From contig JAUXOG010000075.1 of assembly GCA_030682385.1 (NCBI GenBank), forward strand, positions 1,825 to 65,824: a DNA stretch of 64,000 bases, given 5' to 3'. The notes under the pieces are model-generated. The model was not told where the DNA came from. It did not search any database and saw nothing but the letters and a program-made list of their open reading frames with translations. The translations under genes were made by a program, and so were the position numbers. The DNA is from Bacteroidota bacterium. GTDB lineage: Bacteria; Bacteroidota; Ignavibacteria; UBA10030; BY39. This document shows positions 1-64,000 of this stretch, piece after piece; within the stretch, counting starts at the first letter, position 1; every line of letters starts with the position of its first letter.

Positions 1-2751
1 TTCTGAAACTAGAAAATGTGTGTATGGCATATCACCAGAGAACTGTCGCATGAAACATAATGAAATGTTTTCTTTCAACATCTGATCCATATATTCAGGT
101 CTTCCCCAATCAACCATTTTAGGAGTATAATAAATATCTCTCACATCGAACGGTCTATATAGAATCTTTTGCCAGTACGTATCCCAATCATTATCCTTAG
201 ACAAATCAAATCTTGCCTCTTTCAACTTCCAACCTCTTGTGTCTTTCAGCTTGAATGTTTTTTCAATTATTTCATCGCTTATAGAAAGATTTCGGAATTG
301 TCTTATCCTGTTTTCAATTTCCTTTTTTTCGACACCGATAACAAAAGAATCCCGTGCTGTAACAATACCGGTTACGTTCACCGGAAAAATTTTATTAATC
401 TTATCCCACTCAAGGTAACCCTTTATCTTATCCGTATCACGCGGAATGAAAAAGTACCAAGGAGAACCGGGTTTCAATCTATTATAAAGTTTTGCCTTCA
501 GTGTATATTTACTTAGCCATTTATATTTTACTTCCCTTAAACCAAACAACTCTGAATGAAAAACTTTTGCCGGAGTTTTTAGCGGAATAATTCCGCGAAC
601 AATTATTGACTTCTTTTTAATGAATAATGCAATAGCAACACCCTGGCGTATATCAAAAACGTTTTCATCTTTGCCTCCTCCTGCCTGCCGCGCCATAAGT
701 CGCCCTGCCTCATACTCTCTTTTTAGCCATTTTCTACCAAAACCAGTCTTTAAATTCGATTCCCTTGAAACAGATTCTTCTCTGCTACTAAGTTCTTCTA
801 AGTGTATTATTTTAATCGGTAGCCGTGATTTTGTCCACGAAACTTCGCCTTTCAAATGCTCGTCAAATCTACGCCTTATATTATCTGTCTGCCCGATATA
901 AAAACTTTCATCTTTACATTTCAGAACATAAACCCAAAACGACCCTGAACGCGGCGCAGGCAGGTCGGGTGTAATTTCTTTTTTATTGCTGTTGCCGTGA
1001 AGGTCAAGAATGTAAATCTCATTGAAAGTATTCATCAAACTTTGGCGCATACCCCGGAACGTGGGGTTATCGAGATAGCTGTGATTTGTAATCATTCCAA
1101 CAATTCCAAACCCGGCTTTATGAATTTTCCATTGAGCAAAGCGTAGAAACTTCACATAATCATCTTGCAGCCAAAGTTTCTTTTCGCCAAGAGGTTTGTC
1201 ATCAACTTTATAATAACTCAGCGCACCGTCAAGATCTTCCTTTAGTAATTTTTCAGTCCAGTCGTTTATGTTAGAAGAAATTCCGCTGTAGGGTGGATTG
1301 CCGAGTATTACAAGCACCGGCTGATTCTTTTTCACTTCGGCGGCAAGATGGCTTTCTTCACTCAAAGAACTTAGTCCGGGTATGCTAATCTGTTCAAGGT
1401 CTTCGGTCTCAAGAGTATTTGTGAGATAGAGTTTAAATCTTTCATCATTTTTTAACGGATAACCGAGTTCTTCAAACAGAAAGCCCATCTTCAAATGTCC
1501 GATTGCATAAGGCGCCATCATCAATTCAAATGCATAAAAGTTTTGCAGTATTTGCCCCCTTAATAATTGACCATCCACTCCGCCTTCGCCGTAATTGGAA
1601 CTATATTCTTCGACCGCAATTTTAATTGCCTCAGCAGGAAAAGTTAATGTTCCGCCCGCAGGATCCAGTAGCGTAACATTCTCGTTTGCCAAACCATCAT
1701 AAAGATCAAAATGGGTTTTAAGTATTTGGTTAATCGAACGTACTATGTAACCCACTACCGGTTCCGGTGTATAATAAACTCCCCGCTTCTCTCTGATTGA
1801 AGGATCGTACGCCGTAAGAAAGGTTTCGTAAAAATGAATAATTGGGTCTTTACCTTTTCCTTCGGTGTAATAATCGTGCAGTATTTTTTTTACGTCTGTT
1901 ACTTTCAATACTTCAGTTATATCTTCTATTATTATCTGCAAAGATTTTGGGGGATCGCCCAAAGAGATAAAACGGAAAACATCTTTCAATATTCCGATTG
2001 TATTTGGAATAAATTTGAAAGCAAGCTCACGATTGAAGTCGCTATTCGCGCGAGTTCTTGCTGCAAAAAGTCCGTAAGTCAGTGTTTGCGAATAGAGATC
2101 GGCGAATTGTTCTTTCGTTAGAGTTCCGATTAAATACTTTTTAAAAGCTTCATAAAAACCGAGTATAGTTTTTCTGCCGGTTTTTTCTTCTTCTTCTAAC
2201 TCGATACTAACGACTTCATCTTTTAGGAAACGAGTTCTTTTTGCTAACTCGACTGCTAATGTTTTAGCGCTATTAATTTTCGGTAGAGAAAAAGAAAAGA
2301 AAAGATTCAGTAAATCGTAAAACTCGTTTTCATTCTCGACAGGGGGTGCTGTTTGAAGTTTTCGAGCTATTTTAGACCTGCCGATGGATGTTTTTGCAAT
2401 TAGTTCACCATCGCGGTATAGTCGAAACTCATAAAAATTTGTGAGAATAATATTTGGAAAAGTGTTCAGATAGCGTTGAAGCTGTCCTGTGTCTTCGATG
2501 TAGCTGAGGTTTTCGACGGATGGTTCTTTTGCTTCGATGTAGCCGGTGATATGATTTTTTCCGTCCCAAACTCTGAAATCGGGATTTCCCGCATCTGTCT
2601 TTTTTGGAAGGATGGTAATATCAACGTTCTTGATTTTGTTAGCAACAGCAAAATCTAAAAGAAGTTTTTCAAGATGTTTATAGAAACTTTCTTCACGCGC
2701 ATTACCTTTGTTAATAGTGTGCTGAAGATTTTCTAAGTAATTTTTTAACAA
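1..2751 (-). CDS. Fused Type IIL/IIG restriction-modification enzyme, MmeI-like, N-terminal PD-(D/E)XK endonuclease plus N6-adenine MTase. The 3' end lies beyond the window edge. Probable TTG start at 2749-2751.
   Basis: My reverse-strand translation reads an open frame to position 1. Nuclease motifs seen: ...GNAREESFYKHLEKLL...NPDFRVWDG...GYIEAKE... (PD..EAK) and ...NFYEFRLYRDG... Methyltransferase motifs seen: motif I LLDPAGGTLTF and motif IV VLVILGNPPYSG. After motif IV come ...ILDLHGNS... and ...GKDENVFDIRQGVAIA. The frame has no ATG after the upstream stop. This ORF is absent from the supplied track, presumably because it runs off the window edge. Confidence 0.7.
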   Translation of the reverse strand, partial: MLKNYLENLQHTINKGNAREESFYKHLEKLLLDFAVANKIKNVDITILPKKTDAGNPDFRVWDGKNHITGYIEAKEPSVENLSYIEDTGQLQRYLNTFPNIILTNFYEFRLYRDGELIAKTSIGRSKIARKLQTAPPVENENEFYDLLNLFFSFSLPKINSAKTLAVELAKRTRFLKDEVVSIELEEEEKTGRKTILGFYEAFKKYLIGTLTKEQFADLYSQTLTYGLFAARTRANSDFNRELAFKFIPNTIGILKDVFRFISLGDPPKSLQIIIEDITEVLKVTDVKKILHDYYTEGKGKDPIIHFYETFLTAYDPSIREKRGVYYTPEPVVGYIVRSINQILKTHFDLYDGLANENVTLLDPAGGTLTFPAEAIKIAVEEYSSNYGEGGVDGQLLRGQILQNFYAFELMMAPYAIGHLKMGFLFEELGYPLKNDERFKLYLTNTLETEDLEQISIPGLSSLSEESHLAAEVKKNQPVLVILGNPPYSGISSNINDWTEKLLKEDLDGALSYYKVDDKPLGEKKLWLQDDYVKFLRFAQWKIHKAGFGIVGMITNHSYLDNPTFRGMRQSLMNTFNEIYILDLHGNSNKKEITPDLPAPRSGSFWVYVLKCKDESFYIGQTDNIRRRFDEHLKGEVSWTKSRLPIKIIHLEELSSREESVSRESNLKTGFGRKWLKREYEAGRLMARQAGGGKDENVFDIRQGVAIALFIKKKSIIVRGIIPLKTPAKVFHSELFGLREVKYKWLSKYTLKAKLYNRLKPGSPWYFFIPRDTDKIKGYLEWDKINKIFPVNVTGIVTARDSFVIGVEKKEIENRIRQFRNLSISDEIIEKTFKLKDTRGWKLKEARFDLSKDNDWDTYWQKILYRPFDVRDIYYTPKMVDWGRPEYMDQMLKENISLCFMRQFSGDMPYTHFLVSE
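700..950 (-). other. In-frame GIY-YIG (UPF0213/YhbQ-type) nuclease domain embedded in the MTase domain of the RM enzyme
   Basis: Translated segment: SFWVYVLKCKDESFYIGQTDNIRRRFDEHLKGE...RESNLKTGFGRKWLKREYEAG. It lies between LDLHGNSNKKEITPD and GGGKDENVFDIRQGV of the methyltransferase. It shows the GIY/YIG hallmarks plus a conserved Arg and a distal Glu. No stop codon or frame change occurs across it. Confidence 0.6.
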
Positions 2752-2864
2752 AGATAAACCTTTAAATGATTGTTAATTCTCTCAATTTTTCAGTTAGTCA
2801 GCTGGCTAAAAACTAACAAAAAATTGATTTACTTCCAATATCATTCGTTATCCTTGATTATCGG

Positions 2865-4025
2865 TCAAGATTTTAATTTCCGTCTTAACTCATTTTCAGT
2901 TGGTAAAGTCAATTTATATTTGGAAGCAAACACCTTATTGTCTAAACCACCTAAAATGTATTTTGCAAATAAATCATCTTTCTTTGCACAAAGAATAAGC
3001 CCTATCGGATTGTTCTCATCTTCTTGTTTTTCATTCTCTTTGAAGTAGTTCAAATAAAAATTCATCTGACCTACATCTGCGTGGTCAAGGTCGCCTGTTT
3101 TTAAATCGATTAATACAAAGCATTTCAGCAGACGATTATAAAATACCAAATCAATGTAATAATGGCGATTGGCAATTGTTATTCTTTTCTGGCGGGCAAC
3201 AAATGTGAAACCCTTTCCAAGTTCCAATAAAAAATACTGGAGTTTATCGATAAGTGTTTGCTCTAATTGGCTTTCGGTATAAGCTGACTCTTCCTTAAGA
3301 TTAAGAAATTCTAAAATATAAGGGTCCTTTATTGCGTCTTCTGGTTTTTCTAAAATTTGTCCCTTTTTTGCTATTTTCATTACGGCTTTGGTATCTTTAC
3401 TGAGAGTCAATCTTTCAAAAAGCATTGAATTTATTTGCCTCTTAAGTTCTCTGACCGACCAGTTGTTCTGGAACGCTTCTTTTTCATAGAATGAACGAGC
3501 AAGTGGCTCTTCTACTTTTAGCAACTCGCAATAATGCGACCATGAAAGTATCGGTTTGAATTGAAAAGAAAGTGTCGGACGAATTTCAGATTTCCTTGAT
3601 AATACCTGAGATTTATTTCCCTTGATGAATTTCGCAGACAGTGTCTGAGTTTTTTCAGACATCTTCTTGGTTACTCTTGTTGGTATTTGAAATTTTTGTT
3701 TCTCTAAAGATTCGTCAGACAGCGTCTGACGAATTGGGAATGATTGATAAAAAAGCCTCATCATTTTTAAATTTGTTGATGAAAAACCTCTCCCAAATTT
3801 TTGTAACATATCTTTTGACAATCGCTCTATCAAACGCTCACCATATTCTCCGTGTATTCTCCCTTTCTGTTCAAACTCAACAATTTCTTTTCCGATCTCC
3901 CAATATGCTAATACTTGGGTTTGGTTTATTTCTCTAACGACTTTCCTTCTTGCGTCAGATAAAATCGAAGCGATTCGTTTGAAGAGGTTATCATAAATTT
4001 TGGGAACGATTCTTTTATATTTCAT
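2865..4025 (-). CDS. YhcG/DUF1016-family PD-(D/E)XK nuclease-like protein
   Basis: 386 aa. The C-terminal region has IDLVFYNRLLKCFVLIDLKTGDLDHADVGQMNFYLNY, typical of the DUF1016 restriction-endonuclease-like fold. It sits 113 nt upstream of the RM enzyme start on the same strand. Confidence 0.6.
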   Translation of the reverse strand: MKYKRIVPKIYDNLFKRIASILSDARRKVVREINQTQVLAYWEIGKEIVEFEQKGRIHGEYGERLIERLSKDMLQKFGRGFSSTNLKMMRLFYQSFPIRQTLSDESLEKQKFQIPTRVTKKMSEKTQTLSAKFIKGNKSQVLSRKSEIRPTLSFQFKPILSWSHYCELLKVEEPLARSFYEKEAFQNNWSVRELKRQINSMLFERLTLSKDTKAVMKIAKKGQILEKPEDAIKDPYILEFLNLKEESAYTESQLEQTLIDKLQYFLLELGKGFTFVARQKRITIANRHYYIDLVFYNRLLKCFVLIDLKTGDLDHADVGQMNFYLNYFKENEKQEDENNPIGLILCAKKDDLFAKYILGGLDNKVFASKYKLTLPTENELRRKLKS

Positions 4026-4028
4026 ATA

Positions 4029-6857
4029 TCACCACTCCACTGTGCGACTTGTTCCCCAGCCCGGGCCTAACAACATGCTGTTTAAAAATAATCTTTCGGT
4101 TCCATGAAAATATCCTCTAAAATTCGGTTCTCCGGCAAACAAAATTATCTGTCCGCTGCCCATTGATTCACGTGTAATGTATGCTGTTCTCTGCCAGCGT
4201 TCCTTCGCTTCGGGCCACAGAAGGCCAGATATACGAAGATTTTTATAATCAGCAAAGCGGGCGGGTGTTTGTACCGGACTTTTTGACAAAAAGGAATTCG
4301 ATGTGAACATTATTGCTGAAGCTTTTTTCCCTAAACCAAATGTGAGCCAGTGTTCTTCATCCAAATCTACCGACATTATTGCGCCGCGAGGCATAAACAA
4401 ACGCATAAACTCATCCTGACGTTCGAGGTTTTTTATATCCGGGGGTGTTGGTTTTTTCTCTTCCGGTTTTTTTTCAATTTCTGTATTACTCCAAATTTTT
4501 GCACTATCAATTTTAATATTTTCAGATTTTATTTCTGCTGCATTGGCTTCATCGTACAAACTAAGTTCATTCAAAGCTTGGTGTTGTAATCGAACTTTAC
4601 TCATCCCCGAAGAAGTATCTGCGAGAAATGCTGCAGCGTTTCCGATACCAATCAAAGTACCGCCATTCTCGACCCACTTTTTAATCTTACCTATTCCGTC
4701 TTTACCGAGTATTTGATTATAAGTTTGAGGACTGTTTGACGAAGGAAAAATCAGAACATTATATTTTCTCAAATCATAATTAGCGAGACCTTCGGCTGTT
4801 ATGATGCTTATGCGCTGCTTTAATCTGTAATCCAAAAGATGCCACAAAGTAGAAAAACTTCCCATACTAATTTGCCCGCTTGTAACTAAAGCGGTTCGCG
4901 GATATTCTAATAACACAAAATCGTTACCGCCTAAATCGGATCCTTTTGTGCTGAGTGCTGTATTTACACTGTAAATAGTAATGCCGGTTGTCTTTGCTAT
5001 ATTTTGAATATGTTCTGTGAGTGTTACTGGATTTTCAATCAGCCGCAATAAAATCGTGCCTCTTGAAAACGATTTACCTTCAATCTCAAAAGTTTCTTTT
5101 GCTGAACGGACTTTGTATCCCTTTTCCAGTAAACTTGCTAATGCGCTAACAGCGGCATCGTCGTAATATTCGAATAAATACCCGTAAGCCGGTTTTGGAT
5201 TCAAAACTTCTCCGGTTTTTGTTGGTATGTTTTTAATTTGAGTTAACGAACCGGTTATCTTTTTATCAGTACAATAACTTTCAACTCCATAAGCAATCGG
5301 CAGCGACCAAGCCATAACATCATACATCTCCGATTGTTTGTTTTTCTCCAATTTTTTTCTCTCTTTCTCGAGAGTTTCAGTATCCATACGCGGGTCAAAT
5401 TCTAAAATCGTTTTTGCAAGCCGCCCCATCGGTTGATCAAGATTTATGATGTATGTTCCTTTGGGTAGAACATTTTTTGCAGGTTTCGTATTCCAATAAC
5501 TACGCAAATTCTCGACTTCAATATCTTTGTCGGTAATGCTAACTTCGATATTTTGCTTTAATAATTTATCAATCAGATTATTCGAGCGGGTTAAATTTTT
5601 ACCGGGTAGGATTATGTAACTATATGGCTCACCTTTTTTAATTACCATATCTTTTTTCCGGGATACGAAAAATTCTCTCAATAATTCCTTCCGATTGTTT
5701 GAAGCTGTTGTGAGATTTGCAAAAGAACTCACAAATTGCTGATGAACAGCTTTGTGAAATGTTAGGATAGTACCGTCGGGGCGTTTAACTATCGATCCGT
5801 CTGTTTGTGCCTGCTCGTACAAAATTCCGATTGCACCGATGTAAAGCGACCAGCCGCTGCCGTAACCGGGATACCACTCGTCGTTCCACTCGCGAGTGTA
5901 ATAATTCCAACCATATTTATCGAATGCTTTCGCCTGATCTTTAGCAAAAGTGTTTCGCCATTTGAAATTGAATTCATTCATATTCGGATTGAACGGAGGA
6001 CCTGCCGGCGAGAAAAGATACGTGTCGTACGAACCCATCTCGTGTGCGTCGACGAGAAGCTGCGGGTTCCATTTTAAAACAGTTTGCACGCGTGCCTTTG
6101 ATTCAGGATGTACAAGCAAAAACCAATCGCGGTTCATATCGAACAAATAATGATTGCCGCGTCCCCAGGGCCAAGCTCCTGTATGCTGAATTGTCTGTGC
6201 GTCCGAATTTACAACTTCGCCCTGCCATTGCTGCATTTGTGCTAAATAGCGTTCTCGTCCATCCGGGTTTTCCATCGGGTCAATTAAAATTATCAATTCA
6301 TTTTTTAGTTTGATTGTGGTTTCATCTGTTCCTGCTGCAAGTTGATATGCTAACTGCACTGCGGCATCGAGACTCGAAAGCTCGTCGCCGTGTATTCCAT
6401 AAGCCATCCACGCAATCGCGAGTGTTGTTTCGATGAGTGTCAGGGCTTCTTTATCGGATGAAATTTTTCTCGGGTCTGCAAGTTTTGAAATTGAATTTTG
6501 AATTTCATTTAACATCTTAAAATTATTTTCTGAAGTTATAATGAGATGGTAAAGCGAGCGACCCTCATAAGTTTTACCAAATTCTATAAGTTGAACCTCG
6601 TTCGATTTTTCATCAAGTATTTTTAAGTAATTAACAATTGCGTCGTATCGGGTTGGTTTACTTCCAATTGGAAACCCTAAAATAGATTCAGGTGTGGGAA
6701 TATTGTTATTGTAAGTTCCTTGAGGATAGAATGGAATTACTTGTTCTTGTGTGAAGAGATTTGAAGCCGATAGAAAAATGAGAACAAACATAACGAAGAA
6801 TAAATATCGTGACATAGTTATGACCTTTATTGATGATTGATGTTGAAATAATAACAA
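4029..6857 (-). CDS. Secreted M14-family zinc carboxypeptidase. Likely real start is MSRYLFFVMFVLIF at about 6815.
   Basis: Signal-peptide-like N-terminus. Motifs HGDELSS...DPMENPDGRE...LVDAHEMG match the zinc ligands and fold of M14 peptidases. 942 aa. Confidence 0.65.
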   Translation of the reverse strand: MLLFQHQSSIKVITMSRYLFFVMFVLIFLSASNLFTQEQVIPFYPQGTYNNNIPTPESILGFPIGSKPTRYDAIVNYLKILDEKSNEVQLIEFGKTYEGRSLYHLIITSENNFKMLNEIQNSISKLADPRKISSDKEALTLIETTLAIAWMAYGIHGDELSSLDAAVQLAYQLAAGTDETTIKLKNELIILIDPMENPDGRERYLAQMQQWQGEVVNSDAQTIQHTGAWPWGRGNHYLFDMNRDWFLLVHPESKARVQTVLKWNPQLLVDAHEMGSYDTYLFSPAGPPFNPNMNEFNFKWRNTFAKDQAKAFDKYGWNYYTREWNDEWYPGYGSGWSLYIGAIGILYEQAQTDGSIVKRPDGTILTFHKAVHQQFVSSFANLTTASNNRKELLREFFVSRKKDMVIKKGEPYSYIILPGKNLTRSNNLIDKLLKQNIEVSITDKDIEVENLRSYWNTKPAKNVLPKGTYIINLDQPMGRLAKTILEFDPRMDTETLEKERKKLEKNKQSEMYDVMAWSLPIAYGVESYCTDKKITGSLTQIKNIPTKTGEVLNPKPAYGYLFEYYDDAAVSALASLLEKGYKVRSAKETFEIEGKSFSRGTILLRLIENPVTLTEHIQNIAKTTGITIYSVNTALSTKGSDLGGNDFVLLEYPRTALVTSGQISMGSFSTLWHLLDYRLKQRISIITAEGLANYDLRKYNVLIFPSSNSPQTYNQILGKDGIGKIKKWVENGGTLIGIGNAAAFLADTSSGMSKVRLQHQALNELSLYDEANAAEIKSENIKIDSAKIWSNTEIEKKPEEKKPTPPDIKNLERQDEFMRLFMPRGAIMSVDLDEEHWLTFGLGKKASAIMFTSNSFLSKSPVQTPARFADYKNLRISGLLWPEAKERWQRTAYITRESMGSGQIILFAGEPNFRGYFHGTERLFLNSMLLGPGWGTSRTVEW

Positions 6858-6931
6858 AAGTAAGTATTAATTACAAGGATTAGGAAAAAAGTGATTAGTG
6901 TTGATTAGTGAGATTAGTGGCAATCTTTTTC

Positions 6932-6969
6932 GCCACGAACCCGCCTGCCGTCGGGCAGGTTACACTAAT
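6932..6969. repeat. 38-nt GC-rich hairpin repeat (gccacgaacccgcctgccgtcgggcaggttacactaat). An exact inverted copy lies at 53733-53770.
   Basis: Exact 38/38 match to the reverse complement of 53733-53770, read directly from the sequence. It contains the stem cctgcc/ggcagg. It is preceded by three gattagtg tandem units. Confidence 0.85.
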
Positions 6970-6978
6970 AACACGAAA

Positions 6979-7434
6979 CTATTTTGGGTATTTGCCGATT
7001 AATTTCCAGACGCCGCGGTGTAAGCGGTGGAAAAAAGCCGCCGGTTCAGCGAACATTAAGATACACTCGCCATAAATAACATTGACATTCTGTTCTTTGC
7101 AGAAACGTATTGCTTCATCCGACTCAGCTCCTTGCTGTATCCAGATTTTCTGGATTCCAACACTGGAAGCTTCGCGAACAACTTTTTCAGTTTCCACCGG
7201 TTTTGTAATCACAAGCACACCGTCAACTTTTTCGGGGAGCGATTGAAGATTAGGATAACAGCGTTCATCCAAGATATTGTCTCCCTTTGGATTTACGGGA
7301 AATTCCTGATATCCCTTCGCTTTTAATTCTTTGTAAACGATATTTGAAAACTTTTTCCCTGTGTGTGAAACGTCGACGACAGCTAATTTCTTCTGAGAAA
7401 GGAATTCTTGTATAGATATTTGAGTTGACATTTT
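6979..7434 (-). CDS. CoA-binding domain protein (YccU-like)
   Basis: Segment GKKFSNIVYKELKAKGYQEFPVNPKG...VDGVLVITKPVETEKVV...GIQKIWIQQGAESDEA is typical of the CoA_binding_2 family. The start is taken at MSTQ to avoid overlapping the upstream ORF. Confidence 0.65.
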   Translation of the reverse strand, partial: KMSTQISIQEFLSQKKLAVVDVSHTGKKFSNIVYKELKAKGYQEFPVNPKGDNILDERCYPNLQSLPEKVDGVLVITKPVETEKVVREASSVGIQKIWIQQGAESDEAIRFCKEQNVNVIYGECILMFAEPAAFFHRLHRGVWKLIGKYPK

Positions 7435-7441
7435 GAATCTA

Positions 7442-7687
7442 TCATTCGGTTGATGAAGATGAGTCGATTTTAAAATCATCGCTTTCCAATATTTCGCTCG
7501 CTCTTTTTGAATCATCCTCATTAACAAATAATTTTACCCCTTGGTAGGAATAGTTCCCTGTTATTACGCGGCCTAAATCGTCAGAAGAGATGATTGAATC
7601 AATTTCATAAATTGCGAGATAATTTTTTATCATCTCGGCTTCAAATCGGCTATTACATATTTTGATGCAAGTTAATTTGTTGATCAT
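7442..7687 (-). CDS. DUF2007-like small protein (putative signal-transducing protein)
   Basis: 81 aa. The N-terminal pattern L.C.....N..EAEMIKNYL..GI matches DUF2007. Confidence 0.4.
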   Translation of the reverse strand: MINKLTCIKICNSRFEAEMIKNYLAIYEIDSIISSDDLGRVITGNYSYQGVKLFVNEDDSKRASEILESDDFKIDSSSSTE

Positions 7688-7694
7688 AGGTTTA

Positions 7695-7838
7695 TCTCAC
7701 TGATTTTTTTTTTCATCAATCCATAGTTTAATCAAATCAAGAGCCGCTTGTTTGGCGCCCTCGATACCAAATCCGTGTGTAGTTAGATCGAGTGTTGGCA
7801 GGTGGGCGTAATAATAACCATCCGGAAAATTCATTTAT
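7695..7838 (-). CDS. Small ORF (47 aa) with HicB/UPF0150-like antitoxin pattern. Possibly a remnant.
   Basis: My translation is MNFPDGYYYAHLPTLDLTTHGFGIEGAKQAALDLIKLWIDEKKNQ. It resembles the YY..IP.L....G...eEA...l.eai.l core of HicB. It is shorter than 60 aa and so absent from the ORF track. No HicA partner was found in the adjacent sequence. Confidence 0.25.
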
Positions 7839-7957
7839 ATTATACAAAAATCATTTAATAGTCACAAAGCACATGCGATTTTAGGCGTGGATGTTATGCT
7901 TATTGCAGACGGATTTGTTTGATAATAATGCGGATAGTAGGGAATCCCGAACTTGAT

Positions 7958-8622
7958 TCAGGGCTGCCTGTGTTGAGCCGCATGTCTTGCCTTATTTATT
8001 CTTTGAAAAAGAGTATAAATATATGGTCGAGTATCTCCCGAAGGCATTTGATACAGATAAGAAAAATATTTCAGCAACTTAAAATCATTACCTAAAAATT
8101 CTTCGATCATCCGGTGATCGTAATTCTTCACATCAAGACCACTGCATTTTTTTGCCCCTTCAAGAGAAAATACTCCAATAATTACAAAACCATCTTTCCT
8201 AACAAGTTTTTTTAATGTTTCAAGATATCCTTTTTGTTGGTTTTCTTCGATTAAAAAATGCAGGCCTGTTCTGTCGTGCCAAATATCAACACTTTTGATT
8301 TGTAATATATTTTTTGGATTTGTAATATCATCTACAATCCATCTAATTTTATCAGCGTCTTTAGCGTCTATCAATTTCTTCGCTCGAGCCAGCGCTGTTT
8401 CGCTAATGTCAGTAGCAACGATGTTTAAGTAAGAATCCTCTACCAAATTCTTAATTAATGTATCGCACCGGAACCAACATCTAAAATTGTAGCGTCCTTG
8501 TTAAGGTTACAACTTCTTATTAAATCTAAAGACGGTTGAGGAGTTTCTTCGTACCATCCGAGTTTGTTTATTTCATTTTTTGAATAAACATTATCCCAAT
8601 GATTTTTATAATCTATCATAAT
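7958..8622 (-). pseudogene. Class I SAM-dependent methyltransferase interrupted by a 1-nt frameshift right after motif I
   Basis: N-terminal piece (about 8459-8622): MIDYKNHWDNVYSKNEINKLGWYEETPQPSLDLIRSCNLNKDATILDVGSGAIH then a stop. C-terminal piece (7958-8446): ...TLIKNLVEDSYLNIVATDISETALARAKK... This continues the expected methyltransferase fold in a different frame. Confidence 0.55.
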
Positions 8623-8916
8623 TAGGTGTTTTCAAGTTGGGTTTTTCTTTATTAAACAGGAATTCAATATCGAATTATTATCCAAAATATATTATTTAAA
8701 AAATTCAAACTCAAATTTTAGATTCGTCTGTAAAACCTTGAAATTCAGTCTGTCCAAAGGTGTATTACCTCTTTTTGCTTCTCTCCCTACCTTTTACTAA
8801 ATTTGAATCGTTACTCGTAAATCGTTAGTCGTTAATCAGCAATCACAAATCCCTGCCCGCCGAAGTCTGCAGGACGTAGGCGGGTGAAATCATAAATCAT
8901 AAATCATAAATCTAAA

Positions 8917-10305
8917 ATGTCTTTAATCGTAAGCATATCAGGTGTCCGTGGAATTGTGGGCGAGAGTTTAACTCCCGATGTTGCAGTGCTTTACTCAAAA
9001 GCTTTTGCCGAATACTGTCTGCAAAGAACTCCGCAAGGGAAAAGATGCAAAATAGTTCTTGGCAGGGACGGTAGAATTACCGGCAAAATTTTAACCAATA
9101 TCATCTCATCAACTCTGCTCTCTATGGGATGCGATGTGGTTGCAATCGGTATCTGTCCCACGCCAACAGTTGCTCTCGCAGTCGAGAAATCGGATGCGAT
9201 TGGCGGTATTGCCGTTACGGCGAGCCACAATCCTATGCAGTGGAACGGGATGAAGTTTTTTAACAGCATGGGTTTGTTCTTAGATACAAATGAGACTAAA
9301 GACTTTTTAGAAGTCGTAAAAGAACAAAAATTGGGTTATGCCGGCTGGGATAAAATCGGTACACATCAATCCGACGAGGCATGGATACAAAAACATATAG
9401 ATACGGTTTTACAACTCAATTGCATTGATGTTGAAAAAATTAAATCAAGAAAATTTAAAGTAGTATTAGACTGCATTAATAGCGCAGGTGGAGTAATCGT
9501 CCCGCCGCTGCTGAAGATGCTTGGATGTGAAGTCATTGAAATGAATTGCGATGTAAGTGGTGTGTTTGCACATACGCCCGAGCCAATCCCTGAAAACCTT
9601 ACTGCTTTAGCACAAAAAGTTCGAGACGAAAAAGCCAACATTGGAATCGCCGTTGACCCGGATGTTGACCGGCTTGTTTTAATTACAGAAAAGGGTGAGC
9701 CGCTTGGAGAAGAATATACAATTGCTTCAGTTGTGAATTTTGTTTTAAGCAAAGAGCTTAGAGCAGTGAGCAGTGAGCAAAAAGTGAAGAGGGTGGTTGT
9801 GAATTTGTCGACGACGAGAGCGGTGGATGATATTGCAAGAAGTCATAACGCGGAAGTTGTTAGAACTCCTGTTGGTGAAATTAACGTTGCAATGAAAATG
9901 AAGGAAGTCGGTGCTGTTATTGGCGGAGAGGGCAGCGGTGGAGTTATCTATCCCGAAGCACATTATGGCAGAGACGCGATTGTTGGAATCGGTTTGGTAT
10001 TGCAAATGCTTGCCGAGTTTGGCGGGAGCTTGTCGGAGTACAAATCCGCATTGCCGCAGTATTATATAACTAAAAGTAAAATTGAAATCGGTAGTTTGAA
10101 TCCGGACGAATTGTTAAGCCGGATTATTCAGAAATACAGGAACGAAAAAATAAATACTGATGATGGAGTCAAGATCGATTTCGCTGAAGGGTGGGTGCAT
10201 CTGAGGAAATCTAATACAGAGCCGATTGTGAGAATAATTGGAGAAGCGAAGAGCAGGGAGGAAGCTGAAAAGCTGATAGAAAATTTTAAGAGAAAATTCT
10301 TTTAG
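8917..10305 (+). CDS. Phosphohexomutase, GlmM-like (active-site motif TASHNP)
   Basis: Segments SISGVRGIVGE, GIAVTASHNPMQWNGMKF and GGEGSGGVIYPE indicate the alpha-D-phosphohexomutase family. Confidence 0.75.
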   Translation: MSLIVSISGVRGIVGESLTPDVAVLYSKAFAEYCLQRTPQGKRCKIVLGRDGRITGKILTNIISSTLLSMGCDVVAIGICPTPTVALAVEKSDAIGGIAVTASHNPMQWNGMKFFNSMGLFLDTNETKDFLEVVKEQKLGYAGWDKIGTHQSDEAWIQKHIDTVLQLNCIDVEKIKSRKFKVVLDCINSAGGVIVPPLLKMLGCEVIEMNCDVSGVFAHTPEPIPENLTALAQKVRDEKANIGIAVDPDVDRLVLITEKGEPLGEEYTIASVVNFVLSKELRAVSSEQKVKRVVVNLSTTRAVDDIARSHNAEVVRTPVGEINVAMKMKEVGAVIGGEGSGGVIYPEAHYGRDAIVGIGLVLQMLAEFGGSLSEYKSALPQYYITKSKIEIGSLNPDELLSRIIQKYRNEKINTDDGVKIDFAEGWVHLRKSNTEPIVRIIGEAKSREEAEKLIENFKRKFF

Positions 10306-10308
10306 TAT

Positions 10309-10348
10309 CAATTAGTGCAATTCGTGGCAAATAATACTGCCACTAATA
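10309..10348. repeat. 40-nt repeat copy A (caattagtgcaattcgtggcaaataatactgccactaata). Direct repeat partner at 10764-10803.
   Basis: 36/40 identity with copy B. It contains the internal inverted motif gtggca...tgccac. Confidence 0.7.
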
Positions 10349-10365
10349 ACACGAACGCTCACGAA

Positions 10366-10740
10366 TCAGAGAACAATCCTTTTATAAGAAAGTTTTTCTT
10401 TCCCAAAATTTACTATCAGACCAAGTTTACATTTAGAAACGGCGAGATAGTTTATAGTTCGTTTTATAAATTCATCGACAATACCGTCCACGGCTTTAAC
10501 TTCTAAAATTATTTTATCGAACACCACGAAATCTGCATAATATTTATGGGGTAATATGAGATCCTTGTAAAGTATATCATATTCTTTTTCTCTTTGAAAA
10601 GGAATACTTCTCTTTCGAAATTCATATTCAATAGCGTCCTTATAAACAATCTCGAGGAAGCCTCCTCCCAATAAGTTGTGAACATCCATACAAACTCCAA
10701 TTATTTGAAACGCATCATCTTTATATATTAAATCAACCAT
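10366..10740 (-). CDS. GxxExxY-family protein (PD-(D/E)XK-like)
   Basis: Segments GGGFLEIVYKDAIEYEF (the GxxExxY motif) and ...ADFVVFDKIILEVKAV... (D..E.K). The start is taken at MVDLIYKDD. Confidence 0.7.
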   Translation of the reverse strand: MVDLIYKDDAFQIIGVCMDVHNLLGGGFLEIVYKDAIEYEFRKRSIPFQREKEYDILYKDLILPHKYYADFVVFDKIILEVKAVDGIVDEFIKRTINYLAVSKCKLGLIVNFGKEKLSYKRIVL

Positions 10741-10763
10741 TTTATACACTCCTTCCTTAGTGC

Positions 10764-10803
10764 CAATTAGTGTAATTCGTGGCAAATATTTCTGCCACGA
10801 ATA
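10764..10803. repeat. 40-nt repeat copy B. Part of an element with short inverted termini gccaatt...aattggc (10762-10817).
   Basis: Sequence comparison with 10309-10348. Terminal inverted repeats were read directly from the sequence. Confidence 0.7.
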
Positions 10804-10889
10804 TCCACGAATTGGCTCTACAAATATAGATAAATGTTTGTTAAAATCCCATATTTATTCTATATTTAATCCAAAATAAGAGTATTAGA

Positions 10890-11162
10890 ATGGTTTTATC
10901 AAAAGTAATTGGCACAATAGTTTCGACGCAGAAGAACGAACATCTTCAATCGCACAAAATTTTAATCACACAACCAATTGACCTTGAAGGCAAATTAATC
11001 GGCAGGGATGTGCTTGCAATCGATACAGTAGATGCCGGAGTTGGCGACACTGTTTTAGTTAACGTTGAAGGAAGTTCGGCACGGCAAATTTTAAAAGACG
11101 AAAAAATTCCGGTTCATTCAGTTATAGTCGCAGTTGTGGATGGACTTGATGTAGTTGAGTAG
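10890..11162 (+). CDS. EutN/CcmL/PduN-family (bacterial microcompartment vertex) protein. No other shell genes in the window.
   Basis: Segments MVLSKVIGTIVSTQK...VLAIDTVDAGVGDTVLVNVEGSSARQIL...VVDGLDV are characteristic of PF03319. Confidence 0.65.
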   Translation: MVLSKVIGTIVSTQKNEHLQSHKILITQPIDLEGKLIGRDVLAIDTVDAGVGDTVLVNVEGSSARQILKDEKIPVHSVIVAVVDGLDVVE

Positions 11163-12297
11163 CGGAGTAATGGCTACAGTTAATATTAAAGACTTATTAA
11201 TTCTTTCGTGCATTCCGGGAATCGGGCACAATCGCTTACGATCGTTGGTTACTCATTTCAAAAATTCAACAGATGCTTTAAATAGTTCTGCGAGGGAGAT
11301 AATTAATATTGAGGGATTTAATAAAAAATTAGCTGTAACAGTTTCGGCATTTAAAAAAAGTGGAAATTATCATAAAGCCGAACAATACGCAGTTCACCAA
11401 CTTTCAAAAATGAATAAATCGGAAGGTGGTATAATTACATTTTGGGACGATGAATATCCTGATTTGCTGAAAAAGATTTACGACCCGCCATGTTATCTCT
11501 TCATCAAAGGAAATTTTAAGAAGGAGGATAAATATTCAATCGCAATTGTAGGAACCCGGAATCCCTCAACTTACGGAGTTACGATGGCTGAAAAGTTTAC
11601 GCAGGAACTTGCTCGATTAGGAATAACCATCGTCAGTGGTTTAGCCCGCGGTGTTGATTCAGTTGCTCATAGTTCGGCATTGAAAGTCGGAGGGAGAACA
11701 ATCGGAGTGTTAGGTTCGGGAATTGATGTTATATATCCACCTGAAAACAAAAATCTATATTCGCGTATCGCTCAAAACGGTGGAGTGATTTCCGAGTATG
11801 CTATGGGAACAAAACCCGATGCCGGAAATTTTCCAAGAAGAAACCGGATTGTAAGCGGAATGACACTCGGAACTATCATCATCGAAACTGGAATTGACGG
11901 CGGAGCAATGATTACCGCTAATACGGCGCTCGACCAAAACCGTGATGTGTTTGCAATTCCCGGCTTGATTACTGAAGTCAGAGCTTTGGGCTGCAATACT
12001 TTAATCAGAGATGGCAGGGCAAAGTTAATTACAACAGTCGATGATGTTTTATCAGAGTTAAGCGCAAAACTAAAACCGCTTTTACGCGAGGTAACAAAAC
12101 ACGAAAAGAAAATAGATGTTAGTCTTTCATTATTTGAAAAGAAAATTTACGACACTTTAGACGATGAACCAATCCACATAGATTTGCTTGCCGAGAAATC
12201 GGGGATGCCTACCTCGGATGCCCTGGTAAATCTGTTAAGCCTTGAATTTAAAGGACTTGTAAGGCAACTGCCGGGGAAAATGTTTGTGAGATTGTAG
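11155..12297 (+). CDS. dprA: DNA-processing protein DprA/Smf. ATG at 11170 is the likely start.
   Basis: Segment IAIVGTRNPSTYGVTMAEKFTQELARLGITIVSGLARGVDSVAHSSAL...GVLGSGIDVIYPPEN. Confidence 0.85.
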   Translation: MSSGVMATVNIKDLLILSCIPGIGHNRLRSLVTHFKNSTDALNSSAREIINIEGFNKKLAVTVSAFKKSGNYHKAEQYAVHQLSKMNKSEGGIITFWDDEYPDLLKKIYDPPCYLFIKGNFKKEDKYSIAIVGTRNPSTYGVTMAEKFTQELARLGITIVSGLARGVDSVAHSSALKVGGRTIGVLGSGIDVIYPPENKNLYSRIAQNGGVISEYAMGTKPDAGNFPRRNRIVSGMTLGTIIIETGIDGGAMITANTALDQNRDVFAIPGLITEVRALGCNTLIRDGRAKLITTVDDVLSELSAKLKPLLREVTKHEKKIDVSLSLFEKKIYDTLDDEPIHIDLLAEKSGMPTSDALVNLLSLEFKGLVRQLPGKMFVRL

Positions 12298-12373
12298 TTG
12301 CTTATACAATCATCCATCAAACCGCTCTTCTGATATTCCATTCATTTTTAATTTTCCATTTTCCACAAAAAAG

Positions 12374-12976
12374 GTGTATATTATTTGTGCAATGTTTGCA
12401 ATAGAAAACAAAATAATAGATGAACGCATACCGTATATAAAATTTTTGTGCGATTTGGAAGTTTGTAAAGGCGGTTGCTGCACGTTGAAGGGGGGCAAAG
12501 GCGCCCCGCTGACAGATTCTGAAATTATTGAGATTGAAAATGCTATTCCTGTTGTTAAAAAATATTTAGAGGCGAAAAGTTTACAAGAGATCGAAAATAA
12601 CAACGGCATTGAAGGATTACCCGGCAATTTTACAACAGGTTGTATCGATAACAAAGATTGTGTTTTTGTATATTATGATGGCGATATAGCCAAATGTGCA
12701 TTCGAAAAAGCATACTTCAACAACGAAATCAATTGGCGGAAACCTATATCGTGTCACTTGTTTCCGATTCGTATTTCGGATTTCGGTGGCGAAGTAGTTC
12801 GATTCGAAAAAATTTCCGAATGTAAGCCGGCAATCGTTAATGGAAAGAAAAACGACATGCCGCTGTACAATTTTTTAAGCGAAGCTTTGATACGAAAATA
12901 CAGTGCACGATGGTACAAATTGTTTCGAGAAAATTGTGAGTTACATCTAAAATTAGAAAGTGAGATTCAAACATAA
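12374..12976 (+). CDS. Cys-rich hypothetical protein (DUF3109-like)
   Basis: Segments CDLEVCKGGCCTLKGG and ...CIDNKDCVF...CHLFPIR are conserved Cys patterns. The call is tentative. Confidence 0.4.
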   Translation: MYIICAMFAIENKIIDERIPYIKFLCDLEVCKGGCCTLKGGKGAPLTDSEIIEIENAIPVVKKYLEAKSLQEIENNNGIEGLPGNFTTGCIDNKDCVFVYYDGDIAKCAFEKAYFNNEINWRKPISCHLFPIRISDFGGEVVRFEKISECKPAIVNGKKNDMPLYNFLSEALIRKYSARWYKLFRENCELHLKLESEIQT

Positions 12977-14434
12977 ATGTTAAAGTTAAGTCAACATCAG
13001 AAATTAATGATGAAGCTGACACCCCAGCAGGTGCAGTATCTAAAGTTACTTCAGCTTCCATTGCTTTCTTTGGAACAGCGGATAAAAGCGGAGTTAGAAC
13101 AGAATCCATTGTTGGAAGAAGGCGCTGACGATGAGATGGAAAATCTGCAAGAAGAGCCAACCGAAGAACCACCATTAGAAGCATCCGAAGAAGTAGAAGG
13201 AGTTATCCGAACCGAGCCGGAGGAAGACAAGTACACTTTCGAAGACTTTATGAACGATGAACTTAATGGTTACAAAACATATTACGAACCTGCACCGGAC
13301 GAGGATACTAAAGATGAGATGCCGATGCCCGCCGATGTTGCACTTACACAAAAATTGCTTGATCAAATACGGTTGTTAGATTTTACAGATGAAGAAATTT
13401 TAATAGCTGAAGAAATCATCGGTAACATAGATGAAGACGGTTACCTAAGGCGTCCGCTGGAAAATATAATCGAAGATTTGAATTTGAGCAGGGATTTGAA
13501 CATTACAAAAGAACAAGCTGAAAAGGTTTTATTCCAGGTTCAAAGGATCGATCCACCCGGAATTGCCGCCAGAAATTTACAGGAATGTTTGATAGCACAA
13601 CTTGAGGTAAGTGAATTCGATGCTAAGCTGAAAGCATTAGCCGAAAAAATTCTTCGAGAGCATTTCGAACACTTTACTATGAAACATTTCGAAGAATTAT
13701 CGAGGTTATTGGAAATCAATATTGACAAGTTGAAGCAAGTTCTCGAGCTTATTCAAAAACTAAATCCGAAACCGGGCGAGGGATACATTACGCAGCAACA
13801 AAATTATATCGTTCCCGATTTTATTATTGAGCACGACAACGATGATATTATAATAAATTTAAATGATAGGAACGTTCCACCGCTTCGTGTGAATAAAGCT
13901 TATAAGGAAATGATGTCGCGGCGGAAAAAGAATTCGGTTAACGTCGAAACGAAAGATTTTATCCGTAAACGTTTCGAGGCGGCAAAATGGTTTATTGCTT
14001 CAATACACCAACGGCGGGATACGATGATGAAAGTAATGCACGCAATAGTTGATCGTCAGCGGGCATTTTTCGACACCGGTGAAAATTTGAAACCGATGAT
14101 CTATAAAGATATTGCCCAGATGATCGGAATGGATATTTCTACTATCAGCCGCGTTGTGAACAATAAATATGTGCAGAATGAATACGGAGTTTATGAGTTA
14201 CGTTATTTCTTCAGCGACAAGATTTCCACTGCGAGTGGTGAAGATATGGCAAACAAGGAAGTTAAAAAGAAGATAAAGATACTTATCGAATCTGAGTCGC
14301 CCGATAAACCATACAGCGATGATGAAATATCAAAAATTTTGAAAGAAGATGGAATGTTTGTAGCCCGTCGTACTGTTGCCAAATACCGTGAACAGTTGAG
14401 AATACCAATAGCGAGGATGAGACGGAAGATATAA
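12977..14434 (+). CDS. rpoN: RNA polymerase sigma-54 factor
   Basis: N-terminal MLKLSQHQKLMMKLTPQQVQYLKLLQLP, acidic region, and C-terminal RpoN box ARRTVAKYREQLRIP. Confidence 0.9.
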   Translation: MLKLSQHQKLMMKLTPQQVQYLKLLQLPLLSLEQRIKAELEQNPLLEEGADDEMENLQEEPTEEPPLEASEEVEGVIRTEPEEDKYTFEDFMNDELNGYKTYYEPAPDEDTKDEMPMPADVALTQKLLDQIRLLDFTDEEILIAEEIIGNIDEDGYLRRPLENIIEDLNLSRDLNITKEQAEKVLFQVQRIDPPGIAARNLQECLIAQLEVSEFDAKLKALAEKILREHFEHFTMKHFEELSRLLEINIDKLKQVLELIQKLNPKPGEGYITQQQNYIVPDFIIEHDNDDIIINLNDRNVPPLRVNKAYKEMMSRRKKNSVNVETKDFIRKRFEAAKWFIASIHQRRDTMMKVMHAIVDRQRAFFDTGENLKPMIYKDIAQMIGMDISTISRVVNNKYVQNEYGVYELRYFFSDKISTASGEDMANKEVKKKIKILIESESPDKPYSDDEISKILKEDGMFVARRTVAKYREQLRIPIARMRRKI

Positions 14435-14457
14435 TTTTAGATTTTAGAATTGGAAAA

Positions 14458-16578
14458 TCAGCGAATCAATATCATTTTCTTGACCTCTACAAACGAGTCG
14501 GTTTGTAACTTGTAAAAGTAAATTCCACTAGACAAACCGGCGGCATTCCATATAATTTCATAACTACCCATTTTCTTGAATTCATTATCTAGTGTTGCTA
14601 CTTCTTGGCCCAAAATATTGAACACTTTCAATGTCACGTAATTATCAATTGGCAATTGATAATTGATAATTGTCAACGGGTTGAATGGGTTAGGATAATT
14701 TTGATATAATGAAAAATCTGTTGGGTAATGATTGTTGTTCGGGTTTTTAACCGATAATCCGCTCGTGGTGGTGCGTAGTATTGTTCCATCCTTCCCAACA
14801 ATAGTGCCGGTATTCACATCTGTAAAAGAAATTCCAAGAAGTGGATTGTTTACACCGCTAGTTTGTTTTTGCCACGATTGACCGCCGTCAGTAGTTCGTA
14901 AAATTAATCCTTGACTGCCAGTTATAAAGCCTATTAACTCATTAAGATATTGTACAGCAAACAAATCTTCGGTCACAATGCTGGTTTCTGCATACCATAA
15001 ATCGCCTCTGTTTGTTGTTCGTAATATTATTCCTCCGTTACCGACAATTGTTCCAATAATGTTATTTGCAAATGCAATGCTATTTAAATCGTTTGGTGTA
15101 TTACTTTGTTTATTTACCCATTCAATTCCTTTATCTGTTGTGTGAAGAATTATCCCATTTTTTCCCACAGAAAAGCCAATGTTTGATTTTGTGAAAGCAA
15201 TATCATTAAGGTCGAATGTTATATTGCTTTCTTGAGCCGACCAAGTAATACCTTTGTCAGTTGTAGACTTTATTGTTCCGCTTGATCCGACAACGTATCC
15301 GGTATCTTCATTTATAAAGTAAAGCCCGTAATATGTTCTTGCCGTGCCGCTAATTGAGTCGCTGCTTTGAATTGTCCACGACATACCTGAATCTGTTGTC
15401 CGTAGTATTGTCTGGCAATCGCCAACAATTATCCCATAGTTATTTATAAAAAATATTCCATAAAGGTGTCTCCCTATCCAGTTTCGTATCCGCTTCCAGT
15501 TTGAGCCGCCATCTGTAGTGTGAACAATCATTCCATACTCACCTACAGCTATCCCAGTGGCCTGATTGAAAAAGTAAACATCGTAAAGGTTGTTCATGAT
15601 CTGAACGCTTGGATTTGTCCAGTTGATTCCTCCATCTGTCGTATGAACAATTAGTCCGTTTGTACCGACAGCCAGACCATTAGATTTATCTAAAAACTGA
15701 ACTCCATAAAGGTTATAATCTTGATTTATTGAATGATCGCTCCAGTTTAGCCCGCCATCGGTGGTTTGTATTATTGTTCCGTAATTTCCTACTGCAACTG
15801 CAGTTAGCGAGTCAATACTAAATACGTCATTTAGTACGTATGGCGTACCGCAATATTGTGCTGTCCACGTACTACCGCCATCGGTAGTGCGATAAGCGAT
15901 ATTTCCACCAACAGCAAAACCTTTTAGTGAATCTATAAAAGATAAATGATTTAATATAACTGTCGAATCGAAATTAATATTATACCAGTTATTACCCGCG
16001 TCTGTGGATTTCAAAATAAATCCTTCGGGTCCGGCGATGATAACATTATTCTTATTTAAAAATAGAACATCGGTTAAAGAGAAATGGGGTTGTACAATAG
16101 TTTGTGTAGTCCATATTTGCCCGCCATTTGTTGTTCGAAGGATCGTCCCATCCTCTCCGACCACAATACCTGTATCAATACTATTAAAATGAACTCCCAA
16201 TAAATTGCTTGATGTACCACTCAATTGAAATACCCATGTGTAACCGCCGTCGGATGTTTTAATAATTGTCCCATTGTTGCCGACTCCAATTATGTTTAAA
16301 GAGTCAAGAAAAATTATATCATTTAACGTGTGTGAAGTAATACTCGTTAGTGTAGTCCAAGTAACACCACGGTCAAGGGTTCTCAAAATAGTACCACTTT
16401 CTCCAATTGCAAACCCATAATTTGAATGATAAAATGTTAATTCTCGTAATGTATTGTTTTGAAGAGGAGGGGTTTGACTGTACCATCCGGTCTGTGCTGA
16501 ATTATTTATAGAATAAAAGACAATTAAAAATAAAAATACTAAATATTTATTAAGGATTTTAAGCATGTCATTCTCCAT
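14458..16578 (-). CDS. Secreted BNR/Asp-box repeat protein with T9SS C-terminal sorting domain
   Basis: Signal peptide. About 15 repeats of S/T-x-D-G-G-x-T/N-W. The C-terminus NPFNP...GIYFYKLQTDSFVEVKKMILIR matches Por_Secre_tail. Confidence 0.75.
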   Translation of the reverse strand: MENDMLKILNKYLVFLFLIVFYSINNSAQTGWYSQTPPLQNNTLRELTFYHSNYGFAIGESGTILRTLDRGVTWTTLTSITSHTLNDIIFLDSLNIIGVGNNGTIIKTSDGGYTWVFQLSGTSSNLLGVHFNSIDTGIVVGEDGTILRTTNGGQIWTTQTIVQPHFSLTDVLFLNKNNVIIAGPEGFILKSTDAGNNWYNINFDSTVILNHLSFIDSLKGFAVGGNIAYRTTDGGSTWTAQYCGTPYVLNDVFSIDSLTAVAVGNYGTIIQTTDGGLNWSDHSINQDYNLYGVQFLDKSNGLAVGTNGLIVHTTDGGINWTNPSVQIMNNLYDVYFFNQATGIAVGEYGMIVHTTDGGSNWKRIRNWIGRHLYGIFFINNYGIIVGDCQTILRTTDSGMSWTIQSSDSISGTARTYYGLYFINEDTGYVVGSSGTIKSTTDKGITWSAQESNITFDLNDIAFTKSNIGFSVGKNGIILHTTDKGIEWVNKQSNTPNDLNSIAFANNIIGTIVGNGGIILRTTNRGDLWYAETSIVTEDLFAVQYLNELIGFITGSQGLILRTTDGGQSWQKQTSGVNNPLLGISFTDVNTGTIVGKDGTILRTTTSGLSVKNPNNNHYPTDFSLYQNYPNPFNPLTIINYQLPIDNYVTLKVFNILGQEVATLDNEFKKMGSYEIIWNAAGLSSGIYFYKLQTDSFVEVKKMILIR

Positions 16579-16796
16579 TAATATAAAAGAAATTGTTCTT
16601 TTGTTGCTTCTATCAGTACAGCTACCAACCTAGGATAATCAACTGATTTGGCATCAACACCATTTTCTTCATAATTAACAACTTCAGATATTGCTTTACC
16701 TACATCTTCGGTAGAATCCTTATTCCAAAAATGGTTATCATCACCGTCTTGGGTAGTAGACCCAGTCCAAAAAGTTATCTGTCCATTTGTAGGCAT
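16578..16796 (-). CDS. Small hypothetical ORF (72 aa) overlapping the start of the BNR gene by 1 nt
   Basis: From the ORF track only. No recognisable motifs. Confidence 0.2.
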   Translation of the reverse strand: MPTNGQITFWTGSTTQDGDDNHFWNKDSTEDVGKAISEVVNYEENGVDAKSVDYPRLVAVLIEATKEQFLLY

Positions 16797-16930
16797 GTTT
16801 TTATTCCTTCTATCTTAATCAAAGATAAGATTGACTTTGCTGAAAATCAATGTTTTTAAACAAAAAATGAATTTTTCTATTTCCCAAAAATACTGTATCT
16901 TATGTGTGTTAAATATTAAAAGAAAACCTT

Positions 16931-17467
16931 ATGTCAAATATTATTAGATCAACAACAGTAATCGGACTGACTCATAAAGGCAAATGCGTAATGGGCAGCG
17001 ACGGACAGGTAACTGTCGGTAACGCTATCATGAAACACGGCGCTAAGAAAGTCCGCAAGCTTTACAACGACACTGTACTTGCTGGTTTTGCCGGCGCCGC
17101 CGCCGATGCTTTTACTCTCTTCGAACGTTTCGAAGACAAGCTTCAGGAATATCGAGGTAACTTATTACGTGCCGCAGTCGAGCTTACAAAAATGTGGCGC
17201 ACCGATAAATACCTCCGTCACCTCGAAGCACTGCTTACTGTTCTTAATAAAGAGCAAGCGTTAATAATATCAGGGACAGGCGAAATAATAGAACCCGACG
17301 ACGGGATAATTGCAATCGGATCGGGTGGAAGTTACGCGCTTGCTGCCGCTCGTATGCTCGTAAAATACTCCGATCTATCTACGCGTGAAATCGTAGAAGA
17401 ATCCTTAAAAGCTGCGGGCGATATCTGCATCTATACAAATCATAATATTACAATTGAAGAATTATAA
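16931..17467 (+). CDS. hslV: ATP-dependent protease subunit HslV
   Basis: Segment [24 protein letters not shown]...[19 protein letters not shown]. Confidence 0.9.
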
Positions 17468-18849
17468 TGAATAAAAAATCGAAGAAACAAAATCACCGCG
17501 AATTAACTCCACGCGAAATTGTAAAAGAGTTGGATAAATATATCATCGGTCAGGATGCTGCGAAAAAATCTGTAGCTATTGCAATCCGCAACCGGTGGCG
17601 TCGGCTTCAAGCTCCCGAAAACCTTCGTGAAGAAATTATGCCCAACAATATCATTCTGATCGGACCTACGGGTGTGGGTAAAACAGAGATTGCCCGGCGA
17701 CTTGCAAAGCTTGTCGATGCGCCATTCCTGAAAGTTGAAGCTTCCAAATACACAGAGGTCGGTTACGTTGGTAGAGATGTCGAATCGATGGTGCGGGATC
17801 TAACTGAATATTCGGTAAGCATGGTCAAAGCCCAGAAGGCAGCTGAGGTACAGGACAAAGCACGCAAGAACGCGGAGGAGAGGATACTTGATATATTGAT
17901 TCCACTTCGACGGAAGACGACTGGTGAAGCTGCACTAGAAAAACCTGAAGATGCCGAAAATATTTCATTCACCAGAGAACGTTTCAGAGAAAAATTAGCT
18001 AAAGGCGAACTCGATGAAAGGGTCATTGAATTGGATGTAACGACTGATCAAATTCCTGCTATGCAGGTTTTTGGTCCTGTTAATTTGGAAGAGATGGGGG
18101 TTAATATACAGGAAATGTTCGGCAGTATTTTACCGAAAAAAATGAAGAAGCGCAAGTTGACAATTGCCGAAGCAAAGGTAGTTATTGCCCACGAGGAAGC
18201 CCAGAAGTTGATAGATATGGATGCTGTAATTAAAGAAGCGCTGTTACGGGTTCACGACTCAGGAATAATTTTCCTTGATGAAATTGATAAAATTGCCGGC
18301 TCAAGAAGTCAGTCGCACGGGCCCGACGTATCACGTGAAGGTGTTCAGCGCGATTTGCTTCCGATAGTTGAAGGGTCGAACGTGATGACAAAATATGGGA
18401 TGGTGAAAACCGACCACGTTTTGTTTATTGCCTCCGGAGCTTTTCATATGACAAAACCTTCCGATTTAATTCCTGAACTGCAAGGAAGATTTCCAATCAG
18501 AGTTGAGCTAAACAGTTTAACGGAAGACGACTTTGTAAAAATTCTGACGATACCGCAGAATGCACTCATCAAGCAATATATCGCAATGCTGCAAACGGAA
18601 GGTATTGATCTGCAGTTTTCGGATGATAGTATAAAGGAGGTCGCAAAAATAGCGAGGGAAGTTAACGAGCAGGTAGAAAACATCGGCGCGCGGCGTTTGC
18701 ATACAATTTTGACGACTTTGTTAGAGGAGTTGCTCTATAATGCACCCGATAATCTGAGTGAGAATAAAATTGTCGTTACAAAAGAAATGGTTCAGGACAA
18801 ACTTGCAAGTATCGTGAAGAATAGAGATTTGAGCAGATATATCTTGTAA
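17467..18849 (+). CDS. hslU: ATP-dependent protease ATPase subunit HslU
   Basis: Walker [17 protein letters not shown], second-region DEIDKI and sensor motifs. The start overlaps the hslV stop. Confidence 0.9.
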
Positions 18850-18931
18850 AATTAAAAATCAAACTCATTAATGAAAGCAATCCAAATTTCTTTATGCATA
18901 TATTGATAAGCTGTGAGAATACAGTATAACA

Positions 18932-21900
18932 ATGACGGACGATTACATCCCCAAATCTTCAGATGAATGGAAATCTTGGCTTGCTGAGCAAGAGAAGATA
19001 AACATTGAAGTTTATCTCAAGCAGCCACAACGTATTATTCAAGATTACAACACTGAAAAAGAAACCACACGAGATTATATCGGTCGTGAAATATTCGAAT
19101 TATTACAGAATGCAAACGATGCAGCTGCTGAAGTAGATCAACGCGGAAAGGTCCTCATTGAACTTACGAATGATCTTCTTATAGTTGCCAATAGTGGTGA
19201 ACCATTTTCAATTGGTGGTGTTAATTCACTTCTCTTTAGCCATATTAGTCCTAAGAAGAAGCGTAAGAATCTTATAGGTCAAAAAGGCTTAGGTTTTCGT
19301 TCAGTTCTTAATTGGTGCCAACAACCGACTATCTTTAGTGGCCATCTTAACCTTGCATATCAAGAATCAAAACGTAAAATACTTTTTGATAAACTTATAT
19401 CCAAAAAAGAAGAAATCGCTACACTTATCAAGAGAGAACGAGAATATCCGGATGAAGTCATAATTCCCACTTTACCATTCCCATGTTTTATCGACGCTTC
19501 TTCAGTAATTAGCGATCAATTGTTTAACAAATTATTCAAAATACGAAATCAGAACTACGATACCGTTATAGGCATACCATTTGACAAACCGGAATACTAT
19601 ACGGAAGCAAAGAAACAGTTGGTGTCTCTAGATTCTGCTATCATGCTATTTGCAGGGTCACTTGATGAAATACTGATTCGAATAGACGATGAAATTTATA
19701 GTCATTGGATGGTGGAAGAACGCGACAAACAGAAACAAACTGCGACTATAAAATGGCATGATTCACAGAAGATCCACTGGCAGATCTATGAACATAGTGG
19801 GGTGATCAATAACACGCAGAGCAGTATAAAGAGTGATTTGGGAAATGAATATACAATGATAATCGCGATTCCGAAAAATCAAAAAGTTGATTCTTCGACA
19901 CCTTTGTTCTCTTTTTTCCCTTTAGAACTGAAATTTCCATTTCCGGTTTTTTGCCATGTAACACTTGAATTGGAAGGTAATCGAAAACATCCACGCCCGA
20001 GTGCATCAAATATTGCTATTCTAAAAGAACTCACAAAGTTTTTTGCAGAAAAAGCAAGCCAACAAGATATTAGTGATGACCCATGGTCGAGAATACGTCT
20101 CCTTGCGAGGTCAAGTGAACTTGATAAATTCTTGGCAGACATTGATTTCGACAAAATCTTAATCGAGGAGGCAAGAAGACTTAACATCGTTCCAACGTTG
20201 GGTGGGATGCATCTCACTGCATCTAAAACTAAACAAATTAATGCCAAAAAGGTTCACTGGTTACCCCAAGAGCAATTTTCTAATATTGCCCTTTCACCTT
20301 CTTCAACGGAAATAACAAATTTTTATAATGCACTTGGTATTGAATTTATTTCAAATGGTGATCTAACTGAAAAATTAAACATGGTTGAGTTTCCAGATAT
20401 TGCTGCGCGGGCAACATTGATTGCGAATTTAATTAAACATAATTTGATTCCTGAAAATCCCGTTCCCCATCTCCTAATTGAGCAATCGGGCAGTAGGATA
20501 ACTGAAAATAGTCGCACCTTCTTACAATCTCGAGAGCAGAAAGTATTTGAGAGACCCGAATGGCTTAATATTCAATTTCTCCACGATGAGCTCAGGATAA
20601 AGCTGATGGAGCAGCTTGAGTTGACTGAAGTTCGTGAACTTCGTCAGAAATTATCTCCATTTGGTGTAAATGAATATTCACTAAGTTCTATAGCTTCTGC
20701 GCTTATCGCAGAGGCGAACAAAAGGATTACGTCTGAGCCTACTAAGAAAAAAGAAACTTACGATGATCTATTTATTACGTTGTTTTATCTCTATTCACAG
20801 CGTGGTGAAGCATCATTCCCTGAGGACATTGCCGTTCCGTTACGCACAAAAGCTGGTTCTTATGAAAGTGCAAAAACACTTTATTTCAGTGAGTCGTATA
20901 GTGTGAATGGTGATTGGCTCTCGGAATTGTACAAGTTGACACCAGATAAGTTGTTGGCTAATTTAAGCGATTTGGGTGTCGATGGTAACGATCTAAATTA
21001 TATTTCTTTTCTAAAGTGGATCGGTGTGGCAGATTTCCCACGAGAAATAATCCTTGATTCAGTTGAAAACTCTTACAAAAATTATGTTCTTGATTCATTA
21101 CCATATGAACCCGATGGAATAATTCTCGGTGAATATAAATATAAAAGAAGGGAGGATTTCAATGAGCCGGAAATTAGATCTATCAAGTCCTTTGATGGGA
21201 TTGAAAATTTCCCAAAGGCTGATCCGGCCGCAATAATAGTATGGTTAGCGTTAGATTCTCGTTGTAATCAATTGAGATCGAATCATCCATCTTTTGCATT
21301 GTTAACAGATCGTCCCTCAGGAGTCCGAAGATGGAATCGTAAAACTTATACTGGTCCAATACCTCACTATGCTAAATGGGGACTTGAAAGCTCATCGTGG
21401 TTAATAATAACCGATGGATCAAAAAGAAAACCATCTGAATGCATGATTGGGGAAAAGAGTCTTGAGAAAATATTTCCATCACCCGCAAGATTCAAGCATC
21501 CTTTATTTGATAAATATCTCCATGATCCTATTATGTTTCGAAGAGCATGGGAAAATGCTGGTGTTATTCCTGATGTAAATTATTTGTCGCGTAATCAAAT
21601 CAAAGATATATTAATCGCATTGCCTGAAAAGAACCCGAGCGGTGAATCCACAGGAACATTTTACAGAAACATTCTAGATGAAATCCGCACTGGAAATTTG
21701 GAGTGGGATGGACCAGATTATGATTTTATTTCAAATGGAAAAATGTGGGGAAAAGGTCCTGAAGGATTTAAATATTATCAAGTGAATGAACTACATCATA
21801 CAGATTCGCAGCAATTCCCAGAAATACTGACTTCAAAATTAAAAATGGTTGACCTACCAAAACGTTATCGCAATACAGAGATTAAGCATGCGTTCGGAAT

Positions 21901-23119
21901 AGAGCCATTGGATTCGACAAAACTCAAGTTTACTGATATCCAATTCGAAAAAAGGCCGGAAAGTGATAGCCTTCAATCACAATTTAATCAGATTAAACAT
22001 TTACTTCTAGCTTTACGTCCACCCAAATCAAGGAAGTCAAGTGAAGTTTCTAATTTTCGTGCGATCGAGTTAGTAACATGTGCTAAAATCGAGGTTGGGA
22101 TAGCGTATGAGTTGATATCTATCAAGACAGAATTTATAGAAGCTTTTAAATGGATCATCAAAGATGGGAAAGCGTTCATTTTAGTCCCAGATACACAGAA
22201 TGCTTCATTCCGTTCAGCAGTATGTTCGCGGAGTGTCGGACAAATAGTAGCCAGTGTTTTCAATTTGGAGAATCCTACTGAGTTTGCTTCCATCATTCAA
22301 GCTGATGAAGCCGATAGACATGAATTACTCAAACAAATGTTGGGTGAAGAAGTATTGCCGGATTTAGACAAGCTTAAACAAGAATTAAAAACGGATGAAG
22401 CACCCCTTCCTCCAATTATTATTCCACCCTTAGAAAATGGTAATCACACTTCTACACCATCAGGAGGTGCAAAACCACCAATTGGATTCCCTCCAACAAC
22501 CGTTACGCCAGCTACTCCTGAACCGCCGGTTCCAATATCTACAGATACTGTAAAGATATCTCCCGAAGAACATGAACCATCCCCACCGAAGAAACCAAAA
22601 GAAGTTGTGAGGAAAAAGGAAAGCGTTCCAACATTTGGCGGAGGAGAGACAAAAAGAGTTACTAATTGGAAGCGTTGCGAAGAACTTGCTGTTGTATTTG
22701 AAGAATCAGAGATTCGTTTTCCCATTAAGGTATCAGATATCGTTGGCTACAAGGGTCCAAAGTGCGATGTGCTTAGTTTTTCTTCAGCTGAACAACGGAT
22801 CATATTCCAACAGCTATCTTCTGATGAAAAAAATATCAACGATGTCGAGCGGTTTATAGAAGTGAAAGGTAGTGTTAATGAAAAAGGTGCAATAGATTTG
22901 AAGGGTAATGAGTTGACTGCCGCCAAGATATACAGTAATAAGTATTTTTTATATCGCATGTACGAGAAAACACAAAATGAATACTATGTTCTCATTGTCG
23001 TCAATCCACTAAACCAAAAAGAAGCACTCGAAGAGATTTGGGAAATCATCCCAGATAGAGCGAAAGATGCAACGAGGTTTCACATCGAAATTGGAATTCA
23101 GGAGATGAAGAACCCATGA
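18932..23119 (+). CDS. Giant (1395 aa) sacsin/MORC-like GHKL ATPase with Pro-rich linker and C-terminal DUF3883 (PD-(D/E)xK-like) domain. Candidate defense protein.
   Basis: N-terminal motifs: [11 protein letters not shown] (GHKL N-box) and [11 protein letters not shown] (G-box). Pro-rich segment PLPPIIIPP...[16 protein letters not shown]-terminal segment: GPKCDVLSF...IEVKGS...YVLIVV (D...E.K) in a region matching DUF3883. No signal peptide. Confidence 0.55.
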
Positions 23120-23397
23120 CATACGATTACACAGAAGATAAACTCGTTCAAGAAATCACAGTCATAAAATACGATTTACCTGAAAACAGTTATGTAACCT
23201 TGAAAATATATGATGTTTTGGGCAGAGAGGTTGTTAGGTTGGTTGATGGATTCCAAGAAGCTGGTTATAAATCTATAGAATTTGATGCTCTAAATTTGAC
23301 TAGCGGTGTTTATTTTTATAAACTTGTGGTGAGTTCATCGAACCCATTGAATGCAAATAATTATACTTCAATCAAGAAAATGTTATTAATTCGATAA
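23116..23397 (+). CDS. Orphan T9SS (Por) C-terminal sorting domain ORF (93 aa). Its ATG overlaps the stop of the giant gene (ATGA).
   Basis: Segment ...[20 protein letters not shown]...[12 protein letters not shown]...SIKKMLLIR aligns with the C-terminal domains of the two BNR proteins in this window. It lacks the upstream NPFNP and any cargo domain. Confidence 0.5.
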
Positions 23398-23572
23398 ATT
23401 CAAATTTTATATATTGTAACATAAGGAAAATTAATCGACAGTCGAATAACCAACATCGAATAACGAATCCGCCTGCGTTCCAGAAAACGGAACTTCCGCT
23501 TACACTTCGTTTCAGCGGACAAGTCGGCGGACAGGTATCGAACATCCAATAAATTAATCACAGGAGATCTAA

Positions 23573-25567
23573 ATGGAACCAACAACACGTAGTTTACCGC
23601 CGAATGCCTACAAGGAATTAAAACCGGGTGAGAAATATATTCCCGTAGTTCCGGCAGGGACAATCATTCCCGAAGTTACCCCCTGGTCTTTAACTTGGGG
23701 TTTAATTATGGCTGCTGTATTTTCAGCCGCCGCCGCTTATTTAGGATTAAAGATCGGACAAGTTTTTGAAGCGGCTATTCCAATTGCAATCATAGCAGTC
23801 GGTTTAACAGCAATAACAAAACGTAAAAATGCTTTATCCGAGAATGTTATTATTCAATCTATCGGCGCTGCGTCGGGTGTCGTGGTAGCGGGCGCTATTT
23901 TTACAATCCCCGCACTTTACATTCTTCACGGTGAAGGAACGATAGATATAATACCAACTTTCTGGCAAATCTTTTTTGCCTCTCTCTTTGGGGGATTTCT
24001 TGGTATTCTATTTCTAATTCCATTCAGAAAATATTTTGTTCAAGAAATGCACGGACAATTTCCATTCCCCGAGGCAACTGCCACTACTGAAATTTTAGTA
24101 GCGGGTGAAAAGGGCGGACAGCAGGCAAAAGTTCTTGTCTCGGCTGCAATCATCGGCGGCTTGTACGATTTTGCGATTCAAACGTTCGGAGCGTGGAAGG
24201 AAGTCTTCAACTCCAAAATATTGCCGGTCTTCGATAAAATGTCGGATGTCTATAAACTTGAAGGTAAATTAAATGTCGGTGCTGCGGTTTTAGGACTTGG
24301 CTATATAGTCGGTTTGAAGTATGCTTCAATAATTGCAGCGGGTTCTTTCCTATCATGGTTTTTGCTAATTCCTGTTTTTTCTTATGTAGGTAGCGATTTA
24401 ACAGTAACTATAGGTTCAACGGCTACTAAATTAATTGGCCAGATGTCTGCCGATGAAATATTCCGAGCGTATGTCAGGCATATTGGAATAGGCGGTATCG
24501 CTATGGCAGGTATGATAGGCATTTATAAATCTCGTAAAATAATCGGCGGGGCATTCAAACTTGCATTCGAAGAAATTTTCAGAAAGAAACATATCGCCGA
24601 GCGAACAATAGTCCGTACCGAAAAAGAACTTTCGATGGGATTAGTTGTAGGTTTAATCGCAGTGCTCGCAGTATTCATATTTATTTTCTTCGCTGTTGCT
24701 GTTGTCGATACTGTGTGGTTCGCAATCACAGCATTACTAATTGTTTTGATAGTCTCTTTTCTCTTTACTACGGTTGCAGCACGAGCAATAGCTATCGTCG
24801 GAACAAACCCGGTTTCGGGAATGACGCTGATGACTTTGATTTTGTCTTCATTCATACTCGTGTCGATTGGATTAAAAGGGAGCGCGGGAATGGTTTCTGC
24901 GTTAATCATCGGCGGTGTGGTTTGCACGGCTCTCTCGATGGCTGGCGGTTTTATCACTGATTTAAAAATTGGTTATTGGCTGGGAACTACACCAATCAAG
25001 CAGCAGTCGTATAAATTTTTAGGGACAATCGTTGCAGCCGCAACTGTCGGTTTGGTAATTATGCTGCTGAACGAAACTTACGGCTTCGTCGGCGAAGGTG
25101 CGCTCGTTGCACCACAGGCAAATGCTATGGCGGCAGTAATCAAACCGTTGATGTCCGAAATGCCGGCGCCTTGGGCATTGTATATTGCGGGCGCTTTAGT
25201 AGCTCTTACTTTACAAATGATAAACGTACCGCCGCTTGCTTTTGCACTCGGCATGTACATTCCTCTCGAACTTAATACACCAATTTTGCTTGGTGGACTT
25301 ATTGCGCACATCGTTTCTACTCGAACGAAAGATGAGCCGCTAAACAACGCACGCCGTGAACGCGGAACTTTGATTGCCTCTGGCTTCATCGCAGGCGGTG
25401 CTATTATGGGTGTAGTGAGTGCAACGTTGAAATATTTCAACTTCAATTACGAAAACTTTGGTTGGCACTGGGGCGAGTCATTCGGCGGCGAATTGTTAGC
25501 AGTATTTATGTTCCTCGGTATCGCCGCCTATTTCATCTGGGATTCAAAACGCGCGAAGCCTGAATAG
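23573..25567 (+). CDS. OPT-family oligopeptide transporter
   Basis: 664 aa, polytopic. Segment MEPTTRSLPPNAYKELKPGEKYIPVVPAG...TPWSLTWGLIMAAVFSAAAAYLGLKIGQ is typical of OPT family N-termini. Confidence 0.75.
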   Translation: MEPTTRSLPPNAYKELKPGEKYIPVVPAGTIIPEVTPWSLTWGLIMAAVFSAAAAYLGLKIGQVFEAAIPIAIIAVGLTAITKRKNALSENVIIQSIGAASGVVVAGAIFTIPALYILHGEGTIDIIPTFWQIFFASLFGGFLGILFLIPFRKYFVQEMHGQFPFPEATATTEILVAGEKGGQQAKVLVSAAIIGGLYDFAIQTFGAWKEVFNSKILPVFDKMSDVYKLEGKLNVGAAVLGLGYIVGLKYASIIAAGSFLSWFLLIPVFSYVGSDLTVTIGSTATKLIGQMSADEIFRAYVRHIGIGGIAMAGMIGIYKSRKIIGGAFKLAFEEIFRKKHIAERTIVRTEKELSMGLVVGLIAVLAVFIFIFFAVAVVDTVWFAITALLIVLIVSFLFTTVAARAIAIVGTNPVSGMTLMTLILSSFILVSIGLKGSAGMVSALIIGGVVCTALSMAGGFITDLKIGYWLGTTPIKQQSYKFLGTIVAAATVGLVIMLLNETYGFVGEGALVAPQANAMAAVIKPLMSEMPAPWALYIAGALVALTLQMINVPPLAFALGMYIPLELNTPILLGGLIAHIVSTRTKDEPLNNARRERGTLIASGFIAGGAIMGVVSATLKYFNFNYENFGWHWGESFGGELLAVFMFLGIAAYFIWDSKRAKPE

Positions 25568-25590
25568 TTTCACAATTTCACGTGATAATG

Positions 25591-25624
25591 GAAATCCCGA
25601 AAGTCTAACTTTCGGGATTTTTTG
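25591..25624. terminator. Bidirectional rho-independent terminator between convergent genes
   Basis: Hairpin gaaatcccgaaag-tctaa-ctttcgggattt followed by a T run. Confidence 0.6.
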
Positions 25625-25625
25625 T

Positions 25626-26813
25626 TTATACCACCCAAATCTTCTTCTGCGGTTTGGATAAAAACTTACAACCATCTTTTGTAACCACCACTATCTCTTC
25701 TACCGTAGCGATTCCATAACCTTCGACCGTGAGTCGTGGCTCGATAGTGTAAACTTGTCCTTCTTCAATTTTTTCGTAAGGCAGATTTCCGTATCGTTCC
25801 CAACGCGGGAAAAGTCCCCCGCCGCCGTCGTGCGCAACGCGCCCGATCTGATGACCAAGTCCGTGGGGATATTCAGCGTAACCGCTGGATGTAATATGAT
25901 TGCGTGCAGCATCGTCAACTTCACAGCCCTGAACACCGGGTTTTAGTTTTTTTGCAGCGAGCTGTATCGCTTCTATAATCGTATTAAAGCCCCGAACAAC
26001 TTCGATTGGAGGAATTTTTTCACCTTTTCTTTTTATATACCAGGTGCGTTGTAAATCTGAACAGTATCCATTTTTCTTAACTCCAAAATCTATATTCAAA
26101 ATATGCCCGCCTTCAATTTTCCGGTTTGTCGGTCCTGCGTGTGCGCCAGCCGATTCAGGTCCCGTAAAAACTGCCGGACAGTGTTCTTTATCCCACGCCG
26201 GTTCGAGTCCTGATTTTTTCACTTCCTTCAAAATGAATTTAGCAACATCTTGTTCGGATTTTCCGGGTTTAATAAACTGAGAAACTTTATCGAATATTTC
26301 CAATGTAACATCAATCGAATCTTTTATCAGTTTTAATTCTGTTCCCGATTTTCTTCCTCTCAATGCCGAGATAATCGGTTCGGCTGAAATTATTCTTTCT
26401 ATAAATTGTGTCCCCTCTAAATAACTCATAAATTGCAGCCACATTCCGTGTGTGAGTCCATCCGATGTTACGGTATTTGTTGAATAATTCAAAGCTATAG
26501 TTTTAGGATTTATTCTATTCAATACTTCCAATAAAGTATCCTTTATCGATTGAACGTATCCGATAATCTCTTTGTAATGCCCATGAGTTTTAAGGTTTGC
26601 AATATCCAAACTTCCGGCAATCGCGATTGTTTCGCCTTTCGCTGTTATGATGTAGGCAGTTTGCCAAGTGCAATTTGTTCCGATAGTTACATCTATAACA
26701 GGGTCGGGTATTGTGGCGCTTTCGCGGACAAAGGTCGTCCACATATCAATTTTCTTTTCTTTTAAAATCTCAATTGCCTGTTGAATTTTTTCTCGTACCA
26801 TATTTATCTCCAT
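25626..26813 (-). CDS. M24-family metallopeptidase (Xaa-Pro aminopeptidase/prolidase-like)
   Basis: Pita-bread fold motifs: ...HGLGHQIG..., DGGGGLFPR, and an N-terminal creatinase-like domain. Confidence 0.75.
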   Translation of the reverse strand: MEINMVREKIQQAIEILKEKKIDMWTTFVRESATIPDPVIDVTIGTNCTWQTAYIITAKGETIAIAGSLDIANLKTHGHYKEIIGYVQSIKDTLLEVLNRINPKTIALNYSTNTVTSDGLTHGMWLQFMSYLEGTQFIERIISAEPIISALRGRKSGTELKLIKDSIDVTLEIFDKVSQFIKPGKSEQDVAKFILKEVKKSGLEPAWDKEHCPAVFTGPESAGAHAGPTNRKIEGGHILNIDFGVKKNGYCSDLQRTWYIKRKGEKIPPIEVVRGFNTIIEAIQLAAKKLKPGVQGCEVDDAARNHITSSGYAEYPHGLGHQIGRVAHDGGGGLFPRWERYGNLPYEKIEEGQVYTIEPRLTVEGYGIATVEEIVVVTKDGCKFLSKPQKKIWVV

Positions 26814-26924
26814 TATATTTTGTAAAAATTTACTTAAGTCGTACGACTAAAGCAAGTTGACTTTAGTAAATAATCTTTTTATCATTGCACAACGGTTTTT
26901 AGTTCTAATAAATTAAGAGAAATT

Positions 26925-28004
26925 ATGAACCTACATAAATATGTGGTAATACTAACGATTGTTCTTATTAGCGTTTCAGCTTCGCTATCGCTTCCGAGAT
27001 TTTCGGCACGAACAGGGATCAGTTGTCAGGGATGTCATATCAATCCGTCGGGCGGCGGTATGCGAAATTATTACGGTACTGTATTTTACGGCAGGCAAAC
27101 TCTTCCGGTAAAAAAATGGTTCGATAGTTTTGAAATTTCCAATTTTACATCTAAAATCAATGAATTTGTAAGCATTGGTGCCGATTTCAGAACTCTTTTT
27201 TATTATGTCGAAAAAACACGGAGCAGTTCTTTTTATCAGATGCAAGGGGATATTTACGCAAATCTAAAAATTGCCGAAGGTGTTTCGATGTATATCGATA
27301 AAGGTTTGTATAAGGGATTTGAGATTTTCGGGTTAATGAATATTTTGCCGGAAAATGGTTACATAAAAGTCGGACGATTCACCCCCGTCTTTGGAACTAA
27401 GACCGATGACCACACAAATTTTATACGCGCGAAAACAGTTTTTCAAAACAACCGAGCCGAAGATTCAGGGATTGAAGCAGCTACCGCCCCCGGGAATTTC
27501 GCCGTTACAGTTGGGTTATTCAACGGAGCAAGCAGTGGCGATTTATCGGATAGCAAAATTCGCCTATTGACCGGTAATGCTGATGCGAGATTTAAAATTG
27601 AGGAGATAAATTTTTCGATTGGTAGCTCGTTGTGGTTTAATAGTTTGAGTTCGGGAATAATGAGAATGTTTGGCGGCTACGGTTCGATTAATTACATAAA
27701 TATTACTGTTAACGGAGAAATAGATTTAAAGCAAGATAAATCAATTTTAGGATTAGGAACAAAAGAATTAATTTCATTGGTCGAGTTAAACTATTTGTTG
27801 TTCGATGGATTAGATTTGAAATTTATGTACGATTATTACGATTACGATATAAGATACAAAACCGGATTTGAGAGTCGCTATAGTTTCGGTTTCGAGTTTT
27901 TTCCGATTAGTGGAGTTGAAGTCAGACCCGTGTATCGATTATCTCAGGATAGGAACAAAAATAAAAATAATGAAATCAATTTTTTGATTCATTTCTATTT
28001 ATAA
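26925..28004 (+). CDS. Candidate Cyc2-like fused monoheme cytochrome c-porin outer-membrane protein
   Basis: Signal peptide, then a single CQGCH heme motif within about 15 residues. The rest is amphipathic beta-strand-like with alternating aromatics (porin-like). Confidence 0.4.
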   Translation: MNLHKYVVILTIVLISVSASLSLPRFSARTGISCQGCHINPSGGGMRNYYGTVFYGRQTLPVKKWFDSFEISNFTSKINEFVSIGADFRTLFYYVEKTRSSSFYQMQGDIYANLKIAEGVSMYIDKGLYKGFEIFGLMNILPENGYIKVGRFTPVFGTKTDDHTNFIRAKTVFQNNRAEDSGIEAATAPGNFAVTVGLFNGASSGDLSDSKIRLLTGNADARFKIEEINFSIGSSLWFNSLSSGIMRMFGGYGSINYINITVNGEIDLKQDKSILGLGTKELISLVELNYLLFDGLDLKFMYDYYDYDIRYKTGFESRYSFGFEFFPISGVEVRPVYRLSQDRNKNKNNEINFLIHFYL

Positions 28005-28024
28005 AATTTAAAAAGGAGAAAAAT

Positions 28025-28678
28025 ATGTTTACAAAAATAAAATTAATTAGTTTCCTAGCAATTTTGTCAGTTGGTTTTCTGTTTATCGGCGGATGCGAGG
28101 ATAAAGGTACCAATCCACCACCACATGGGCTTACTTTAAGCAGCACCAACGTAACATTAGCAGTAGGTGCCTCAACCAATATTACAGTGTCGGGTGGAAT
28201 TACACCTTACGACATACACAAAGACCCGGATACAACAATAGCGAAGGCAATTTTATCGGGTTCGACTTTAACAATCACAGGAGTTAGAGCAGGTCAAACA
28301 TCCGTATTAGTCCGCGACAAGCGTGAACCTGAGCGGGATACAGTGCGTGTTTATATAACTGTTACCGCAATAAGTCAGGTCTCTTTTTCCACCCAAATTC
28401 AACCGATATTCAACGCAAGTTGTACCGGTTGTCACGGAAGCTCTGGCGGGCTGAACCTTAGTGCCAGCGTCAGTCATGCAAACTTGGTAAATGTAAATGC
28501 CCAATCGAGTTGCACAACTCTTAAAAGGGTTTTGCCAACGAATGCGAGCCAAAGTGTGCTATATCTAAAAGTTGCCGGAACCGATTGTGGAAACCGTATG
28601 CCTCAGGGGGGCAGTTTACCAACTCAACAAATAAATTTGATAAACGATTGGATAACTCAAGGTGCCTTAAATAATTAA
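28025..28678 (+). CDS. Lipoprotein with Big_2-like domain and PSCyt1-like monoheme cytochrome c domain
   Basis: Lipobox ...FLFIGGC. Segment IQPIFNASCTGCHGSSGG, then CTTLKRV...DCGNRMPQGG. Confidence 0.45.
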   Translation: MFTKIKLISFLAILSVGFLFIGGCEDKGTNPPPHGLTLSSTNVTLAVGASTNITVSGGITPYDIHKDPDTTIAKAILSGSTLTITGVRAGQTSVLVRDKREPERDTVRVYITVTAISQVSFSTQIQPIFNASCTGCHGSSGGLNLSASVSHANLVNVNAQSSCTTLKRVLPTNASQSVLYLKVAGTDCGNRMPQGGSLPTQQINLINDWITQGALNN

Positions 28679-28750
28679 CTTGCGTTTAATATCTAATTTT
28701 TGTAACATTATTCGGTATTTATAAGGATAAAATCAATAACAGGAAGAAAT

Positions 28751-29092
28751 ATGCAAATTAAAGAGAACATGGTAGAAGATGTAGCAATAATTACATTGAA
28801 GGGCGACCTAATTGGCGAACCCGAAACAACAAAAATCCGCGAGAAAGTTCGCAGCTTAATTACCGATGATATTAAAAAAGTAGTTATCGATTTAGCTGAT
28901 GTTGCTTATATTAACAGCACCGGTTTGGGGAGCTTAATTTCGGTTTTAACAACACTTCGAAATGCCGGTGGCGACTTAAAACTTTCGCGTGTCGGGGAAA
29001 AGATAAAATCGATTTTTGTGATTACTCAGTTAATAAAAGTATTCGACACACACGAAACGGTTGAACGGTCCGTAGCGGCTTTCAAGAAATAG
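28751..29092 (+). CDS. STAS-domain anti-sigma factor antagonist (SpoIIAA-like)
   Basis: Segment VVIDLADVAYINSTGLGSLISVL. Confidence 0.8.
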   Translation: MQIKENMVEDVAIITLKGDLIGEPETTKIREKVRSLITDDIKKVVIDLADVAYINSTGLGSLISVLTTLRNAGGDLKLSRVGEKIKSIFVITQLIKVFDTHETVERSVAAFKK

Positions 29093-29100
29093 TAAAATTA

Positions 29101-29141
29101 CAGAATCGCTCAAGTTACACAGCTTGAGAGATTCTGTTTTT
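29101..29141 (+). terminator. Rho-independent terminator
   Basis: 13/14-bp stem cagaatcgctcaag / cttgagagattctg, loop ttacacag, then TTTTT. Confidence 0.65.
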
Positions 29142-29166
29142 AAACGAAAAAACAAAAGGAGGTTGT

Positions 29167-31320
29167 ATGTTTAAAAAGTTAATCGTTTTAACTTTGATAT
29201 TATTCGTATCCTCGTATTCACAATGGAGATGGTTAAATCCAAAACCGCATGATAAAACAATAAATGAAATTGTTTTTTTAAACAATAGTTCTGGCATTGC
29301 TTTAGGAGAAAAAGGGAGCTGTATCGTTACTTCGGACGGGGGGATAATTTGGACGATAAAACCCTCCGCTGGTTCCTTTGATTTTATTAAAATGCATTGT
29401 GTTGATAACGATAATATATATGCTCTTAGCCAAAAAATGTTTTTTGATGGAATAGAAAGATATATTTATAAATCATCAAACGGAGGAATAAATTGGAGTA
29501 AAGTCGAAATCGGATTAGGAGGCTTCATATCAGATATTTCATTCTATGACAATTATAATTTCTGGGTTGGATTTAGAAAAGGGAGTGGTTGTTTTGTCTT
29601 TGGAGATTGTCTTCTTAAAACTATCGACGGTGGAACATCATGGACTGAGGTAGAAGATAATTTAATTGCGAGTCCCAGAGCTTTATTAAGTATTAGCGAG
29701 TTGAACATTCTTGCGGTTTGCCAGAACATCAGACAATCTTATAATTCTTATATTATTCAGACGACAGACGGTGGTAATACCTGGGAGCAAAAGTATGACT
29801 TAGGCTTATTAACCGTGTACGTTTTTAAAAATATTTCAGCTAATTTGATTCTCGGAGTTGGGTGGGGAGGGAAAATTGTCAAATCTACAGACAACGGAAA
29901 TAGTTGGTTAGATGTTTCTATTAATACCGATATATCTTTTTCAAAAATTGCTGTTTCAAACGAAAAGGATATTCTGATTCTTGGCAGCACAAACAACAAG
30001 AGCGAAGTTTATCAATCAACAAATGATGGAGACACGTGGAGTAAAGTTTTTGAGTTGAATAAGAAATTAGATGCAATTTCCTTTAAACCAAACGGAGAAA
30101 TATGGCTTGGTGGCAACAGCGGAATTCTTTTCAAGTCCACAAATAAGAGAAACGAGTGGATACTGACAAATTGTTTTACATATGAAAATTTAAAAAAGGT
30201 GTTTTTTATAAATCTGAGAATTGGATGGATAGTGGGTGAAAACGGTTATGTAATCAAAACTACAAATGGCGGTGAATCTTGGATACAGCAGTCGTTATCT
30301 ACAAATGAGACAATGAATTCCTGTGTGTTTGTGAACGACCAGGTTGGCTATATTATTGGAACGCAGGGAAAAATTTTTAAAACTTCAAACGGCGGTAGCA
30401 ATTGGTTACAAAAATATACAAACGAGTTACTCATTCTTAAACATATTGCGCGAATAGATGGTGATATATTAATCGTAACAGGTGATAACGGTACAATCCT
30501 GAGAACATCCGACGGTGGAGAGACATGGAATAATTCAAATTCAGGAATTCAAGGTAATAACAGAGCTGTAGATTTAGTCGCACCAAATCCTAATTCAATA
30601 TTTGCCGCTTTTGATAGTGTATTATATTTTAGTTCTGATACCGGTAAATCGTGGTCAGCCGAAAGAACGATCCCTAAAAATCCTGCCATGCCCTCAATTA
30701 CAAAAATAAGTTTTCCTTCTCAACAAGTGGGTTATGCATTTATTCGGACGAGCTTGTATGCTAATTATTGTTACTATAAGACCACCAATGGCGGTATAAA
30801 CTGGAGAATAATCGGAACAAGTTTTCCGTGTAGGGATGCGTCCAAGTTACTGTTTCTTGATGACAGTACGGGCTGGGTAATTGATGATAAGATGATGTTT
30901 ACATCGGATGGTGGTCAAGTATGGGGTTTTAATGAGGATATCCGTGGAGTAGATATGCAGATGTTTGACAAGGACAAAGGTTGGATCGTTGGGAATGATG
31001 GATCTATTCTTCGAACAGAAATTTATGATCCTTTAACTGATGCTAAGGAAATTCCTAAAAATTTAGCATTATACCAAAACTATCCCAATCCATTTAATCC
31101 GGCTACCAAAATTATGTATAATGTTTCTTCATCCACATTTATAAAGATTAGAATTATTAACTTGCTCGGAGAGGTTGTGGATGATCTCATTAATGAATAT
31201 AAAGACGTTGGACAATATGTAGTTGAATGGGATGGAAAAAATCTCCCCTCTGGCATATATTTTTATCAAATGTTGGCTAACAACATTCAGGTTACTCGCA
31301 AAATGATCCTCATACGGTGA
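29167..31320 (+). CDS. Secreted BNR/Asp-box repeat protein with T9SS C-terminal sorting domain (paralog of 14458-16578)
   Basis: Signal peptide. Repeats of SxDGGxxW. C-terminus LYQNYPNPFNP...SGIYFYQMLANNIQVTRKMILIR. Confidence 0.75.
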   Translation: MFKKLIVLTLILFVSSYSQWRWLNPKPHDKTINEIVFLNNSSGIALGEKGSCIVTSDGGIIWTIKPSAGSFDFIKMHCVDNDNIYALSQKMFFDGIERYIYKSSNGGINWSKVEIGLGGFISDISFYDNYNFWVGFRKGSGCFVFGDCLLKTIDGGTSWTEVEDNLIASPRALLSISELNILAVCQNIRQSYNSYIIQTTDGGNTWEQKYDLGLLTVYVFKNISANLILGVGWGGKIVKSTDNGNSWLDVSINTDISFSKIAVSNEKDILILGSTNNKSEVYQSTNDGDTWSKVFELNKKLDAISFKPNGEIWLGGNSGILFKSTNKRNEWILTNCFTYENLKKVFFINLRIGWIVGENGYVIKTTNGGESWIQQSLSTNETMNSCVFVNDQVGYIIGTQGKIFKTSNGGSNWLQKYTNELLILKHIARIDGDILIVTGDNGTILRTSDGGETWNNSNSGIQGNNRAVDLVAPNPNSIFAAFDSVLYFSSDTGKSWSAERTIPKNPAMPSITKISFPSQQVGYAFIRTSLYANYCYYKTTNGGINWRIIGTSFPCRDASKLLFLDDSTGWVIDDKMMFTSDGGQVWGFNEDIRGVDMQMFDKDKGWIVGNDGSILRTEIYDPLTDAKEIPKNLALYQNYPNPFNPATKIMYNVSSSTFIKIRIINLLGEVVDDLINEYKDVGQYVVEWDGKNLPSGIYFYQMLANNIQVTRKMILIR

Positions 31321-31326
31321 ATCAAA

Positions 31327-31815
31327 ATGGAAAGTAAAAAATTTATACTTCTTTCAAGTGCATTCGAGAACGGCAAAGTAATACCGACGAAGTATGCGAA
31401 CAGCGGAGTAATCGGGGGGAAGAATGTTTCGATTCCACTGAATTGGGAGAATATATCTAAAGGTACTAAATCATTTGCAGTTTCAATTATCGATTTGCAT
31501 CCGGTGGCAAACAACTGGGTGCACTGGTTTGTGATAAATATCCCGTTAACTGTCAATGAGATAGTTGAAGGCGCATCAAACACTAATAAAATTCCTGCAG
31601 GTTCTAAAGAACTTAATAACACATTTGGTTCATTAGGTTATGGGGGTCCTCAACCACCGAAGGGAAGCGGCTTACATAAGTATGAAGTTACAATTTATGC
31701 TTTGCATGTAGAGAAGTTGGAACTCGATAAGCATACATCACTCACAACATTCCGGAAAGCGGTTGAAGGGAAAGTTATAGCTACTGCAAAAACCGTTGGT
31801 GTGTTCGAGAGATAA
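31327..31815 (+). CDS. YbhB/YbcL-family PEBP protein
   Basis: Motifs DLHP..NNWVHW and GYGGPQPPKGSGLHKYEVTIYAL. Confidence 0.8.
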   Translation: MESKKFILLSSAFENGKVIPTKYANSGVIGGKNVSIPLNWENISKGTKSFAVSIIDLHPVANNWVHWFVINIPLTVNEIVEGASNTNKIPAGSKELNNTFGSLGYGGPQPPKGSGLHKYEVTIYALHVEKLELDKHTSLTTFRKAVEGKVIATAKTVGVFER

Positions 31816-31819
31816 TTTG

Positions 31820-32956
31820 TTAGGAATTGGAGTTTCGCTCCGTTCCGATGGGACGAGAGTCCCTTCGGGAAATTTCGAGTTTATTTTTTACGGTTGCCTT
31901 AAACTCATCAATTAGATTTTGTACAAGTTCCTTTACTGTGGTAATGCTTGTTGCCTTGAAAGCATTCGAGCCGCAGAAAGCATATCCTTTCTCAAAATTT
32001 CCCTTTAATGCACTTATCAAAGCTGTGATGATGCAGTAAGGACTGCTTGAAATTTCACATGTCTTAATACATTGAAACGGGCACTGCAAAGGCTGACGTT
32101 TTCCTTGTTTAACTTTCTCAAGAAAATTGCTTGTGATTGCCCGCCCGGGCATTCCCACAGGACTTTTAATGATTTCAATATCCTCACTACGTGCGTCGAT
32201 ATAAGATTGCTTAAACTCAGGTGAGGCATCGCACTCTTCAGTCGTTACAAAACGTGTTCCCATCTGAACGCCTGAAGCGCCAAGCTGCATGATGTTGTAT
32301 ATATCTTCGCCGGTATAAATTCCGCCGGCTGCTATTACAGGTATCTGCTTGTTGTACGTTTCTTCAAACTGTTTAACTTCTTTTACTACTTCGGGGATCA
32401 GTTTCTCAAGCGAGTAATTTTCATCTTCAATCTGTTCGGGTTTAAAACCGAGATGCCCGCCTGCTTTGGGACCCTCGACTACTATTGCATCGGGAAGATA
32501 GTCATAATTCTTCTTCCATTTTTCACAAATGATCTTTGCTGCTCGCCCTGACGAGACAATAGGAGCTAATTTTGTAACGCTGTCTTTCTTCAGGAAACTT
32601 GGTAAATCGAGTGGAAGTCCTGCTCCGGCAAAAATAATATCTGCTTTTTCTGAGATTGCTGTTTTTACCATGTCGGTAAAGTTCGACATCGCGACCATAA
32701 TATTTACACCAATAACACCGGATGATTTCTCACGCGCTTTTCGTAGTTCTTCCTTTAAACCAAGTATGCTCGCCTCTAAAAAATCATTTGAAAATTTTTT
32801 GTATAAAAGTCCCAACCCTGCGCTTGATATAACACCGACGCCGCCTTCGTTAGCTACGGCTGCTGCCAATCCGGAAAGGGATACTCCCACTCCCATTCCA
32901 CCCTGTATAAGTGGGAGAGGAATGCTCAAATCGCCAATATTTAATGTATTCATCAA
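31820..32956 (-). CDS. Nitronate monooxygenase / FabK-like FMN-dependent oxidoreductase
   Basis: Segment PLIQGGMGVGVS...GGVGVISSAGLG...GAGLP... with a C-terminal Cys-rich extension. Confidence 0.7.
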   Translation of the reverse strand: MMNTLNIGDLSIPLPLIQGGMGVGVSLSGLAAAVANEGGVGVISSAGLGLLYKKFSNDFLEASILGLKEELRKAREKSSGVIGVNIMVAMSNFTDMVKTAISEKADIIFAGAGLPLDLPSFLKKDSVTKLAPIVSSGRAAKIICEKWKKNYDYLPDAIVVEGPKAGGHLGFKPEQIEDENYSLEKLIPEVVKEVKQFEETYNKQIPVIAAGGIYTGEDIYNIMQLGASGVQMGTRFVTTEECDASPEFKQSYIDARSEDIEIIKSPVGMPGRAITSNFLEKVKQGKRQPLQCPFQCIKTCEISSSPYCIITALISALKGNFEKGYAFCGSNAFKATSITTVKELVQNLIDEFKATVKNKLEISRRDSRPIGTERNSNS

Positions 32957-33011
32957 TTCTAATCTTTGTTCATATAAAGATAACTAATTATTTGATTAAA
33001 ACCACTTCTCA

Positions 33012-33488
33012 TCAAAAATCGTATCGAACGAGTGGTTCATAAACCCTGTTAGTCCCCGGTTCGTATATTCTTAAAAGCAAAGGACCGGTATTATCAAAGG
33101 TTTGCAGGTAATAATTCTTAAGCGGACTTAAATCAAATTTGACATTTTCAGTAATCCATGCTTCACACATATCGGCGTTGGAATTGTGCGATAAATAAAT
33201 TTCAGCTTGAGGTGGATTTGTTTTAATGATTGAGTATGAACCGAATAACTTAAACTCATGTTCGCGACATCCGCCTGAATACGACACAACTAATATCAAT
33301 GTATCTCCGGAGATTCGAGCCGAATCAATTAAAACATGATCATTGCGAAAATCGGGTCCGGGTGAATTATGAAAAAGTATAATCTGATTATCAGTTTGCG
33401 TATTCCCTGTTGTAGAAACAGGAGCGTTTTTACAACCCCATAATAAAGAAGTTATTAAAATTAAAGTAAGTATAATATTTTTATTCAT
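33012..33488 (-). CDS. Hypothetical lipoprotein
   Basis: Lipobox LTLILITSLLWGC. No other motif recognised. Confidence 0.4.
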   Translation of the reverse strand: MNKNIILTLILITSLLWGCKNAPVSTTGNTQTDNQIILFHNSPGPDFRNDHVLIDSARISGDTLILVVSYSGGCREHEFKLFGSYSIIKTNPPQAEIYLSHNSNADMCEAWITENVKFDLSPLKNYYLQTFDNTGPLLLRIYEPGTNRVYEPLVRYDF

Positions 33489-33489
33489 A

Positions 33490-34323
33490 TCAACTATTTT
33501 CCTTTGGACGTATTATTGTCTTGCTCTCTTGAAATACAAATGAGTACGGCGGGACACTCTTAGTCAACCACACATTACCGCCGATGACACTATGATGTCC
33601 GACTACCGTATCGCCACCAAGTATGATCGCCTGTGCATATAAAACTACATCATCTTCAATTGTTGGGTGCCGCTTAGATTTAGCGAGCTTTTTGTTCACA
33701 CTCAACGCCCCAAGCGTTACACCTTGGTACATCTTCACGTTTCTGCCGATGACTGCTGATTCACCGATGACGATTCCTGTCCCGTGGTCTATCGCAAACG
33801 AATTACCGATTTTAGCGCCCGGATGAATATCGATCCCCGTCATCTGGTGGGCATACTCCGTTAGCAAGCGTGGGAAGATAGGAACCTTCAGCTTGTAGAA
33901 TTCGTGTGCGAAGCGATAAATTGCGATGGCTGTGAATCCTGGGTACGCTAGTATTACTTCGTCTATGTTTTCTGCGGCTGGGTCGCCGCTGTAGATGGCT
34001 TCGGCATCAAGCCAGAGCTTCTTGTGGATTTCGGGTAGCGAATTCATGAAACATTGTGTAATCTTTTCTACACTCGATTTTGAGTCTTTTAATAAAGGCA
34101 TAAGCAAACGCTTCAAATCACGTTCTATCAGAACAAGGCGTGATCCAATTTCTTCGGTTGTGAAAAACCCTTCTTTACAGAAATGAGGGAAGAGCATAGC
34201 TAATAAATTATCTACAAAATCCTGAGTTCCCTTTTTCAATTGGAAACCGAGCGAATGGTCGTCGCGTCGATCTTTCAGTATTTGTGCAAAATTATTGTAT
34301 GGTAGTTTGTTTGGCATTTTCAA
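33490..34323 (-). CDS. cysE: Serine O-acetyltransferase
   Basis: Left-handed beta-helix hexapeptide repeats GAKIGNSFAIDHGTGIVIGESAVIGRNVKMYQGVTLG, and an N-terminal SATase helical domain. Confidence 0.8.
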   Translation of the reverse strand: MKMPNKLPYNNFAQILKDRRDDHSLGFQLKKGTQDFVDNLLAMLFPHFCKEGFFTTEEIGSRLVLIERDLKRLLMPLLKDSKSSVEKITQCFMNSLPEIHKKLWLDAEAIYSGDPAAENIDEVILAYPGFTAIAIYRFAHEFYKLKVPIFPRLLTEYAHQMTGIDIHPGAKIGNSFAIDHGTGIVIGESAVIGRNVKMYQGVTLGALSVNKKLAKSKRHPTIEDDVVLYAQAIILGGDTVVGHHSVIGGNVWLTKSVPPYSFVFQESKTIIRPKENS

Positions 34324-34397
34324 TTACGATAATTATAAAATATTCGTAAGAACATTGGATGCAGCGAGGCGAAGTTCACCATCATAAAAACAAACAT

Positions 34398-34961
34398 TTA
34401 CTTTTTCCTTCCTGTTTTTTTTTGTAAACCAAATTCATCTAATTCAGATTGAACCGGTGTTTCAATTTCTATTACATCATCATCTTCCAACAATTTAAGA
34501 TCTTCTGCTTTGCTCAAATCAAGAACGGTTGCCGAAGGTAATGGTTGTATATTTTTAAAATCTCGATTAAAGAATTTATTAAGTACGCCAGCTTTATTCA
34601 GCAGCCAGAGTGTAAAATACAACAGCGTACACAAAATGATTGTATAAATGAAGAAATATATCGCCACTCCTAATATTAATGTAGCTGCAAGGAAAAAATA
34701 TATTAGAAATGAAACAGCTAAACCTGAACGCAAGTGTTGGTTCTTGAACGTCGCAATTTTTGAAAGTATGTATATAACAACCATTCCAATCGGTTGCAAG
34801 ATATAACGATATCCAATCCCAGTTTTATTTTTAAAAAAATTAATTTGAGTCTGAAGCCACTTTTGTAACGCCGCACAGCTTTCGGCAACTGATTTAGTGT
34901 TAAAGTAACCCAATATGCCGCCAACGATTAGGGGCACAATAATAAATATAAAATCTGTCAT
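34398..34961 (-). CDS. Hypothetical membrane protein
   Basis: Four hydrophobic segments. No motif recognised. Confidence 0.4.
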   Translation of the reverse strand: MTDFIFIIVPLIVGGILGYFNTKSVAESCAALQKWLQTQINFFKNKTGIGYRYILQPIGMVVIYILSKIATFKNQHLRSGLAVSFLIYFFLAATLILGVAIYFFIYTIILCTLLYFTLWLLNKAGVLNKFFNRDFKNIQPLPSATVLDLSKAEDLKLLEDDDVIEIETPVQSELDEFGLQKKTGRKK

Positions 34962-35053
34962 ATTTTCCTCAACTTTTCTAAAAATTCATCAGCTTCAAGT
35001 CCGGTTAAACCTTTAACACCAAATGTATTTTCTGCTTCCATAACGGAATAATT

Positions 35054-35362
35054 TTAAATTTGTATCGGAGAGCTTTTTCGAATCTTAGAAATGGTGCTCG
35101 ATTTTGTTTTGGATTTCAACGTATATTTTTTAGGATTTTCTAGATTGTCAATTTCTAAATCTATATCCAATTCGGGCCAATAGAGGTGATATCCGTGCAA
35201 TAATTGAACATTCTGTATTGATTTTAGACTTTGTTCTTTAAAATAAGGATATTCTCGGTAGTTTAAAAAGTATTCCTTTCCATTTACAAAAATCCAGATA
35301 CCAAAAGTGGTAATGTTTTCAACGCTAACTAAAATAATTTTCCCATGCTTCGATAATTTCAT
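35054..35362 (-). CDS. DUF2442-family protein
   Basis: Segment ...HLYWPELDIDLEIDNL... Paired with DUF4160 upstream. Confidence 0.65.
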   Translation of the reverse strand: MKLSKHGKIILVSVENITTFGIWIFVNGKEYFLNYREYPYFKEQSLKSIQNVQLLHGYHLYWPELDIDLEIDNLENPKKYTLKSKTKSSTISKIRKSSPIQI

Positions 35363-35550
35363 TTTTATGTACCTCTACAATTTTTTGAATTTCGTTTAAC
35401 TTATTATGATTCAACCTATAATAAACAGCAAGTGAAATTACAGGTTCAAGCCAAAATTTTGCTTCACCATCTTCACATGAATGTGAATCCGCTTTTCTTC
35501 ATTAGATAGGAAATAAAACCTATACCCTTTTTCTCTAAAAATTGTTGGAC
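35363..35550 (-). pseudogene. DUF4160-family gene with apparent 1-nt deletion frameshift
   Basis: Frame A: MSPTIFREKGYRFYFLSNEEKRIHIHVKMVKQNFGLNL then stop. Frame C continues EDGEAKFWLEPVISLAVYYRLNHNKLNEIQKIVEVHKNEIIEAWENYFS. Joined, they reproduce a full DUF4160 (compare the intact copy at 41430-41690). Confidence 0.55.
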
Positions 35551-35588
35551 TCATACTAAAATCTAATGCAATTTCTAACGTTTTGCAA

Positions 35589-36452
35589 TTATTCTAACCC
35601 TTTTATTCTCTTCAACTTCTCTAAAAACTCATCGGCTTCAAGTCCGGTTAAACCTTTGCTTGCAATCGATTCCTTTGTAATTTTATCAATGTCGATAAGA
35701 CTGGCAATAACAGAAAGTTCAGCTTTAGAGAAACGTTCCGCGAATAAAACATAGTCTTCAAATGCTTCCCATGCCATCGGTGCAACACTTTTAACTATCT
35801 CTCCAATTATTTCAGCGTAAGCACGGATTTCATACTGTGCGTGTCTGTCCATACGCAAATGCAGAAAGTGCAGCAAGTTGTGCAGGTCAATTTTCCAATA
35901 CCACTCGGTATAAAGCGAAAGAGGCAAATTGATACGTGCAAGCTCGCGTGCGATGTTGTCGTTCAGAAATTCTTCGTAACGTTTGTAGCTCGATTGCTGG
36001 TCTAACAAAATCGTATCGAGGACTTTACGCCGAAGCTCTGCCGGAACTTCTTCTTCCGACCTTCCTTGTTTGTTTTTTACATTCTGTCCTTTAATCGCAT
36101 CCTCCGACGGTGCATAAAACTCGTCCTTCATAATCGAGTAGCGACCCGAAAGCTCGTTCACGTTTGCCGTGCGATGGCGTATCCATTGTCTTGCAACGAA
36201 AATAGGAAGTTTTACATGGAACTTCAGCTCAACCATCTCGAATGGTGTAGTGTGTAAATGCCGCATCAGATAGCGAAGCAATATGCGGTCCTCGCTTACT
36301 GTTTTTGTCCCTTGCCCGTATGATACGCGAGCCGCTTGAACGATGGATTCATCGCCGCCCATGTAATCGACGAGCCGTACGAATCCTGCATTCAGGCATT
36401 TGAATTCTTTATCTAAAATTTCTTCTGCTTTCGGGTTTGTTACGTGAGCCAT
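35589..36452 (-). CDS. thyX: Flavin-dependent thymidylate synthase
   Basis: ThyX motif RHRTANVNELSGRYS. Confidence 0.85.
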   Translation of the reverse strand: MAHVTNPKAEEILDKEFKCLNAGFVRLVDYMGGDESIVQAARVSYGQGTKTVSEDRILLRYLMRHLHTTPFEMVELKFHVKLPIFVARQWIRHRTANVNELSGRYSIMKDEFYAPSEDAIKGQNVKNKQGRSEEEVPAELRRKVLDTILLDQQSSYKRYEEFLNDNIARELARINLPLSLYTEWYWKIDLHNLLHFLHLRMDRHAQYEIRAYAEIIGEIVKSVAPMAWEAFEDYVLFAERFSKAELSVIASLIDIDKITKESIASKGLTGLEADEFLEKLKRIKGLE

Positions 36453-36507
36453 TATTTATATCCCGCTTTCTTTAATTCATCCAACGATTTTTAGTCATTT
36501 GTTAATC

Positions 36508-37653
36508 TCAACTATCTTCCGATTCCTTTCCATTATCATATTCGCTGAAATCGTAATCGTCTTCGTCGTAGTTGAATTCAACTTTGCTTTGTTTAATAAT
36601 CTCGTTGAGTATGTCGTTCAAAAAACCCTGATCGATTGTCGATTGAAACTTGATTAGTAATTCAGGGATGTTGATGATTTCTTCGATGCAGGACATATAT
36701 CGTGAGACAATAGCTTTGATTGAATACTGTCTCTCCGCTTGTTCCTGTATTTTATGTTTTATAGTATCATTTGAATCAGATGACTTCACAACGAACGTTA
36801 TCGGGTATTTCTCAATCTTGTCGATGTCTAAAAAATATTTCTTTACGTCCACAGTCTCCGTAACCTGAAAAAAACGCCCCAATGGTTTCATCACGAAATC
36901 AATACCGCCGTCGTTTGCGTTCGTGCGTCCTGTTTTATAGAGTTTGAGATTATCTTCCTGAAGGTACACGGGATCAAAACCCCAGTAGAGTTTTTGATTG
37001 TGATAGTAATACTTGAGGATGCTGTAGCTTACTATTTCAAAAATGCGTGCATCTACTGTTGACCCAAGCAAACCTGTGATAAATTCTACAAGTTCTTGTT
37101 CTTTGAATTTCTCCGCCCCTTCACAGAATTTGATAAAGCGGTCAAACGCACTTCTCTTTGCCTCAATGTAAGCGGTGATTATTTCTATTATAGACACCGA
37201 AAGATCGTTTTTCATGGACCTAATACCGAGTTTGAGAAGATGCTGATTGATCCAGTATCGATTTGTATTAGGATCTCGAAGGACGGGGATATATTCGCAG
37301 TTTGGGAAGAACTTTTTAAACTCCTCGTTCATTCGGTGATTGAGTGCGTGATTTTGCAATTTTTGACCGAATGGAAGTTCTCTCTGTCTATTAAATAGAG
37401 TTGAGAATATCGCACCCTCATAATTATTGTAATTGCCTGACCTGTGGAACCCTTTTGCAATGTAATCTTCGACCAAAACATAGATTGCGTAAAGATTGGC
37501 AAAACTCCCTCTCGATTTGGAACCTTTGTTGGCCGACTTGGTCTTAATATTGAGATACTGAATAAGCACGCTCTTTGAAAAGACCGCCTCCGATGACTTT
37601 GGAAAGTTTTTCTCTAGGATACTTTTGATCGTTTTCGTGAACTCGTGTTCCAT
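36508..37653 (-). CDS. Hypothetical protein. Candidate Type II restriction endonuclease partner of the adjacent methyltransferase.
   Basis: 381 aa, no recognisable family. It overlaps the 3' end of the MTase gene by 40 nt on the same strand, the typical Type II M-R arrangement. Confidence 0.35.
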   Translation of the reverse strand: MEHEFTKTIKSILEKNFPKSSEAVFSKSVLIQYLNIKTKSANKGSKSRGSFANLYAIYVLVEDYIAKGFHRSGNYNNYEGAIFSTLFNRQRELPFGQKLQNHALNHRMNEEFKKFFPNCEYIPVLRDPNTNRYWINQHLLKLGIRSMKNDLSVSIIEIITAYIEAKRSAFDRFIKFCEGAEKFKEQELVEFITGLLGSTVDARIFEIVSYSILKYYYHNQKLYWGFDPVYLQEDNLKLYKTGRTNANDGGIDFVMKPLGRFFQVTETVDVKKYFLDIDKIEKYPITFVVKSSDSNDTIKHKIQEQAERQYSIKAIVSRYMSCIEEIINIPELLIKFQSTIDQGFLNDILNEIIKQSKVEFNYDEDDYDFSEYDNGKESEDS

Positions 37654-38519
37654 TTGGCTTTCTTTTCAAATAGGGAGAGTGTAGTTTGTTTTTCGTCTAT
37701 TGGCGGCTGATATGTTTTCCGCTCTCTGCGTAGAGGTTCACCGTTGAACTCTGAGGCAATCTGCAATCGACGTAATCCAATCTTTACATAGTCTTCATTT
37801 ATTTCAATTCCTATCGATTTCCTTTTGAGTTGTTTTGCAACGTGTGAAGTTGTGAAGGTACCAGAGAACGGATCAACCACTAGTTCGCCCTCGTTGCTGC
37901 TTGCCTTTATAATCCTCTCTAATAATGCTGTGGGTTTTTGAGTCGGATGAATTTCGTATTCATCCATTCGGTATCTTACTCGTGGAATATGCCAAACGTT
38001 TCCTGGGACTTTCTTTGAGTTATACACAGTCGGGACTGATTTTCTGTAATCAATTAGCTTCCGGACGGCTCCAGTCTTTGCTTCGACCAGAATATCGTTA
38101 GCATTAAAGGTATAGTCTTTCTCGTCCTTAACGCAGTGTAGTATCGGCTCATATAAAGAACCAAAATACTTGCGGGCTTGAACACTTGAACTGTCGTAGT
38201 ACCAGACGATTCGAGATAAAATAATGAGCCTGTCTCTGAGGAAAAGATCGAAGTAGGGCATATTCTGAGTGGCTGTCATTACATACAGCGATCCGTTGGG
38301 TTTTAACTTCTTGATGCACAATTGAAGCCATTTGTAACACCAGTTTAAATACGAACTATCTGATTCCCACCGATCAGGAAAATCGACAAACTTCTTCCCG
38401 ATGTTATAAGGTGGATCGGCAAAAATCAGATCAACAGAATTGTCTTTTATTGCAGCAAGTGCCTCGATAGCCTCGCCCCAAACTATTTTGTGACCATTCT
38501 TCTCAAATACCTTCATTTC
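37614..38519 (-). CDS. Site-specific DNA methyltransferase (beta-class N4-C/N6-A, PF01555-like)
   Basis: Motif IV LIFADPPYNIGKKF precedes motif I VVDPFSGTFTTSHVAKQL. Confidence 0.8.
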   Translation of the reverse strand, partial: EMKVFEKNGHKIVWGEAIEALAAIKDNSVDLIFADPPYNIGKKFVDFPDRWESDSSYLNWCYKWLQLCIKKLKPNGSLYVMTATQNMPYFDLFLRDRLIILSRIVWYYDSSSVQARKYFGSLYEPILHCVKDEKDYTFNANDILVEAKTGAVRKLIDYRKSVPTVYNSKKVPGNVWHIPRVRYRMDEYEIHPTQKPTALLERIIKASSNEGELVVDPFSGTFTTSHVAKQLKRKSIGIEINEDYVKIGLRRLQIASEFNGEPLRRERKTYQPPIDEKQTTLSLFEKKAKWNTSSRKRSKVS

Positions 38520-38606
38520 TATCTTCTTCTTAATTAGTTTTTCTTCTCGTTGTCTCGAATTTAACAAATCCTACTGCAAAATCAAATTTAACGGATATGA
38601 ATTTTA

Positions 38607-39728
38607 TTATCTATATCCCGCTTTCTCCAAATCGGCAACCGACTTAAAAGGAAAAGGCGGTTTCAAATACTCGGCGAGGAATTTGTAAATCTTCAATCGC
38701 GTTTCCTTTGCTAACTTTGTGTCAATACGGTCGAAACTGTGTCCGCCGGGTGCATCCTTGAAAATTTCATACTCGAATTTTTTACCTGCCGATTTCAAAG
38801 CACGAATCAAATGCTCAACTTCCAACACATTAACGTCGTCGTCGTTTGTGTTTGTGTGAATAAGAAGCGGTGTTTTCAGTTTTTCAGCATGATTGACAGG
38901 CGAGCGTTTCCGGTATTCTTCAACATTATCCTGTGCTGTTTTTCCGATATGATATTTTGCCGAAAATTCTTTCCGGTATTCATCATCGTAATATCCCATG
39001 CGTGCAACGAGGTCGCTAACCGGCACACCGGCAAAAGCAACCTGATAGTCGTCGGGATGTTGGAAAATATCCATTAGTGCCATTAAGCCGCCGTGGCTCC
39101 AGCCAATTACACCAACCCGATTTTTATCAACGATTTCGTAATTCTCAATCATATAATCGCGACTTGCGTTATTATCAGCTATTTCTAATCCACCGTAATC
39201 AATAAGTTCATAGAATTTTTTACCGTAGCCGGTGCTTCCTCTGTATTCAGGAGCGACTACAATGTAACCCTGAGCCATCAACTCACGGATTATGTGTGTA
39301 TAATAAGTTGTAAAATCTGCGTGCACACCGCCGTGAGGCAAAACGAGAAGCGGATACTTTTTGCTCCGGTCGAGTTTCTGTGGAATGAAAATGTATGACC
39401 AGAATTTAACAGGGTTTGTAGCCCCCATTGCCGTAGGATTAGGAACATAAGCAGGCGGTGGACCTACGATAAACACTTTGTCGATGTTGGCTACATCGCC
39501 GACTTTATTGTACCATAAAATATCATCGACAGCTTTTTCCAATTGATCGAGACGGTGTTCTAGTGACTCAAAATTTTTGTTGATGAGCTTTTCAGTGCTT
39601 GTGCCTTCGTCTTTTCCTTCCTGTGCGAAGAGCGGAAGGGCTAAAATAAAGCAAGCTAAGAGTGCCGCCAATTGTGGAATAAACTGCGGGCGTAGAGGAG
39701 TGAGGAGTTTTGTTTGTGTCATGATCAT
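38607..39728 (-). CDS. Secreted alpha/beta-hydrolase (S9 peptidase / dienelactone-hydrolase-like)
   Basis: Signal peptide. Nucleophile elbow GWSHGG. C-terminal acid/His region ...DDVNV...GGHSF. Confidence 0.65.
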   Translation of the reverse strand: MIMTQTKLLTPLRPQFIPQLAALLACFILALPLFAQEGKDEGTSTEKLINKNFESLEHRLDQLEKAVDDILWYNKVGDVANIDKVFIVGPPPAYVPNPTAMGATNPVKFWSYIFIPQKLDRSKKYPLLVLPHGGVHADFTTYYTHIIRELMAQGYIVVAPEYRGSTGYGKKFYELIDYGGLEIADNNASRDYMIENYEIVDKNRVGVIGWSHGGLMALMDIFQHPDDYQVAFAGVPVSDLVARMGYYDDEYRKEFSAKYHIGKTAQDNVEEYRKRSPVNHAEKLKTPLLIHTNTNDDDVNVLEVEHLIRALKSAGKKFEYEIFKDAPGGHSFDRIDTKLAKETRLKIYKFLAEYLKPPFPFKSVADLEKAGYR

Positions 39729-39755
39729 TATTCCATCCTGGTATAAAAATGTTGA

Positions 39756-40022
39756 TTAAGGGAAATATCTATAAATTTCTTTTCTATGAAGTATTCTTAT
39801 CATAATCACATGCTTGTTTGTTACAATAATTCCAATTCTATAATCTCCCAACCTTATACGATAGTAGTTCTTGTAGCCTTTTAACTTTTTGATATTTGAA
39901 ATATCTTCTATGCTTCTGGTTTTTTTGATCTGCTCAATCAAAAAGATAATTTTTGTAAAAAGCTTCGTTTCTTTAATCTTTAATAAATCCTTTTTGAAGC
40001 TATCTCTGTATTCAATAATCAT
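39756..40022 (-). CDS. RelE/ParE-family type II toxin
   Basis: 88 aa. Segment ...YRIRLGDYRIGIIVTNKHVIMIRILHRKEIY is typical of RelE/ParE. Confidence 0.65.
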   Translation of the reverse strand: MIIEYRDSFKKDLLKIKETKLFTKIIFLIEQIKKTRSIEDISNIKKLKGYKNYYRIRLGDYRIGIIVTNKHVIMIRILHRKEIYRYFP

Positions 40023-40264
40023 TCAACTTTTAAGATTTTATATATTTCTTTCTGAGAGATTTTTTTTGATTTATTTCCTTCATCTATAGCTTTTCCGATT
40101 CCATAATCTTCCATCGCTTCTGCGACAACACCATGGATAAACGCTTTTTCCTCTTGTATAGCTTCTTTTATAGCCGATTTTAATATTTGCTTCAGCTTTT
40201 TTTCTTGGATTTCCATTTTCGTCCATTTAAGTTTTGATTTTATTGTTTGTGGATTACAATTCAA
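40019..40264 (-). CDS. Putative antitoxin of the RelE/ParE pair. Likely start MEIQEKK at about 40216.
   Basis: Small ORF overlapping the toxin start by 4 nt. Lys/Glu-rich helical. Confidence 0.45.
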   Translation of the reverse strand: MNCNPQTIKSKLKWTKMEIQEKKLKQILKSAIKEAIQEEKAFIHGVVAEAMEDYGIGKAIDEGNKSKKISQKEIYKILKVE

Positions 40265-40270
40265 TATAGT

Positions 40271-40813
40271 TTATAATGATTTATTTATCAAATACCATTT
40301 CCGGTGAGCCGTAGCTTCGATATATTTTGAAAAAGCATCCGGTTTTCCATGCGGCGCAATTTCGAACAATATGTTTAGCGTATCTTTACCTCGTTTCGTA
40401 TATGTGAGTCGAAAGCGTGGTGAAGCAGGCGATAGATCGCTCAGAAAAATTACCGAGTTTGTTTCAGTTGAGTAATTGATAACATGTCCCTCGTTATCCC
40501 AGTATGTAGCCCGTGTCGAATTGTCTTTGTTCTTGTAAATCACCATCAGGTCGTCGTGGCGGAATGCAGGCCTGTCTGTGGTAGCAGGATATTGAGCGTA
40601 ATTTTTTCTGATAAGGATAGTTTTCTGCAAGTCGAGGTAAAATGAGAAACCGCCAACACCCTTGCCTGGGTCGCCACCACCTTCACCTATCCATTCGCCC
40701 AACAAGAAATTCCAAGAATCCCAGTTAGGATTATTTTTCGTTTGCTGTGCGGATAGTACAGAGGTTAATATGAATAAAGCCAATAGAGGTAAAATAAATA
40801 TTTTAATTTTCAT
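40271..40813 (-). CDS. Secreted hypothetical protein
   Basis: Signal peptide only. Confidence 0.4.
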   Translation of the reverse strand: MKIKIFILPLLALFILTSVLSAQQTKNNPNWDSWNFLLGEWIGEGGGDPGKGVGGFSFYLDLQKTILIRKNYAQYPATTDRPAFRHDDLMVIYKNKDNSTRATYWDNEGHVINYSTETNSVIFLSDLSPASPRFRLTYTKRGKDTLNILFEIAPHGKPDAFSKYIEATAHRKWYLINKSL

Positions 40814-40822
40814 AGTTTAATC

Positions 40823-41425
40823 TTATTTAAACGAACGTTTTATAGCTATTGCTGTTTTCAAATATTTTTGAAGATACTCATCTCTGGAAATTTCAACAAC
40901 GCCAAAATTTTTCAGATGCGGTGTAGTATATTGTGTGTCTAAAAGTTTGAAACCTCGTTCTTTTAATATTTCAACTAATGCAACCAGTGCAACCTTAGAT
41001 GCATCCTTCATTAAACTGAACATCGATTCACCGAAGAAGGCGCCGCCGAGCGCGATACCGTAAAGCCCTCCGACGAGTTTCTTGTTGTGCCAGCTTTCGA
41101 TGCTATGAGCATAGCCAAGTCGATAAAGTTCAATGTAGCTCTGAACTATTTCATCTGATATCCATGTTTCATCTCTTTTAGCACAATTTCTAATTACATC
41201 TTCAAACGAGTGGTCAATTCGTATCTCGAAAATATTTTTCTTGATCGTCTGCATCAAGCTTCTGGAAATTTTGAAAGCATCGAGAGGAATAATTGCACGC
41301 GGGTCGGGTGAGTACCAATGGATTTCTCCATCTCGCGAATCAGCCATAGGAAAGTAACCGGCTGAGTATGCGGTAAGCAACAATTCTGATGGGATAGTAT
41401 TCTGTTTTAGCTTTTTTGTTATCAC
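40823..41425 (-). CDS. aat: Leucyl/phenylalanyl-tRNA--protein transferase
   Basis: Segment LLLTAYSAGYFPMADSRDGEIHWYSPDPRAIIPLD. Confidence 0.8.
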   Translation of the reverse strand: MITKKLKQNTIPSELLLTAYSAGYFPMADSRDGEIHWYSPDPRAIIPLDAFKISRSLMQTIKKNIFEIRIDHSFEDVIRNCAKRDETWISDEIVQSYIELYRLGYAHSIESWHNKKLVGGLYGIALGGAFFGESMFSLMKDASKVALVALVEILKERGFKLLDTQYTTPHLKNFGVVEISRDEYLQKYLKTAIAIKRSFK

Positions 41426-41429
41426 ACTT

Positions 41430-41690
41430 CTATTTCAGAGGTTCAATCTTATCCAATTTTTGATATTGTGTTGCCTGATGCCAAACCTTAGAAATTTCAA
41501 GTCTATGAATGATCGCCCATTCTGTTACCAAACCAAAGGCACGCGGTGGTAAGTAACCCGATAATATTCCCAGGTCCTCAATTAAAAATAGGGCTTCATA
41601 TTCACCGTATACTGCATGGAAATGCGGTGGTTGATGATCATTATAATAAATATAAATTATTATCCCAAAGAATCTGGAAATTTCAGGCAT
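41430..41690 (-). CDS. DUF4160-family protein (intact copy)
   Basis: Segment MPEISRFFGIIIYIYYNDHQPPHFHAVYGEYEALFLIE. Confidence 0.65.
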   Translation of the reverse strand: MPEISRFFGIIIYIYYNDHQPPHFHAVYGEYEALFLIEDLGILSGYLPPRAFGLVTEWAIIHRLEISKVWHQATQYQKLDKIEPLK

Positions 41691-41701
41691 AATATTTTTG
41701 T

Positions 41702-41980
41702 TTAAATGTGTTCAACCTGTTTGTTTAAAATGGACATAGGATCGAGATTTAAGATTTTTGCGTATAGTGTATCAGGGCATAGGTCTATCTCGTCTTTCCA
41801 TACCAAGGTATGGCTTTGAGAATCTATGCTGAAGGAGTTAAACTCTTTGGGATCTTTCCAAAGCGAGAAAACGCCTTTACCCACTAAATCCGAAAGATCA
41901 ACTATTCCTTCGACTCCGTCAGAAAATTTTATCCATATTTTGTAATTTTCCAGCGGCTTTGCTTCAATAATTTTGTGCAT
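41702..41980 (-). CDS. DUF2442-family protein
   Basis: Segment ...LVWKDEIDLCPDTLY. Confidence 0.65.
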   Translation of the reverse strand: MHKIIEAKPLENYKIWIKFSDGVEGIVDLSDLVGKGVFSLWKDPKEFNSFSIDSQSHTLVWKDEIDLCPDTLYAKILNLDPMSILNKQVEHI

Positions 41981-42005
41981 GATAGTTATCTCTTAAAATT
42001 AAAAA

Positions 42006-43091
42006 TTAATCACCAAACGAAGTCCCAACGGAGCGGGCTGCAATAATCAATTGAGCATCGCGTGAAACCAAACGGAGTTTTCCGATAGCATCAATAATGG
42101 GAACAGGAACAACATCACGTCGTTGCAGACTAACCATAACTCCAAACTGTCCATTAGAAGCTGTATGCAAAGCGGTTGTGCCAAAACGAGTTCCGAGAAT
42201 CCTGTCGTAAGGTGTAGGACTTCCGCCTCGTTGAACGTGCCCTAATACTGTTACACGTGTTTCGAGTCCTGTTTCTTCACTGATTTTTTGTCCAACCAAT
42301 TCACCAACACCGCCTAAGCGCACAGGGTCGGTTCGTTTTTTATCCATCTCTTTTACAACAATTTCACCGTCGGCAGGTTTCGCACCTTCGGCAACACAAA
42401 TGATGCTGAACTTTGCACCTTTGCTTCGCTGTAAAACCGCTTTATAAATTTTTTCCCAATGAAAAGGAATTTCTGGTATTAAAATAATATCAGCGCCACC
42501 GGCAACACCGGCGCCGAGTGCAATCCAGCCGGCATATCTTCCCATTGTTTCTACAACCATAACCCGATGATGCGATGAAGCGGTAGTCTGCAAACGATCG
42601 ACTGCTTCGGTGGCAACAGCGCGTGCGGAATCGTGACCGAAAGTAATATCGGTTGCATCTAAATCGTTATCAATAGTTTTTGGAATACCGATAATATTCA
42701 TTCCCATCTGACTGAATTTGTGGGAGATGTGCATAGTCCCATCGCCGCCGATAGCGAACAAAACATCAAGTTTCCAGTTCCGGTAGTTTTCGAGGGCTTG
42801 CTCGGAGGCATCAATAGTTCGAATACCGGTTGGTCCTTCGATAGGGTAATGGAACGGGTCGCCTTTGTTCGATGTGCCTAAAATTGTCCCGCCTACATTC
42901 AGTATTCCTGTAACATCTGCCGGAGTTAGTTCACGCATTCTGCCTTCAACGAGTCCTTCAAATCCATCGAGGACACCAACTACTTTTACATTGAAGAAAT
43001 TCATAGCTGGTTTGGCAATGCTTCGTATAACTGCATTTAATCCCGGGCAATCGCCGCCGCCTGTTAATATTCCTATTCGTTTGAGTTGCAT
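42006..43091 (-). CDS. pfkA: 6-phosphofructokinase
   Basis: Segments IGILTGGGDCPGLNAVIRSI and ...GGDGT... ...MGR... Confidence 0.85.
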   Translation of the reverse strand: MQLKRIGILTGGGDCPGLNAVIRSIAKPAMNFFNVKVVGVLDGFEGLVEGRMRELTPADVTGILNVGGTILGTSNKGDPFHYPIEGPTGIRTIDASEQALENYRNWKLDVLFAIGGDGTMHISHKFSQMGMNIIGIPKTIDNDLDATDITFGHDSARAVATEAVDRLQTTASSHHRVMVVETMGRYAGWIALGAGVAGGADIILIPEIPFHWEKIYKAVLQRSKGAKFSIICVAEGAKPADGEIVVKEMDKKRTDPVRLGGVGELVGQKISEETGLETRVTVLGHVQRGGSPTPYDRILGTRFGTTALHTASNGQFGVMVSLQRRDVVPVPIIDAIGKLRLVSRDAQLIIAARSVGTSFGD

Positions 43092-43111
43092 ATTATCCTA
43101 TGTTGTTATTG

Positions 43112-44326
43112 TTAATAGCGCCAAAGTGCGCCAATGCCTTGTTTATTAAAAATATCTGATACTTTGTCGGATACTATATTTAATGGTGTTTTATATTTGC
43201 GCAATAGTGGTGGAATTAAAGTTTTCATTGATCCTACACGCAAATTTTTCGAGATACAATGCAAGCATTCTTTTGCATCTTTCGTCATCACATAACCGCA
43301 GTCGTTGCATTCTACTAAAATTTTATCCGAACCGTTTGTTATTGCAACGGTATTTGAACGTCCTTCTTGAATCAATTTAAGAACTTTTTTAATTCCTAAA
43401 CTTGCAGATGTATTTGTTGCCGATCTTTCTATAATTTTATCGATTAATTTTTGTTCCTTTGTACGTTCAAAGTTTTGAAAAATTTGCTGAGCCGCCGAAA
43501 TAATTTCTTTGATGGAAGATTCGCGGGCTAACGGAATTTTGCCAATAACGGTAACCTCGTTCGTATTGAGGCATTTTTGAAACAAATCGGTTTGCGAATC
43601 TAATCCGGTTAAAACAATCTCGTTTACGTGAAACTGCTTTTTCATCGCTTCGATGGATGAAGTGCAGTGTTTCCAGAATTTTTGTACTTCTTCCGATATG
43701 TGGCGTTCTACAATTTCTTTAGTATCACCGCCACGCAAACCGGGGATAGCTTTTTCGCGCATAATATTTTCCGGCGGCAGGTGTTTACTCTGCCATGCGA
43801 GTGTATCCGACGAGATAGTTTCTTCCCATTCTTTAATTACTTCATTTAAACCAATTATGTAGTAGTGAATTTTTTCCGATGCTATTTTGATGATGCCGTA
43901 ATTCCGGTACTCTTCTAATATCCAATCAAGTTGTCCAATGCTTGGTTTGCCCCACCACACTTCGTTGGTTACCTTAATTTGTGGATGAGCCGCTTCGAAA
44001 AAACCAGTTCCCGAAAAAAGAATAAGCGATTTACCATCCGAGATGCGGTATTCTGCTTCCTCTAAAATATTTGAATGAATTTTTTCAAAATCTTTTAGAT
44101 GACTTTGAGGTAAATCGTTTCGTATAGATTTTAATGAATCTTTTAACCATATCTGTGCTGCCGCTCTATTCCTTCCTATAACTGTCGGATCAGTCTCAAG
44201 ATAAACACTCATAACTTGATCTGAATCTACCGACATCATTTTATCAAACAGGGATCGTAATTTTAACATAGTTAAATCTCCTCGCTTAATTGTTTGTTGT
44301 TTTTCATCTTTTACTTTTTCTTCCAT
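43112..44326 (-). CDS. Hypothetical protein with C-terminal Zn-ribbon (CNDCGY...CLHC). Possible eRF1/Pelota-like fold (speculative).
   Basis: 404 aa. It overlaps the upstream MTase gene by 16 nt. Confidence 0.3.
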   Translation of the reverse strand: MEEKVKDEKQQTIKRGDLTMLKLRSLFDKMMSVDSDQVMSVYLETDPTVIGRNRAAAQIWLKDSLKSIRNDLPQSHLKDFEKIHSNILEEAEYRISDGKSLILFSGTGFFEAAHPQIKVTNEVWWGKPSIGQLDWILEEYRNYGIIKIASEKIHYYIIGLNEVIKEWEETISSDTLAWQSKHLPPENIMREKAIPGLRGGDTKEIVERHISEEVQKFWKHCTSSIEAMKKQFHVNEIVLTGLDSQTDLFQKCLNTNEVTVIGKIPLARESSIKEIISAAQQIFQNFERTKEQKLIDKIIERSATNTSASLGIKKVLKLIQEGRSNTVAITNGSDKILVECNDCGYVMTKDAKECLHCISKNLRVGSMKTLIPPLLRKYKTPLNIVSDKVSDIFNKQGIGALWRY

Positions 44327-44925
44327 AGCATCAGCATTTCTTTGCCGAGCCTGGGTTTTACAGAAGTTTTTGGAATTTCAGAATAAATTAGTTTAAATGT
44401 TTTAGATAAATGTGATTGAATTTCTTTAATATCGACAGCAAATGGTGGACCGCCGTCGCGATTATCAATAGGAAAAAAAAGCCCGATAAATATTCCACCG
44501 GGTTTGAGCATGCGTTGGACATTATCGAGAAATTCTATCCGTCGTTCAGTGTCGATGGCGCAGTAGGTTACATACTCTAATACATAATCGAACTTGTGTA
44601 ATAATTTACCGGGTAATTCAAAAACATTCGCTTCGATTGTTTCGACATGTATCTTTGCTTTTTTTGCGAGCCTTCGGGTTTCCCGTATCGCACTCGCCGA
44701 AAAATCAATGGCAGTTACAAGATAATTTTGTTTTGCAAACAGTATTGCATCATGCCCTCTGCCGCAACCGATTACTACAATTTTCCCTGAATTTTCTAAT
44801 TTGCCAGATTTGAGCAATGCTTCAAATACCGGTGTTGGTGTGCCTAAATCCCAATCGTCGGTTCTATGTTTATAGCGATGTTCCCAATATTCAGGACTGC
44901 TAACGTCAGTAATTATTTTATTCAT
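44311..44925 (-). CDS. Class I SAM-dependent methyltransferase (TPMT-like)
   Basis: Motif I VVIGCGRGHDAILFAKQNYLVTAIDFS. Confidence 0.7.
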   Translation of the reverse strand: MNKIITDVSSPEYWEHRYKHRTDDWDLGTPTPVFEALLKSGKLENSGKIVVIGCGRGHDAILFAKQNYLVTAIDFSASAIRETRRLAKKAKIHVETIEANVFELPGKLLHKFDYVLEYVTYCAIDTERRIEFLDNVQRMLKPGGIFIGLFFPIDNRDGGPPFAVDIKEIQSHLSKTFKLIYSEIPKTSVKPRLGKEMLMLWKKK

Positions 44926-47900
44926 TAATAGGGTTTTTGTTCTGTTTCCTACAAATCATATCAAAACTGCAATACTCGCAAGCTTTCGGCATCTTCTCTT
45001 GCGTAGTAATTGGAAATTCACCTTTTGCGATCGAGCCAACATATTCGTTCACATACGTTATTGATTTTCCGATTATCCTGCGAAGCTCAGTTTCGTTATC
45101 TAATACAGATGCTTGTTTCCGTGTATGTATGAATGCTTTATTTTTTAACTCTGAATTTGCGAGAGCAATTTTTTCTGTTACAGGAATTTTCAAGCTGTAA
45201 TAAGTAGCTGCCGCCGGTTTCAATTGTTTATTTTGTTCAGATAAAATTTTTTCTACTGCAAATAAATAAATTGGCAACTGTAAAGCAAGTCCCGACTCGA
45301 TGTCGGCAAAATCATCGAACTTGCTTCCGGTTTTGTAATCTACAACTGAGAAGAATTCGTTGCCAACTTCAACCCGGTCGATTTTACCCCGAACCTTAAT
45401 ATTACCCACCAATACAGGTTCTTTTTTGGATAATTCAGGGTCGGTAAGTTTTGCGCTGCCCACCCGGCTGCCAAATGCTACTTCAAAATAAGCGGGCACA
45501 ACATCGAGTTTCCGGTCTCTTTCTGCGTCAAGAAATTCTTGAATAATGCCTTTCCGGCTGCCTCGTCCTAAAATCAATTCCTTTTCCAAAAAGTATAACA
45601 GGTCGGACGATTCGAGCGAGTCTAATTTTGTCCGTGTTAAATCTATCAGGTTATTTACAGCTTCGGCGAATTGTTCTTCGTTGCATTCAAAAAGAGGGGG
45701 TAGGTTCATTTCACGCCGTCCAACATAAAATTGGAATAAAACTTCGTGCAAAATGCTTCCTTTTTCGATCGGAGTAATTCCTTCTTCCAATTCTTCTAAT
45801 ACATTGAGTCGTAAAATATTATCGGCAAAATATTTAAACGGACATTTAGCATACTTTTCGAGTTGAGTAATCGAGTAAGTTTTATCGAGTGTTTTTTCTA
45901 AAGATTTCCGCGACGAATCGGATAAAGCGTCGTAAATTTTTCCGTTGTATTCTAACATGTGGTCGGACATTGATCTGCTATTTTCGATTTCGATTGCTTT
46001 AAAAATAAACTCGATATGCCGAAGCATCCTTTCATCTAACAACTGATTGTTTTTGTATGCCGGATTGATTCCTTTATTACTGCCGATTCGTTGTAGTAGT
46101 TCTTCTTCCGTGTAAACTGCATCAGTCATTTTCTCGGGCAAAGCCTTCTGCCAATCCCGACAGTCAAGAATTTTCAATAATGAATTTACAAAAGGCGATC
46201 GGACTAATTCATTATCACCGTCTTTTTTGGGATATGTGATGAAAAGATTTTCAGAAAAATTGGTTATGCATTGGTACAATAAATATCGCTTTTCGGTGAG
46301 ATGATATAGTTCTTTTTTCTTCTGCCGGCTGTTGCTGTGAAATATTTCGGGTGAATATGGGGGAGGAAATTCACCGTCGACCAATCCGATCGCAAACATT
46401 ATGTCAAATTCTAATCCTCGTGTTTCTTCAAACGATGTTATATAAATTCCGTAACCGTATTTTTGGCGGATGTTATAACGCGTTTGTGATACCGCCGCCT
46501 TTAATTGCTCGATATAAAATTTTAAGTGTTGTGGCTCTTTTTCTTTCGCCCGAAAAGTCAATAAATCTATTAAGTCATCCAATAATTGTAAAAACTTTTG
46601 ATATGCCCGCGTATCTTTTTCGAGCAGTTCAAAATTACCAGTCGGAAACTTTAAAATATTTTCAGGTACTCGGAGCCGATTTAGAAGTTCTACTAGAGCG
46701 TTGCGGAATTCAAAGGGAGTTAATTGGGTCTCGAAAAGGTGTAAAAAATTTTCAAGAAGCAAAATATCGTTCAGTGCTTTTTGCAAACTATCGATTTCGT
46801 TTTTCAAATGATGAATTTCAATTTCATCATCCTTTGTATTCAAATCCCTTTGAATTTGATTTATCCGGTTGGTGATGCGCGTTTTCCAAAAGTTCTTGCC
46901 TGCGGTAATTTTCAAAGCAACCGAAACTGCATAAAGGTTCCCGCCATCAATTGTCGTTTGTCCGTCCGTGAAAGTAAAAAACGAACTTGATAACGTCCGC
47001 ATAATATCGCGCTGACGAAAGTTGTTTTGGCAAATGTTTAAAAGCGAAATAATCGAAACAGCAACGGCTGATTGGTCGAGGGCGAAACGATCTGTAATAT
47101 TTACAGGAATGCCGTATCGGGGGAAAATCTCGTGAAATAACTTTGTATAAATTTGCGGTTGATACATCGCAACGCAAATTTTACTCAAATCGTGTTCGGG
47201 TTCGTTATGCAATATGTTTTTAATTACTTTTGCGATAGCTTCTACTTCTTCTTCACGGTTGCGCGAGGAGATTAATGTAACCTTTTCGGATAAATCAAAT
47301 TTTAATATCGAGTCGTCAGAACGAAATAGGTTTTGCGTAACGTGTTGTTTGAACGATGGTTTTGATTCCGGCTGGTCGGAATGGTACTTAAAGCCGATTC
47401 TTAAAAATTTATCGAAGTTTTCTTTCAAGTGTCCGAACAATTCATCGTTGTTCAAATAATAGTCGAACGAAATCACCATCCCCAAGTCATTTTTATGCTT
47501 GTTTACTTTGAACTTCGAAACAGCATCTAACATAGTAATTTCAGGGTCGGAAAATTCATCAAATCCCGATACAAGAATTAACTCTGCCTTCTGAAATCTA
47601 TTCCAAAAATTATCGAGCGGGGGTAAATCTGTAATGGTATTATTTAATTCCTTGAAGATACCGCCAACGTCAATAAATTGTTCGCCTAAAAGGGATTCAT
47701 ATTCTTCGTAAATGATGAGTAAATCTTTAAGTTTTAGTTTCTCATCGCTCTGTGCCGATTCTAATTCTTCATAAAGCGAGGTCGGATAAATACCCGCTTC
47801 CTTCAAAGAATTAATTACGTTGATAATTTTTTCGAATGTTCCTTTGGGAATTGAATATTTAATTCCTTGCGGCAGAAAATATAGAAGTTCATTTGCTTTA

Positions 47901-48193
47901 TTACGGATTGCATTTTCGAAGATTACTGCTTGTGTTGTAGCAGTTAAAAACTTTTTCGGCGAACAAAATACAGTGTGGAGTTCGGCAGCAAAATTTTCTA
48001 AAGTAAAAATATTAAAAGCGGAGGCAGTGCTGTTGGGAGCGAGTTTAAGAAATTCGCGCTGAAGTTCTCGTACTTTACGCCGTGTGGGTACGATAAATAT
48101 AAAAGTATCTGCTTTATTATGAGCGATACGCTGCTTAATTTCAGCTTGAATATCAGATACTAATGAGAAGTTTTTATATAGAATAACCGGCAT
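44918..48193 (-). CDS. AddB-like PD-(D/E)XK helicase-nuclease family protein with C-terminal Fe-S Cys cluster
   Basis: RecB nuclease motif VVDYKTGSK. Terminal cluster CEYCSFDMICRK. Degenerate N-terminal helicase-like region. No AddA-like gene is adjacent. Confidence 0.65.
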   Translation of the reverse strand: MPVILYKNFSLVSDIQAEIKQRIAHNKADTFIFIVPTRRKVRELQREFLKLAPNSTASAFNIFTLENFAAELHTVFCSPKKFLTATTQAVIFENAIRNKANELLYFLPQGIKYSIPKGTFEKIINVINSLKEAGIYPTSLYEELESAQSDEKLKLKDLLIIYEEYESLLGEQFIDVGGIFKELNNTITDLPPLDNFWNRFQKAELILVSGFDEFSDPEITMLDAVSKFKVNKHKNDLGMVISFDYYLNNDELFGHLKENFDKFLRIGFKYHSDQPESKPSFKQHVTQNLFRSDDSILKFDLSEKVTLISSRNREEEVEAIAKVIKNILHNEPEHDLSKICVAMYQPQIYTKLFHEIFPRYGIPVNITDRFALDQSAVAVSIISLLNICQNNFRQRDIMRTLSSSFFTFTDGQTTIDGGNLYAVSVALKITAGKNFWKTRITNRINQIQRDLNTKDDEIEIHHLKNEIDSLQKALNDILLLENFLHLFETQLTPFEFRNALVELLNRLRVPENILKFPTGNFELLEKDTRAYQKFLQLLDDLIDLLTFRAKEKEPQHLKFYIEQLKAAVSQTRYNIRQKYGYGIYITSFEETRGLEFDIMFAIGLVDGEFPPPYSPEIFHSNSRQKKKELYHLTEKRYLLYQCITNFSENLFITYPKKDGDNELVRSPFVNSLLKILDCRDWQKALPEKMTDAVYTEEELLQRIGSNKGINPAYKNNQLLDERMLRHIEFIFKAIEIENSRSMSDHMLEYNGKIYDALSDSSRKSLEKTLDKTYSITQLEKYAKCPFKYFADNILRLNVLEELEEGITPIEKGSILHEVLFQFYVGRREMNLPPLFECNEEQFAEAVNNLIDLTRTKLDSLESSDLLYFLEKELILGRGSRKGIIQEFLDAERDRKLDVVPAYFEVAFGSRVGSAKLTDPELSKKEPVLVGNIKVRGKIDRVEVGNEFFSVVDYKTGSKFDDFADIESGLALQLPIYLFAVEKILSEQNKQLKPAAATYYSLKIPVTEKIALANSELKNKAFIHTRKQASVLDNETELRRIIGKSITYVNEYVGSIAKGEFPITTQEKMPKACEYCSFDMICRKQNKNPINE

Positions 48194-48229
48194 TGATAGT
48201 TTTTTCCGTAGTTAACCGGGTGAATAAAG

Positions 48230-48418
48230 TTATCTGAATCGTGCAGGAACGTATTTTTCGTATAGTTCGATCAGTTTTTTCTTTGATAATGAATCTAAGT
48301 CTTCGTCGTCGTAGTCGCGCTTCCGGAACATATCGAACTCATCAACTTCGTACCGATTCATTTTTTTGTAATAATCTTTGAGTGCTTCAATAATTTTATG
48401 CTGCTCTACTTTTGTCAT
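48230..48418 (-). CDS. Small hypothetical protein
   Basis: ORF track only. Confidence 0.25.
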   Translation of the reverse strand: MTKVEQHKIIEALKDYYKKMNRYEVDEFDMFRKRDYDDEDLDSLSKKKLIELYEKYVPARFR

Positions 48419-48427
48419 TCAGAATTT

Positions 48428-48886
48428 TTATTTTGATTTTAGTGTATCTTTTTCGATGTATTTTTTCAACAAGTATAACGATTCTTCCCAACTGTTGAAA
48501 ACTGCGTTGAAATTTTTTTCCCAAGTTGCACCGGAACCCGTTCCATATAGTTTGAAGGAAATATTGGTTTCCGATTTTTTCTTTTCAAATGTTAAAGTGA
48601 AGTCGATAGGTCCGATAGTTTTTTTGTTGGCAAAGAAATAATTCATTCCTGCAATTTTCAACATTTTGTTAAGATCGAAGTCTTTAATTTTGCCGCAACA
48701 GCTGTAAAAATCCCCGTCAGATTCAGTGTGCCATCCAATAGAGTAAGGTCCATCGATGCAAAGAGCTACGACAGCGCTGTGTGCATGAAGCCATGCAGTC
48801 AAACGGTTAGGGTCGATAAATGATTGGAATAATAATTTAGGAGTGCTATTAATTGTTACCGACTTATGTAATAGTTTCTTTTTCAT
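48428..48886 (-). CDS. SRPBCC/AHSA1-domain protein
   Basis: Segment KSVTINSTPKLLFQSFIDPNRLTAW. Confidence 0.55.
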   Translation of the reverse strand: MKKKLLHKSVTINSTPKLLFQSFIDPNRLTAWLHAHSAVVALCIDGPYSIGWHTESDGDFYSCCGKIKDFDLNKMLKIAGMNYFFANKKTIGPIDFTLTFEKKKSETNISFKLYGTGSGATWEKNFNAVFNSWEESLYLLKKYIEKDTLKSK

Positions 48887-49406
48887 TAATTACCTCGCTT
48901 TGAAATAAATTTCTTACTAAAGTCCTATTTGAATGAAATGAATTTTTAATTAAGAACAGATACCAAATAATTTGTAACGGTATTTGTAAAATACATTCCA
49001 AAATTCCACCCATCAGGAACAAATTACTTTGTGGAACTACTGAAATATAAACTAATCCAAATTTATAAGCAAGCAAATTTGATAGCGAAAAACCCATTCC
49101 ACCGCCGATAAACCAAAAAGGAATTCGTGTTAAAAAAGCCTTAAATGAGAAGGGATTTGCAATCATTTGATAGATTGTAGCATACCATAATCTTTCCACA
49201 GCCCAGCCAAAGTAAAATAAACTGCTCGAAATTAAGAATATCCCAAGAATATATTGTAAGTCAATTATTTTCTTAAATAGAAACGAGACAGCCACAACAA
49301 GTAATGCTAAACCTAAACTATAAACAAAATTAATTAATGTTCCCCAGAATGGTTTTTGGAACCGGCTTTGTAATAAATATTTTTCGAGTATTCTGGATTG
49401 TATCAT
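48864..49406 (-). CDS. Hypothetical membrane protein
   Basis: Multiple hydrophobic helices. Confidence 0.35.
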   Translation of the reverse strand: MIQSRILEKYLLQSRFQKPFWGTLINFVYSLGLALLVVAVSFLFKKIIDLQYILGIFLISSSLFYFGWAVERLWYATIYQMIANPFSFKAFLTRIPFWFIGGGMGFSLSNLLAYKFGLVYISVVPQSNLFLMGGILECILQIPLQIIWYLFLIKNSFHSNRTLVRNLFQSEVINEKETIT

Positions 49407-49417
49407 AAATTGTAAAA

Positions 49418-50047
49418 TTATCCTTTTTCAACTGCCAAAATATGGCTAACGTCGCCCGCTCCTTCGCGAACTAAAATTGGAGGTTCGGTTGTGAAATCAA
49501 GAACGGTCGAAGGTCCTGAAATATTAATACCCCCATCCAATATTAAATCAACTTTTTTGCTAAATAATTTTATAATAATTTCTGGATTGTTAATAACCTC
49601 ACCCGTGCCGTCTGTTACGCTGGCACTTAAAATAGGATGACCTAATTCTTTTACAAGCAATTGTGAGACAGCATTATTCGGGACACGAATTCCAACAGTC
49701 TTCCGTTTTGAAATTAAACTTTTCGGCAGTTGTTTTAAACGGCTGGCTGGCAGGATGAATGTAAACGGACCGGGAATTAATTGTTTCATAATTCTATATG
49801 CTTGATTTGATACAAGTGCATATTCGCTGATGTGGCTTAAATCCGAACATACAAAACTGAATGGTTTTGATTTGTTTTGATTTTTTATCTGGTAAATTCT
49901 CTCGATTGCTTTTTTACTGAACACACTACACCCGATTCCATACACTGTATCGGTCGGATATATTATCACCCCATCGTTTTGTAAAATTTCTACCGCACGT
50001 TTGATATGACGCCCCTGTGGTGTTACAGTATGTACTTTCAATTCCAT
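49418..50047 (-). CDS. tsaC: L-threonylcarbamoyladenylate synthase (YrdC/Sua5)
   Basis: Segment VIIYPTDTVYGIGC. Confidence 0.8.
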   Translation of the reverse strand: MELKVHTVTPQGRHIKRAVEILQNDGVIIYPTDTVYGIGCSVFSKKAIERIYQIKNQNKSKPFSFVCSDLSHISEYALVSNQAYRIMKQLIPGPFTFILPASRLKQLPKSLISKRKTVGIRVPNNAVSQLLVKELGHPILSASVTDGTGEVINNPEIIIKLFSKKVDLILDGGINISGPSTVLDFTTEPPILVREGAGDVSHILAVEKG

Positions 50048-50147
50048 ATTATAGTCTCTTCCGGTAATTTATTTTAATGAATTTAATTGTAAAGCACAAG
50101 TATATTTGAATAAAATTAAAAAAATATCTAACTTAAGTAAAAACAAT

Positions 50148-50762
50148 ATGCTAATTACGTTCGAGGGTTTAGATTTTTCGGGTAAAACCACCCAAATCAA
50201 ATTGTTAACCGACAAGTTGCGGCAGCACAGCTACGATGTTATTGTAGTCCGCGAGCCGGGCGGCACACCAATTTCGGAAAAAATCCGGGATATTCTTCTT
50301 GATAAAAAAAACTTGGAAATGACTCAAATTGCGGAGCTTTTGTTGTTTTCGGCAGCCCGAACCCAGCTTGTAAGTCAGATTATTATTCCCGCACTGCAAT
50401 CCGGAAAAATTGTTATTTGCGATAGATATGACGATTCGACAACTGCATATCAGGGTTGCGGCAGAGGGATTCCGTTGGATGCCGTTAAACAAATCAACAA
50501 GTTGGCAACTTTAGGAACGATTCCCGATATTACTTTTTTTATCGATATTCCTTTGAGTGAAGTTGCACACAGGCTGAAAGAGTCGAAAGCTTCTGCCGAC
50601 AGGATGGAATCATCGGGCGATGCTTTTTATGAAAAAGTCAGAAAGGGATTTTTCGACATTGCTAAAAGTGAACCTGAAAGATTTTTAGTAATCGACGGTA
50701 ACCGCAGAATCGATACTGTGGCTGATGAAATTTGGAAGATAGTTAGCTTAAATTTAAGTTAG
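50148..50762 (+). CDS. tmk: Thymidylate kinase
   Basis: P-loop ITFEGLDFSGKTTQ. DRY-like motif ICDRYDDS. Confidence 0.85.
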   Translation: MLITFEGLDFSGKTTQIKLLTDKLRQHSYDVIVVREPGGTPISEKIRDILLDKKNLEMTQIAELLLFSAARTQLVSQIIIPALQSGKIVICDRYDDSTTAYQGCGRGIPLDAVKQINKLATLGTIPDITFFIDIPLSEVAHRLKESKASADRMESSGDAFYEKVRKGFFDIAKSEPERFLVIDGNRRIDTVADEIWKIVSLNLS

Positions 50763-50780
50763 TAGAAAAGGATTTTTGTT

Positions 50781-52439
50781 ATGAATAAAATTAAAATAAA
50801 TAAATATTTTGCAGTTATAACTATTGTTTTAATAACTGTCGCATTTGGATTCACGGTTGCCGATTCAGATTATTTTTTTAAGCTCAACAAAAGCATCGAT
50901 ATTTTTGGAAGAGTGTTCAAAGAAGTTTCGTTGAATTATGTGGATGAAATTGACCCTGAAGTTTTCGTTAATTCAGGAGTTGAGGGAATGCTGAAGACAC
51001 TCGACCCATACACGAATTTCATACCCAGCACCGAGGCAAGCGATGTTGAACTTATTACCACAGGAAAATATGGAGGTATTGGAATCTCAATAAGTATGCG
51101 CGATGGATCGATAATCATTACATCGCTGATGGAAGGTTACACTGCACAGCGGCAGGGACTTCGCATTGGGGATCAAATTATTGATGTAGATGGAAAATCG
51201 ATGGTAGGAATTAAACCCGAAAATGTGCGGCACTTAACGCGAGGCGAACCGGGCACCGAAGTAAAACTTAAAGTAACACGCGAAGGTGAAGCCAAAGCAC
51301 TTGAATTTGTTTTGATAAGGGAAGAAATACGCCTAAAAAATATTTCCTATTCGGGTTTTGTAAAAGATAGTATTGCAATAATTTGTTTGGATAGGTTTAC
51401 GCGGACAGCAGGAGATGAGTTACGACTTGCAATTAAAGAGTTGAAATTAAAAGGAGAATTAAAAGGATTAATTATCGACCTCAGAGATAATCCCGGAGGA
51501 TTGTTGGAAGCTGCCGTTGAAATTGTTTCGAAATTTATTCCAAAGAACAGCTTGGTGGTTATTACAAAAGGACGGCGTGCGGAGTCGGAAGTAAAATTCT
51601 ATTCAACCGAAGAACCGATGCTGCCCGATGTACCATTAGTTGTATTAGTTAATAACAACAGCGCCAGTGCAAGCGAAATTGTTGCGGGCGCTCTTCAAGA
51701 TTTAGACAGAGCTGTAATTATCGGCACTACTACATTCGGAAAAGGTTTAGTGCAAAATATCTTTCCGCTCCCTTACAACACTCAATTGAAAATGACTACT
51801 GCAAAGTATTATACACCAAGCGGCAGATGTATTCAGGAACGAGATTATATACATAAAAGTAAAGAAGGATTATTTACAGTTACACCCGATAGCCTGCGAA
51901 AAAACTTTTTTACAAAAAACAGAAGGAATGTTCAGGATTTGGGTGGAGTTCATCCGGATACAACCGTTTTAGATTCTCAACCGAGTGGTATTTATAACGA
52001 ACTAATGAGGAAAGCGATGTTCTTCAAATTCGCAACACATTATGTTTCAACACATAAAGAGCCACCGACCAATTTTTCGGTGAACGGAGAATTGTGCCGT
52101 GAGTTCATAAAATATCTTGAAGAAAACAAGTTTGTATTCGAGGATGAAGCAGAAACGAAAATTGAAGACCTGAAAAAGTATGCAGAAAAAAACAAATACA
52201 GTGAAGAACTTATAAAAGAAATAACAGCTCTGAAAACAAAATTCACCCTACTAAAAAGCAACTCTGTGGAAGCAAATCGAAACGAAATTGTTAAAGCTTT
52301 GAGGATAGAAATAATGAGCCGCTACAAAGGCGAACAAGGAAAATTTGAAGCGTCGTTTGTTGATGATAATCAGATTTTAGTTGCAATTGAAACTCTAAAA
52401 AATATGAAACTGTACAAGAAAATCTTGAACATCGAATAA
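50781..52439 (+). CDS. S41-family C-terminal processing peptidase
   Basis: PDZ region, then VLVNNNSASASEIVAGALQDLDRAVIIGTTTFGKGLVQ. Confidence 0.8.
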   Translation: MNKIKINKYFAVITIVLITVAFGFTVADSDYFFKLNKSIDIFGRVFKEVSLNYVDEIDPEVFVNSGVEGMLKTLDPYTNFIPSTEASDVELITTGKYGGIGISISMRDGSIIITSLMEGYTAQRQGLRIGDQIIDVDGKSMVGIKPENVRHLTRGEPGTEVKLKVTREGEAKALEFVLIREEIRLKNISYSGFVKDSIAIICLDRFTRTAGDELRLAIKELKLKGELKGLIIDLRDNPGGLLEAAVEIVSKFIPKNSLVVITKGRRAESEVKFYSTEEPMLPDVPLVVLVNNNSASASEIVAGALQDLDRAVIIGTTTFGKGLVQNIFPLPYNTQLKMTTAKYYTPSGRCIQERDYIHKSKEGLFTVTPDSLRKNFFTKNRRNVQDLGGVHPDTTVLDSQPSGIYNELMRKAMFFKFATHYVSTHKEPPTNFSVNGELCREFIKYLEENKFVFEDEAETKIEDLKKYAEKNKYSEELIKEITALKTKFTLLKSNSVEANRNEIVKALRIEIMSRYKGEQGKFEASFVDDNQILVAIETLKNMKLYKKILNIE

Positions 52440-53243
52440 ATGGATTTCTTATCTATCATAATTTTATTATTTATTGGATGTATAATCGGATTTTTAGCCG
52501 GATTCTTTGGCGTAGGCGGCGGCGTGATATTAGTGCCGGTGCTTCTATTTTTTTTCGCAACTCAAACCATAGATGCAAGGATAATAACCCATCTTGCAAT
52601 GGGAACGAGTTTATTTATTGTAATATTTGCTTCCTTCGCATCTGCTTTCAAACATCAAAAACAAGGGAATGTTTTTTGGAAAGGTGTTCTGTTTATAGGA
52701 GTTTCGAGTATAATAACGGCGGCAATCGGGACTACAGTTGCTGCTGCAATTAGCGGTGAAGTATTACAAAAATTTTTCGCAATTGCCGTTCTCACGGTCA
52801 GCTTGCGTTTGTTTTTCGAGAAAACTAAAACTGAAGCAACCGGAGATTTTAATCCGAGCAAAATTAGACTCGTGATAATCGGTATTACAGTCGGCTTTTT
52901 ATCGGCATTGACCGGAATCGGCGGAGGTGTGTTCTCCATTCCGCTGATGTATTTTCTTGCAAACTTTCCTATCAAACGGGCAATCGGAACATCTTCAGCG
53001 ACTGTAATTATTACGGCATCAACGGCAGTTATCGGGTATGCTTTGAATGGCTACGGAAACGTTCACCTGCCTGCATACACAATCGGCTTTGTAGATTACC
53101 TGCATGCAATACCTTTAATTATCGGTACTGTTATAGTAGGTCCGTTTGGTGCTGCCGCAGCAAACAAAACCTCTTCGTTGATGCTTCGGAAATTGTTTGC
53201 TGCATACTTATTTGTAAATTCAATTTTTATGTTTATTAAATAA
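52440..53243 (+). CDS. TauE/SafE-family sulfite exporter
   Basis: Duplicated 4-TM halves, each with a GxGGG motif (GFFGVGGGVIL and TGIGGGVFSIPL). Confidence 0.75.
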   Translation: MDFLSIIILLFIGCIIGFLAGFFGVGGGVILVPVLLFFFATQTIDARIITHLAMGTSLFIVIFASFASAFKHQKQGNVFWKGVLFIGVSSIITAAIGTTVAAAISGEVLQKFFAIAVLTVSLRLFFEKTKTEATGDFNPSKIRLVIIGITVGFLSALTGIGGGVFSIPLMYFLANFPIKRAIGTSSATVIITASTAVIGYALNGYGNVHLPAYTIGFVDYLHAIPLIIGTVIVGPFGAAAANKTSSLMLRKLFAAYLFVNSIFMFIK

Positions 53244-53247
53244 AAGG

Positions 53248-53514
53248 GTGGATATGAATTTTAACGGAATTATTGTCGCTGTTGCAACCGGTATTTTAAT
53301 TTGGTTCGGACATATTTGGGTTGTAAAACTTTTCAAATGGTCGGGAACAAAATTGTGGTTTGTTCCTTTGATAGCAGGTTTTATTTTTATGACAGCTTCG
53401 TTGAATTTGGAGAACGATACGCTCTCGGCTGTTTTCGCAATTGGAGCTGTAACTTTTTTCTGGGGAATTAAAGAGTTATTCGAGTATAAACAAAAATATA
53501 ATCAACAAATTTAA
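53248..53514 (+). CDS. Small hypothetical membrane protein
   Basis: Two hydrophobic helices. Confidence 0.35.
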   Translation: MDMNFNGIIVAVATGILIWFGHIWVVKLFKWSGTKLWFVPLIAGFIFMTASLNLENDTLSAVFAIGAVTFFWGIKELFEYKQKYNQQI

Positions 53515-53525
53515 AAGGATTAAAA

Positions 53526-53708
53526 ATGGCAAAAGAAACAAACGAATTATTTTCCGCCGGTAATTTAGCAAAGCTTTTACAGGTATCACCAGCCGTACTT
53601 AAAAAAGCAATAGAAGCGAGCAAAGTAAAACCCGATTCAACGAAAGGTGTGTGCTCGTACTATTCTGCAAACACGGCTGAAAAAATTAAAAAACATTTGA
53701 AGAAGTAA
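53526..53708 (+). CDS. Small hypothetical protein (60 aa)
   Basis: ORF track only. Confidence 0.25.
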   Translation: MAKETNELFSAGNLAKLLQVSPAVLKKAIEASKVKPDSTKGVCSYYSANTAEKIKKHLKK

Positions 53709-53732
53709 AATATAATATTGGATTTAGTGTGA

Positions 53733-53770
53733 ATTAGTGTAACCTGCCCGACGGCAGGCGGGTTCGTGGC
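53733..53770. repeat. 38-nt hairpin repeat, exact reverse complement of 6932-6969
   Basis: Direct comparison of the two sequences. A gccactaat (RC attagtggc) motif follows it. Confidence 0.85.
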
Positions 53771-54266
53771 AAAAATTCAAGCCACTAATCCGTCTCCGTC
53801 AACTGACGGATGACGGACACGAATACACACGAATATAATGGGACACCTGATATAAACGTATAAGATTTAGTTGAGTATTAGAGGCTTCTGAAACGGTTAC
53901 ACGGGAAAAAGATTTTGGGTTACTAATAAAAAGAAAATGATTTAAACTGTTTCAGTGTCCGAATTTGCTTTATAATAATATTTCAGGGAACGAAAACAGG
54001 AAGACATTTAACAGCGTGGTTTTTAAGCCGCCGCCCATAACAAGGAAACCGAGTAAAACACAACTGCCAATAATTAAGCCGAAGGTGCGTAACTTTCTCC
54101 GTACGCACCGAAGGCATGTTAATTAATTAGCCCGCCGCGGCGGAGAACACTTAGAACAACAAACTATAACAAAAACACAATTTCAAGAATCCAAAATCCG
54201 CCAAACTAAAATGGTAGCTTGTCCGCCACTGGCGGATTCGGGTTGAGGCGCTGATTAGCAAACGAT

Positions 54267-55070
54267 TTAAAAGATTAATGAAAAAGGCAAACTATCTTTT
54301 TGCTCATTATATTTTGTTTTGATTTCCTCAATAACTATTGGATTCTTAGAAAGTAAGGCCCAAATTGCTCCTTGAATTCGATTTAACTTAACATCTTCTT
54401 GACTTGACAATTTCATATTAATTACAAAATTAGCTTCCTTTTTATATTCTTCAATCAACGCTTGATTATCAGATTGAGCTGAACCCACTACAACTGAAAA
54501 TGCAAAAGCTTCTTCCAAAAAGTTCCTTTCACCCTCATAATCTTTAAATGATAATGCTGCAACACAGAGTTTCATTGATATGCTCTTGCCTTCAATCAAC
54601 TTATTAGGATAGAAAAACCGAGCCGTGATTGAAGCAATCTTGTTTATGCTTACGTCATATTTGGTTTTATAATTATATCCAGCCACAGGATTACCTTGCG
54701 CAGATAAATAGTAGCATATTAAATCTGTAAATGAATTTGTAAAAGCAGTATCCTTGTCGATAGAATTATAGAAATACTTAATTAGTTCTTCTTTATTATC
54801 AACTAATATCTTAAAAGAATCCGATTTTATTTCTAACTGGTTTTGTAAGAGATAATCTAAAGCTACTCTGTTTTGTTGGACAAAATTGTGTAAAAAATGA
54901 GATGAATCTACAGTATCAACTGCCATTACAGAATACTTCTTATCGCCGTACTCCATAACATTGACTTTAAATATATTTTTTGAAAAGTCTTTTATATCTT
55001 GCATATTTTCATTTTGTGCAAAAAGACTAAAAGATAAAACGAGTAGAGAGACACAAATTATTTTTTTCAT
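54267..55070 (-). CDS. Secreted hypothetical protein
   Basis: Signal peptide. Confidence 0.4.
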   Translation of the reverse strand: MKKIICVSLLVLSFSLFAQNENMQDIKDFSKNIFKVNVMEYGDKKYSVMAVDTVDSSHFLHNFVQQNRVALDYLLQNQLEIKSDSFKILVDNKEELIKYFYNSIDKDTAFTNSFTDLICYYLSAQGNPVAGYNYKTKYDVSINKIASITARFFYPNKLIEGKSISMKLCVAALSFKDYEGERNFLEEAFAFSVVVGSAQSDNQALIEEYKKEANFVINMKLSSQEDVKLNRIQGAIWALLSKNPIVIEEIKTKYNEQKDSLPFSLIF

Positions 55071-55304
55071 ACACTTACCTCTAATAAGTTTGATAACTAT
55101 TATTCATTCCGCTAAAGGCGGATAAAACTCCACCGTTTAGTTAATTAAAGAATACATATATCCACGGTGCTGCATACATGAATCCAAATTGTTTCGTTTT
55201 CCACTTATAAACACAATATTTAAAAATAGGGTCTACATGATATCATTCCATTCTCTTTTGGTACTTCTTCCTTTTTAAAGTAATTAGGAAATAAGAATAT
55301 TGCA

Positions 55305-56135
55305 TTAGTTCAGTTCTTCAAAAATTATTTTAAAATCATCTGGTATTTTATCAAAATATATCCAACTTCTGAATGAAACATGTATTGCTGGACAACGAGT
55401 ATTTTTATCTTCAATTCTTTTGTATTTATAGATGAATGTTTTGTTCCTAGAATCTTTATATAACCATTTGTTAAATCCTTTCAGGCATCCATTTCCATTT
55501 ATTTCTTTCCCTATGATGGAATATTTATTAAAATCAAAATATTCCATACTACACGTTCTTCCGTTATATTCATCATAAATTGCTCTGGAAGCACATAGGC
55601 TCACAACATTTCCACTAGGTGGAGGAATAATGAATGTTACTGCTCCATTTATACTATCTATTTCGAAAACAGTTTGATACGGAATTCTACTTTCTAAACG
55701 ACCAGTACTATCAAAAATCAGAATCTCATTATTAATAATATAAAATGGTGTTGAATTTAATTTATAATTTCGGCCATTATAAGTGACATATAAAGGTTTC
55801 CCACTAACATAGATTATTAAATCCCCAACTCCAATTTTTCCATCATCATCTGCATCAAGGGCTTGATACGACAATTGGAATTTATTTTGTTCACCATTAG
55901 CCGTAAAACGTTCGTATTTACCTTGGGGGGCATATTTTATTCTTAAACTGTTATAATCGTTTATATTTCTTAAGCAAAATTCAAATGAATAACAATTTAA
56001 GCAAGGAGGAATCGAATCGGATGATAATTCGCTAAATTGAATGGGCACCAGAATGGGTTCATCTATATCATGAACATTGCAAGAACCGATAAATAAAAAC
56101 AATAAACATATTAAAACATATTGGAAATATTTCAT
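55305..56135 (-). CDS. Hypothetical lipoprotein
   Basis: Lipobox LFLFIGSC. Confidence 0.4.
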   Translation of the reverse strand: MKYFQYVLICLLFLFIGSCNVHDIDEPILVPIQFSELSSDSIPPCLNCYSFEFCLRNINDYNSLRIKYAPQGKYERFTANGEQNKFQLSYQALDADDDGKIGVGDLIIYVSGKPLYVTYNGRNYKLNSTPFYIINNEILIFDSTGRLESRIPYQTVFEIDSINGAVTFIIPPPSGNVVSLCASRAIYDEYNGRTCSMEYFDFNKYSIIGKEINGNGCLKGFNKWLYKDSRNKTFIYKYKRIEDKNTRCPAIHVSFRSWIYFDKIPDDFKIIFEELN

Positions 56136-56208
56136 AGATCACCTTAATATTTTTTAGTTTATATTCACCAATGCTGCAACGTATATGCGGGCGGGGTTAA
56201 GCCGCTGG

Positions 56209-56595
56209 TTACGTTACTAAACTTTTTACTTCTTTTATTACTCTTTCAGCTAACGAAATAGAATTTTTACAAATATTTTTATCGGGATAAAAGAATGGAA
56301 GTGCACTGCCAAGAGGATATTTTGTAGGCAGGTAAATACTATCTAAGAAATCACATTCATCTTCTGTTAATTCTATTGCAATACCATTCTTTTCTAATAC
56401 CGTTTTCAATTCCATTATATTATGAGTTTTCATAAATGGAATTATATTTTCAATAAATAAAGACTTTAATGCTTTCTCTATAGATTGTTGAATATTGTGA
56501 AGGCAAGGATTATATAGTTCACTTTCAAGAAGGACTTTTACTGCTTCAAGATTCTCTTCAGAATAAGTGAGCCAACTTTTAGTTTCCTCTTGCAT
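56209..56595 (-). CDS. HEPN-domain protein (toxin-like partner of the MNT)
   Basis: 128 aa helical. Overlaps the MNT gene by 17 nt. Confidence 0.6.
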   Translation of the reverse strand: MQEETKSWLTYSEENLEAVKVLLESELYNPCLHNIQQSIEKALKSLFIENIIPFMKTHNIMELKTVLEKNGIAIELTEDECDFLDSIYLPTKYPLGSALPFFYPDKNICKNSISLAERVIKEVKSLVT

Positions 56596-56878
56596 AAATC
56601 ACTTCCCCAGATGCAACTTCACTTAAGAAAAAACTATTTTCATTTTTTCCTACGATTGGAAAAATATCAACAGCTATTTCTTTTGAAATATTTCTTATAA
56701 GTTTTCGATACTTTAATGCAAGGGTCAGATAATTATCTGAACTATTTTGAATCACTGCAATATCTATATCGTTTGGTGAATCACTGTTATTGAACGAACC
56801 AAATATTATAATTCTCTCGATTTCTTCTTGTCCTTTTAGCGAATCAACTATTTTATTTTTGAATTCAATCTTATTCAT
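56579..56878 (-). CDS. Minimal nucleotidyltransferase (MNT) domain protein
   Basis: Segment IIIFGSFNNSDSPNDIDIAV (GS...D.D motif). Confidence 0.65.
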   Translation of the reverse strand: MNKIEFKNKIVDSLKGQEEIERIIIFGSFNNSDSPNDIDIAVIQNSSDNYLTLALKYRKLIRNISKEIAVDIFPIVGKNENSFFLSEVASGEVIYARGN

Positions 56879-57046
56879 AGTGTTTTTCTTTGCTTTCATT
56901 CTATGTCTAAACATTTTACGATTTAAGAACTCTTATATTCTGAGGATTTACCACCCTCAAAATTATAATATGCAGCTTTTTGTCTCCTGCTGCATTAACA
57001 AACTATCGTTTAAAATATAAAATTAAATAATTTGAAATTCAACCAC

Positions 57047-57808
57047 CTATTTATTACACATTGCAAAAACTCGCACCGGACTTCCCGAACCACCTTCCAA
57101 TTTTAACGGAGCAACAATCAATGTAGCTCCGAGTGGGGGAAGTTTTCCGATGTCGGCTAAATTCTCAAGTGCATATTTGTTCGCTTCAAACAAAATTTTG
57201 TGAACAGGGAAGTCGGTGGAAAATCCGCAATCAATACTTAACGTTTCCACACCGATACCGTTTATGTTTCGTTCGTCAATTAAAAACTTAACTGCCTCTT
57301 CTGAAAAACCGGGAAAGTGCATCACTCCTTTTTCATCCTGATTCAAGTAAAGTTTTGGTTCATTCCAATAGTTACTCCAACCTGAATGCATCAAAACTAC
57401 AGAATTATTTTGTATCAAGCCAAACCTTTTTTCCCACTCTAAAATATCATTTACTGTTAAAGCATAGTCGGGGTTGTTCATCACTTTTTCCTGAACGCTG
57501 ATAACAACTGCCGGTATAATTAGATTGTCGAGAGGAATTTGATCAATTGTTAACTTGCCTTCCCAACCGTGCGCGGGTGCATCGATGTGTGTTCCGAAAT
57601 GTTCAGGTATGTTAAGCAACCGCGAATAGAAACCGTCCGTTTTGTAATTAGTTATAGTAACAGTTGAGTATTTTTCTGAAAATGAGCCTGAGGGCCAAAC
57701 CGGAATATTCAAACCGATTGTGTGGGTGAGGTCGATTATGTTTTGTTTGTATTTAATAGTCATCAGTTTGTTCAGCGACTTTGAACGTGTTGGACAGAAG
57801 CATCGCAA
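57047..57808 (-). CDS. Cyclase-family protein (kynurenine formamidase-like)
   Basis: Segment HFGTHIDAPAHGW. Confidence 0.7.
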   Translation of the reverse strand: MRCFCPTRSKSLNKLMTIKYKQNIIDLTHTIGLNIPVWPSGSFSEKYSTVTITNYKTDGFYSRLLNIPEHFGTHIDAPAHGWEGKLTIDQIPLDNLIIPAVVISVQEKVMNNPDYALTVNDILEWEKRFGLIQNNSVVLMHSGWSNYWNEPKLYLNQDEKGVMHFPGFSEEAVKFLIDERNINGIGVETLSIDCGFSTDFPVHKILFEANKYALENLADIGKLPPLGATLIVAPLKLEGGSGSPVRVFAMCNK

Positions 57809-58640
57809 TCGTCATCGGTCCGATGCCGCCTGGTACGGGCGAAATTGCACTTGCAACTTTCGAAACCGAATCAAAATGAACATCGCCAACAATACGATAA
57901 CCATTCTTTGCAGCCGGGTCATCAACTCGGTTAATACCCACATCAATTACAACTACACCGGGTTTAACCATATCGGCAGTAATAATTTCCGGTTTTCCGA
58001 TTGCCGCAATGAGAATGTCGGCTTGTTTTGTATAATAGGAAATATCTTTTGTTCCTGTATGTGCAATTGTTACAACAGCATTTGCACCGGCTTGTTTTTG
58101 CAGAAGCATATTTGCAACAGGTTTTCCAACGATATTGCTCCTGCCAACAACAACAACATGTTTTCCCGAAGTTTCTATTCCGTACCGTATCAATAGTTCC
58201 TGTATCCCTGCCGGTGTGCACGGACGCAGGGAATCCTGTCCGATTAGTAATTTGCCAACATTGATTGGGTGGAAGCCGTCAACATCTTTTTTATAATCAA
58301 TCGCTTCAATGATTTTATTTTCATCAATATGTTTCGGCAGGGGAAGCTGAACTAAAATGCCATGGATAGTTTTTTCGATATTGAATCTGTTTATGAGTTC
58401 GAGTAAAAATTCTTCGGAGGTTTCGGCGGGAAGTTTTTCTGTGATGGAATAAAATCCAACCTCGTCGCAAGCTTTGTTTTTCATTTTCACATAGCTTTGC
58501 GATGCGGGATTATCGCCGACTAAAATAAAAGCTAAACCGGGAGTAATTCCTTTTTGTGTTTTCAGGTGAAGTGTTTTGTTCTTTATTTCCGATTTTATTT
58601 CTTCGGAAATTTTCTTTCCGTCTAAAATTTGAGCTGACAT
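57753..58640 (-). CDS. folD: Bifunctional methylenetetrahydrofolate dehydrogenase/cyclohydrolase
   Basis: Segments MSAQILDGKKISEEIK..., ...GILVQLPLPKHIDE..., VVVVGRSNIVGKP. Confidence 0.85.
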   Translation of the reverse strand: MSAQILDGKKISEEIKSEIKNKTLHLKTQKGITPGLAFILVGDNPASQSYVKMKNKACDEVGFYSITEKLPAETSEEFLLELINRFNIEKTIHGILVQLPLPKHIDENKIIEAIDYKKDVDGFHPINVGKLLIGQDSLRPCTPAGIQELLIRYGIETSGKHVVVVGRSNIVGKPVANMLLQKQAGANAVVTIAHTGTKDISYYTKQADILIAAIGKPEIITADMVKPGVVVIDVGINRVDDPAAKNGYRIVGDVHFDSVSKVASAISPVPGGIGPMTIAMLLSNTFKVAEQTDDY

Positions 58641-58644
58641 TTTA

Positions 58645-59445
58645 TTAACCGAAGCTTGGGAAAACAATGCTTTCAAATTTAATCGCTTTGCCGGTTTCTG
58701 AATCAACTTTTATATAAGCACCGCAGAAACGGACATCGTGGCTTGCCATTTCGTATTTATAGGGAACGCCATGTATAAAACGTTTTATCGCGATATCTTT
58801 TTTCATCCCGATTACAGAATCGTAAGGTCCTGTCATTCCGACATCTGATATATATGCAGTTCCTTTTGGTAATATTCTTCCGTCGGCAGTGGGTACGTGT
58901 GTATGTGTTCCGATAACTGCACTTGCCCGTCCATCGAGGTGCCAGGCGAGAGCCATTTTTTCGGCAGTCGCTTCGGCATGGAAATCAACAATTATAATTT
59001 TGGTTTGATCGATAATTTTACTCAAAGCCCAGTCAGCCGATTTAAAAGGGTCGTCGATTGGCTGCATGTAAACTCTGCCTTGTAAATTTATAACCCCTAT
59101 TTTTCCTTTTTCACCTAAATCGTAAACGATGAAACCGTTTCCGGGATTTTCACGCGGGTAGTTTAATGGACGAAGAACCGTTCTGTTCTCGGCAAGTACT
59201 TTGCGCGCATCCCATTTGTCCCATAGATGATTACCGCCGGTAATTACATTAACACCCAGACCGGAAATTTTAGACACTAACTCGGCATTAAGTCCTTTGC
59301 CGTCGTTAAGGTTCTCGCCGTTAGCGATACAGAAATCGATTTGATATTTTTGGAAGTAGTTCTTGAGCAAAGTTTCGGTAACTTCGATACCGGGTTTCCC
59401 AATAATATCGCCGATGAACAGGATATTTATATGTTTAGACGACAT
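58645..59445 (-). CDS. YmdB-like metallophosphoesterase (TIGR00282 family)
   Basis: Segments INILFIGDIIGKPG, ...ANGENL..., GNHLWD. Confidence 0.7.
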   Translation of the reverse strand: MSSKHINILFIGDIIGKPGIEVTETLLKNYFQKYQIDFCIANGENLNDGKGLNAELVSKISGLGVNVITGGNHLWDKWDARKVLAENRTVLRPLNYPRENPGNGFIVYDLGEKGKIGVINLQGRVYMQPIDDPFKSADWALSKIIDQTKIIIVDFHAEATAEKMALAWHLDGRASAVIGTHTHVPTADGRILPKGTAYISDVGMTGPYDSVIGMKKDIAIKRFIHGVPYKYEMASHDVRFCGAYIKVDSETGKAIKFESIVFPSFG

Positions 59446-59490
59446 AAGTTTCTGCTCCAATATACATAAAAAAGGTAAAAGCTAAAAAGT

Positions 59491-62400
59491 TCAGTTTATT
59501 TTTCTTTCGGCTATAAGATTTTTAGAACTCATCAGTAGTTGAAATATTTCATCAATGTGAAAAGGTTTTGCCGCAAGGTAATCGACTCCGGTGTTTGAAA
59601 TGTCCTGCTCTTTTAAATCGCGTCCCCAACCGGAAATAAGAACAACCGGAGTGATGGGATTGATTTCTTTAATTTCTTTTGCCACTTGCCAACCGTTTAT
59701 TTCGGGCATACCCAAATCGGTGAAAACGATATCTACATTTCCTTGCTTGAATTTATCAAGCCCTTCTTGACCATTTTTAGCAAGAATTACTTTGTAATCG
59801 GCTTCTCTTAAAATTTCTGCAAGCAAAATTCTAATTTCCTCCTCATCATCAATAACAAGTACCGTGAGTTGTGCATTTTGTGTATGTCCGATTGAAGAAA
59901 CTGAAATATCGTTTTGTGGTTTTTGGTCTGAGTTCTCGATGTTGACTTTCGGAAAAGTAATAGTAAATTTGGTTCCATTTCCTACTTCACTTGTTACCCG
60001 TATGTTTCCTTGTCGTTTTGTTACGAGCATTTTCACCATCGACAGGCCGAGTCCCGTACCTTTATCTCCTTTTGTGCTGTAGAAAGGAGTGAAAATTTTT
60101 GAAAGAGATTCTTGAGGAATGCCTGTCCCTGTGTCTTCTATCTCGATACTGTAAAGGCGGTCTAAATTTTTTGTTCTAATTGTAATTGCCCCGCCTTGTG
60201 GCATTGCATCGACTGCATTCAAAATTAAATTGGTTAAAATTTCTCGCAACTCAGATCCACTGCCGAAGACTATTGGTAATTTATCAAAATCTTTGTGGAT
60301 TGCAATCCTCACACCTCGTTGCTGTGCCACATCCTTCCATTTGGTTTGCGTAAGCTCGATAGTATCTTCGATTATTAAGTTTACATCTATAGCCGATGCG
60401 TTATCTTCGGCTTTCTTTTTGGAAAAGTCCTGCAAACGTTTTACTGTTTCGGCTCCGTCCATTGCAGCTTTTAAAATGATACTCAGATCGTTTTTCATCT
60501 TTTGATCTGTTGAACGAAGTTGCAACAACTGTGTCCGTCCTACTATTACTCCAAGCAGGTTGTTAAAATCGTGAGCAACTCCGCTCGCTAAATCGCCGAT
60601 AGCTTTCATCTTTTCGCCGTGAATAAGCATTGCCTGCGATTCGTGTAACTTTTCGTACGCCTTTTTAAGGTCATCGTTGGCGTGGCTTAACTGGCTGTAG
60701 AGACGGGCATTTTCTAATGCACTGTTGAGTTGAGCTGCATAGAGATTGAAAATGGATACATCCTCCTGTTTAAATTCATCTGAGTTTATCAATGCAAGAC
60801 CGATAACATCATCGAAAACAACAAGTGGTACAGATATCGAACGGTTGCGGTAACCGACTTCGTCCGCAATTGATTCGATTGCTTCACGCGGGATATTACG
60901 GGGAAGAATTTCAACGAGCCGACCGATAGAATGTTCGTTTAAAACTGTTTTTTTGTGATCGATTACGCTGACTAAACCCGGATATTTTTTGTAAGGAATC
61001 CTGTAGGTATCAAACCTGAAATTATAAAGTTTTTCCATACCTCGCAGAATTCCGGAATCAAAAGTAGTACGAGCAATTTTCAACGTGTTTGCTTCTTTCA
61101 ACAATATGATAATATTGTAGCCGAGCCGCCGGATAGCTTTCGAAATTGAATCGAATATCTCCTCTTCAGTCGTTGTGCGTGAGAATGCCTGCGAAGCTAT
61201 AAGCAGCGAAATAATTCGTTCCTGATGGCGCTTCTTCTCCGTTAAATCGTGCCCGATTCCGCGATAACTGATTATTTTGTCGTCATCACCATGCACTGCA
61301 GTAGCAGTTTCGATGATAGTGATTTTTTCTCCATTTCTTTTCTTTAATTGAATCTCAAAATCAACAACGTAACCTTTTTTTCTTATCTCGGTTACGAAGC
61401 GTTCCATTTCATCTTGATTTACATACACATCTTTTGGAACAAAAAGATTGAACACTTCTTCTTTGGTTTCGTATCCTAACAGTTCTACACCTGCCTGGTT
61501 AATCGAAATAAAACGACCCTCGGTAGTTATCTCAAATATAAAATCTTTAGATTCTTCGAAGAGTTGCCGATATTTTACTTCCGACATATAAGCTTGTTTT
61601 TCGAGAAGTTTCTTTTCGGTAATGTCCCGGATGAACGATGATATTCCGATAATTTTCCCGTTCATGTTGCGTATCGGCGATACCGTGAGTAATAAGTTGA
61701 GCACACTTCCATATTTACTGATGCGCTCGACTTCTAAATTATTCAAAGTTTCACCCTTTAAAACGCTATCATATATTTTTTTCCATTCAGCATAATGATG
61801 AGGAGGAACTGTTGATACTACAGATTTTCCGATTATTTCTTTAGCTGTGTAACCGTAAATTCTTTCGCAGGCATTGTTCCACGTTACAACTTTTGCATCT
61901 GTGTCGAATGTAGCAATTCCGTCGGCAGAATTAATGATTATATTTTCCAGATAGCTGTATGTTTCGGCAAGTTGACGCTCTAAAGTTTTTAATTCCGTTA
62001 TGTCGATACCATTTACAATTATTCCATTTATGTTTAAGTCGATATCATATCGGGGACTGATATTGTAAACCGAATATCTTATTCCGTCGTTGCGTGATTT
62101 AGCTGTTGCATGAATTCCCTTTATCGATTTGCCGGTTAAAATTTCGGTCAGACTGTCGCGAGTGAGTGTGTTCTGAGTGCTATCGGATATAAAAACATCG
62201 AAATAATTTTGTCCCTTAATTTCACCTATAGTATAACCTAAAAATGTTTCTGCCGGTTGATTTATGTAAATAATGTTTCCATAAATATCCAAAAATATCA
62301 GTATGCCGTTTATATTCGTTACGAGGGTGCGATACCACTCTTCAGATTCTCTGAGTTGGTTCTCTAACTTTTTCTTTTCAGTAATATCCTGAGATGTACC

Positions 62401-63471
62401 AAGAATCGCATACGGATTTCCATCATCGTCGCGTAGCAATTTGTTTGTAAGTTGTATTATTATTTCGCGTCCGTCTTTAGTTTTTTCAATCAATTCTCCT
62501 GAATAATTACCGCGAGTTATTAAATCGTTCGTGATATCATCCATATTTTTGGATAGAGCCTCATCGCCCCCCGCTAAAACCGAAATGTTTTGCCCGATAA
62601 GTTCTTCGGCAGTATAGCCGCTCATTTTGGCTTTTGCTTCGTTCACAAAAATAATATTATTTTCAAGGTCTGTTAAAACAACTCCATCGGAAACATTTAG
62701 AATTACATCCGACAATAAGTGCAGCTTGCGGTCGTTCTCTTTTTTTGCCGTTATGTCGATATAGCTTCCGACGACAATCGTTTGCTTCCCGTCTGTAATT
62801 CGTTTTAATTTTAATTCAATAAAGAGTTTCTTTTGATGTTTATTTTGTAAAAGAATTTCGCCATGCCAATACTCATTATTTTTTATAACATCAATAATAC
62901 TTAAATTCTTATTCTGAAACCCGAAATCAAATTCGAATATCGTATTTATCGGTTTGCCTATAACTTCATCGGATTTCCATCCGAACAAATGTTCTGAAGG
63001 AGAATTCGAGTAGGTTATTATTCCTTTTAAATCTGTGGCGATAATAGGAATATCAACTCCCGATATTATTTTTTCTTCGATAGAATTTTGTGTTGGAGTT
63101 TTCGGTTTCGGGTTTGAATGTGTGTTTATGATTGAATTCAAAATCGGGAGGTAGTCGGGGGTTTTAGTAATTACGTTATGAGCGCCCAAATCTATAAATT
63201 TCTTTTTTTTGTTATCATCGGATTCATCCATCAAAACAATAACCGGCAGTTTTGTAGAAAATTTTTTGATGTTTGCAGATAATGAAGGAGTTACCGAGGC
63301 GCCTTTGCCGCAGTTGGTTAACATAATTTGATAATTTTCATTATCAAGAAGTCGGGCGGCAGATTTAAAGTTGGTAGGAGTTATCTGAAATACAAGATTC
63401 TCTTTTGAAAAATATTTTTGTAAAGATGTAGCTTCGTTTGGATTATCTGTAATAAATAGTATTTTACTCAT
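59491..63471 (-). CDS. Multi-PAS/GAF hybrid sensor histidine kinase with C-terminal receiver
   Basis: Several PAS repeats. H-box HDFNNLLGVI. HATPase G-boxes. C-terminal REC domain VLVIDDEEEIR...DLGMPEINGW. Confidence 0.8.
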   Translation of the reverse strand: MSKILFITDNPNEATSLQKYFSKENLVFQITPTNFKSAARLLDNENYQIMLTNCGKGASVTPSLSANIKKFSTKLPVIVLMDESDDNKKKKFIDLGAHNVITKTPDYLPILNSIINTHSNPKPKTPTQNSIEEKIISGVDIPIIATDLKGIITYSNSPSEHLFGWKSDEVIGKPINTIFEFDFGFQNKNLSIIDVIKNNEYWHGEILLQNKHQKKLFIELKLKRITDGKQTIVVGSYIDITAKKENDRKLHLLSDVILNVSDGVVLTDLENNIIFVNEAKAKMSGYTAEELIGQNISVLAGGDEALSKNMDDITNDLITRGNYSGELIEKTKDGREIIIQLTNKLLRDDDGNPYAILGTSQDITEKKKLENQLRESEEWYRTLVTNINGILIFLDIYGNIIYINQPAETFLGYTIGEIKGQNYFDVFISDSTQNTLTRDSLTEILTGKSIKGIHATAKSRNDGIRYSVYNISPRYDIDLNINGIIVNGIDITELKTLERQLAETYSYLENIIINSADGIATFDTDAKVVTWNNACERIYGYTAKEIIGKSVVSTVPPHHYAEWKKIYDSVLKGETLNNLEVERISKYGSVLNLLLTVSPIRNMNGKIIGISSFIRDITEKKLLEKQAYMSEVKYRQLFEESKDFIFEITTEGRFISINQAGVELLGYETKEEVFNLFVPKDVYVNQDEMERFVTEIRKKGYVVDFEIQLKKRNGEKITIIETATAVHGDDDKIISYRGIGHDLTEKKRHQERIISLLIASQAFSRTTTEEEIFDSISKAIRRLGYNIIILLKEANTLKIARTTFDSGILRGMEKLYNFRFDTYRIPYKKYPGLVSVIDHKKTVLNEHSIGRLVEILPRNIPREAIESIADEVGYRNRSISVPLVVFDDVIGLALINSDEFKQEDVSIFNLYAAQLNSALENARLYSQLSHANDDLKKAYEKLHESQAMLIHGEKMKAIGDLASGVAHDFNNLLGVIVGRTQLLQLRSTDQKMKNDLSIILKAAMDGAETVKRLQDFSKKKAEDNASAIDVNLIIEDTIELTQTKWKDVAQQRGVRIAIHKDFDKLPIVFGSGSELREILTNLILNAVDAMPQGGAITIRTKNLDRLYSIEIEDTGTGIPQESLSKIFTPFYSTKGDKGTGLGLSMVKMLVTKRQGNIRVTSEVGNGTKFTITFPKVNIENSDQKPQNDISVSSIGHTQNAQLTVLVIDDEEEIRILLAEILREADYKVILAKNGQEGLDKFKQGNVDIVFTDLGMPEINGWQVAKEIKEINPITPVVLISGWGRDLKEQDISNTGVDYLAAKPFHIDEIFQLLMSSKNLIAERKIN

Positions 63472-63486
63472 GAAACGAAGAATTAA

Positions 63487-64000
63487 TCAATCTTTAAGAG
63501 AGAGAATTTTCTTAAGCATATTATACTCAGTTCTCATTTCTTCTCGTGCGCTGCGGAGGGCTTGTATTTGCTCCTCGAGTTTGTTAACGTTATCTGTAAT
63601 CATTTTGAAATACTTTGCAGTGTTTTCGTCGGGTTTACTTTTAGATTGAAGTTGAAAAAGTGCCAATCTGATAACACCGAGTGGGTTATTTATTTCGTGT
63701 GTAATATGAGCCAATACTGAATTTATACTCATAATTTTTACCCGGATAGAATCGAACTCTTCCGCTTTTTTCTGTACTTCAGATTCTTTTAATAAACTGC
63801 TGAACGTCCACGAAAAAGTTGGAAGCGTTATCTCTGCAATGTTTAAAATATGGTCGATACCCGCTGACTTCTGAGATTGCGATAAGTTGGCTTCGCTTTG
63901 TGATGTAAGAAGAATGAGCGGCATCCTGAAATTTTTTCCACGAAGAAAATTAGCCATCTGAATTACATTGTTTGTGGCGACATTTTCTCCGATAAAAACC
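63487..64000 (-). CDS. Partial gene (5' end beyond the window): receiver domain fused to a HisKA-like dimerization domain without a catalytic ATPase domain
   Basis: The frame stays open to the window edge (..FIGENVATNNVIQMANFLRGKNFRMPLILLTS). H-box HEINNPLGVI is followed by a coiled coil. Confidence 0.45.
   Translation of the reverse strand, partial: VFIGENVATNNVIQMANFLRGKNFRMPLILLTSQSEANLSQSQKSAGIDHILNIAEITLPTFSWTFSSLLKESEVQKKAEEFDSIRVKIMSINSVLAHITHEINNPLGVIRLALFQLQSKSKPDENTAKYFKMITDNVNKLEEQIQALRSAREEMRTEYNMLKKILSLKD

Follow-up and report, generated by a model that had tools for sequence, protein, structure and literature searches.

A Probable Tiamat (TmtA) Defence Gene Carried as an Accessory Cassette Between Housekeeping Genes in an Ignavibacteria-Like Genome

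Tiamat belongs to the defence systems that were validated in 2022 (Millman et al., 2022). According to the supplements of the Millman et al. preprint, which supplied the sequence, the domain list and the "Verified" flag used here (Tiamat is absent from the main text of the preprint), it was validated as a single gene, tmtA, and the verified member from B. cereus FORC_005 (IMG 2641244160) protects against phage and has the domains "Hsp90, DUF3684, DUF3883". According to Iyer, Abhiman and Aravind (2008; PMC2292703), paraMORC3 proteins combine a GHKL+S5 module with a restriction-endonuclease-fold domain that lies at the C-terminus and bears E-D-ExK. They are prevalent among Proteobacteria and Bacteroidetes, and some are encoded by stand-alone genes whose neighbours are not conserved. 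DUF3883 has been assigned to the PD-(D/E)XK families (PMC3424549), and in YenY4I it is the active catalytic domain, which cleaves DNA (PMC6765204). The HmaA helicase and the modification-dependent enzymes YenY4I and McaZI share this C-terminal nuclease family with the protein described below, but drive or target the nuclease via an SNF2 helicase or a PUA/DUF3427 reader, whereas TmtA would do so via a GHKL ATPase. Further close known systems are eukaryotic sacsin SR1 (PDB 5V44), plant NO VEIN and the GHKL+transducer ATPases MORC, SMCHD1 and MutL.

The gene of interest lies in a 64,000-nucleotide stretch of DNA, here called the window. An earlier sequence-only reading had delimited a 1395-aa ORF and called it a candidate defence gene. 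The ORF indeed runs on the plus strand from an ATG at 18932 to a stop codon ending at 23119, and every motif string quoted in that reading is present in the translation. The defence call is supported by the PADLOC run that the reading had suggested, and the family already has a name, Tiamat. The TmtA model PDLC03964 matches with E = 7.5e-239 and 794 bits (protein aa 7-1149 versus profile positions 3-1139 of 1538), as do another six PADLOC TmtA models with values of their own, and strong PADLOC matches are limited to TmtA models. We consider it likely that this complete coding sequence is tmtA, Tiamat's single anti-phage defence gene, present in an Ignavibacteria-like genome as an accessory cassette. 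Three minus-strand ORFs inside it (19879-20247, 21988-22296 and 22444-22725) are regarded as shadow ORFs.

Like the verified gene, this is a single giant gene with the order Hsp90/sacsin-like GHKL module, long middle region and DUF3883. In BLASTP, the first 399 of the 1590 residues of the verified protein match at 28% identity (E = 3e-44), the remaining ~1190 lying outside the comparison. Residues 28-432 are colinear with this part, and the two proteins share the motifs ELLQNA.D, AN.G.PF, IG.KG.GFRS and H.T.EL.GNR. The differences are the length (1395 versus 1590 aa), the low identity in the compared N-terminal part, the lack of a DUF3684 match and the host, here an uncultured Ignavibacteria-like organism whose protein is known from sequence. 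The gene is a divergent Ignavibacteria member of the already known Tiamat family.

The GHKL ATP-binding domain (Bergerat fold, sacsin/Hsp90-like) spans aa ~48-240 (19073..19651, plus strand). It has the N-box E56-N60-D63 within ELLQNANDA (aa 56-64), the motif II glycine (N87-x-G89) and a glycine-rich lid or G2 box (G116-x-K-G-L-G-F-R123, in GQKGLGFRS, aa 116-124). A beta-rich second half of the module follows (aa ~241-400, 19652..20131, plus strand); it resembles a transducer or Hsp90 middle domain and bears an invariant H342...R351 motif. The GHKL assignment of the sequence-only reading is borne out by NCBIfam NF047352 ("sacsin N-terminal ATP-binding-like"; 72 bits, cutoff 50). Of its wording "sacsin/MORC-like", the first half stands: sacsin SR1, not MORC, is the best structural match. 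MORC proper does not, as the MORC-specific GHKL+S5 signature (a Pfam HATPase_c_3-type match) was not found in the protein. The published description of paraMORC3, compared by description only, does fit tmtA, whereas the structural best match is again sacsin SR1. The AF2 domain models have pLDDT values of 89 and 88; the predicted fold resembles Hsp90, MutL and sacsin, and the ATPase model is nearest to sacsin and SMCHD1. From MORC, SMCHD1 and MutL the protein differs by the missing Pfam MORC-type HATPase match, by NxG instead of DxG in motif II, and by having no CW, coiled-coil or hinge domains. A PDB sequence-profile search with a 68-sequence alignment returned one spurious match, a designed protein, so that a solved relative is not detectable by sequence.

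In classical GHKL ATPases, motif II contains an Asp that contacts the adenine. Here, an invariant Asn (N87, in ANSGEPF) takes the place of the Asp expected from DxGxG, and the same is true of verified TmtA (ANNGNPF) and sacsin. With Asn at this position, ATP hydrolysis by TmtA is not assured.

The middle region (20132..22381, plus strand; ~750 aa, mixed alpha/beta) is covered by the PADLOC TmtA HMM and contains no recognised catalytic motif; it is presumably a scaffold or sensor. Pfam DUF3684, listed for verified TmtA, was not detected here at E <= 1, while profile and fold confirm the GHKL/sacsin and DUF3883 parts of the Tiamat architecture. A Pro/Thr-rich linker, predicted to be flexible, follows at aa 1151-1245 (22382..22666, plus strand). 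The Pro-rich stretch that the sequence-only reading had quoted (PLPPIIIPP...PEPPVP) falls within it. The linker is 22% Pro, it has the protein's lowest conservation (0.24) and highest dN/dS (0.38-0.40 relative to the two nearest homologues in the comparison), and pLDDT is low where it begins the C-terminal model. The C-terminal domain (aa 1246-1395, 22667..23116, plus strand) had been called DUF3883 with a D...ExK signature, and Pfam NOV_C/DUF3883 agrees (E = 6e-8, above the gathering score), which places it in the PD-(D/E)XK superfamily. The putative catalytic residues are E1257, D1279 (in CDVLSF), and E1310 and K1312 (both in IEVKG), leaving the putative E-D-ExK nuclease site intact.

All 68 homologues share the residues E56, N60, D63, N87, G89, G116-R123, E1257, D1279, E1310 and K1312. 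Calculated against the two nearest homologues in the comparison, dN/dS is 0.15-0.16 for the whole gene, and it is 0.07-0.14 in both enzymatic domains. Judged from sequence, this homologue of verified TmtA is full-length and maintained by selection.

As the mechanism of Tiamat is listed as unknown in the review literature (PMC12926258), the steps proposed here are analogy only, drawn from MutL, MORC, topoisomerase II and Hsp90. We infer that TmtA may act as a clamp or sensor which is gated by ATP and licenses the nuclease tethered to it. The GHKL module would close or dimerise on ATP binding, an infection cue (a phage protein, or a structure in phage DNA) sensed by the middle region would trigger a conformational switch, and the switch would free or position the tethered nuclease for cutting DNA. 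Phage DNA would be cleaved directly, or the outcome would be abortive infection. As a methyltransferase is absent, discrimination of self from non-self would not be based on a linked methylation mark. Less probably, in our view an unlikely case, TmtA is a sacsin-type conformational sensor rather than a restriction-like ATP-hydrolysing enzyme, the scaffold recognising a phage protein and the release of the tethered nuclease causing abortive infection, and sacsin and NO VEIN are descended from such a protein. The invariant Asn, standing where an adenine-binding Asp would be expected, could then mean that a nucleotide or signal other than ATP is bound, or that binding occurs without hydrolysis. 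Sacsin repeats its GHKL module and ends in a DnaJ/HEPN rather than a PD-(D/E)XK domain, and the eukaryotic proteins are not known to act as immune nucleases. If the sensor reading were true, eukaryotic sacsin and NO VEIN (GHKL module plus NOV_C) would stem from a bacterial immune protein.

To return to the preferred reading, tmtA as an accessory defence cassette, a Pfam scan identified the flanking genes, as the sequence-only reading had named them, as hslV and hslU upstream and, after a remnant ORF, an OPT transporter gene downstream. The synteny comparison that it had proposed gave a clear answer: in four relatives including the nearest (L009, L011, L012 and L013) hslU is directly followed by OPT, without tmtA, while homologues occur at unrelated loci, so that orthologs are not universal at this site. 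One related locus (L089) has tmtA at the same site. Another (L010) has an intact 443-aa T9SS cargo gene between hslU and OPT, and an 81%-identical homologue is located elsewhere, between peptidase M50 and M17 genes, also solo. By these comparisons, tmtA is an accessory gene inserted between hslU and OPT, and its surroundings here are housekeeping genes, not a defence island.

DNA homology to tmtA-less relatives stops at 18848 (L009) or 18863 (L010), and homology to L010 resumes at 23158. The upstream non-coding segment 18864..18931 (plus strand) arrived with the cassette: it is 92% identical in L089 and absent from L009, L010, L001 and L090. It probably carries the promoter and RBS of tmtA; no sigma-70-like site was found in it, and promoter/terminator scans yielded fewer sites than shuffled sequence did, the upstream spacer having none. 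Downstream, 13 codons (23116..23154, plus strand) come from the N-terminal end of hsdR, a type I restriction gene of the donor. The same stub follows tmtA at an unrelated locus (L001), and in L090 it continues as a real gene whose start overlaps the tmtA stop (ATGA); on 5 plasmids, genes annotated "type I restriction endonuclease subunit R" match the 45-aa N-terminus from L090, at best with E = 3e-10. The next segment (23158..23397, plus strand) is a remnant C-terminal sorting domain (Pfam Por_Secre_tail) of a resident T9SS cargo gene, with 68% amino acid identity to the last 89 aa of the L010 protein. Stub and remnant are fused in frame. The breakpoints indicate that tmtA entered on a 4.3-kb segment, deleting the 5' part of the T9SS cargo gene and bringing along 13 donor hsdR codons.

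The fusion forms a chimeric 93-aa ORF (23116-23397), missed by the sequence-only reading, that overlaps the tmtA stop by ATGA. It would be translationally coupled to tmtA and has a dN/dS of 0.24, an oddity that fits no model so far. A 16-nt direct repeat, 14/16 identical, is present at the starts of tmtA (18932) and the stub (23116); it is absent in L090, where the tmtA start differs, and is thus taken as probable chance or shared start-codon context.

There was no integrase or transposase among the scanned genes flanking the insert, and there are no flanking repeats. Rfam families and tRNAs are absent from the window, which excludes a tRNA-type integration site. The sequence-only reading had also proposed a composition check, and here tmtA does not look foreign: its GC equals that of the window (both 0.379), its GC3 is ~1 SD low, and GC, GC3 and codon-usage distance are all within the window's range, so that transfer is not revealed by composition. 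Its statement that methyltransferase, signal peptide and partner gene are lacking holds, as the N-terminus is hydrophilic and the 10 neighbouring ORFs scanned with Pfam (11155-28678) include no methyltransferase or partner. The linked cognate DNA methyltransferase of a restriction-modification system is thus missing, 13 donor hsdR codons being all that remains, and tmtA stands as a single gene, as in Tiamat, with the caveat that traces of donor neighbours persist.

Homologues are patchy across many phyla and occur at unrelated loci, mostly defence islands or type I R-M operons. Neighbours include AbiE, DrmC-like PLD, HmaA, CBASS and DUF1156, at another locus HmaA and SLFN/AlbA, and at yet another methyltransferases and an integrase; in L093, tmtA lies inside an integrase-linked type I R-M operon. 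HmaA with NOV_C adjoins tmtA in three homologous loci. Phage resistance by TmtA in this organism is predicted from these defence-island contexts together with the accessory distribution. Points on the other side are the housekeeping surroundings, the native-like composition and a tblastn search of the phage collection that gave no match. The defence-island contexts also raise the improbable case of an orphaned component, in which donor tmtA worked with a translationally coupled HsdR, or with a PLD nuclease and the HmaA helicase, and the lone copy is inert or weakened. The overlap of hsdR with the tmtA stop in L090, the persistence of the stub in the window and L001, the position within a type I R-M operon in L093, and the recurrence of DrmC-like PLD upstream and HmaA downstream at three loci within the clade of 50% identity (with PLD overlapping the tmtA start in L005) would fit. 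However, unrelated defence genes embedded in type I R-M loci are a common island layout that does not by itself prove functional coupling. Moreover, Tiamat was validated as a single gene, and the copies that stand alone in two unrelated housekeeping settings (window/L089 and L001-L004) stay full-length and keep all catalytic residues at dN/dS ~0.15, despite the loss of the neighbour.

More improbable still is a selfish element of inter-MGE conflict, with a nuclease directed mainly against plasmids and mobile DNA or a toxicity that stabilises its own locus. Some homologues sit on integrase-bearing islands; a search of plasmids gave 15 weak matches, only two of them near full length. The patchy spread and the absence of a linked immunity or modification gene also agree with selfishness. 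But the verified family member protects against phage, the cassette here has no mobility gene, and the gene's long persistence at a chromosomal site, under purifying selection in two lineages, fits a host-beneficial function. Very improbable is a housekeeping role, with a sacsin/Hsp90-like chaperone or a MutL-like protein of DNA repair sitting here by chance, as the fold, the neighbouring protein-quality-control genes hslVU and the native-like composition might suggest. The gene is missing from this locus in four relatives including the nearest, its homologues lie at unrelated loci and within defence islands, an invariant nuclease active site is unexpected for a chaperone, and strong PADLOC matches are restricted to TmtA models.

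The conceptual gain from a divergent Ignavibacteria TmtA is small, and the comparative data offer several points to test: a short list of residues invariant in both enzymatic domains, a confident model whose ATPase lies closest to sacsin and SMCHD1, evidence that tmtA moves out of islands linked to type I R-M as a bare cassette about the size of one ORF, and a natural presence/absence polymorphism in close relatives. A lone defence gene between core genes is also a case that island-based searches would miss.

The protein encoded by tmtA, an uninterrupted ORF of 1395 aa (18932-23119, +), is almost certainly a TmtA of the Tiamat family. In the PADLOC check proposed by a sequence-only reading, model PDLC03964 (TmtA) of PADLOC-DB matched aa 7-1149 (E = 7.5e-239, 794 bits), and six further TmtA models matched as well. 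The NCBIfam 'sacsin N-terminal ATP-binding-like domain' (aa 52-134, above cutoff) and Pfam NOV_C, formerly DUF3883 (aa 1300-1350, above gathering score), agree with the GHKL and DUF3883 assignments of that reading. The ORF and all strings quoted there are present in the window, including ELLQNANDA (aa 56-64), GQKGLGFRS (aa 116-124), the Pro-rich stretch within aa 1151-1245, and CDVLSF and IEVKG around D1279 and E1310-K1312. Sacsin SR1 is the closest solved structure, and the label 'MORC-like' is therefore correct at the fold level only.

Millman et al. do not discuss Tiamat in the body of their preprint but list it in the supplementary tables (10.1101/2022.05.11.491447). There, 'Tiamat' appears as system SG165 of Bacillus cereus FORC_005, flagged as verified and consisting of a single gene, TmtA (1590 aa, annotated 'Hsp90, DUF3684, DUF3883'), with homologues in many phyla (Table S20). 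In later papers, Tiamat figures among the Millman 2022 systems, with its mechanism given as unknown (PMC12926258), and has been grouped with single-gene PD-(D/E)XK systems (bioRxiv 2024.10.26.620412). Residues 28-432 of the window protein are colinear with the first 399 residues of the verified TmtA (28% identity, E = 3e-44), and the two share ELLQNA.D, AN.G.PF, GG..SL, SPK, IG.KG.GFRS.L.W and H.T.EL.GNR. A search of 5.8 billion proteins identified 215 relatives, and an exhaustive HMMER search with aa 1-1150 as query returned 476 clusters (50% identity) at E <= 1e-30. The window protein has a database entry of its own, 'MAG: DUF3883 domain-containing protein [Bacteroidota bacterium]'; within the already known family, it is a new and divergent member. 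It also resembles paraMORC3 as that family has been described (GHKL+S5 and a C-terminal E-D-ExK restriction-fold domain), whose members are often stand-alone and occur in Bacteroidetes and Proteobacteria (PMC2292703).

Across 68 full-length homologues, the most divergent at 21% identity, the GHKL N-box residues E56, N60 and D63, motif II N87 and G89, K108, lid residues G116 and G119-L-G-F-R123, H342 and R351, and nuclease residues E1257, D1279, E1310 and K1312 were all invariant. In classical GHKL proteins, the Asp of the motif II DxGxG normally contacts adenine. The verified TmtA has Asn at this position, as do the window protein and all 68 aligned homologues, in a departure from the classical motif. 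AlphaFold2 models built on the homologue alignments were confident (pLDDT 89.3 for aa 1-1150, 88.1 for aa 1225-1395). Structure comparison of the well-modelled middle region of about 750 aa yielded no convincing relative; there were weak matches to zincin-like folds, but the region has no HExxH motif. The linker (aa 1151-1245, 22% Pro) is the least conserved segment. Steczkiewicz et al. placed DUF3883 among the PD-(D/E)XK nucleases (PMC3424549), and in the restriction enzyme YenY4I it is the domain that carries out catalysis (PMC6765204). The window's other large PD-(D/E)XK protein is an AddB-like helicase-nuclease of 1091 aa (44918-48193, -; ADDB_N, UvrD_C, PDDEXK_1), an ordinary recombination-repair gene. 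In pairwise comparison with the closest two of the homologues compared (loci L089 and L001, 80-81% identity), dN/dS was 0.15-0.16 overall, lower in both enzymatic domains (0.07-0.14) and higher in the linker (0.38-0.40), and by this measure tmtA is a maintained, functional gene.

The Pfam scan placed dprA, rpoN, a minus-strand BNR/T9SS gene, hslV and hslU upstream of tmtA, and OPT transporter and M24 peptidase genes downstream. No methyltransferase was found among the neighbours, as the sequence-only reading had also noted along with hslVU and OPT; the R-M-like label that it cites for such ATPases is unsupported here. By its HslU relatives, the window derives from an Ignavibacteria-like organism. 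In the closest relative, L009 (nucleotide identity 98.7% in dprA, 97.3% in rpoN), OPT follows hslU after 106 bp, and the two genes are also adjacent in L011, L012 and L013, so that tmtA is accessory. Locus L010 carries an intact T9SS cargo gene (443 aa) between hslU and OPT. Its DNA homology to the window ends at 18863 and resumes at 23158; therefore, a segment of about 4.3 kb took the place of about 1.1 kb, and the cargo gene lost its first ~360 codons. L089, from a different sample, represents a second lineage with tmtA (80% amino acid identity) at the identical site with identical junctions, and the insertion is therefore old. In these comparisons, it is polymorphic among relatives. Identity to L009 is 97-99% in dprA and rpoN versus 88-92% in hslVU and OPT (16919-18848 and 23537-25565), which hints that homologous recombination exchanged the surrounding region for that of a more distant lineage. 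GC content (0.379 for both tmtA and window) and codon usage (average distance) gave no sign of foreign origin.

Other features of the window were also noted. A gene between rpoN and hslV (14458-16578, -) encodes a BNR-repeat protein of 706 aa that ends in a T9SS sorting tail; in L009 and L089, hslV directly follows rpoN, and by this comparison the gene is lineage-specific and marks a second insertion within a few kb of tmtA. Two adjacent ORFs of ~270 aa each (54267-55070 and 55305-56135, both -), which lack a Pfam match and have a GC of only 0.29 (GC3 0.20-0.24) where the window averages 0.38, may have been recently acquired.

Homologue P0002 (81% identity) has a different housekeeping setting, between peptidase M50 and M17 genes. 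Its homology to the window (18938-23159) extends from ~6 nt inside the start codon to ~40 bp past the stop, and in both cassettes the start of a next gene, MTYDY(T/S)EDKLVQ, overlaps the tmtA stop as ATGA. In L090 (70% homologue), this start extends into a real gene; the N-terminal 45 residues that it encodes gave hits, at best E = 3e-10, to the N-termini of proteins annotated as R subunits of type I restriction systems on five plasmids. Thus, the cassette was cut out of a type I R-M-linked island. A 16-nt direct repeat (18932-18947, ATGACGGACGATTACA; 23116-23131, ATGACATACGATTACA; 14/16 identical) brackets tmtA, with copies strikingly placed exactly at the starts of tmtA and the hsdR stub; it probably reflects chance or shared start context, because the tmtA start differs in L090.

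The insertion also created a 93-aa ORF (23116-23397, +), overlapping the tmtA stop (ATGA), in which 13 codons of the donor hsdR run in frame into what is left of the truncated resident gene, its T9SS sorting domain. It lacks a signal peptide and looks like debris. The L089 counterpart is in frame (85 aa, after an 8-codon in-frame deletion), and with dN/dS of 0.24 between the two lineages (18.5 synonymous versus 22.5 non-synonymous differences) the ORF is, on these counts, under more constraint than expected of a pseudogene.

More distant homologues reside in clear defence or mobile contexts: with AbiEi/AbiEii, DrmC-like PLD, HmaA, CBASS and DUF1156 in L005 (also checked with PADLOC); with nSTAND3, AbiEii, PLD, HmaA, HD proteins and DUF1156 in L006-L008; with HmaA and SLFN/AlbA in L091; beside a kinase, two methyltransferases, another NOV_C protein and an integrase in L092; and, in L093, in the order integrase, HsdM, HsdS, unknown gene, TmtA, SLFN/AlbA, HsdR. 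With both domains supported by profiles and tmtA accessory here, neither failing profiles nor universal non-accessory orthologues were found, and the sequence-only proposal of a candidate defence gene therefore holds. In the ~50%-identity clade, a small gene precedes tmtA (L005 2538-2945; L006 9439-9885; L091 2-334), a DrmC-like PLD of 135-148 aa in L005, where it overlaps the tmtA start, and L006, and a partial ORF in L091. An HmaA-type SNF2 helicase ending in NOV_C follows (L005 7424-10972; L006 14540-18097; L091 4730-8428), and PLD-TmtA-HmaA may be a conserved module rather than chance island neighbours. Large ORFs directly beside tmtA homologues (L090 46-3603, 1185 aa; L093 7309-8973, 554 aa; L091 8440-12234, 1264 aa), with no Pfam or PADLOC match for those tested, are candidate uncharacterised defence genes.

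In TmtA, whose family includes a verified anti-phage member, a large scaffold and a flexible tether connect a GHKL ATPase to a PD-(D/E)XK nuclease, both with intact, invariant active-site residues. It probably acts as an anti-phage defence in this organism. More tentatively, and by analogy with GHKL machines that work with nucleases, such as MutL, topoisomerases and paraMORCs (PMC2292703), the N-terminal module would close or dimerise in a nucleotide-dependent manner and so serve as a switch: the middle region would sense an infection cue, and the switch would in response allow the tethered nuclease to act, ending in direct cutting of phage DNA or sacrifice of the cell. Without a methyltransferase, self/non-self discrimination cannot rely on a linked methylation mark. 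The hsdR stub and the recurring PLD and HmaA neighbours would also fit an orphaned component in need of lost partners, against which stand the validation of Tiamat as a single gene and the lasting purifying selection that solo copies show. A further, unlikely alternative is a selfish element or an inter-MGE weapon. That tmtA is present in some close relatives and absent from others, and that homologues lie in defence islands, argues against a housekeeping chaperone or repair protein.

Assigning tmtA to Tiamat is routine for PADLOC and of modest general importance. The remaining value lies in the invariant-residue map and the Asn-for-Asp substitution, and in the clean reconstruction of a bare defence ORF transplanted between core genes.

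Follow-up and report, generated by a model that had tools for sequence, protein, structure and literature searches.

An orphan T9SS sorting-domain ORF between hslU and an OPT transporter is probably a junction chimera left by a Tiamat-type defence gene

T9SS type-A C-terminal sorting domains (CTDs) sit behind a Sec signal peptide and cargo, and their complete seven-strand sandwich includes a (Q)NYPNPFNP first strand. The 93-aa ORF described here shares with them the family, a predicted Ig-like beta-sandwich, the YDVLGxEV, GxY and GVYFYK core and the C-terminal KKMLLIR, but it has neither Sec-exported cargo nor signal peptide, and its QNYPNPFNP strand appears to have been swapped for 15 foreign codons. 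Without cargo, signal peptide and first strand it would be unable to act as a T9SS signal. A second point of comparison is provided by chimeric ORFs at insertion junctions, with which the proposed mechanism (microhomology recombination, in-frame fusion and an imported translation-initiation region) is shared. Remnant ORFs at mobile-DNA insertion junctions normally decay, whereas this ORF is intact in three species-level lineages with a dN/dS of about 0.3. The third is Tiamat, reported by Millman et al. (2022) as a single-gene anti-phage system. Tiamat has been described in Pseudomonas hotspots (PMC12629846), and the tmtA-type gene (TmtA) at our locus resembles others in occupying variable hotspots and defence islands. 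It differs in being a lone gene amid housekeeping hslVU and OPT in an Ignavibacteriaceae MAG, and in having apparently brought with it the 5' end of a neighbouring gene, now the head of the orphan CTD ORF; no Tiamat system described so far includes that ORF. Literature searches on Tiamat with DUF3883 and on orphan CTDs returned general surveys only.

The window, that is the whole 64,000-nt stretch of contig JAUXOG010000075.1 that was analysed, holds the ORF in the following surroundings:

16931-17467, + strand: hslV, left flank (NCBIfam HslV, 274 bits)
17467-18849, + strand: hslU, left flank (NCBIfam HslU, 640 bits)
18932-23119, + strand: predicted Tiamat-type defence gene TmtA, with a sacsin-like N-terminal ATPase and NOV_C/DUF3883 (PADLOC, NF047352, PF13020)
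23116-23397, + strand: the putative chimeric ORF, an open frame of 93 codons (93 aa)
23398-23572, + strand: intergenic spacer between ORF and OPT gene, with an extra GC-rich ~70 nt (about 23455-23530) missing in relatives
23573-25567, + strand: OPT-family oligopeptide transporter, conserved right flank (PF03169, 343 bits; TIGR00733, 250 bits)

The frame is open and, as the initial annotation had reported, its ATG shares the sequence ATGA with the TGA of the 1395-aa gene at 18932-23119. Upstream of the ORF this frame stays open for 19 codons only and contains no other start codon, so a hidden signal peptide is impossible, and the N-terminus is acidic with no hydrophobic segment. The earlier view that such a tail is useless for secretion is therefore upheld, and with no signal peptide and no cargo the predicted product cannot serve as a T9SS substrate. 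In the spacer downstream no Rfam match was found, and its folding gave z=-1.2. A promoter scan returned 4 sites against 3.8 expected, and a terminator scan returned none.

Membership of the sorting-domain family is supported by two models. Residues 15-72 match Pfam Por_Secre_tail (PF18962) with 28.2 bits (cut-off 27), beginning at model position 10, and NCBIfam TIGR04183 is matched with 31 bits (cut-off 23); that both scores clear their cut-offs by so little reflects the absence of model positions 1-9. The ORF had been taken to consist of nothing but this domain, which is accurate for the part recognised by both models but not for the first ~15 codons, which appear foreign rather than CTD. The first-strand motif is present in the substrate at locus L008 (see below), in the proteins P0004-7 and in both BNR proteins of the window; in the ORF and in either orthologue the foreign stub stands in its place. 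The GxY/GVYFYK core and the K-x-x-x-K/R-type ending are retained, the ORF closing with ...GVYFYKL...SIKKMLLIR in alignment with all CTD relatives. Two CTD substrates lie elsewhere in the window, implying that the organism uses the T9SS:

14458-16578, - strand: BNR/PSII_BNR T9SS substrate with Por_Secre_tail, the closest CTD paralogue in the window
29167-31320, + strand: BNR/Sortilin-like T9SS substrate with Por_Secre_tail, its CTD similar to the ORF

A likeness to the C-termini of these two proteins had been pointed out before, and tblastn within the window bears it out (42.5% identity, E 2e-17, and 33%, E 7e-12, respectively). An AF2 model of the ORF (pLDDT 82.6) shows a mostly intact beta-sandwich of six main strands with residues 1-8 disordered; Foldseek of this model against the PDB returned generic Ig-like folds only, with FlgD best (E>=5e-3). 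The nearest longer CTD relatives are the signal-peptide-plus-CTD proteins P0004, P0005 and P0007 (144-145 aa, 52-59% identity to the ORF), which have in common with it a VVSxxNPLxxNN insertion ahead of the last strand. They differ in their signal peptide, their full NYPNPFNP strand and their location at another locus, 3' of an FGE-sulfatase-like gene, and they are paralogues of the ORF and not its ancestor. A metagenome scan with a four-sequence CTD alignment gave 80 generic CTDs, none of which adjoins hslU, OPT or TmtA, so it added no further orthologues.

The giant gene upstream is a predicted Tiamat (TmtA) gene. When the 1395-aa protein was compared with the PADLOC models for Tiamat (PDLC03964-72), PDLC03964 matched residues 7-1149 with E=7.5e-239 and 794 bits; NF047352 (72 bits) and PF13020 (33 bits, over residues 1300-1350) agree with the sacsin/HATPase-like N-terminus and DUF3883/NOV_C C-terminal region that define the family. 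An orthologue with 81% identity lies at an unrelated M50/M17 peptidase locus in L167-L170, another with 70% identity in L171, and homologues at 50-52% identity reside in defence islands with AbiE, CBASS and KAP NTPase genes nearby. We also considered whether a 16-nt near-repeat found at both start codons marks a target-site duplication. It probably does not, since TmtA homologues at 50% identity likewise start MTDTEDYIP.

A comparison with related genomes, suggested by the initial annotation as a way to find the ancestral cargo gene, turned up its likely counterpart. In locus L008, from a related Ignavibacteriaceae MAG, the interval from hslU to the OPT gene is occupied by an intact gene for a 443-aa T9SS substrate. 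The N-terminus of this protein resembles a signal peptide, it has a cargo region, and its canonical CTD, orthologous to the ORF, is 69% identical to ORF residues 15-93, including VVSSSxPLNANxYTSIKKMxLIR. Of the earlier proposals, the one in which the giant gene took over the body of a T9SS substrate gene and spared its tail is thus essentially right. The order rpoN-hslV-hslU-[X]-OPT is kept in L002, L007, L008, L010, L011 and L073; hslU stands directly beside OPT in the outgroup loci L010, L011 and L073 and also in L007, and OPT is 89-97% identical in L007-L011 and L073.

Nucleotide alignment allowed us to divide the locus into parts of different origin:

18870-23160, + strand: putative imported block of ~4.3 kb, comprising TmtA, its own upstream spacer and the 5' stub of the gene natively 3' of TmtA; left boundary approximate
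23100-23105, + strand: AGGAGA, a Shine-Dalgarno-like motif within the TmtA 3' coding sequence (codons Q-E-M), 10 nt before the ORF's ATG
23116-23160, + strand: codons 1-15, the predicted stub of the gene natively 3' of TmtA (a gene in L171, a stub in L167-L170)
23156-23162, + strand: putative recombination junction, with ACAG/CTACA-type microhomology between partner gene and CTD
23161-23397, + strand: codons 16-93 and stop, the type-A CTD of the presumed resident substrate (L008 tail), without the first strand YPNYPNPFNP
23323-23346, + strand: 24-nt in-frame segment (LVVSSSNP), present in the window and L008, missing from the L002 and L005 orthologues

The window tracks L171 and L167 up to ...ATCACAG and then follows L008 from ...TCATAAAATACGATTTACC, which maps the switch in homology to 23156-23162; the junction sequence of the chimera is GATAAACTCGTTCAAGAAATCACAGTCATAAAATACGATTTACC. 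This alignment with L171/L167 and L008 also sets the right boundary of the imported block, and on the left the L008 intergenic homology stops ~20 nt past the hslU stop. The foreign head of the ORF has counterparts at unrelated loci in other genomes, where either a gene or just a 12-codon stub, beginning MTYDYSEDKLVQ, comes after TmtA. In L171, a contig of SRR11582139, this is a real gene, 4-5 nt past TmtA and starting MTYDYSEDKLVQQTTANYFFEKLEW; in L167-L170, at a locus with no CTD, an ATGA overlap leads into the stub MTYDYSEDKLVQ, which ends there in a stop codon. A reading of the fragment TED-KL as the counterpart of the linker PEDFKL in L008, shortened by 24 nt, was ruled out by L171 and L167, which put MTYDYSEDKLVQ in another gene. 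The ribosome-binding site tells a similar story. The AGGAGA had been called unusual for this lineage, a fair remark given that comparable Shine-Dalgarno motifs precede 4 of the 44 long ORFs in the window against a background of 2%. Its equivalent reads GAGGAG or GAGGAA in L167 and L171, where it precedes the partner or the stub, and CAGGAG in L002 and L005, and we conclude from these alignments that it is the predicted native ribosome-binding site of TmtA's downstream partner. Its out-of-place appearance would be explained by the ribosome-binding site, the ATGA overlap and the first ~15 codons having come with TmtA from the native downstream neighbour. As to the identity of that partner, a resemblance to an HsdR-like N-terminus is our guess. 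A search with its 45-aa N-terminus returned no candidates, and Pfam and PADLOC gave nothing on that N-terminus or on the 1185-aa upstream ORF of L171.

Taken together, TmtA's native neighbour supplying the start and the L008-type substrate supplying the tail make it very likely that the ORF originated as a junction chimera. A horizontally acquired TmtA would have overwritten most of the resident substrate gene between hslU and OPT, the incoming block bringing TmtA and the opening of the gene natively 3' of it, with its ribosome-binding site, its start codon in the ATGA overlap and ~15 codons from there. Illegitimate recombination at a few bases of microhomology would then have fused this stub in frame to the CTD from codon ~16 onward, with loss of the substrate's promoter, signal peptide, cargo and first CTD strand (YPNYPNPFNP). 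TmtA may have arrived in a single step, or a larger island may have been trimmed afterwards. Translation of the chimera is probably coupled to that of TmtA via the imported ribosome-binding site, and its product would be a 93-aa cytoplasmic fragment of an Ig-like beta-sandwich, barred from the Sec/T9SS route.

To follow the fate of the chimera, we turn to its orthologues. P0002 (L002/L003) lies in the order hslVU-TmtA-ORF-OPT, and P0003 (L005) in the order hslU, 146-nt TmtA remnant, ORF, OPT; start and junction are identical in position across the window, P0002 and P0003. The remnant in L005 carries a frame-breaking indel and a stop codon while the adjoining ORF is intact. That L005 was never entered by TmtA is ruled out, since the 146 nt 5' of its ORF are a decayed TmtA 3' end, which makes L005 a secondary deletion. 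The TmtA dS between the window and L002 is 0.70, similar to that of the flanks (0.65-1.3), which places the junction at about the age of the split between the lineages. Selection was assessed on three alleles over 85 codons: dN/dS is about 0.23-0.36 (0.24, 0.30 and 0.36; NG86) at dS 0.49-0.57, with Fisher p 1e-4 to 2e-3, and variable sites fall 19/16/34 by codon position (p=0.018). In a simulation of neutral substitution, all three ORFs remained intact with a probability of 0.005 when divergence was set to that observed and of 5e-5 when the synonymous rate was used. The dN/dS near 1, stops or frameshifts that would mark a pseudogene are seen in none of the three lineages, and the sole indel, of 24 nt, is in frame. 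The initial annotation had counted a conserved stand-alone CTD ORF with an expressed product in related genomes against a leftover; half of this was found, namely the conserved arrangement, with signs of purifying selection. At least three species-level lineages would accordingly have kept the chimera intact since the fusion, with moderate purifying selection acting on it, and one of these lineages later lost TmtA by deletion; for these reasons the chimera looks like a maintained small protein gene and not a decaying pseudogene. Maintenance by selection is, by these sequence comparisons, somewhat favoured; joined with the origin into one statement, that the chimera arose from TmtA overwriting most of a T9SS substrate gene and has been kept by selection since, it is probable.

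The strongest competing explanation, which we regard as possible yet clearly less probable, is a functionless ORF whose CTD has been exchanged again and again, either through homologous recombination with strains that retain an intact substrate gene or through gene conversion by the many CTD paralogues; its intactness and low dN/dS would then mirror selection on those donors. The hslU-OPT locus, with five different states among close relatives, is by all appearances a recombination and indel hotspot. The L008 flanks are mosaic (hslU 95% and OPT 96% identical to the window, but rpoN only 73%), the flank trees are star-like, and by CTD distance the three truncated alleles are no closer to each other than to intact L008, so tails could have been refreshed in a way that mimics purifying selection. 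The product also lacks everything a CTD needs to work, and dN is highest on the L005 branch, where TmtA was lost. However, start and frame are also kept across codons 1-15 in all three lineages, a stretch for which these genomes contain no intact donor; the N-terminal CTD strand of L005 (KVLQWVFPTNGF) is unlike canonical CTDs and was thus not imported from a paralogue; the TmtA dS indicates a long time since the junction formed; and several independent conversions would be required. A simply dead relic is therefore, as far as these sequences indicate, not the best reading of the ORF.

Recruitment of the small beta-sandwich protein as a translationally coupled partner of TmtA, modulating or sensing for Tiamat, is distinctly improbable. 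Coupling is suggested by the ATGA overlap and imported ribosome-binding site, two lineages have retained ORF and TmtA together over a dS of about 0.5-0.7, and the raised omega on the TmtA-less branch (~0.40 against 0.19-0.31 elsewhere, distance-derived), although not significant, points the same way. Against this, TmtA orthologues in L167-L170, L175 and the defence islands do without a CTD ORF, the ORF stayed intact in L005 despite the deletion of TmtA, and PADLOC gave no match on the 93-aa ORF. More broadly, a functional cytoplasmic small beta-sandwich protein, selected for longer than the species of the genus have been separate, seems to us unlikely, be its role Tiamat-linked or independent; an independent role is suggested by the ORF having outlived TmtA in L005.

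A programmed -1 frameshift or read-through that would make the CTD part of the giant protein is very improbable, as is a recent split of a single gene into the two ORFs. The ORFs do overlap by 4 nt, and in the window as in L002 the CTD frame is -1 to that of TmtA, but upstream the CTD frame is open for just those 19 codons, and the sequence has no slippery site of the form X XXY YYZ; the initial annotation had seen no obvious one either. Fission and -1 fusion, both listed there as options, are refuted by the comparative data: a stop codon and a gap of 4-5 nt separate TmtA from the next ORF in L002 and L171, TmtA homologues across phyla share the same ...HIEI... C-terminal end and none bears a CTD, and the two ORFs appear unrelated in origin. 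A T9SS signal would also be useless to a cytoplasmic ATPase/nuclease-like protein. An assembly chimera or sequencing error can be set aside as having next to no probability, for although the source is a MAG and the same-sequence Logan contig (SRR13727541) ends 135 nt after the ORF, that contig shows the same arrangement, and diverged copies of the junction (73% and 65% aa identity) recur in three other sequencing runs with conserved frame relations.

The probable junction chimera at the hslU-OPT locus is the product of an ordinary mechanism and a curious survivor. It provides a case, reconstructed to the base, of a predicted single-gene defence system entering a core-genome hotspot, destroying a resident gene and leaving a translatable chimeric ORF. 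Annotation pipelines label such ORFs as "T9SS type A sorting domain-containing protein", which inflates counts of T9SS substrates in Ignavibacteriota/Bacteroidota MAGs, and a CTD match alone is insufficient to count a protein as a T9SS substrate. If the apparent purifying selection is real, the locus would offer a small test case, set up by nature, of a gene arising from part of a domain, with a beta-sandwich retained that has lost its first strand and left its native compartment.

The small ORF and the motif ahead of it lie at these positions:

23116-23397, + strand: small ORF, 93 aa, sharing ATGA with the stop of the giant gene (18932-23119, 1395 aa)
23100-23105: AGGAGA motif, upstream of the small-ORF ATG

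The small ORF exceeds the curated cut-offs for Pfam Por_Secre_tail (28.2 bits vs 27) and TIGR04183 (31 vs 23), and in the window it resembles the tails of two PSII_BNR/BNR proteins with Por_Secre_tail, 14458-16578(-) at 42% identity and 29167-31320(+) at 33%. The initial annotation had described the ORF, its ATGA overlap, its domain and its likeness to the BNR tails, and all of these details were borne out. An AlphaFold2 model (29 sequences) is confident, with a pLDDT of 82.6, and forms a six-to-seven-strand beta-sandwich with residues 1-8 disordered, for which Foldseek returned generic Ig-like folds only. Upstream of the ATG the frame runs into a stop after 19 codons, none of which is another start codon, so there is no hidden signal peptide. 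The product is ruled out as a T9SS substrate, and the name it bears in GenBank, 'T9SS type A sorting domain-containing protein', gives a misleading picture of its function. AGGAG/GGAGG-type motifs occur 4-20 nt upstream of only 4 of the 44 window ORFs of at least 150 aa (background 2%), in agreement with the earlier remark that AGGAGA is unusual for this lineage; the four include the oligopeptide transporter gene OPT (23573) and the BNR gene at 29167.

The gene order in the window is hslV, hslU, giant gene, small ORF, OPT. The giant protein combines a sacsin-like N-terminal ATPase (NF047352) with NOV_C/DUF3883 (PF13020) and matches the PADLOC model of TmtA at E=7.5e-239; TmtA by itself makes up the Tiamat anti-phage system. 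The gene first called cytoplasmic-looking can thus be named Tiamat TmtA, and it stands as a lone gene with housekeeping genes, hslU and OPT, on either side. Full-length homologues are present in many phyla. Those of 50-52% identity sit in defence islands, where their neighbours are AbiE, a PLD nuclease and CBASS, or else a KAP NTPase. Closer homologues are inserted singly at loci unrelated to this one, those of 81% identity between the genes for M50 and M17 peptidases and those of 55% identity beside holC. This distribution marks the giant gene as a mobile defence gene. On two contigs (L172 438-15132, L176 4730-12524) TmtA of 50% identity is followed by a 1180-1230-aa HTH, SNF2-helicase and NOV_C protein, in a dense defence island with AbiEi/AbiEii, a small PLD nuclease and a CBASS operon (SAVED, SMODS, Cap2).

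Scanning species-representative genomes with the OPT protein identified a syntenic rpoN-hslV-hslU-X-OPT locus in Ignavibacteriaceae MAGs. X is empty (40-105 nt) in L010, L011 and L073 (OPT ~89-90% identical) and in L007 (97%), and in L009 it is a 223-nt repeat-containing spacer (598-823), where a ~90-nt unit is duplicated in tandem (…aataatgaat…cgaataatgaatgatga…ctcaatcatacaaatgac…). In L008, whose hslU and OPT are 95% and 96% identical to those of the window, X is a 443-aa ORF with an N-terminus that is signal-peptide-like on inspection (…RQKKRLLALLPLIAPFYVVAQ/DANV), a cargo region that weakly matches CarboxypepD_reg, and a canonical C-terminal sorting domain (CTD; …GVYFYKFVVSSSKPLNANSYTSIKKMVLIR). 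Over residues 15-93 of the small ORF this CTD shows 69% identity, and the two have an unusual VVSSSxPLNAN insertion in common; the L008 ORF is the ancestral cargo gene, which the initial annotation had proposed to seek in related genomes. The stretch between hslU and OPT is a variable hotspot that occurs in five forms among close relatives: empty, repeat spacer, intact T9SS substrate, TmtA with chimera, and TmtA remnant with chimera. A similar insertion, VVSxxNPLxxNN, is common to the small ORF and the CTDs of P0004, P0005 and P0007 (L004 252-686, L006 359-793), T9SS substrates of 144-145 aa (signal peptide, ~45 aa cargo, CTD) located 3' of an FGE-sulfatase-like gene. The window spacer before OPT (23398-23572) holds an additional GC-rich ~70 nt (~23455-23530; ccgcctgcgttccagaaaacggaac...cggcgg) missing from L002, L005, L007 and L008, and short CGAATAAC/AACATCGAA repeats found too in the L007 and L008 spacers; its fold is not significant (z=-1.2), and an Rfam search of it gave no match.

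Residues 1 to 13-15 of the small ORF are not CTD. In L171, a TmtA orthologue (70% identity) is followed after a gap of 4-5 nt by a gene beginning MTYDYSEDKLVQQTTANYFFEKLEWNSIYAYNDEILG…, cut by the contig end, and in L167-L170, at a TmtA locus that never held a CTD, the identical ATGA overlap is followed by MTYDYSEDKLVQ, a stop and a few further homologous codons. In a nucleotide alignment across the junction, the window tracks TmtA's 3' end and then the partner gene as far as ...GTTCAAGAAATCACAG (23160) and the L008 CTD from TCATAAAATACGATTTACC on, with a few bases of microhomology (ACAG/CTACA) at the switch. The small ORF is thus an in-frame chimera, in which 78 resident CTD codons follow an RBS, a start codon and 15 codons that were imported. 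AGGAGA itself falls within the last TmtA codons (Q-E-M), and the partner RBS is kept as GAGGAG, GAGGAA in L167 and L171; the motif looks foreign in a genome rarely using Shine-Dalgarno sequences because it is the conserved RBS of TmtA's partner. L171 also carries a 1185-aa ORF flanking TmtA (46-3603; no Pfam or PADLOC match), and its cut downstream gene (MTYDYSEDKLVQQTTANYFFEKLEW...; 7888-8022) starts 4 nt after TmtA; in its native form, this Tiamat subfamily may be a system of several genes.

Very probably, then, the fusion ORF arose when a T9SS substrate gene was overwritten by a Tiamat gene carrying the stub of its neighbour. This is the first of the explanations offered initially, and the intact L008 substrate at the same hslU-OPT position now matches it. 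The imported segment spans ~4.3 kb (roughly 18870-23160), replacing ~1.1 kb (L008 coordinates) that held the promoter, signal peptide, cargo and first CTD strand. An assembly artefact is rejected, as diverged forms of the junction occur in three other sequencing runs. The gene fission and -1 frame fusion also put forward at first fail because TmtA homologues share one C-terminus everywhere, none carrying a CTD, and a stop and gap separate the genes in L002 and L171; as had been noted, no slippery site was found within the 19-codon overlap window. A 16-nt near-repeat marks both start codons (18932-18947, ATGACGGACGATTACA, MTDDY; 23116-23131, ATGACATACGATTACA, MTYDY), these being the only two window matches at up to 2 mismatches (0.05 expected). 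A target-site duplication is unlikely, since a 50%-identical TmtA likewise starts MTDTEDYIP and both N-termini look native; the near-repeat is probably a resemblance between them.

Unexpectedly, a protein search found two intact orthologues of the chimera, with start and junction identical in position. P0002 (85 aa, 73-80% identity) lies in L002/L003 in the order hslVU-TmtA(80% identity)-ORF-OPT, and P0003 (85 aa, 65-71% identity) in L005, where 146 of the 152 nt between hslU and the ORF are a decayed TmtA 3' end with a frame-breaking indel and a stop; this lineage has thus deleted TmtA yet retained the RBS and ORF. With TmtA dS at 0.70 (window vs L002) and flank dS between chimera-bearing lineages at 0.35-1.8, the junction dates from roughly the time of the lineage split. 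Small-ORF dN/dS is 0.24, 0.30 and 0.36 (Fisher p 1e-4 to 2e-3), with similar values for the CTD part alone, the 14-codon stub being too short for the test; variable sites show a third-position bias (19/16/34 by codon position, p=0.018), and the sole indel, of 24 nt, is in frame. In a substitution-only neutral simulation, the probability that all three copies keep the start codon and stay stop-free was 0.005 at the observed divergence and 5e-5 at the synonymous rate.

Such signs of selection could be mimicked if intact alleles periodically supplied a new tail, or by conversion from paralogous CTDs, given that this hotspot of recombination has mosaic flanks (L008 rpoN 73% vs hslU 95% identical) with star-like genealogies and that, by CTD distance, the truncated alleles do not form a group apart from intact L008. 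Against this, the junction and stub are conserved though they have no intact donor, and the divergent first strand in L005 (KVLQWVFPTNGF) is unlike any canonical CTD. Ancestry around the locus is mosaic and recombinant; in L008, rpoN (4702-6147) is 73% identical vs 95-96% for hslU and OPT, and a ~200-nt spacer (6918-7126) separates hslV from hslU, two genes that overlap in the window. On these comparisons we lean towards the small ORF being a maintained coding gene, the better-supported reading, if not a proven one. No evidence was found linking it to TmtA function, since elsewhere TmtA does without the small ORF, and in L005 the ORF has survived the loss of TmtA. The mechanism of origin, a junction chimera at a defence-gene insertion, is ordinary; the survival of the small ORF is moderately surprising.

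Follow-up and report, generated by a model that had tools for sequence, protein, structure and literature searches.

We describe two adjacent genes of an uncultured Ignavibacteria-type bacterium, ORF1 and ORF2, that probably encode a two-gene outer-membrane electron-transfer operon whose likeliest activity is to oxidise dissolved Fe(II) or a comparable small extracellular reductant, a reading to which we assign a probability of about 0.6. We first show how the two genes are built, that their heme motifs are conserved, that ORF1 has a predicted barrel fold and a distant homology to Cyc2, and that the operon is conserved; the proposed activity is then weighed against other possible roles of the same two proteins.

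Organization of the gene pair

Both genes are located on the + strand of the window, that is, the whole 64 kb stretch of DNA that was analysed, and their coordinates were confirmed (Table 1). The stop codon of ORF1 and the start codon of ORF2 are separated by 20 nt, and in related loci this distance is typically 10-19 nt. ORF1 and ORF2 are the only CxxCH-bearing ORFs in the window, and the pattern is not due to chance. The other neighbours in the window, encoding an OPT transporter, an M24 peptidase, a STAS protein, a BNR/T9SS protein, PEBP, and NMO, are unrelated to the pair. In the scan that yielded the promoter-like sequence 5' of ORF1, the regional count of sites was not above that of shuffles, and the consensus used is not of the Bacteroidota type. 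A scan of the + strand downstream of ORF2 found no terminator-like site.

Table 1 Features of the ORF1-ORF2 region, with positions counted from the first letter of the window. Protein features are predicted.
Feature	Coordinates	Strand	Remarks
Promoter-like TTGACT-17-TATCAT	26857..26885	+	40 nt 5' of ORF1; 10/12 positions match; weak
ORF1, fused monoheme cytochrome-porin, Cyc2-like, 359 aa	26925..28004	+	
ORF1 signal peptide, residues 1-22	26925..26990	+	Predicted signal peptidase I cut S-L-S↓L-P
ORF1 mature N-terminus, Cyc2-type motif and heme site, residues 23-38	26991..27038	+	L-P-R-F-S-A-R-T-G-I-S-C-Q-G-C-H
ORF1 CQGCH, residues 34-38	27024..27038	+	Sole CxxCH in the protein
Family-specific segment I-N-P-S-G-G-G-M-R of ORF1, residues 39-47	27039..27065	+	Stands where Cyc2 has the PxL motif
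ORF1 16-strand beta-barrel porin domain, residues 82-358	27168..27998	+	AlphaFold2 model
Shine-Dalgarno-like AGGAG	28014..28018	+	6 nt before the ORF2 start codon
ORF2, lipoprotein with Big_2-like Ig domain and monoheme c-type cytochrome domain, 217 aa	28025..28678	+	
ORF2 signal peptide and lipobox F-I-G-G-C24	28025..28096	+	
ORF2 Big_2-like Ig domain, residues 36-114	28130..28366	+	
ORF2 PSCyt1-like class I cytochrome c domain, residues 115-217	28367..28675	+	
ORF2 CTGCH	28421..28435	+	Invariant C133, C136, H137
ORF2 distal M192-P193	28598..28603	+	Invariant

Heme site and barrel of ORF1

ORF1 has a hydrophobic N-terminal leader, which is modelled by AlphaFold2 as a helix at residues 3-20 and has small residues at positions -3 and -1 of the predicted cleavage site (S-L-S↓L-P-R-F). 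Small residues are also found at this site across the family, where among 241 sequences position -1 is A, S, or G in 97% and position -3 is A, G, S, or T in 83%. The CxxCH lies 11 residues past the predicted cleavage site. Among 40 aligned homologues, its residues C34, C37, and H38 never vary, and the motif is present in every representative of the ORF1 family that has no N-terminal truncation; a heme is presumably attached at this position. In the segment that follows, G43 and R47 are conserved in 100% and M46 in 61% of 157 family sequences. The heme region is poorly resolved in the AlphaFold2 model (residues 20-69, pLDDT below 50), and the cytochrome segment would be sited in the pore.

The AlphaFold2 model of ORF1 (pLDDT 75, pTM 0.71) contains 16 beta strands between residues 82 and 358. 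In a Foldseek comparison it matched solved 16-strand porins, the top query TM-scores being obtained with OprP (2o4v, 0.62) and OprO (4rjw, 0.61), which are the templates also reported for the Cyc2 porin (PMC8406198). The barrel has conserved residues of its own, namely M106, H163, H356 (near the C-terminus), and several Glu, and its conserved charged residues seem to point into the lumen. When solved structures were searched by sequence with a profile, nothing matched at E values up to 10, and scans of ORF1 against Pfam and NCBIfam returned nothing useful. A genuine Mariprofundus Cyc2, scanned as a control, likewise had no match in these two databases, so the missing match of ORF1 is uninformative.

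The original prediction, made from the letters of the DNA, had described ORF1 as a protein with a signal peptide, a single CQGCH immediately after the cleavage region, and a long beta-barrel-like body. All three features are borne out by the leader, the heme motif, and the modelled barrel, and neither the absence of both a predicted barrel and similarity to Cyc2 nor a lack of conservation of CxxCH in orthologues, which it had named as reasons to abandon the idea, was observed.

Relationship of ORF1 to Cyc2

According to Keffer et al. 2021 (PMC8406198), Cyc2 proteins have a signal peptide, one N-terminal CXXCH, and a 16-strand OprO/OprP-like porin, together with the motif AXPXFAR[Q/K][T/Y] upstream of the CXXCH and a PXL four residues downstream; operationally, a length of at least 365 aa (Keffer pipeline and FeGenie) and either a blastp value of 1e-5 or lower or a hit with a FeGenie cluster HMM are demanded. 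ORF1 has the signal peptide, the single N-terminal CXXCH, and the 16-strand OprO/OprP-like barrel. In the upstream motif, the family consensus A-L-P-R-F-A-[S/A]-R-T agrees with Cyc2 at A, P, F, A, and T/Y with the same spacing, and ORF1 itself, with S-L-P-R-F-S-A-R-T, has S at both A positions. The Arg of the family is found one position later than in Cyc2 (F-A-x-R-T versus F-A-R-Q-T), and the Q/K is lacking. At the place expected for PXL, this motif is missing from the ORF1 family, which has C-x-x-C-H-V-N-P-x-G-G-G-M-R instead, with the Pro two residues earlier than in Cyc2 and followed by Gly rather than by x-Leu. At 359 aa, ORF1 is also shorter than the 365-aa cut-off, which is a software filter and no biological criterion.

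The family was compared by hhalign with profiles of a genuine Cyc2 set from Zetaproteobacteria (Cluster 1), retrieved via the published Cyc2PV-1 peptides. The two families aligned colinearly across 331 columns with a probability of 96% (E 5e-9), while controls gave 0.3-13% (reversed sequence), 0.1% (column shuffles), and 4-26% (an unrelated cytochrome family). The N-terminal domain by itself reached 95.7% (E 1e-8). For the barrel by itself, the sequence signal did not exceed that of the reversed control (0.9% versus 17%), so that no sequence homology is claimed for the barrel alone, and the case for homology of ORF1 with Cyc2 comes mostly from some 30 residues together with the common fold. 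These results support ORF1 as a probable distant homologue of genuine Zetaproteobacterial Cyc2.

Within the N-terminal segment, the majority residues A, [L/I], P, F, A, T, G, A, C, S, C, and H are common to both families with identical spacing, giving A-[L/I]-P-x-F-A-x-x-T-G-A-x-C-x-S-C-H, and the predicted leader cut lies directly before [L/I]-P in both. The mature N-terminus [L/I]-P-x-F-A of the ORF1 family and Cyc2 resembles the N-terminus of cytochrome f, Y-P-I-F-A, whose alpha-amino group is a heme ligand.

The assignment of ORF1 as a Cyc2-type protein, for which comparison with the Cyc2 cluster HMMs had been proposed as a check, is supported, although strict Cyc2 criteria apply only in part. 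The architecture and the profile-profile homology with Cluster 1 agree with it, but the PxL is absent, the Arg is shifted, and the protein is shorter than the filter; in HMM-to-sequence comparison with Cluster 1 Cyc2, scores of 15-25 bits were obtained, which are not significant at whole-database scale. Keffer et al. note that motif logos differ among the Cyc2 clusters, and they caution that it is uncertain what divergent Cyc2 homologues do (PMC8406198). Clusters 2 and 3, more divergent than the Cluster 1 compared here, could be closer to the ORF1 family.

Domain structure of ORF2

ORF2 is predicted to be a lipid-anchored His/Met monoheme cytochrome c. Its lipobox Cys24 is kept in at least 90% of 40 homologues, and C133, C136, H137, and M192-P193 are invariant among them. 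The AlphaFold2 model (pLDDT 89.7) consists of an Ig-like sandwich at residues 42-114 and a helical cytochrome domain at residues 121-211 (pLDDT above 90), and a CXXCH with a distal Met in such a small helical domain is what is expected of a class I monoheme cytochrome. The best Foldseek matches of ORF2 were Big_2/Ig-like domains, for example the C-terminus of lambda gpV and Big_2-CBM56 (probability 1.0, E 7e-6). The Pfam model Big_2 (PF02368) scored 14.2 bits, below its cut-off of 22.8, and no cytochrome model of Pfam scored above threshold, the best being Cytochrome_CBB3 with 20.5 bits against a cut-off of 27. PSCyt1 (PF07635) is not matched by ORF2 itself and is recorded for many, more distant homologues. 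The nearest solved sequence, 4RLR, was a weak match (E 0.058) confined to the heme-site helix.

Of the features initially assigned to ORF2, the lipoprotein character is confirmed by the conserved lipobox. The Big_2-like domain is backed by the beta-sandwich and the structural matches but not by the Pfam score, and the PSCyt1-like CTGCH domain by the invariant heme residues and the helical model, with PF07635 itself found only in homologues.

Conservation of the operon

ORF1 and ORF2 form a conserved operon. In 70 of 79 related loci from Ignavibacteriota/Bacteroidota, an ORF2-type cytochrome is encoded on the same strand at most 1.6 kb downstream of the porin gene, often in 2-3 copies, and in two MAGs the homologues of ORF1 and ORF2 have consecutive locus tags. 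This synteny strengthens the proposal, already part of the original prediction, that ORF2 is a candidate electron partner of ORF1. Many of the operon partners have no Ig domain and are plain cytochromes of about 135-150 aa.

The ORF2-type cytochrome is the sole conserved neighbour of the porin gene, and other neighbours vary. Those that recur, for example the genes of a 7TMR-HD protein and of a tyrosine recombinase, reflect housekeeping synteny of one subclade. Neither in the window nor in the related loci were respiratory or iron genes other than the cytochromes conserved beside the operon. Genes for a terminal oxidase, for carbon fixation, or for further iron-related functions were likewise not linked to it, which counts against the activity proposed below. 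A gene for a T9SS-secreted, rusticyanin-like cupredoxin adjoins the operon in one MAG; it was dropped as a candidate component, as it occurs in only one or two genomes.

Distribution of the ORF1 family

A profile search yielded 2401 representatives of the ORF1 family at 50% identity. Relatives are encoded in 207 GTDB species genomes, mostly of Ignavibacteriota/Bacteroidota, from soils, peat, fens, and groundwater, and also from a deep mine. Many family members are 355-364 aa long, and others 365-415 aa. No Pfam or NCBIfam model exists for the family, and cluster look-ups of ten divergent representatives returned only 'hypothetical protein'.

Surveys of fen, peat, groundwater, and deep-mine-type habitats have assigned iron-oxidation genes called by FeGenie to Ignavibacteriales, with Cyc2 as the dominant iron-oxidation gene of the surveyed communities (PMC8478452; PMC6344600). 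Since Cyc2 has thus already been reported in Ignavibacteriales by metagenome surveys, ORF1 is to be seen as a divergent variant and not as the first of its sort. The Cyc2 calls in the supplements of the deep-mine paper could not be linked to the related MAG.

Proposed function and alternatives

In the mechanism that we propose, ORF1 would be exported and its leader cut directly before L-P-R-F, one heme c would be joined to the protein at CQGCH, and the remaining residues, about 280, would fold as a 16-strand outer-membrane porin, in or at which the short cytochrome segment would be kept by the conserved, apparently lumen-facing residues. At the pore, Fe(II) in solution or another small reductant of this kind from outside the cell would be oxidised, the heme of ORF2 would exchange electrons with that of ORF1, and the electrons would then move inward to the respiratory chain; in related genomes, the one or two extra small cytochromes encoded downstream would lengthen the relay. 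That ORF1 and ORF2 make contact, what the substrate is, and which way the electrons run are inferred. An energy need for Fe(II) oxidation is not obvious, since the Ignavibacteria in culture live as organoheterotrophs and reduce iron (PMC8478452, PMC7914226).

A monoheme relay has no inherent direction, and the same two-protein conduit might instead lead outward, passing respiratory electrons of periplasmic cytochromes to extracellular acceptors, for instance chelated Fe(III) or humic quinones, or work both ways depending on redox conditions, which we consider unlikely. The humic, anoxic peat and fen inhabited by relatives would suit such a role. His/Met class I cytochromes such as ORF2, however, usually have a high potential and are ill-suited to the reduction of Fe(III) minerals, and a single heme in a narrow 16-strand pore cannot touch solid acceptors. 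[quoted passage not shown]

The position of ORF2 also bears on the mechanism. It is conceivable, if rather doubtful, that ORF2 is surface-exposed and docked by its Ig-like domain on the outer face of ORF1, as a minimal analogue of MtrC/MtrAB. After the lipidated Cys, the ORF2 family has a near-fixed C-[K/E]-D-x-G-[T/S]-[E/D]; of the 39 homologues with a lipobox, 37 carry D at +3 and G at +5. This motif is similar to an acidic signal for lipoprotein export that Lauber et al. reportedly described for Bacteroidota in 2016, but the match is partial, and a simple pattern finds a lipobox in only 39 of 114 cytochromes neighbouring ORF1-family genes. Big_2/Ig-like domains are typical of surface proteins, and other FCB bacteria have this cytochrome domain joined to a T9SS sorting domain (P0189, P0196, P0199, P0209, P0212), which indicates that those cytochromes are exported to the surface; on the other hand, the Ig domain is absent from many operon partners, and in a barrel with an even number of strands, a cytochrome segment at the N-terminus should lie on the periplasmic side (PMC8406198). 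With a similarly low likelihood, the family may constitute a separate, previously undefined clade of fused cytochrome-porins that, with its partner, serves heterotrophic Ignavibacteria as a minimal two-protein wire through the outer membrane, for substrates other than Fe2+ or for outward flow, with a size that evades the tools, an obligatory and possibly surface-located cytochrome, and a heme pocket of its own made up of C-x-x-C-H-x-N-P-x-G-G-G-M-R and the conserved M106, H163, and H356.

A role without electron transfer, in which ORF1 would be an ordinary solute porin or a siderophore/heme uptake channel whose CxxCH binds a metal or heme for sensing or transport, and ORF2 an unrelated neighbour, is very improbable. 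The barrel is like those of general and phosphate porins, and NCBIfam gave a very weak match to LbtU, a siderophore porin (E 0.021; 14.3 bits, with the cut-off at 90), a score so far under threshold that an identity of ORF1 as LbtU was rejected. Both the CxxCH and the preceding Cyc2-type segment are invariant, and a same-strand cytochrome gene in about 90% of the loci is hard to square with an unrelated neighbour.

Implications

Cyc2 is the main marker gene for inferring microbial iron oxidation from genomes and metagenomes. As the ORF1 family straddles the 365-aa filter, some of its members are silently dropped and longer ones may be scored as iron oxidases untested. If the family oxidises Fe(II), abundant heterotrophic Ignavibacteria would take part in the iron cycle of wetlands and aquifers. 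Should it have another function, many marker-gene inferences for Ignavibacteria would need correction. Being constantly paired with a small cytochrome, it forms a compact system of two genes that lends itself to expression and testing.

Comparison with known systems

The closest counterpart of ORF1 is Cyc2, a fused cytochrome-porin that oxidises dissolved Fe2+ and is found in Zetaproteobacteria, Gallionellaceae, and Acidithiobacillus. Named examples are Cyc2PV-1 of Mariprofundus ferrooxydans, Cyc2 of Acidithiobacillus ferrooxidans, and Cyt572 of Leptospirillum, distributed over Clusters 1-3 (McAllister 2020; Keffer 2021). A signal peptide, a CxxCH near the mature N-terminus, and a 16-strand OprP/OprO-like porin are common to Cyc2 and the ORF1 family. 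They differ after the heme motif, where Cyc2 has F-Q-T-F-P-A-L-N-A-F-G-R and the ORF1 family V-N-P-x-G-G-G-M-R, and in size, Cyc2 having about 400-430 aa and ORF1-family proteins 355-375 aa. A small cytochrome is nearly always encoded 3' of the ORF1-family gene, in contrast to the one Mariprofundus Cyc2 locus examined. OprP and OprO (2O4V, 4RJW), the porins with the best TM-scores, also have 16 strands; with about 10% identity and no heme segment, their likeness to ORF1 is one of fold only.

In the MtrCAB, MtoAB, and PioAB systems, electrons likewise cross the outer membrane via a heme protein in a beta-barrel, and ORF2, if surface-exposed, would be the counterpart of MtrC. These systems have a separate multiheme cytochrome in a barrel of about 26 strands and reach solid minerals (PMC10654088), whereas ORF1 has a single heme motif fused to a 16-strand barrel. 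ORF2, a class I-type monoheme cytochrome with a CxxCH and a distal Met-Pro, is comparable to small monoheme cytochromes of iron-oxidation or electron-uptake chains such as PccH of Geobacter (PDB 4RLR), and to PSCyt1 (PF07635). In its gene position it corresponds to Cyc1: in the rus operon of Acidithiobacillus, the cytochrome gene cyc1 comes after cyc2 (PMC10654088), just as ORF2 is encoded directly after an outer-membrane cytochrome. Cyc1 is a diheme c4 cytochrome, whereas ORF2 is predicted to be monoheme and lipid-anchored, with an additional Big_2-like domain.

Gene content and setting of the cytochrome pair

The two genes were found where the original prediction had placed them, ORF1 encoding the cytochrome-porin and ORF2 the cytochrome lipoprotein, and they are the only CxxCH-bearing ORFs across the 64 kb window. 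The G+C content of the window is 35-45%, and several of its proteins carry C-terminal T9SS sorting domains. The pair is flanked by genes for an OPT transporter, an M24 peptidase, a STAS protein, a BNR/T9SS protein, a PEBP and a nitronate monooxygenase, with no electron-transfer genes among these neighbours. Searches of the whole window (1-64000) detected neither tRNA genes nor any Rfam family reaching its gathering score.

Table. Cytochrome gene pair and other small systems in the window
Feature	Position	Strand	Description
ORF1	26925-28004	+	359 aa
ORF1 leader	N-terminus	+	Hydrophobic; small residues at -3/-1, ahead of L23-P24
ORF1 heme motif CQGCH	Residues 34-38, nt 27024-27038	+	One copy
ORF2	28025-28678	+	217 aa
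ORF2 start	20 nt past ORF1 stop	+	Preceded by AGGAG
Large protein	18932-23397 (span shared with the 93-aa ORF)	+	1395 aa; sacsin-like N-terminus, NOV_C C-terminus
93-aa ORF	4-nt overlap with stop of 1395-aa protein, within 18932-23397 (+)		T9SS Por_Secre_tail sorting domain alone; looks like an orphan sorting-domain fragment
Methylase and neighbour	36508-38567	-	N6/N4 DNA methylase (317 aa) overlapping a 381-aa protein without Pfam match; may be a restriction-modification pair, the latter as the unrecognised nuclease
ParE/RelB-like genes	39756-40264	-	ParE-type toxin (88 aa) and RelB-like antitoxin (81 aa), 4-nt overlap; predicted type II toxin-antitoxin pair
DUF4160 and DUF2442	41430-41980	-	86 and 92 aa, adjoining; recurrent small-gene pair, function unassigned
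HEPN and nucleotidyltransferase	56209-56914	-	HEPN domain protein (128 aa) overlapping Polbeta-type nucleotidyltransferase (111 aa); putative HEPN/NTase toxin-antitoxin-like pair

Relationship of ORF1 to Cyc2

In the definition of Keffer et al., a Cyc2 protein combines a signal peptide and a single CXXCH with a 16-strand porin, and has AXPXFAR[Q/K][T/Y] before the heme site and PXL four residues after it; their pipeline and FeGenie also apply a length filter of at least 365 aa (PMC8406198). A query made by joining the Cyc2PV-1 mass-spectrometry peptides from Table S1 of that study (PMC8406198) retrieved 426-429-aa proteins of Mariprofundus ferrooxydans together with more than 100 Zetaproteobacterial relatives, all of which share E-A-I-P-A-F-A-R-Q-T-G-A-A-C-L-S-C-H-F-Q-T-F-P-A-L-N-A-F-G-R. 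The comparison set is Cluster 1; ORF1 may be nearer to Clusters 2 and 3, which diverge more strongly (PMC8406198).

The proposed likeness to Cyc2 was borne out as distant homology in profile-profile comparison, although HMM-to-sequence scores were just 15-25 bits, below significance at database scale, and every such alignment sits on A-x-P-x-F-A-x-x-T-G-A-x-C-x-x-C-H, immediately past the leader. The full-length profiles scored 96% (E 5e-9, 331 colinear columns), the N-terminal 60 residues alone 95.7% (E 1e-8), and the ORF1-family barrel alone 0.9%. As controls, this barrel against the reversed Cyc2 barrel gave 17%, the remaining reversed alignments 0.3-13%, column-shuffled alignments 0.1%, and either family against the unrelated ORF2 cytochrome family 4-26%.

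With the first heme cysteine taken as position 0, the majority residue is identical in both families at -12 A, -10 P, -8 F, -7 A, -4 T, -3 G, -2 A, 0 C, +2 S, +3 C and +4 H, position -11 being L in one and I in the other, and in both families the predicted signal-peptidase site lies immediately ahead of [L/I]-P. Past the heme site the ORF1 family has V-N-P-x-G-G-G-M-R, whereas Cyc2 has F-Q-T-F-P-A-L-N-A-F-G-R; ORF1 has no PxL, its Arg is one position off, and its length falls below the 365-aa filter. On this comparison ORF1 is a remote homologue that shares the architecture of Cyc2 and the larger part of its signature. ORF1 had no match in Pfam, a sub-threshold match only in NCBIfam and none to solved structures by sequence; the missing Pfam and NCBIfam matches carry no weight, because genuine Cyc2 had none when scanned.

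Conservation and predicted fold of ORF1

The initial search for homologues found 288 proteins, almost all unnamed and from Ignavibacteria/Bacteroidota MAGs, including a hypothetical protein from a 'Bacteroidota bacterium' MAG with 100% identity to ORF1. Across 40 aligned homologues the CxxCH is kept (C34, C37 and H38 invariant), as are L23, P24, P41, G43, R47, M106, H163, H356 and many barrel residues. The AlphaFold2 model from this alignment (pLDDT 75, pTM 0.71) predicts the anticipated beta-barrel, with 16 strands over residues 82-358; low confidence in the heme region, residues 20-69, is expected because the model lacks the cofactor. Foldseek against the PDB returned 16-18-strand porins exclusively, with the top query TM-score and lowest rmsd for OprP 2o4v (0.62, 4.3 Å) and OprO 4rjw (0.61), the same two structures reported as nearest templates for the Cyc2 porin (PMC8406198). 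When strand register in the model was combined with conservation across 157 sequences, conserved D87, R89, Y111, E184, E265, R318 and H356 had the same parity as the polar face of their own strands, from which we infer that the modelled interior may be specific, holding the heme segment or guiding a cation rather than serving general diffusion.

Distribution of ORF1 homologues

With E up to 1e-3 as the limit, a family profile search of 1.84 billion representatives yielded 2401 proteins; a limit of 1e-10 left 1090 of them, and one of 1e-30 left 343. Nearly all of the best 150 of the 2401 share the N-terminal pattern, the others being fragmentary or, in a few cases, diheme or histidine-rich. When one genome was scanned for each GTDB species, 207 genomes carried a relative, and nearly all of the best 80 were MAGs of Ignavibacteriota/Bacteroidota, with fen, peat, soil, groundwater and a deep mine as their sources.

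Some distant superfamily members (P0239, P0272, P0334, P0346, P0354, P0366, P0268 and P0320) have a second CxxCH soon past the first, or a histidine-rich stretch ahead of the heme site, and are predicted diheme or metal-binding forms of the fused cytochrome-porin. One soil MAG, SMAG_U14908, encodes two cytochrome-porin paralogues on separate contigs (L050, L073). A 'Synechococcus sp. UW140' MAG contig (L071), probably mis-binned, carries an Ignavibacteria-type cytochrome-porin and three downstream cytochromes.

ORF2 and conservation of the gene pair

ORF2 had been described as a lipoprotein with a Big_2-like domain and a cytochrome domain. Its lipobox Cys24 is conserved, and an Ig-like domain precedes a cytochrome domain whose invariant C133, C136, H137 and M192-P193 indicate a putative His/Met monoheme class I cytochrome. 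In the confident model (pLDDT 89.7), residues 42-114 form a beta-sandwich and residues 121-211 a helical domain, with Big_2/Ig-like domains as top Foldseek matches; the nearest solved cytochrome by sequence, 4RLR, is a weak match (E 0.058). The Ig-like domain is limited to closer relatives; Pfam PSCyt1 occurs in homologues at greater distance, and a T9SS sorting domain in some of these. Fusions of the ORF2-type cytochrome domain to a T9SS C-terminal sorting domain (P0189, P0196, P0199, P0209 and P0212), with Gracilimonas mengyeensis as one example, imply that other FCB bacteria would have cell-surface monoheme cytochromes.

Among 84 related loci compared, 79 had enough DNA downstream, and in 70 of these the porin gene is followed on its own strand, at no more than 1.6 kb, by an ORF2-type cytochrome gene, in agreement with the predicted partnership. 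The gap is usually 10-20 nt, and two or three cytochromes often stand in tandem. Clustering of all neighbouring ORFs showed the ORF2-type cytochrome to be the only widely conserved neighbour (75 of 80 loci), the remaining flanking genes varying by lineage. At locus L003 (7541-8011, +), which shares its MAG with L030, the start of the cytochrome-porin gene is overlapped by a Haem_bd (PF14376) gene of 156 codons' product length (156 aa), which in some lineages may add another heme protein to the module.

Proposed electron relay

The best-supported reading is that ORF1 and ORF2 form a small trans-outer-membrane electron relay. Heme would be held in or at the 16-strand pore of ORF1, electrons would be exchanged with the lipid-anchored monoheme cytochrome ORF2, and in many relatives further small cytochromes would lengthen the chain. 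By analogy with three Cyc2-type proteins tested for Fe(II) oxidation (PMC8406198), from which both substrate and direction are taken, the likeliest reaction would be that dissolved Fe2+ is oxidised at the pore and its electrons are handed inward. Outward flow through the pair is also possible, since Ignavibacteria are known iron reducers (PMC8478452, PMC6344600, PMC7914226). ORF2 would sit either in the periplasm, as originally proposed, or at the cell surface; the surface location is left possible by the nearly fixed residues past the lipid-modified Cys (C-[K/E]-D-x-G), by the Ig-like domain, and by T9SS export of homologous cytochrome domains in other bacteria.

Comparison with known systems

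Earlier surveys, some FeGenie-based, list MAGs of Ignavibacteriales, Ignavibacteriaceae and others of the FCB group as encoding Cyc2 homologues or genes for iron oxidation (PMC8478452, PMC6344600, PMC7914226), so Cyc2-like genes in this group are already known. Our literature search found no description of the ORF1-family-specific heme pocket, of the family straddling the 365-aa filter, or of its near-obligatory cytochrome partner.

At the single Mariprofundus locus examined, no cytochrome gene was found past cyc2. In one Ignavibacteriota MAG, a 218-aa cupredoxin-like protein (Y-R-C-D-F-H-Y-S-I-G-M) with a T9SS sorting domain is encoded divergently upstream of the Cyc2-like gene (L001, 7092-7748; L002, 162-818; L014, 5101-5757; all on the minus strand); it recalls the rusticyanin-cyc2 adjacency, but is found in one or two genomes only. 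In the Acidithiobacillus rus operon, cyc2 is followed by the cyc1 cytochrome gene (PMC10654088), an order that is paralleled by ORF1 and ORF2, a cyc2-like gene and then a cytochrome gene.
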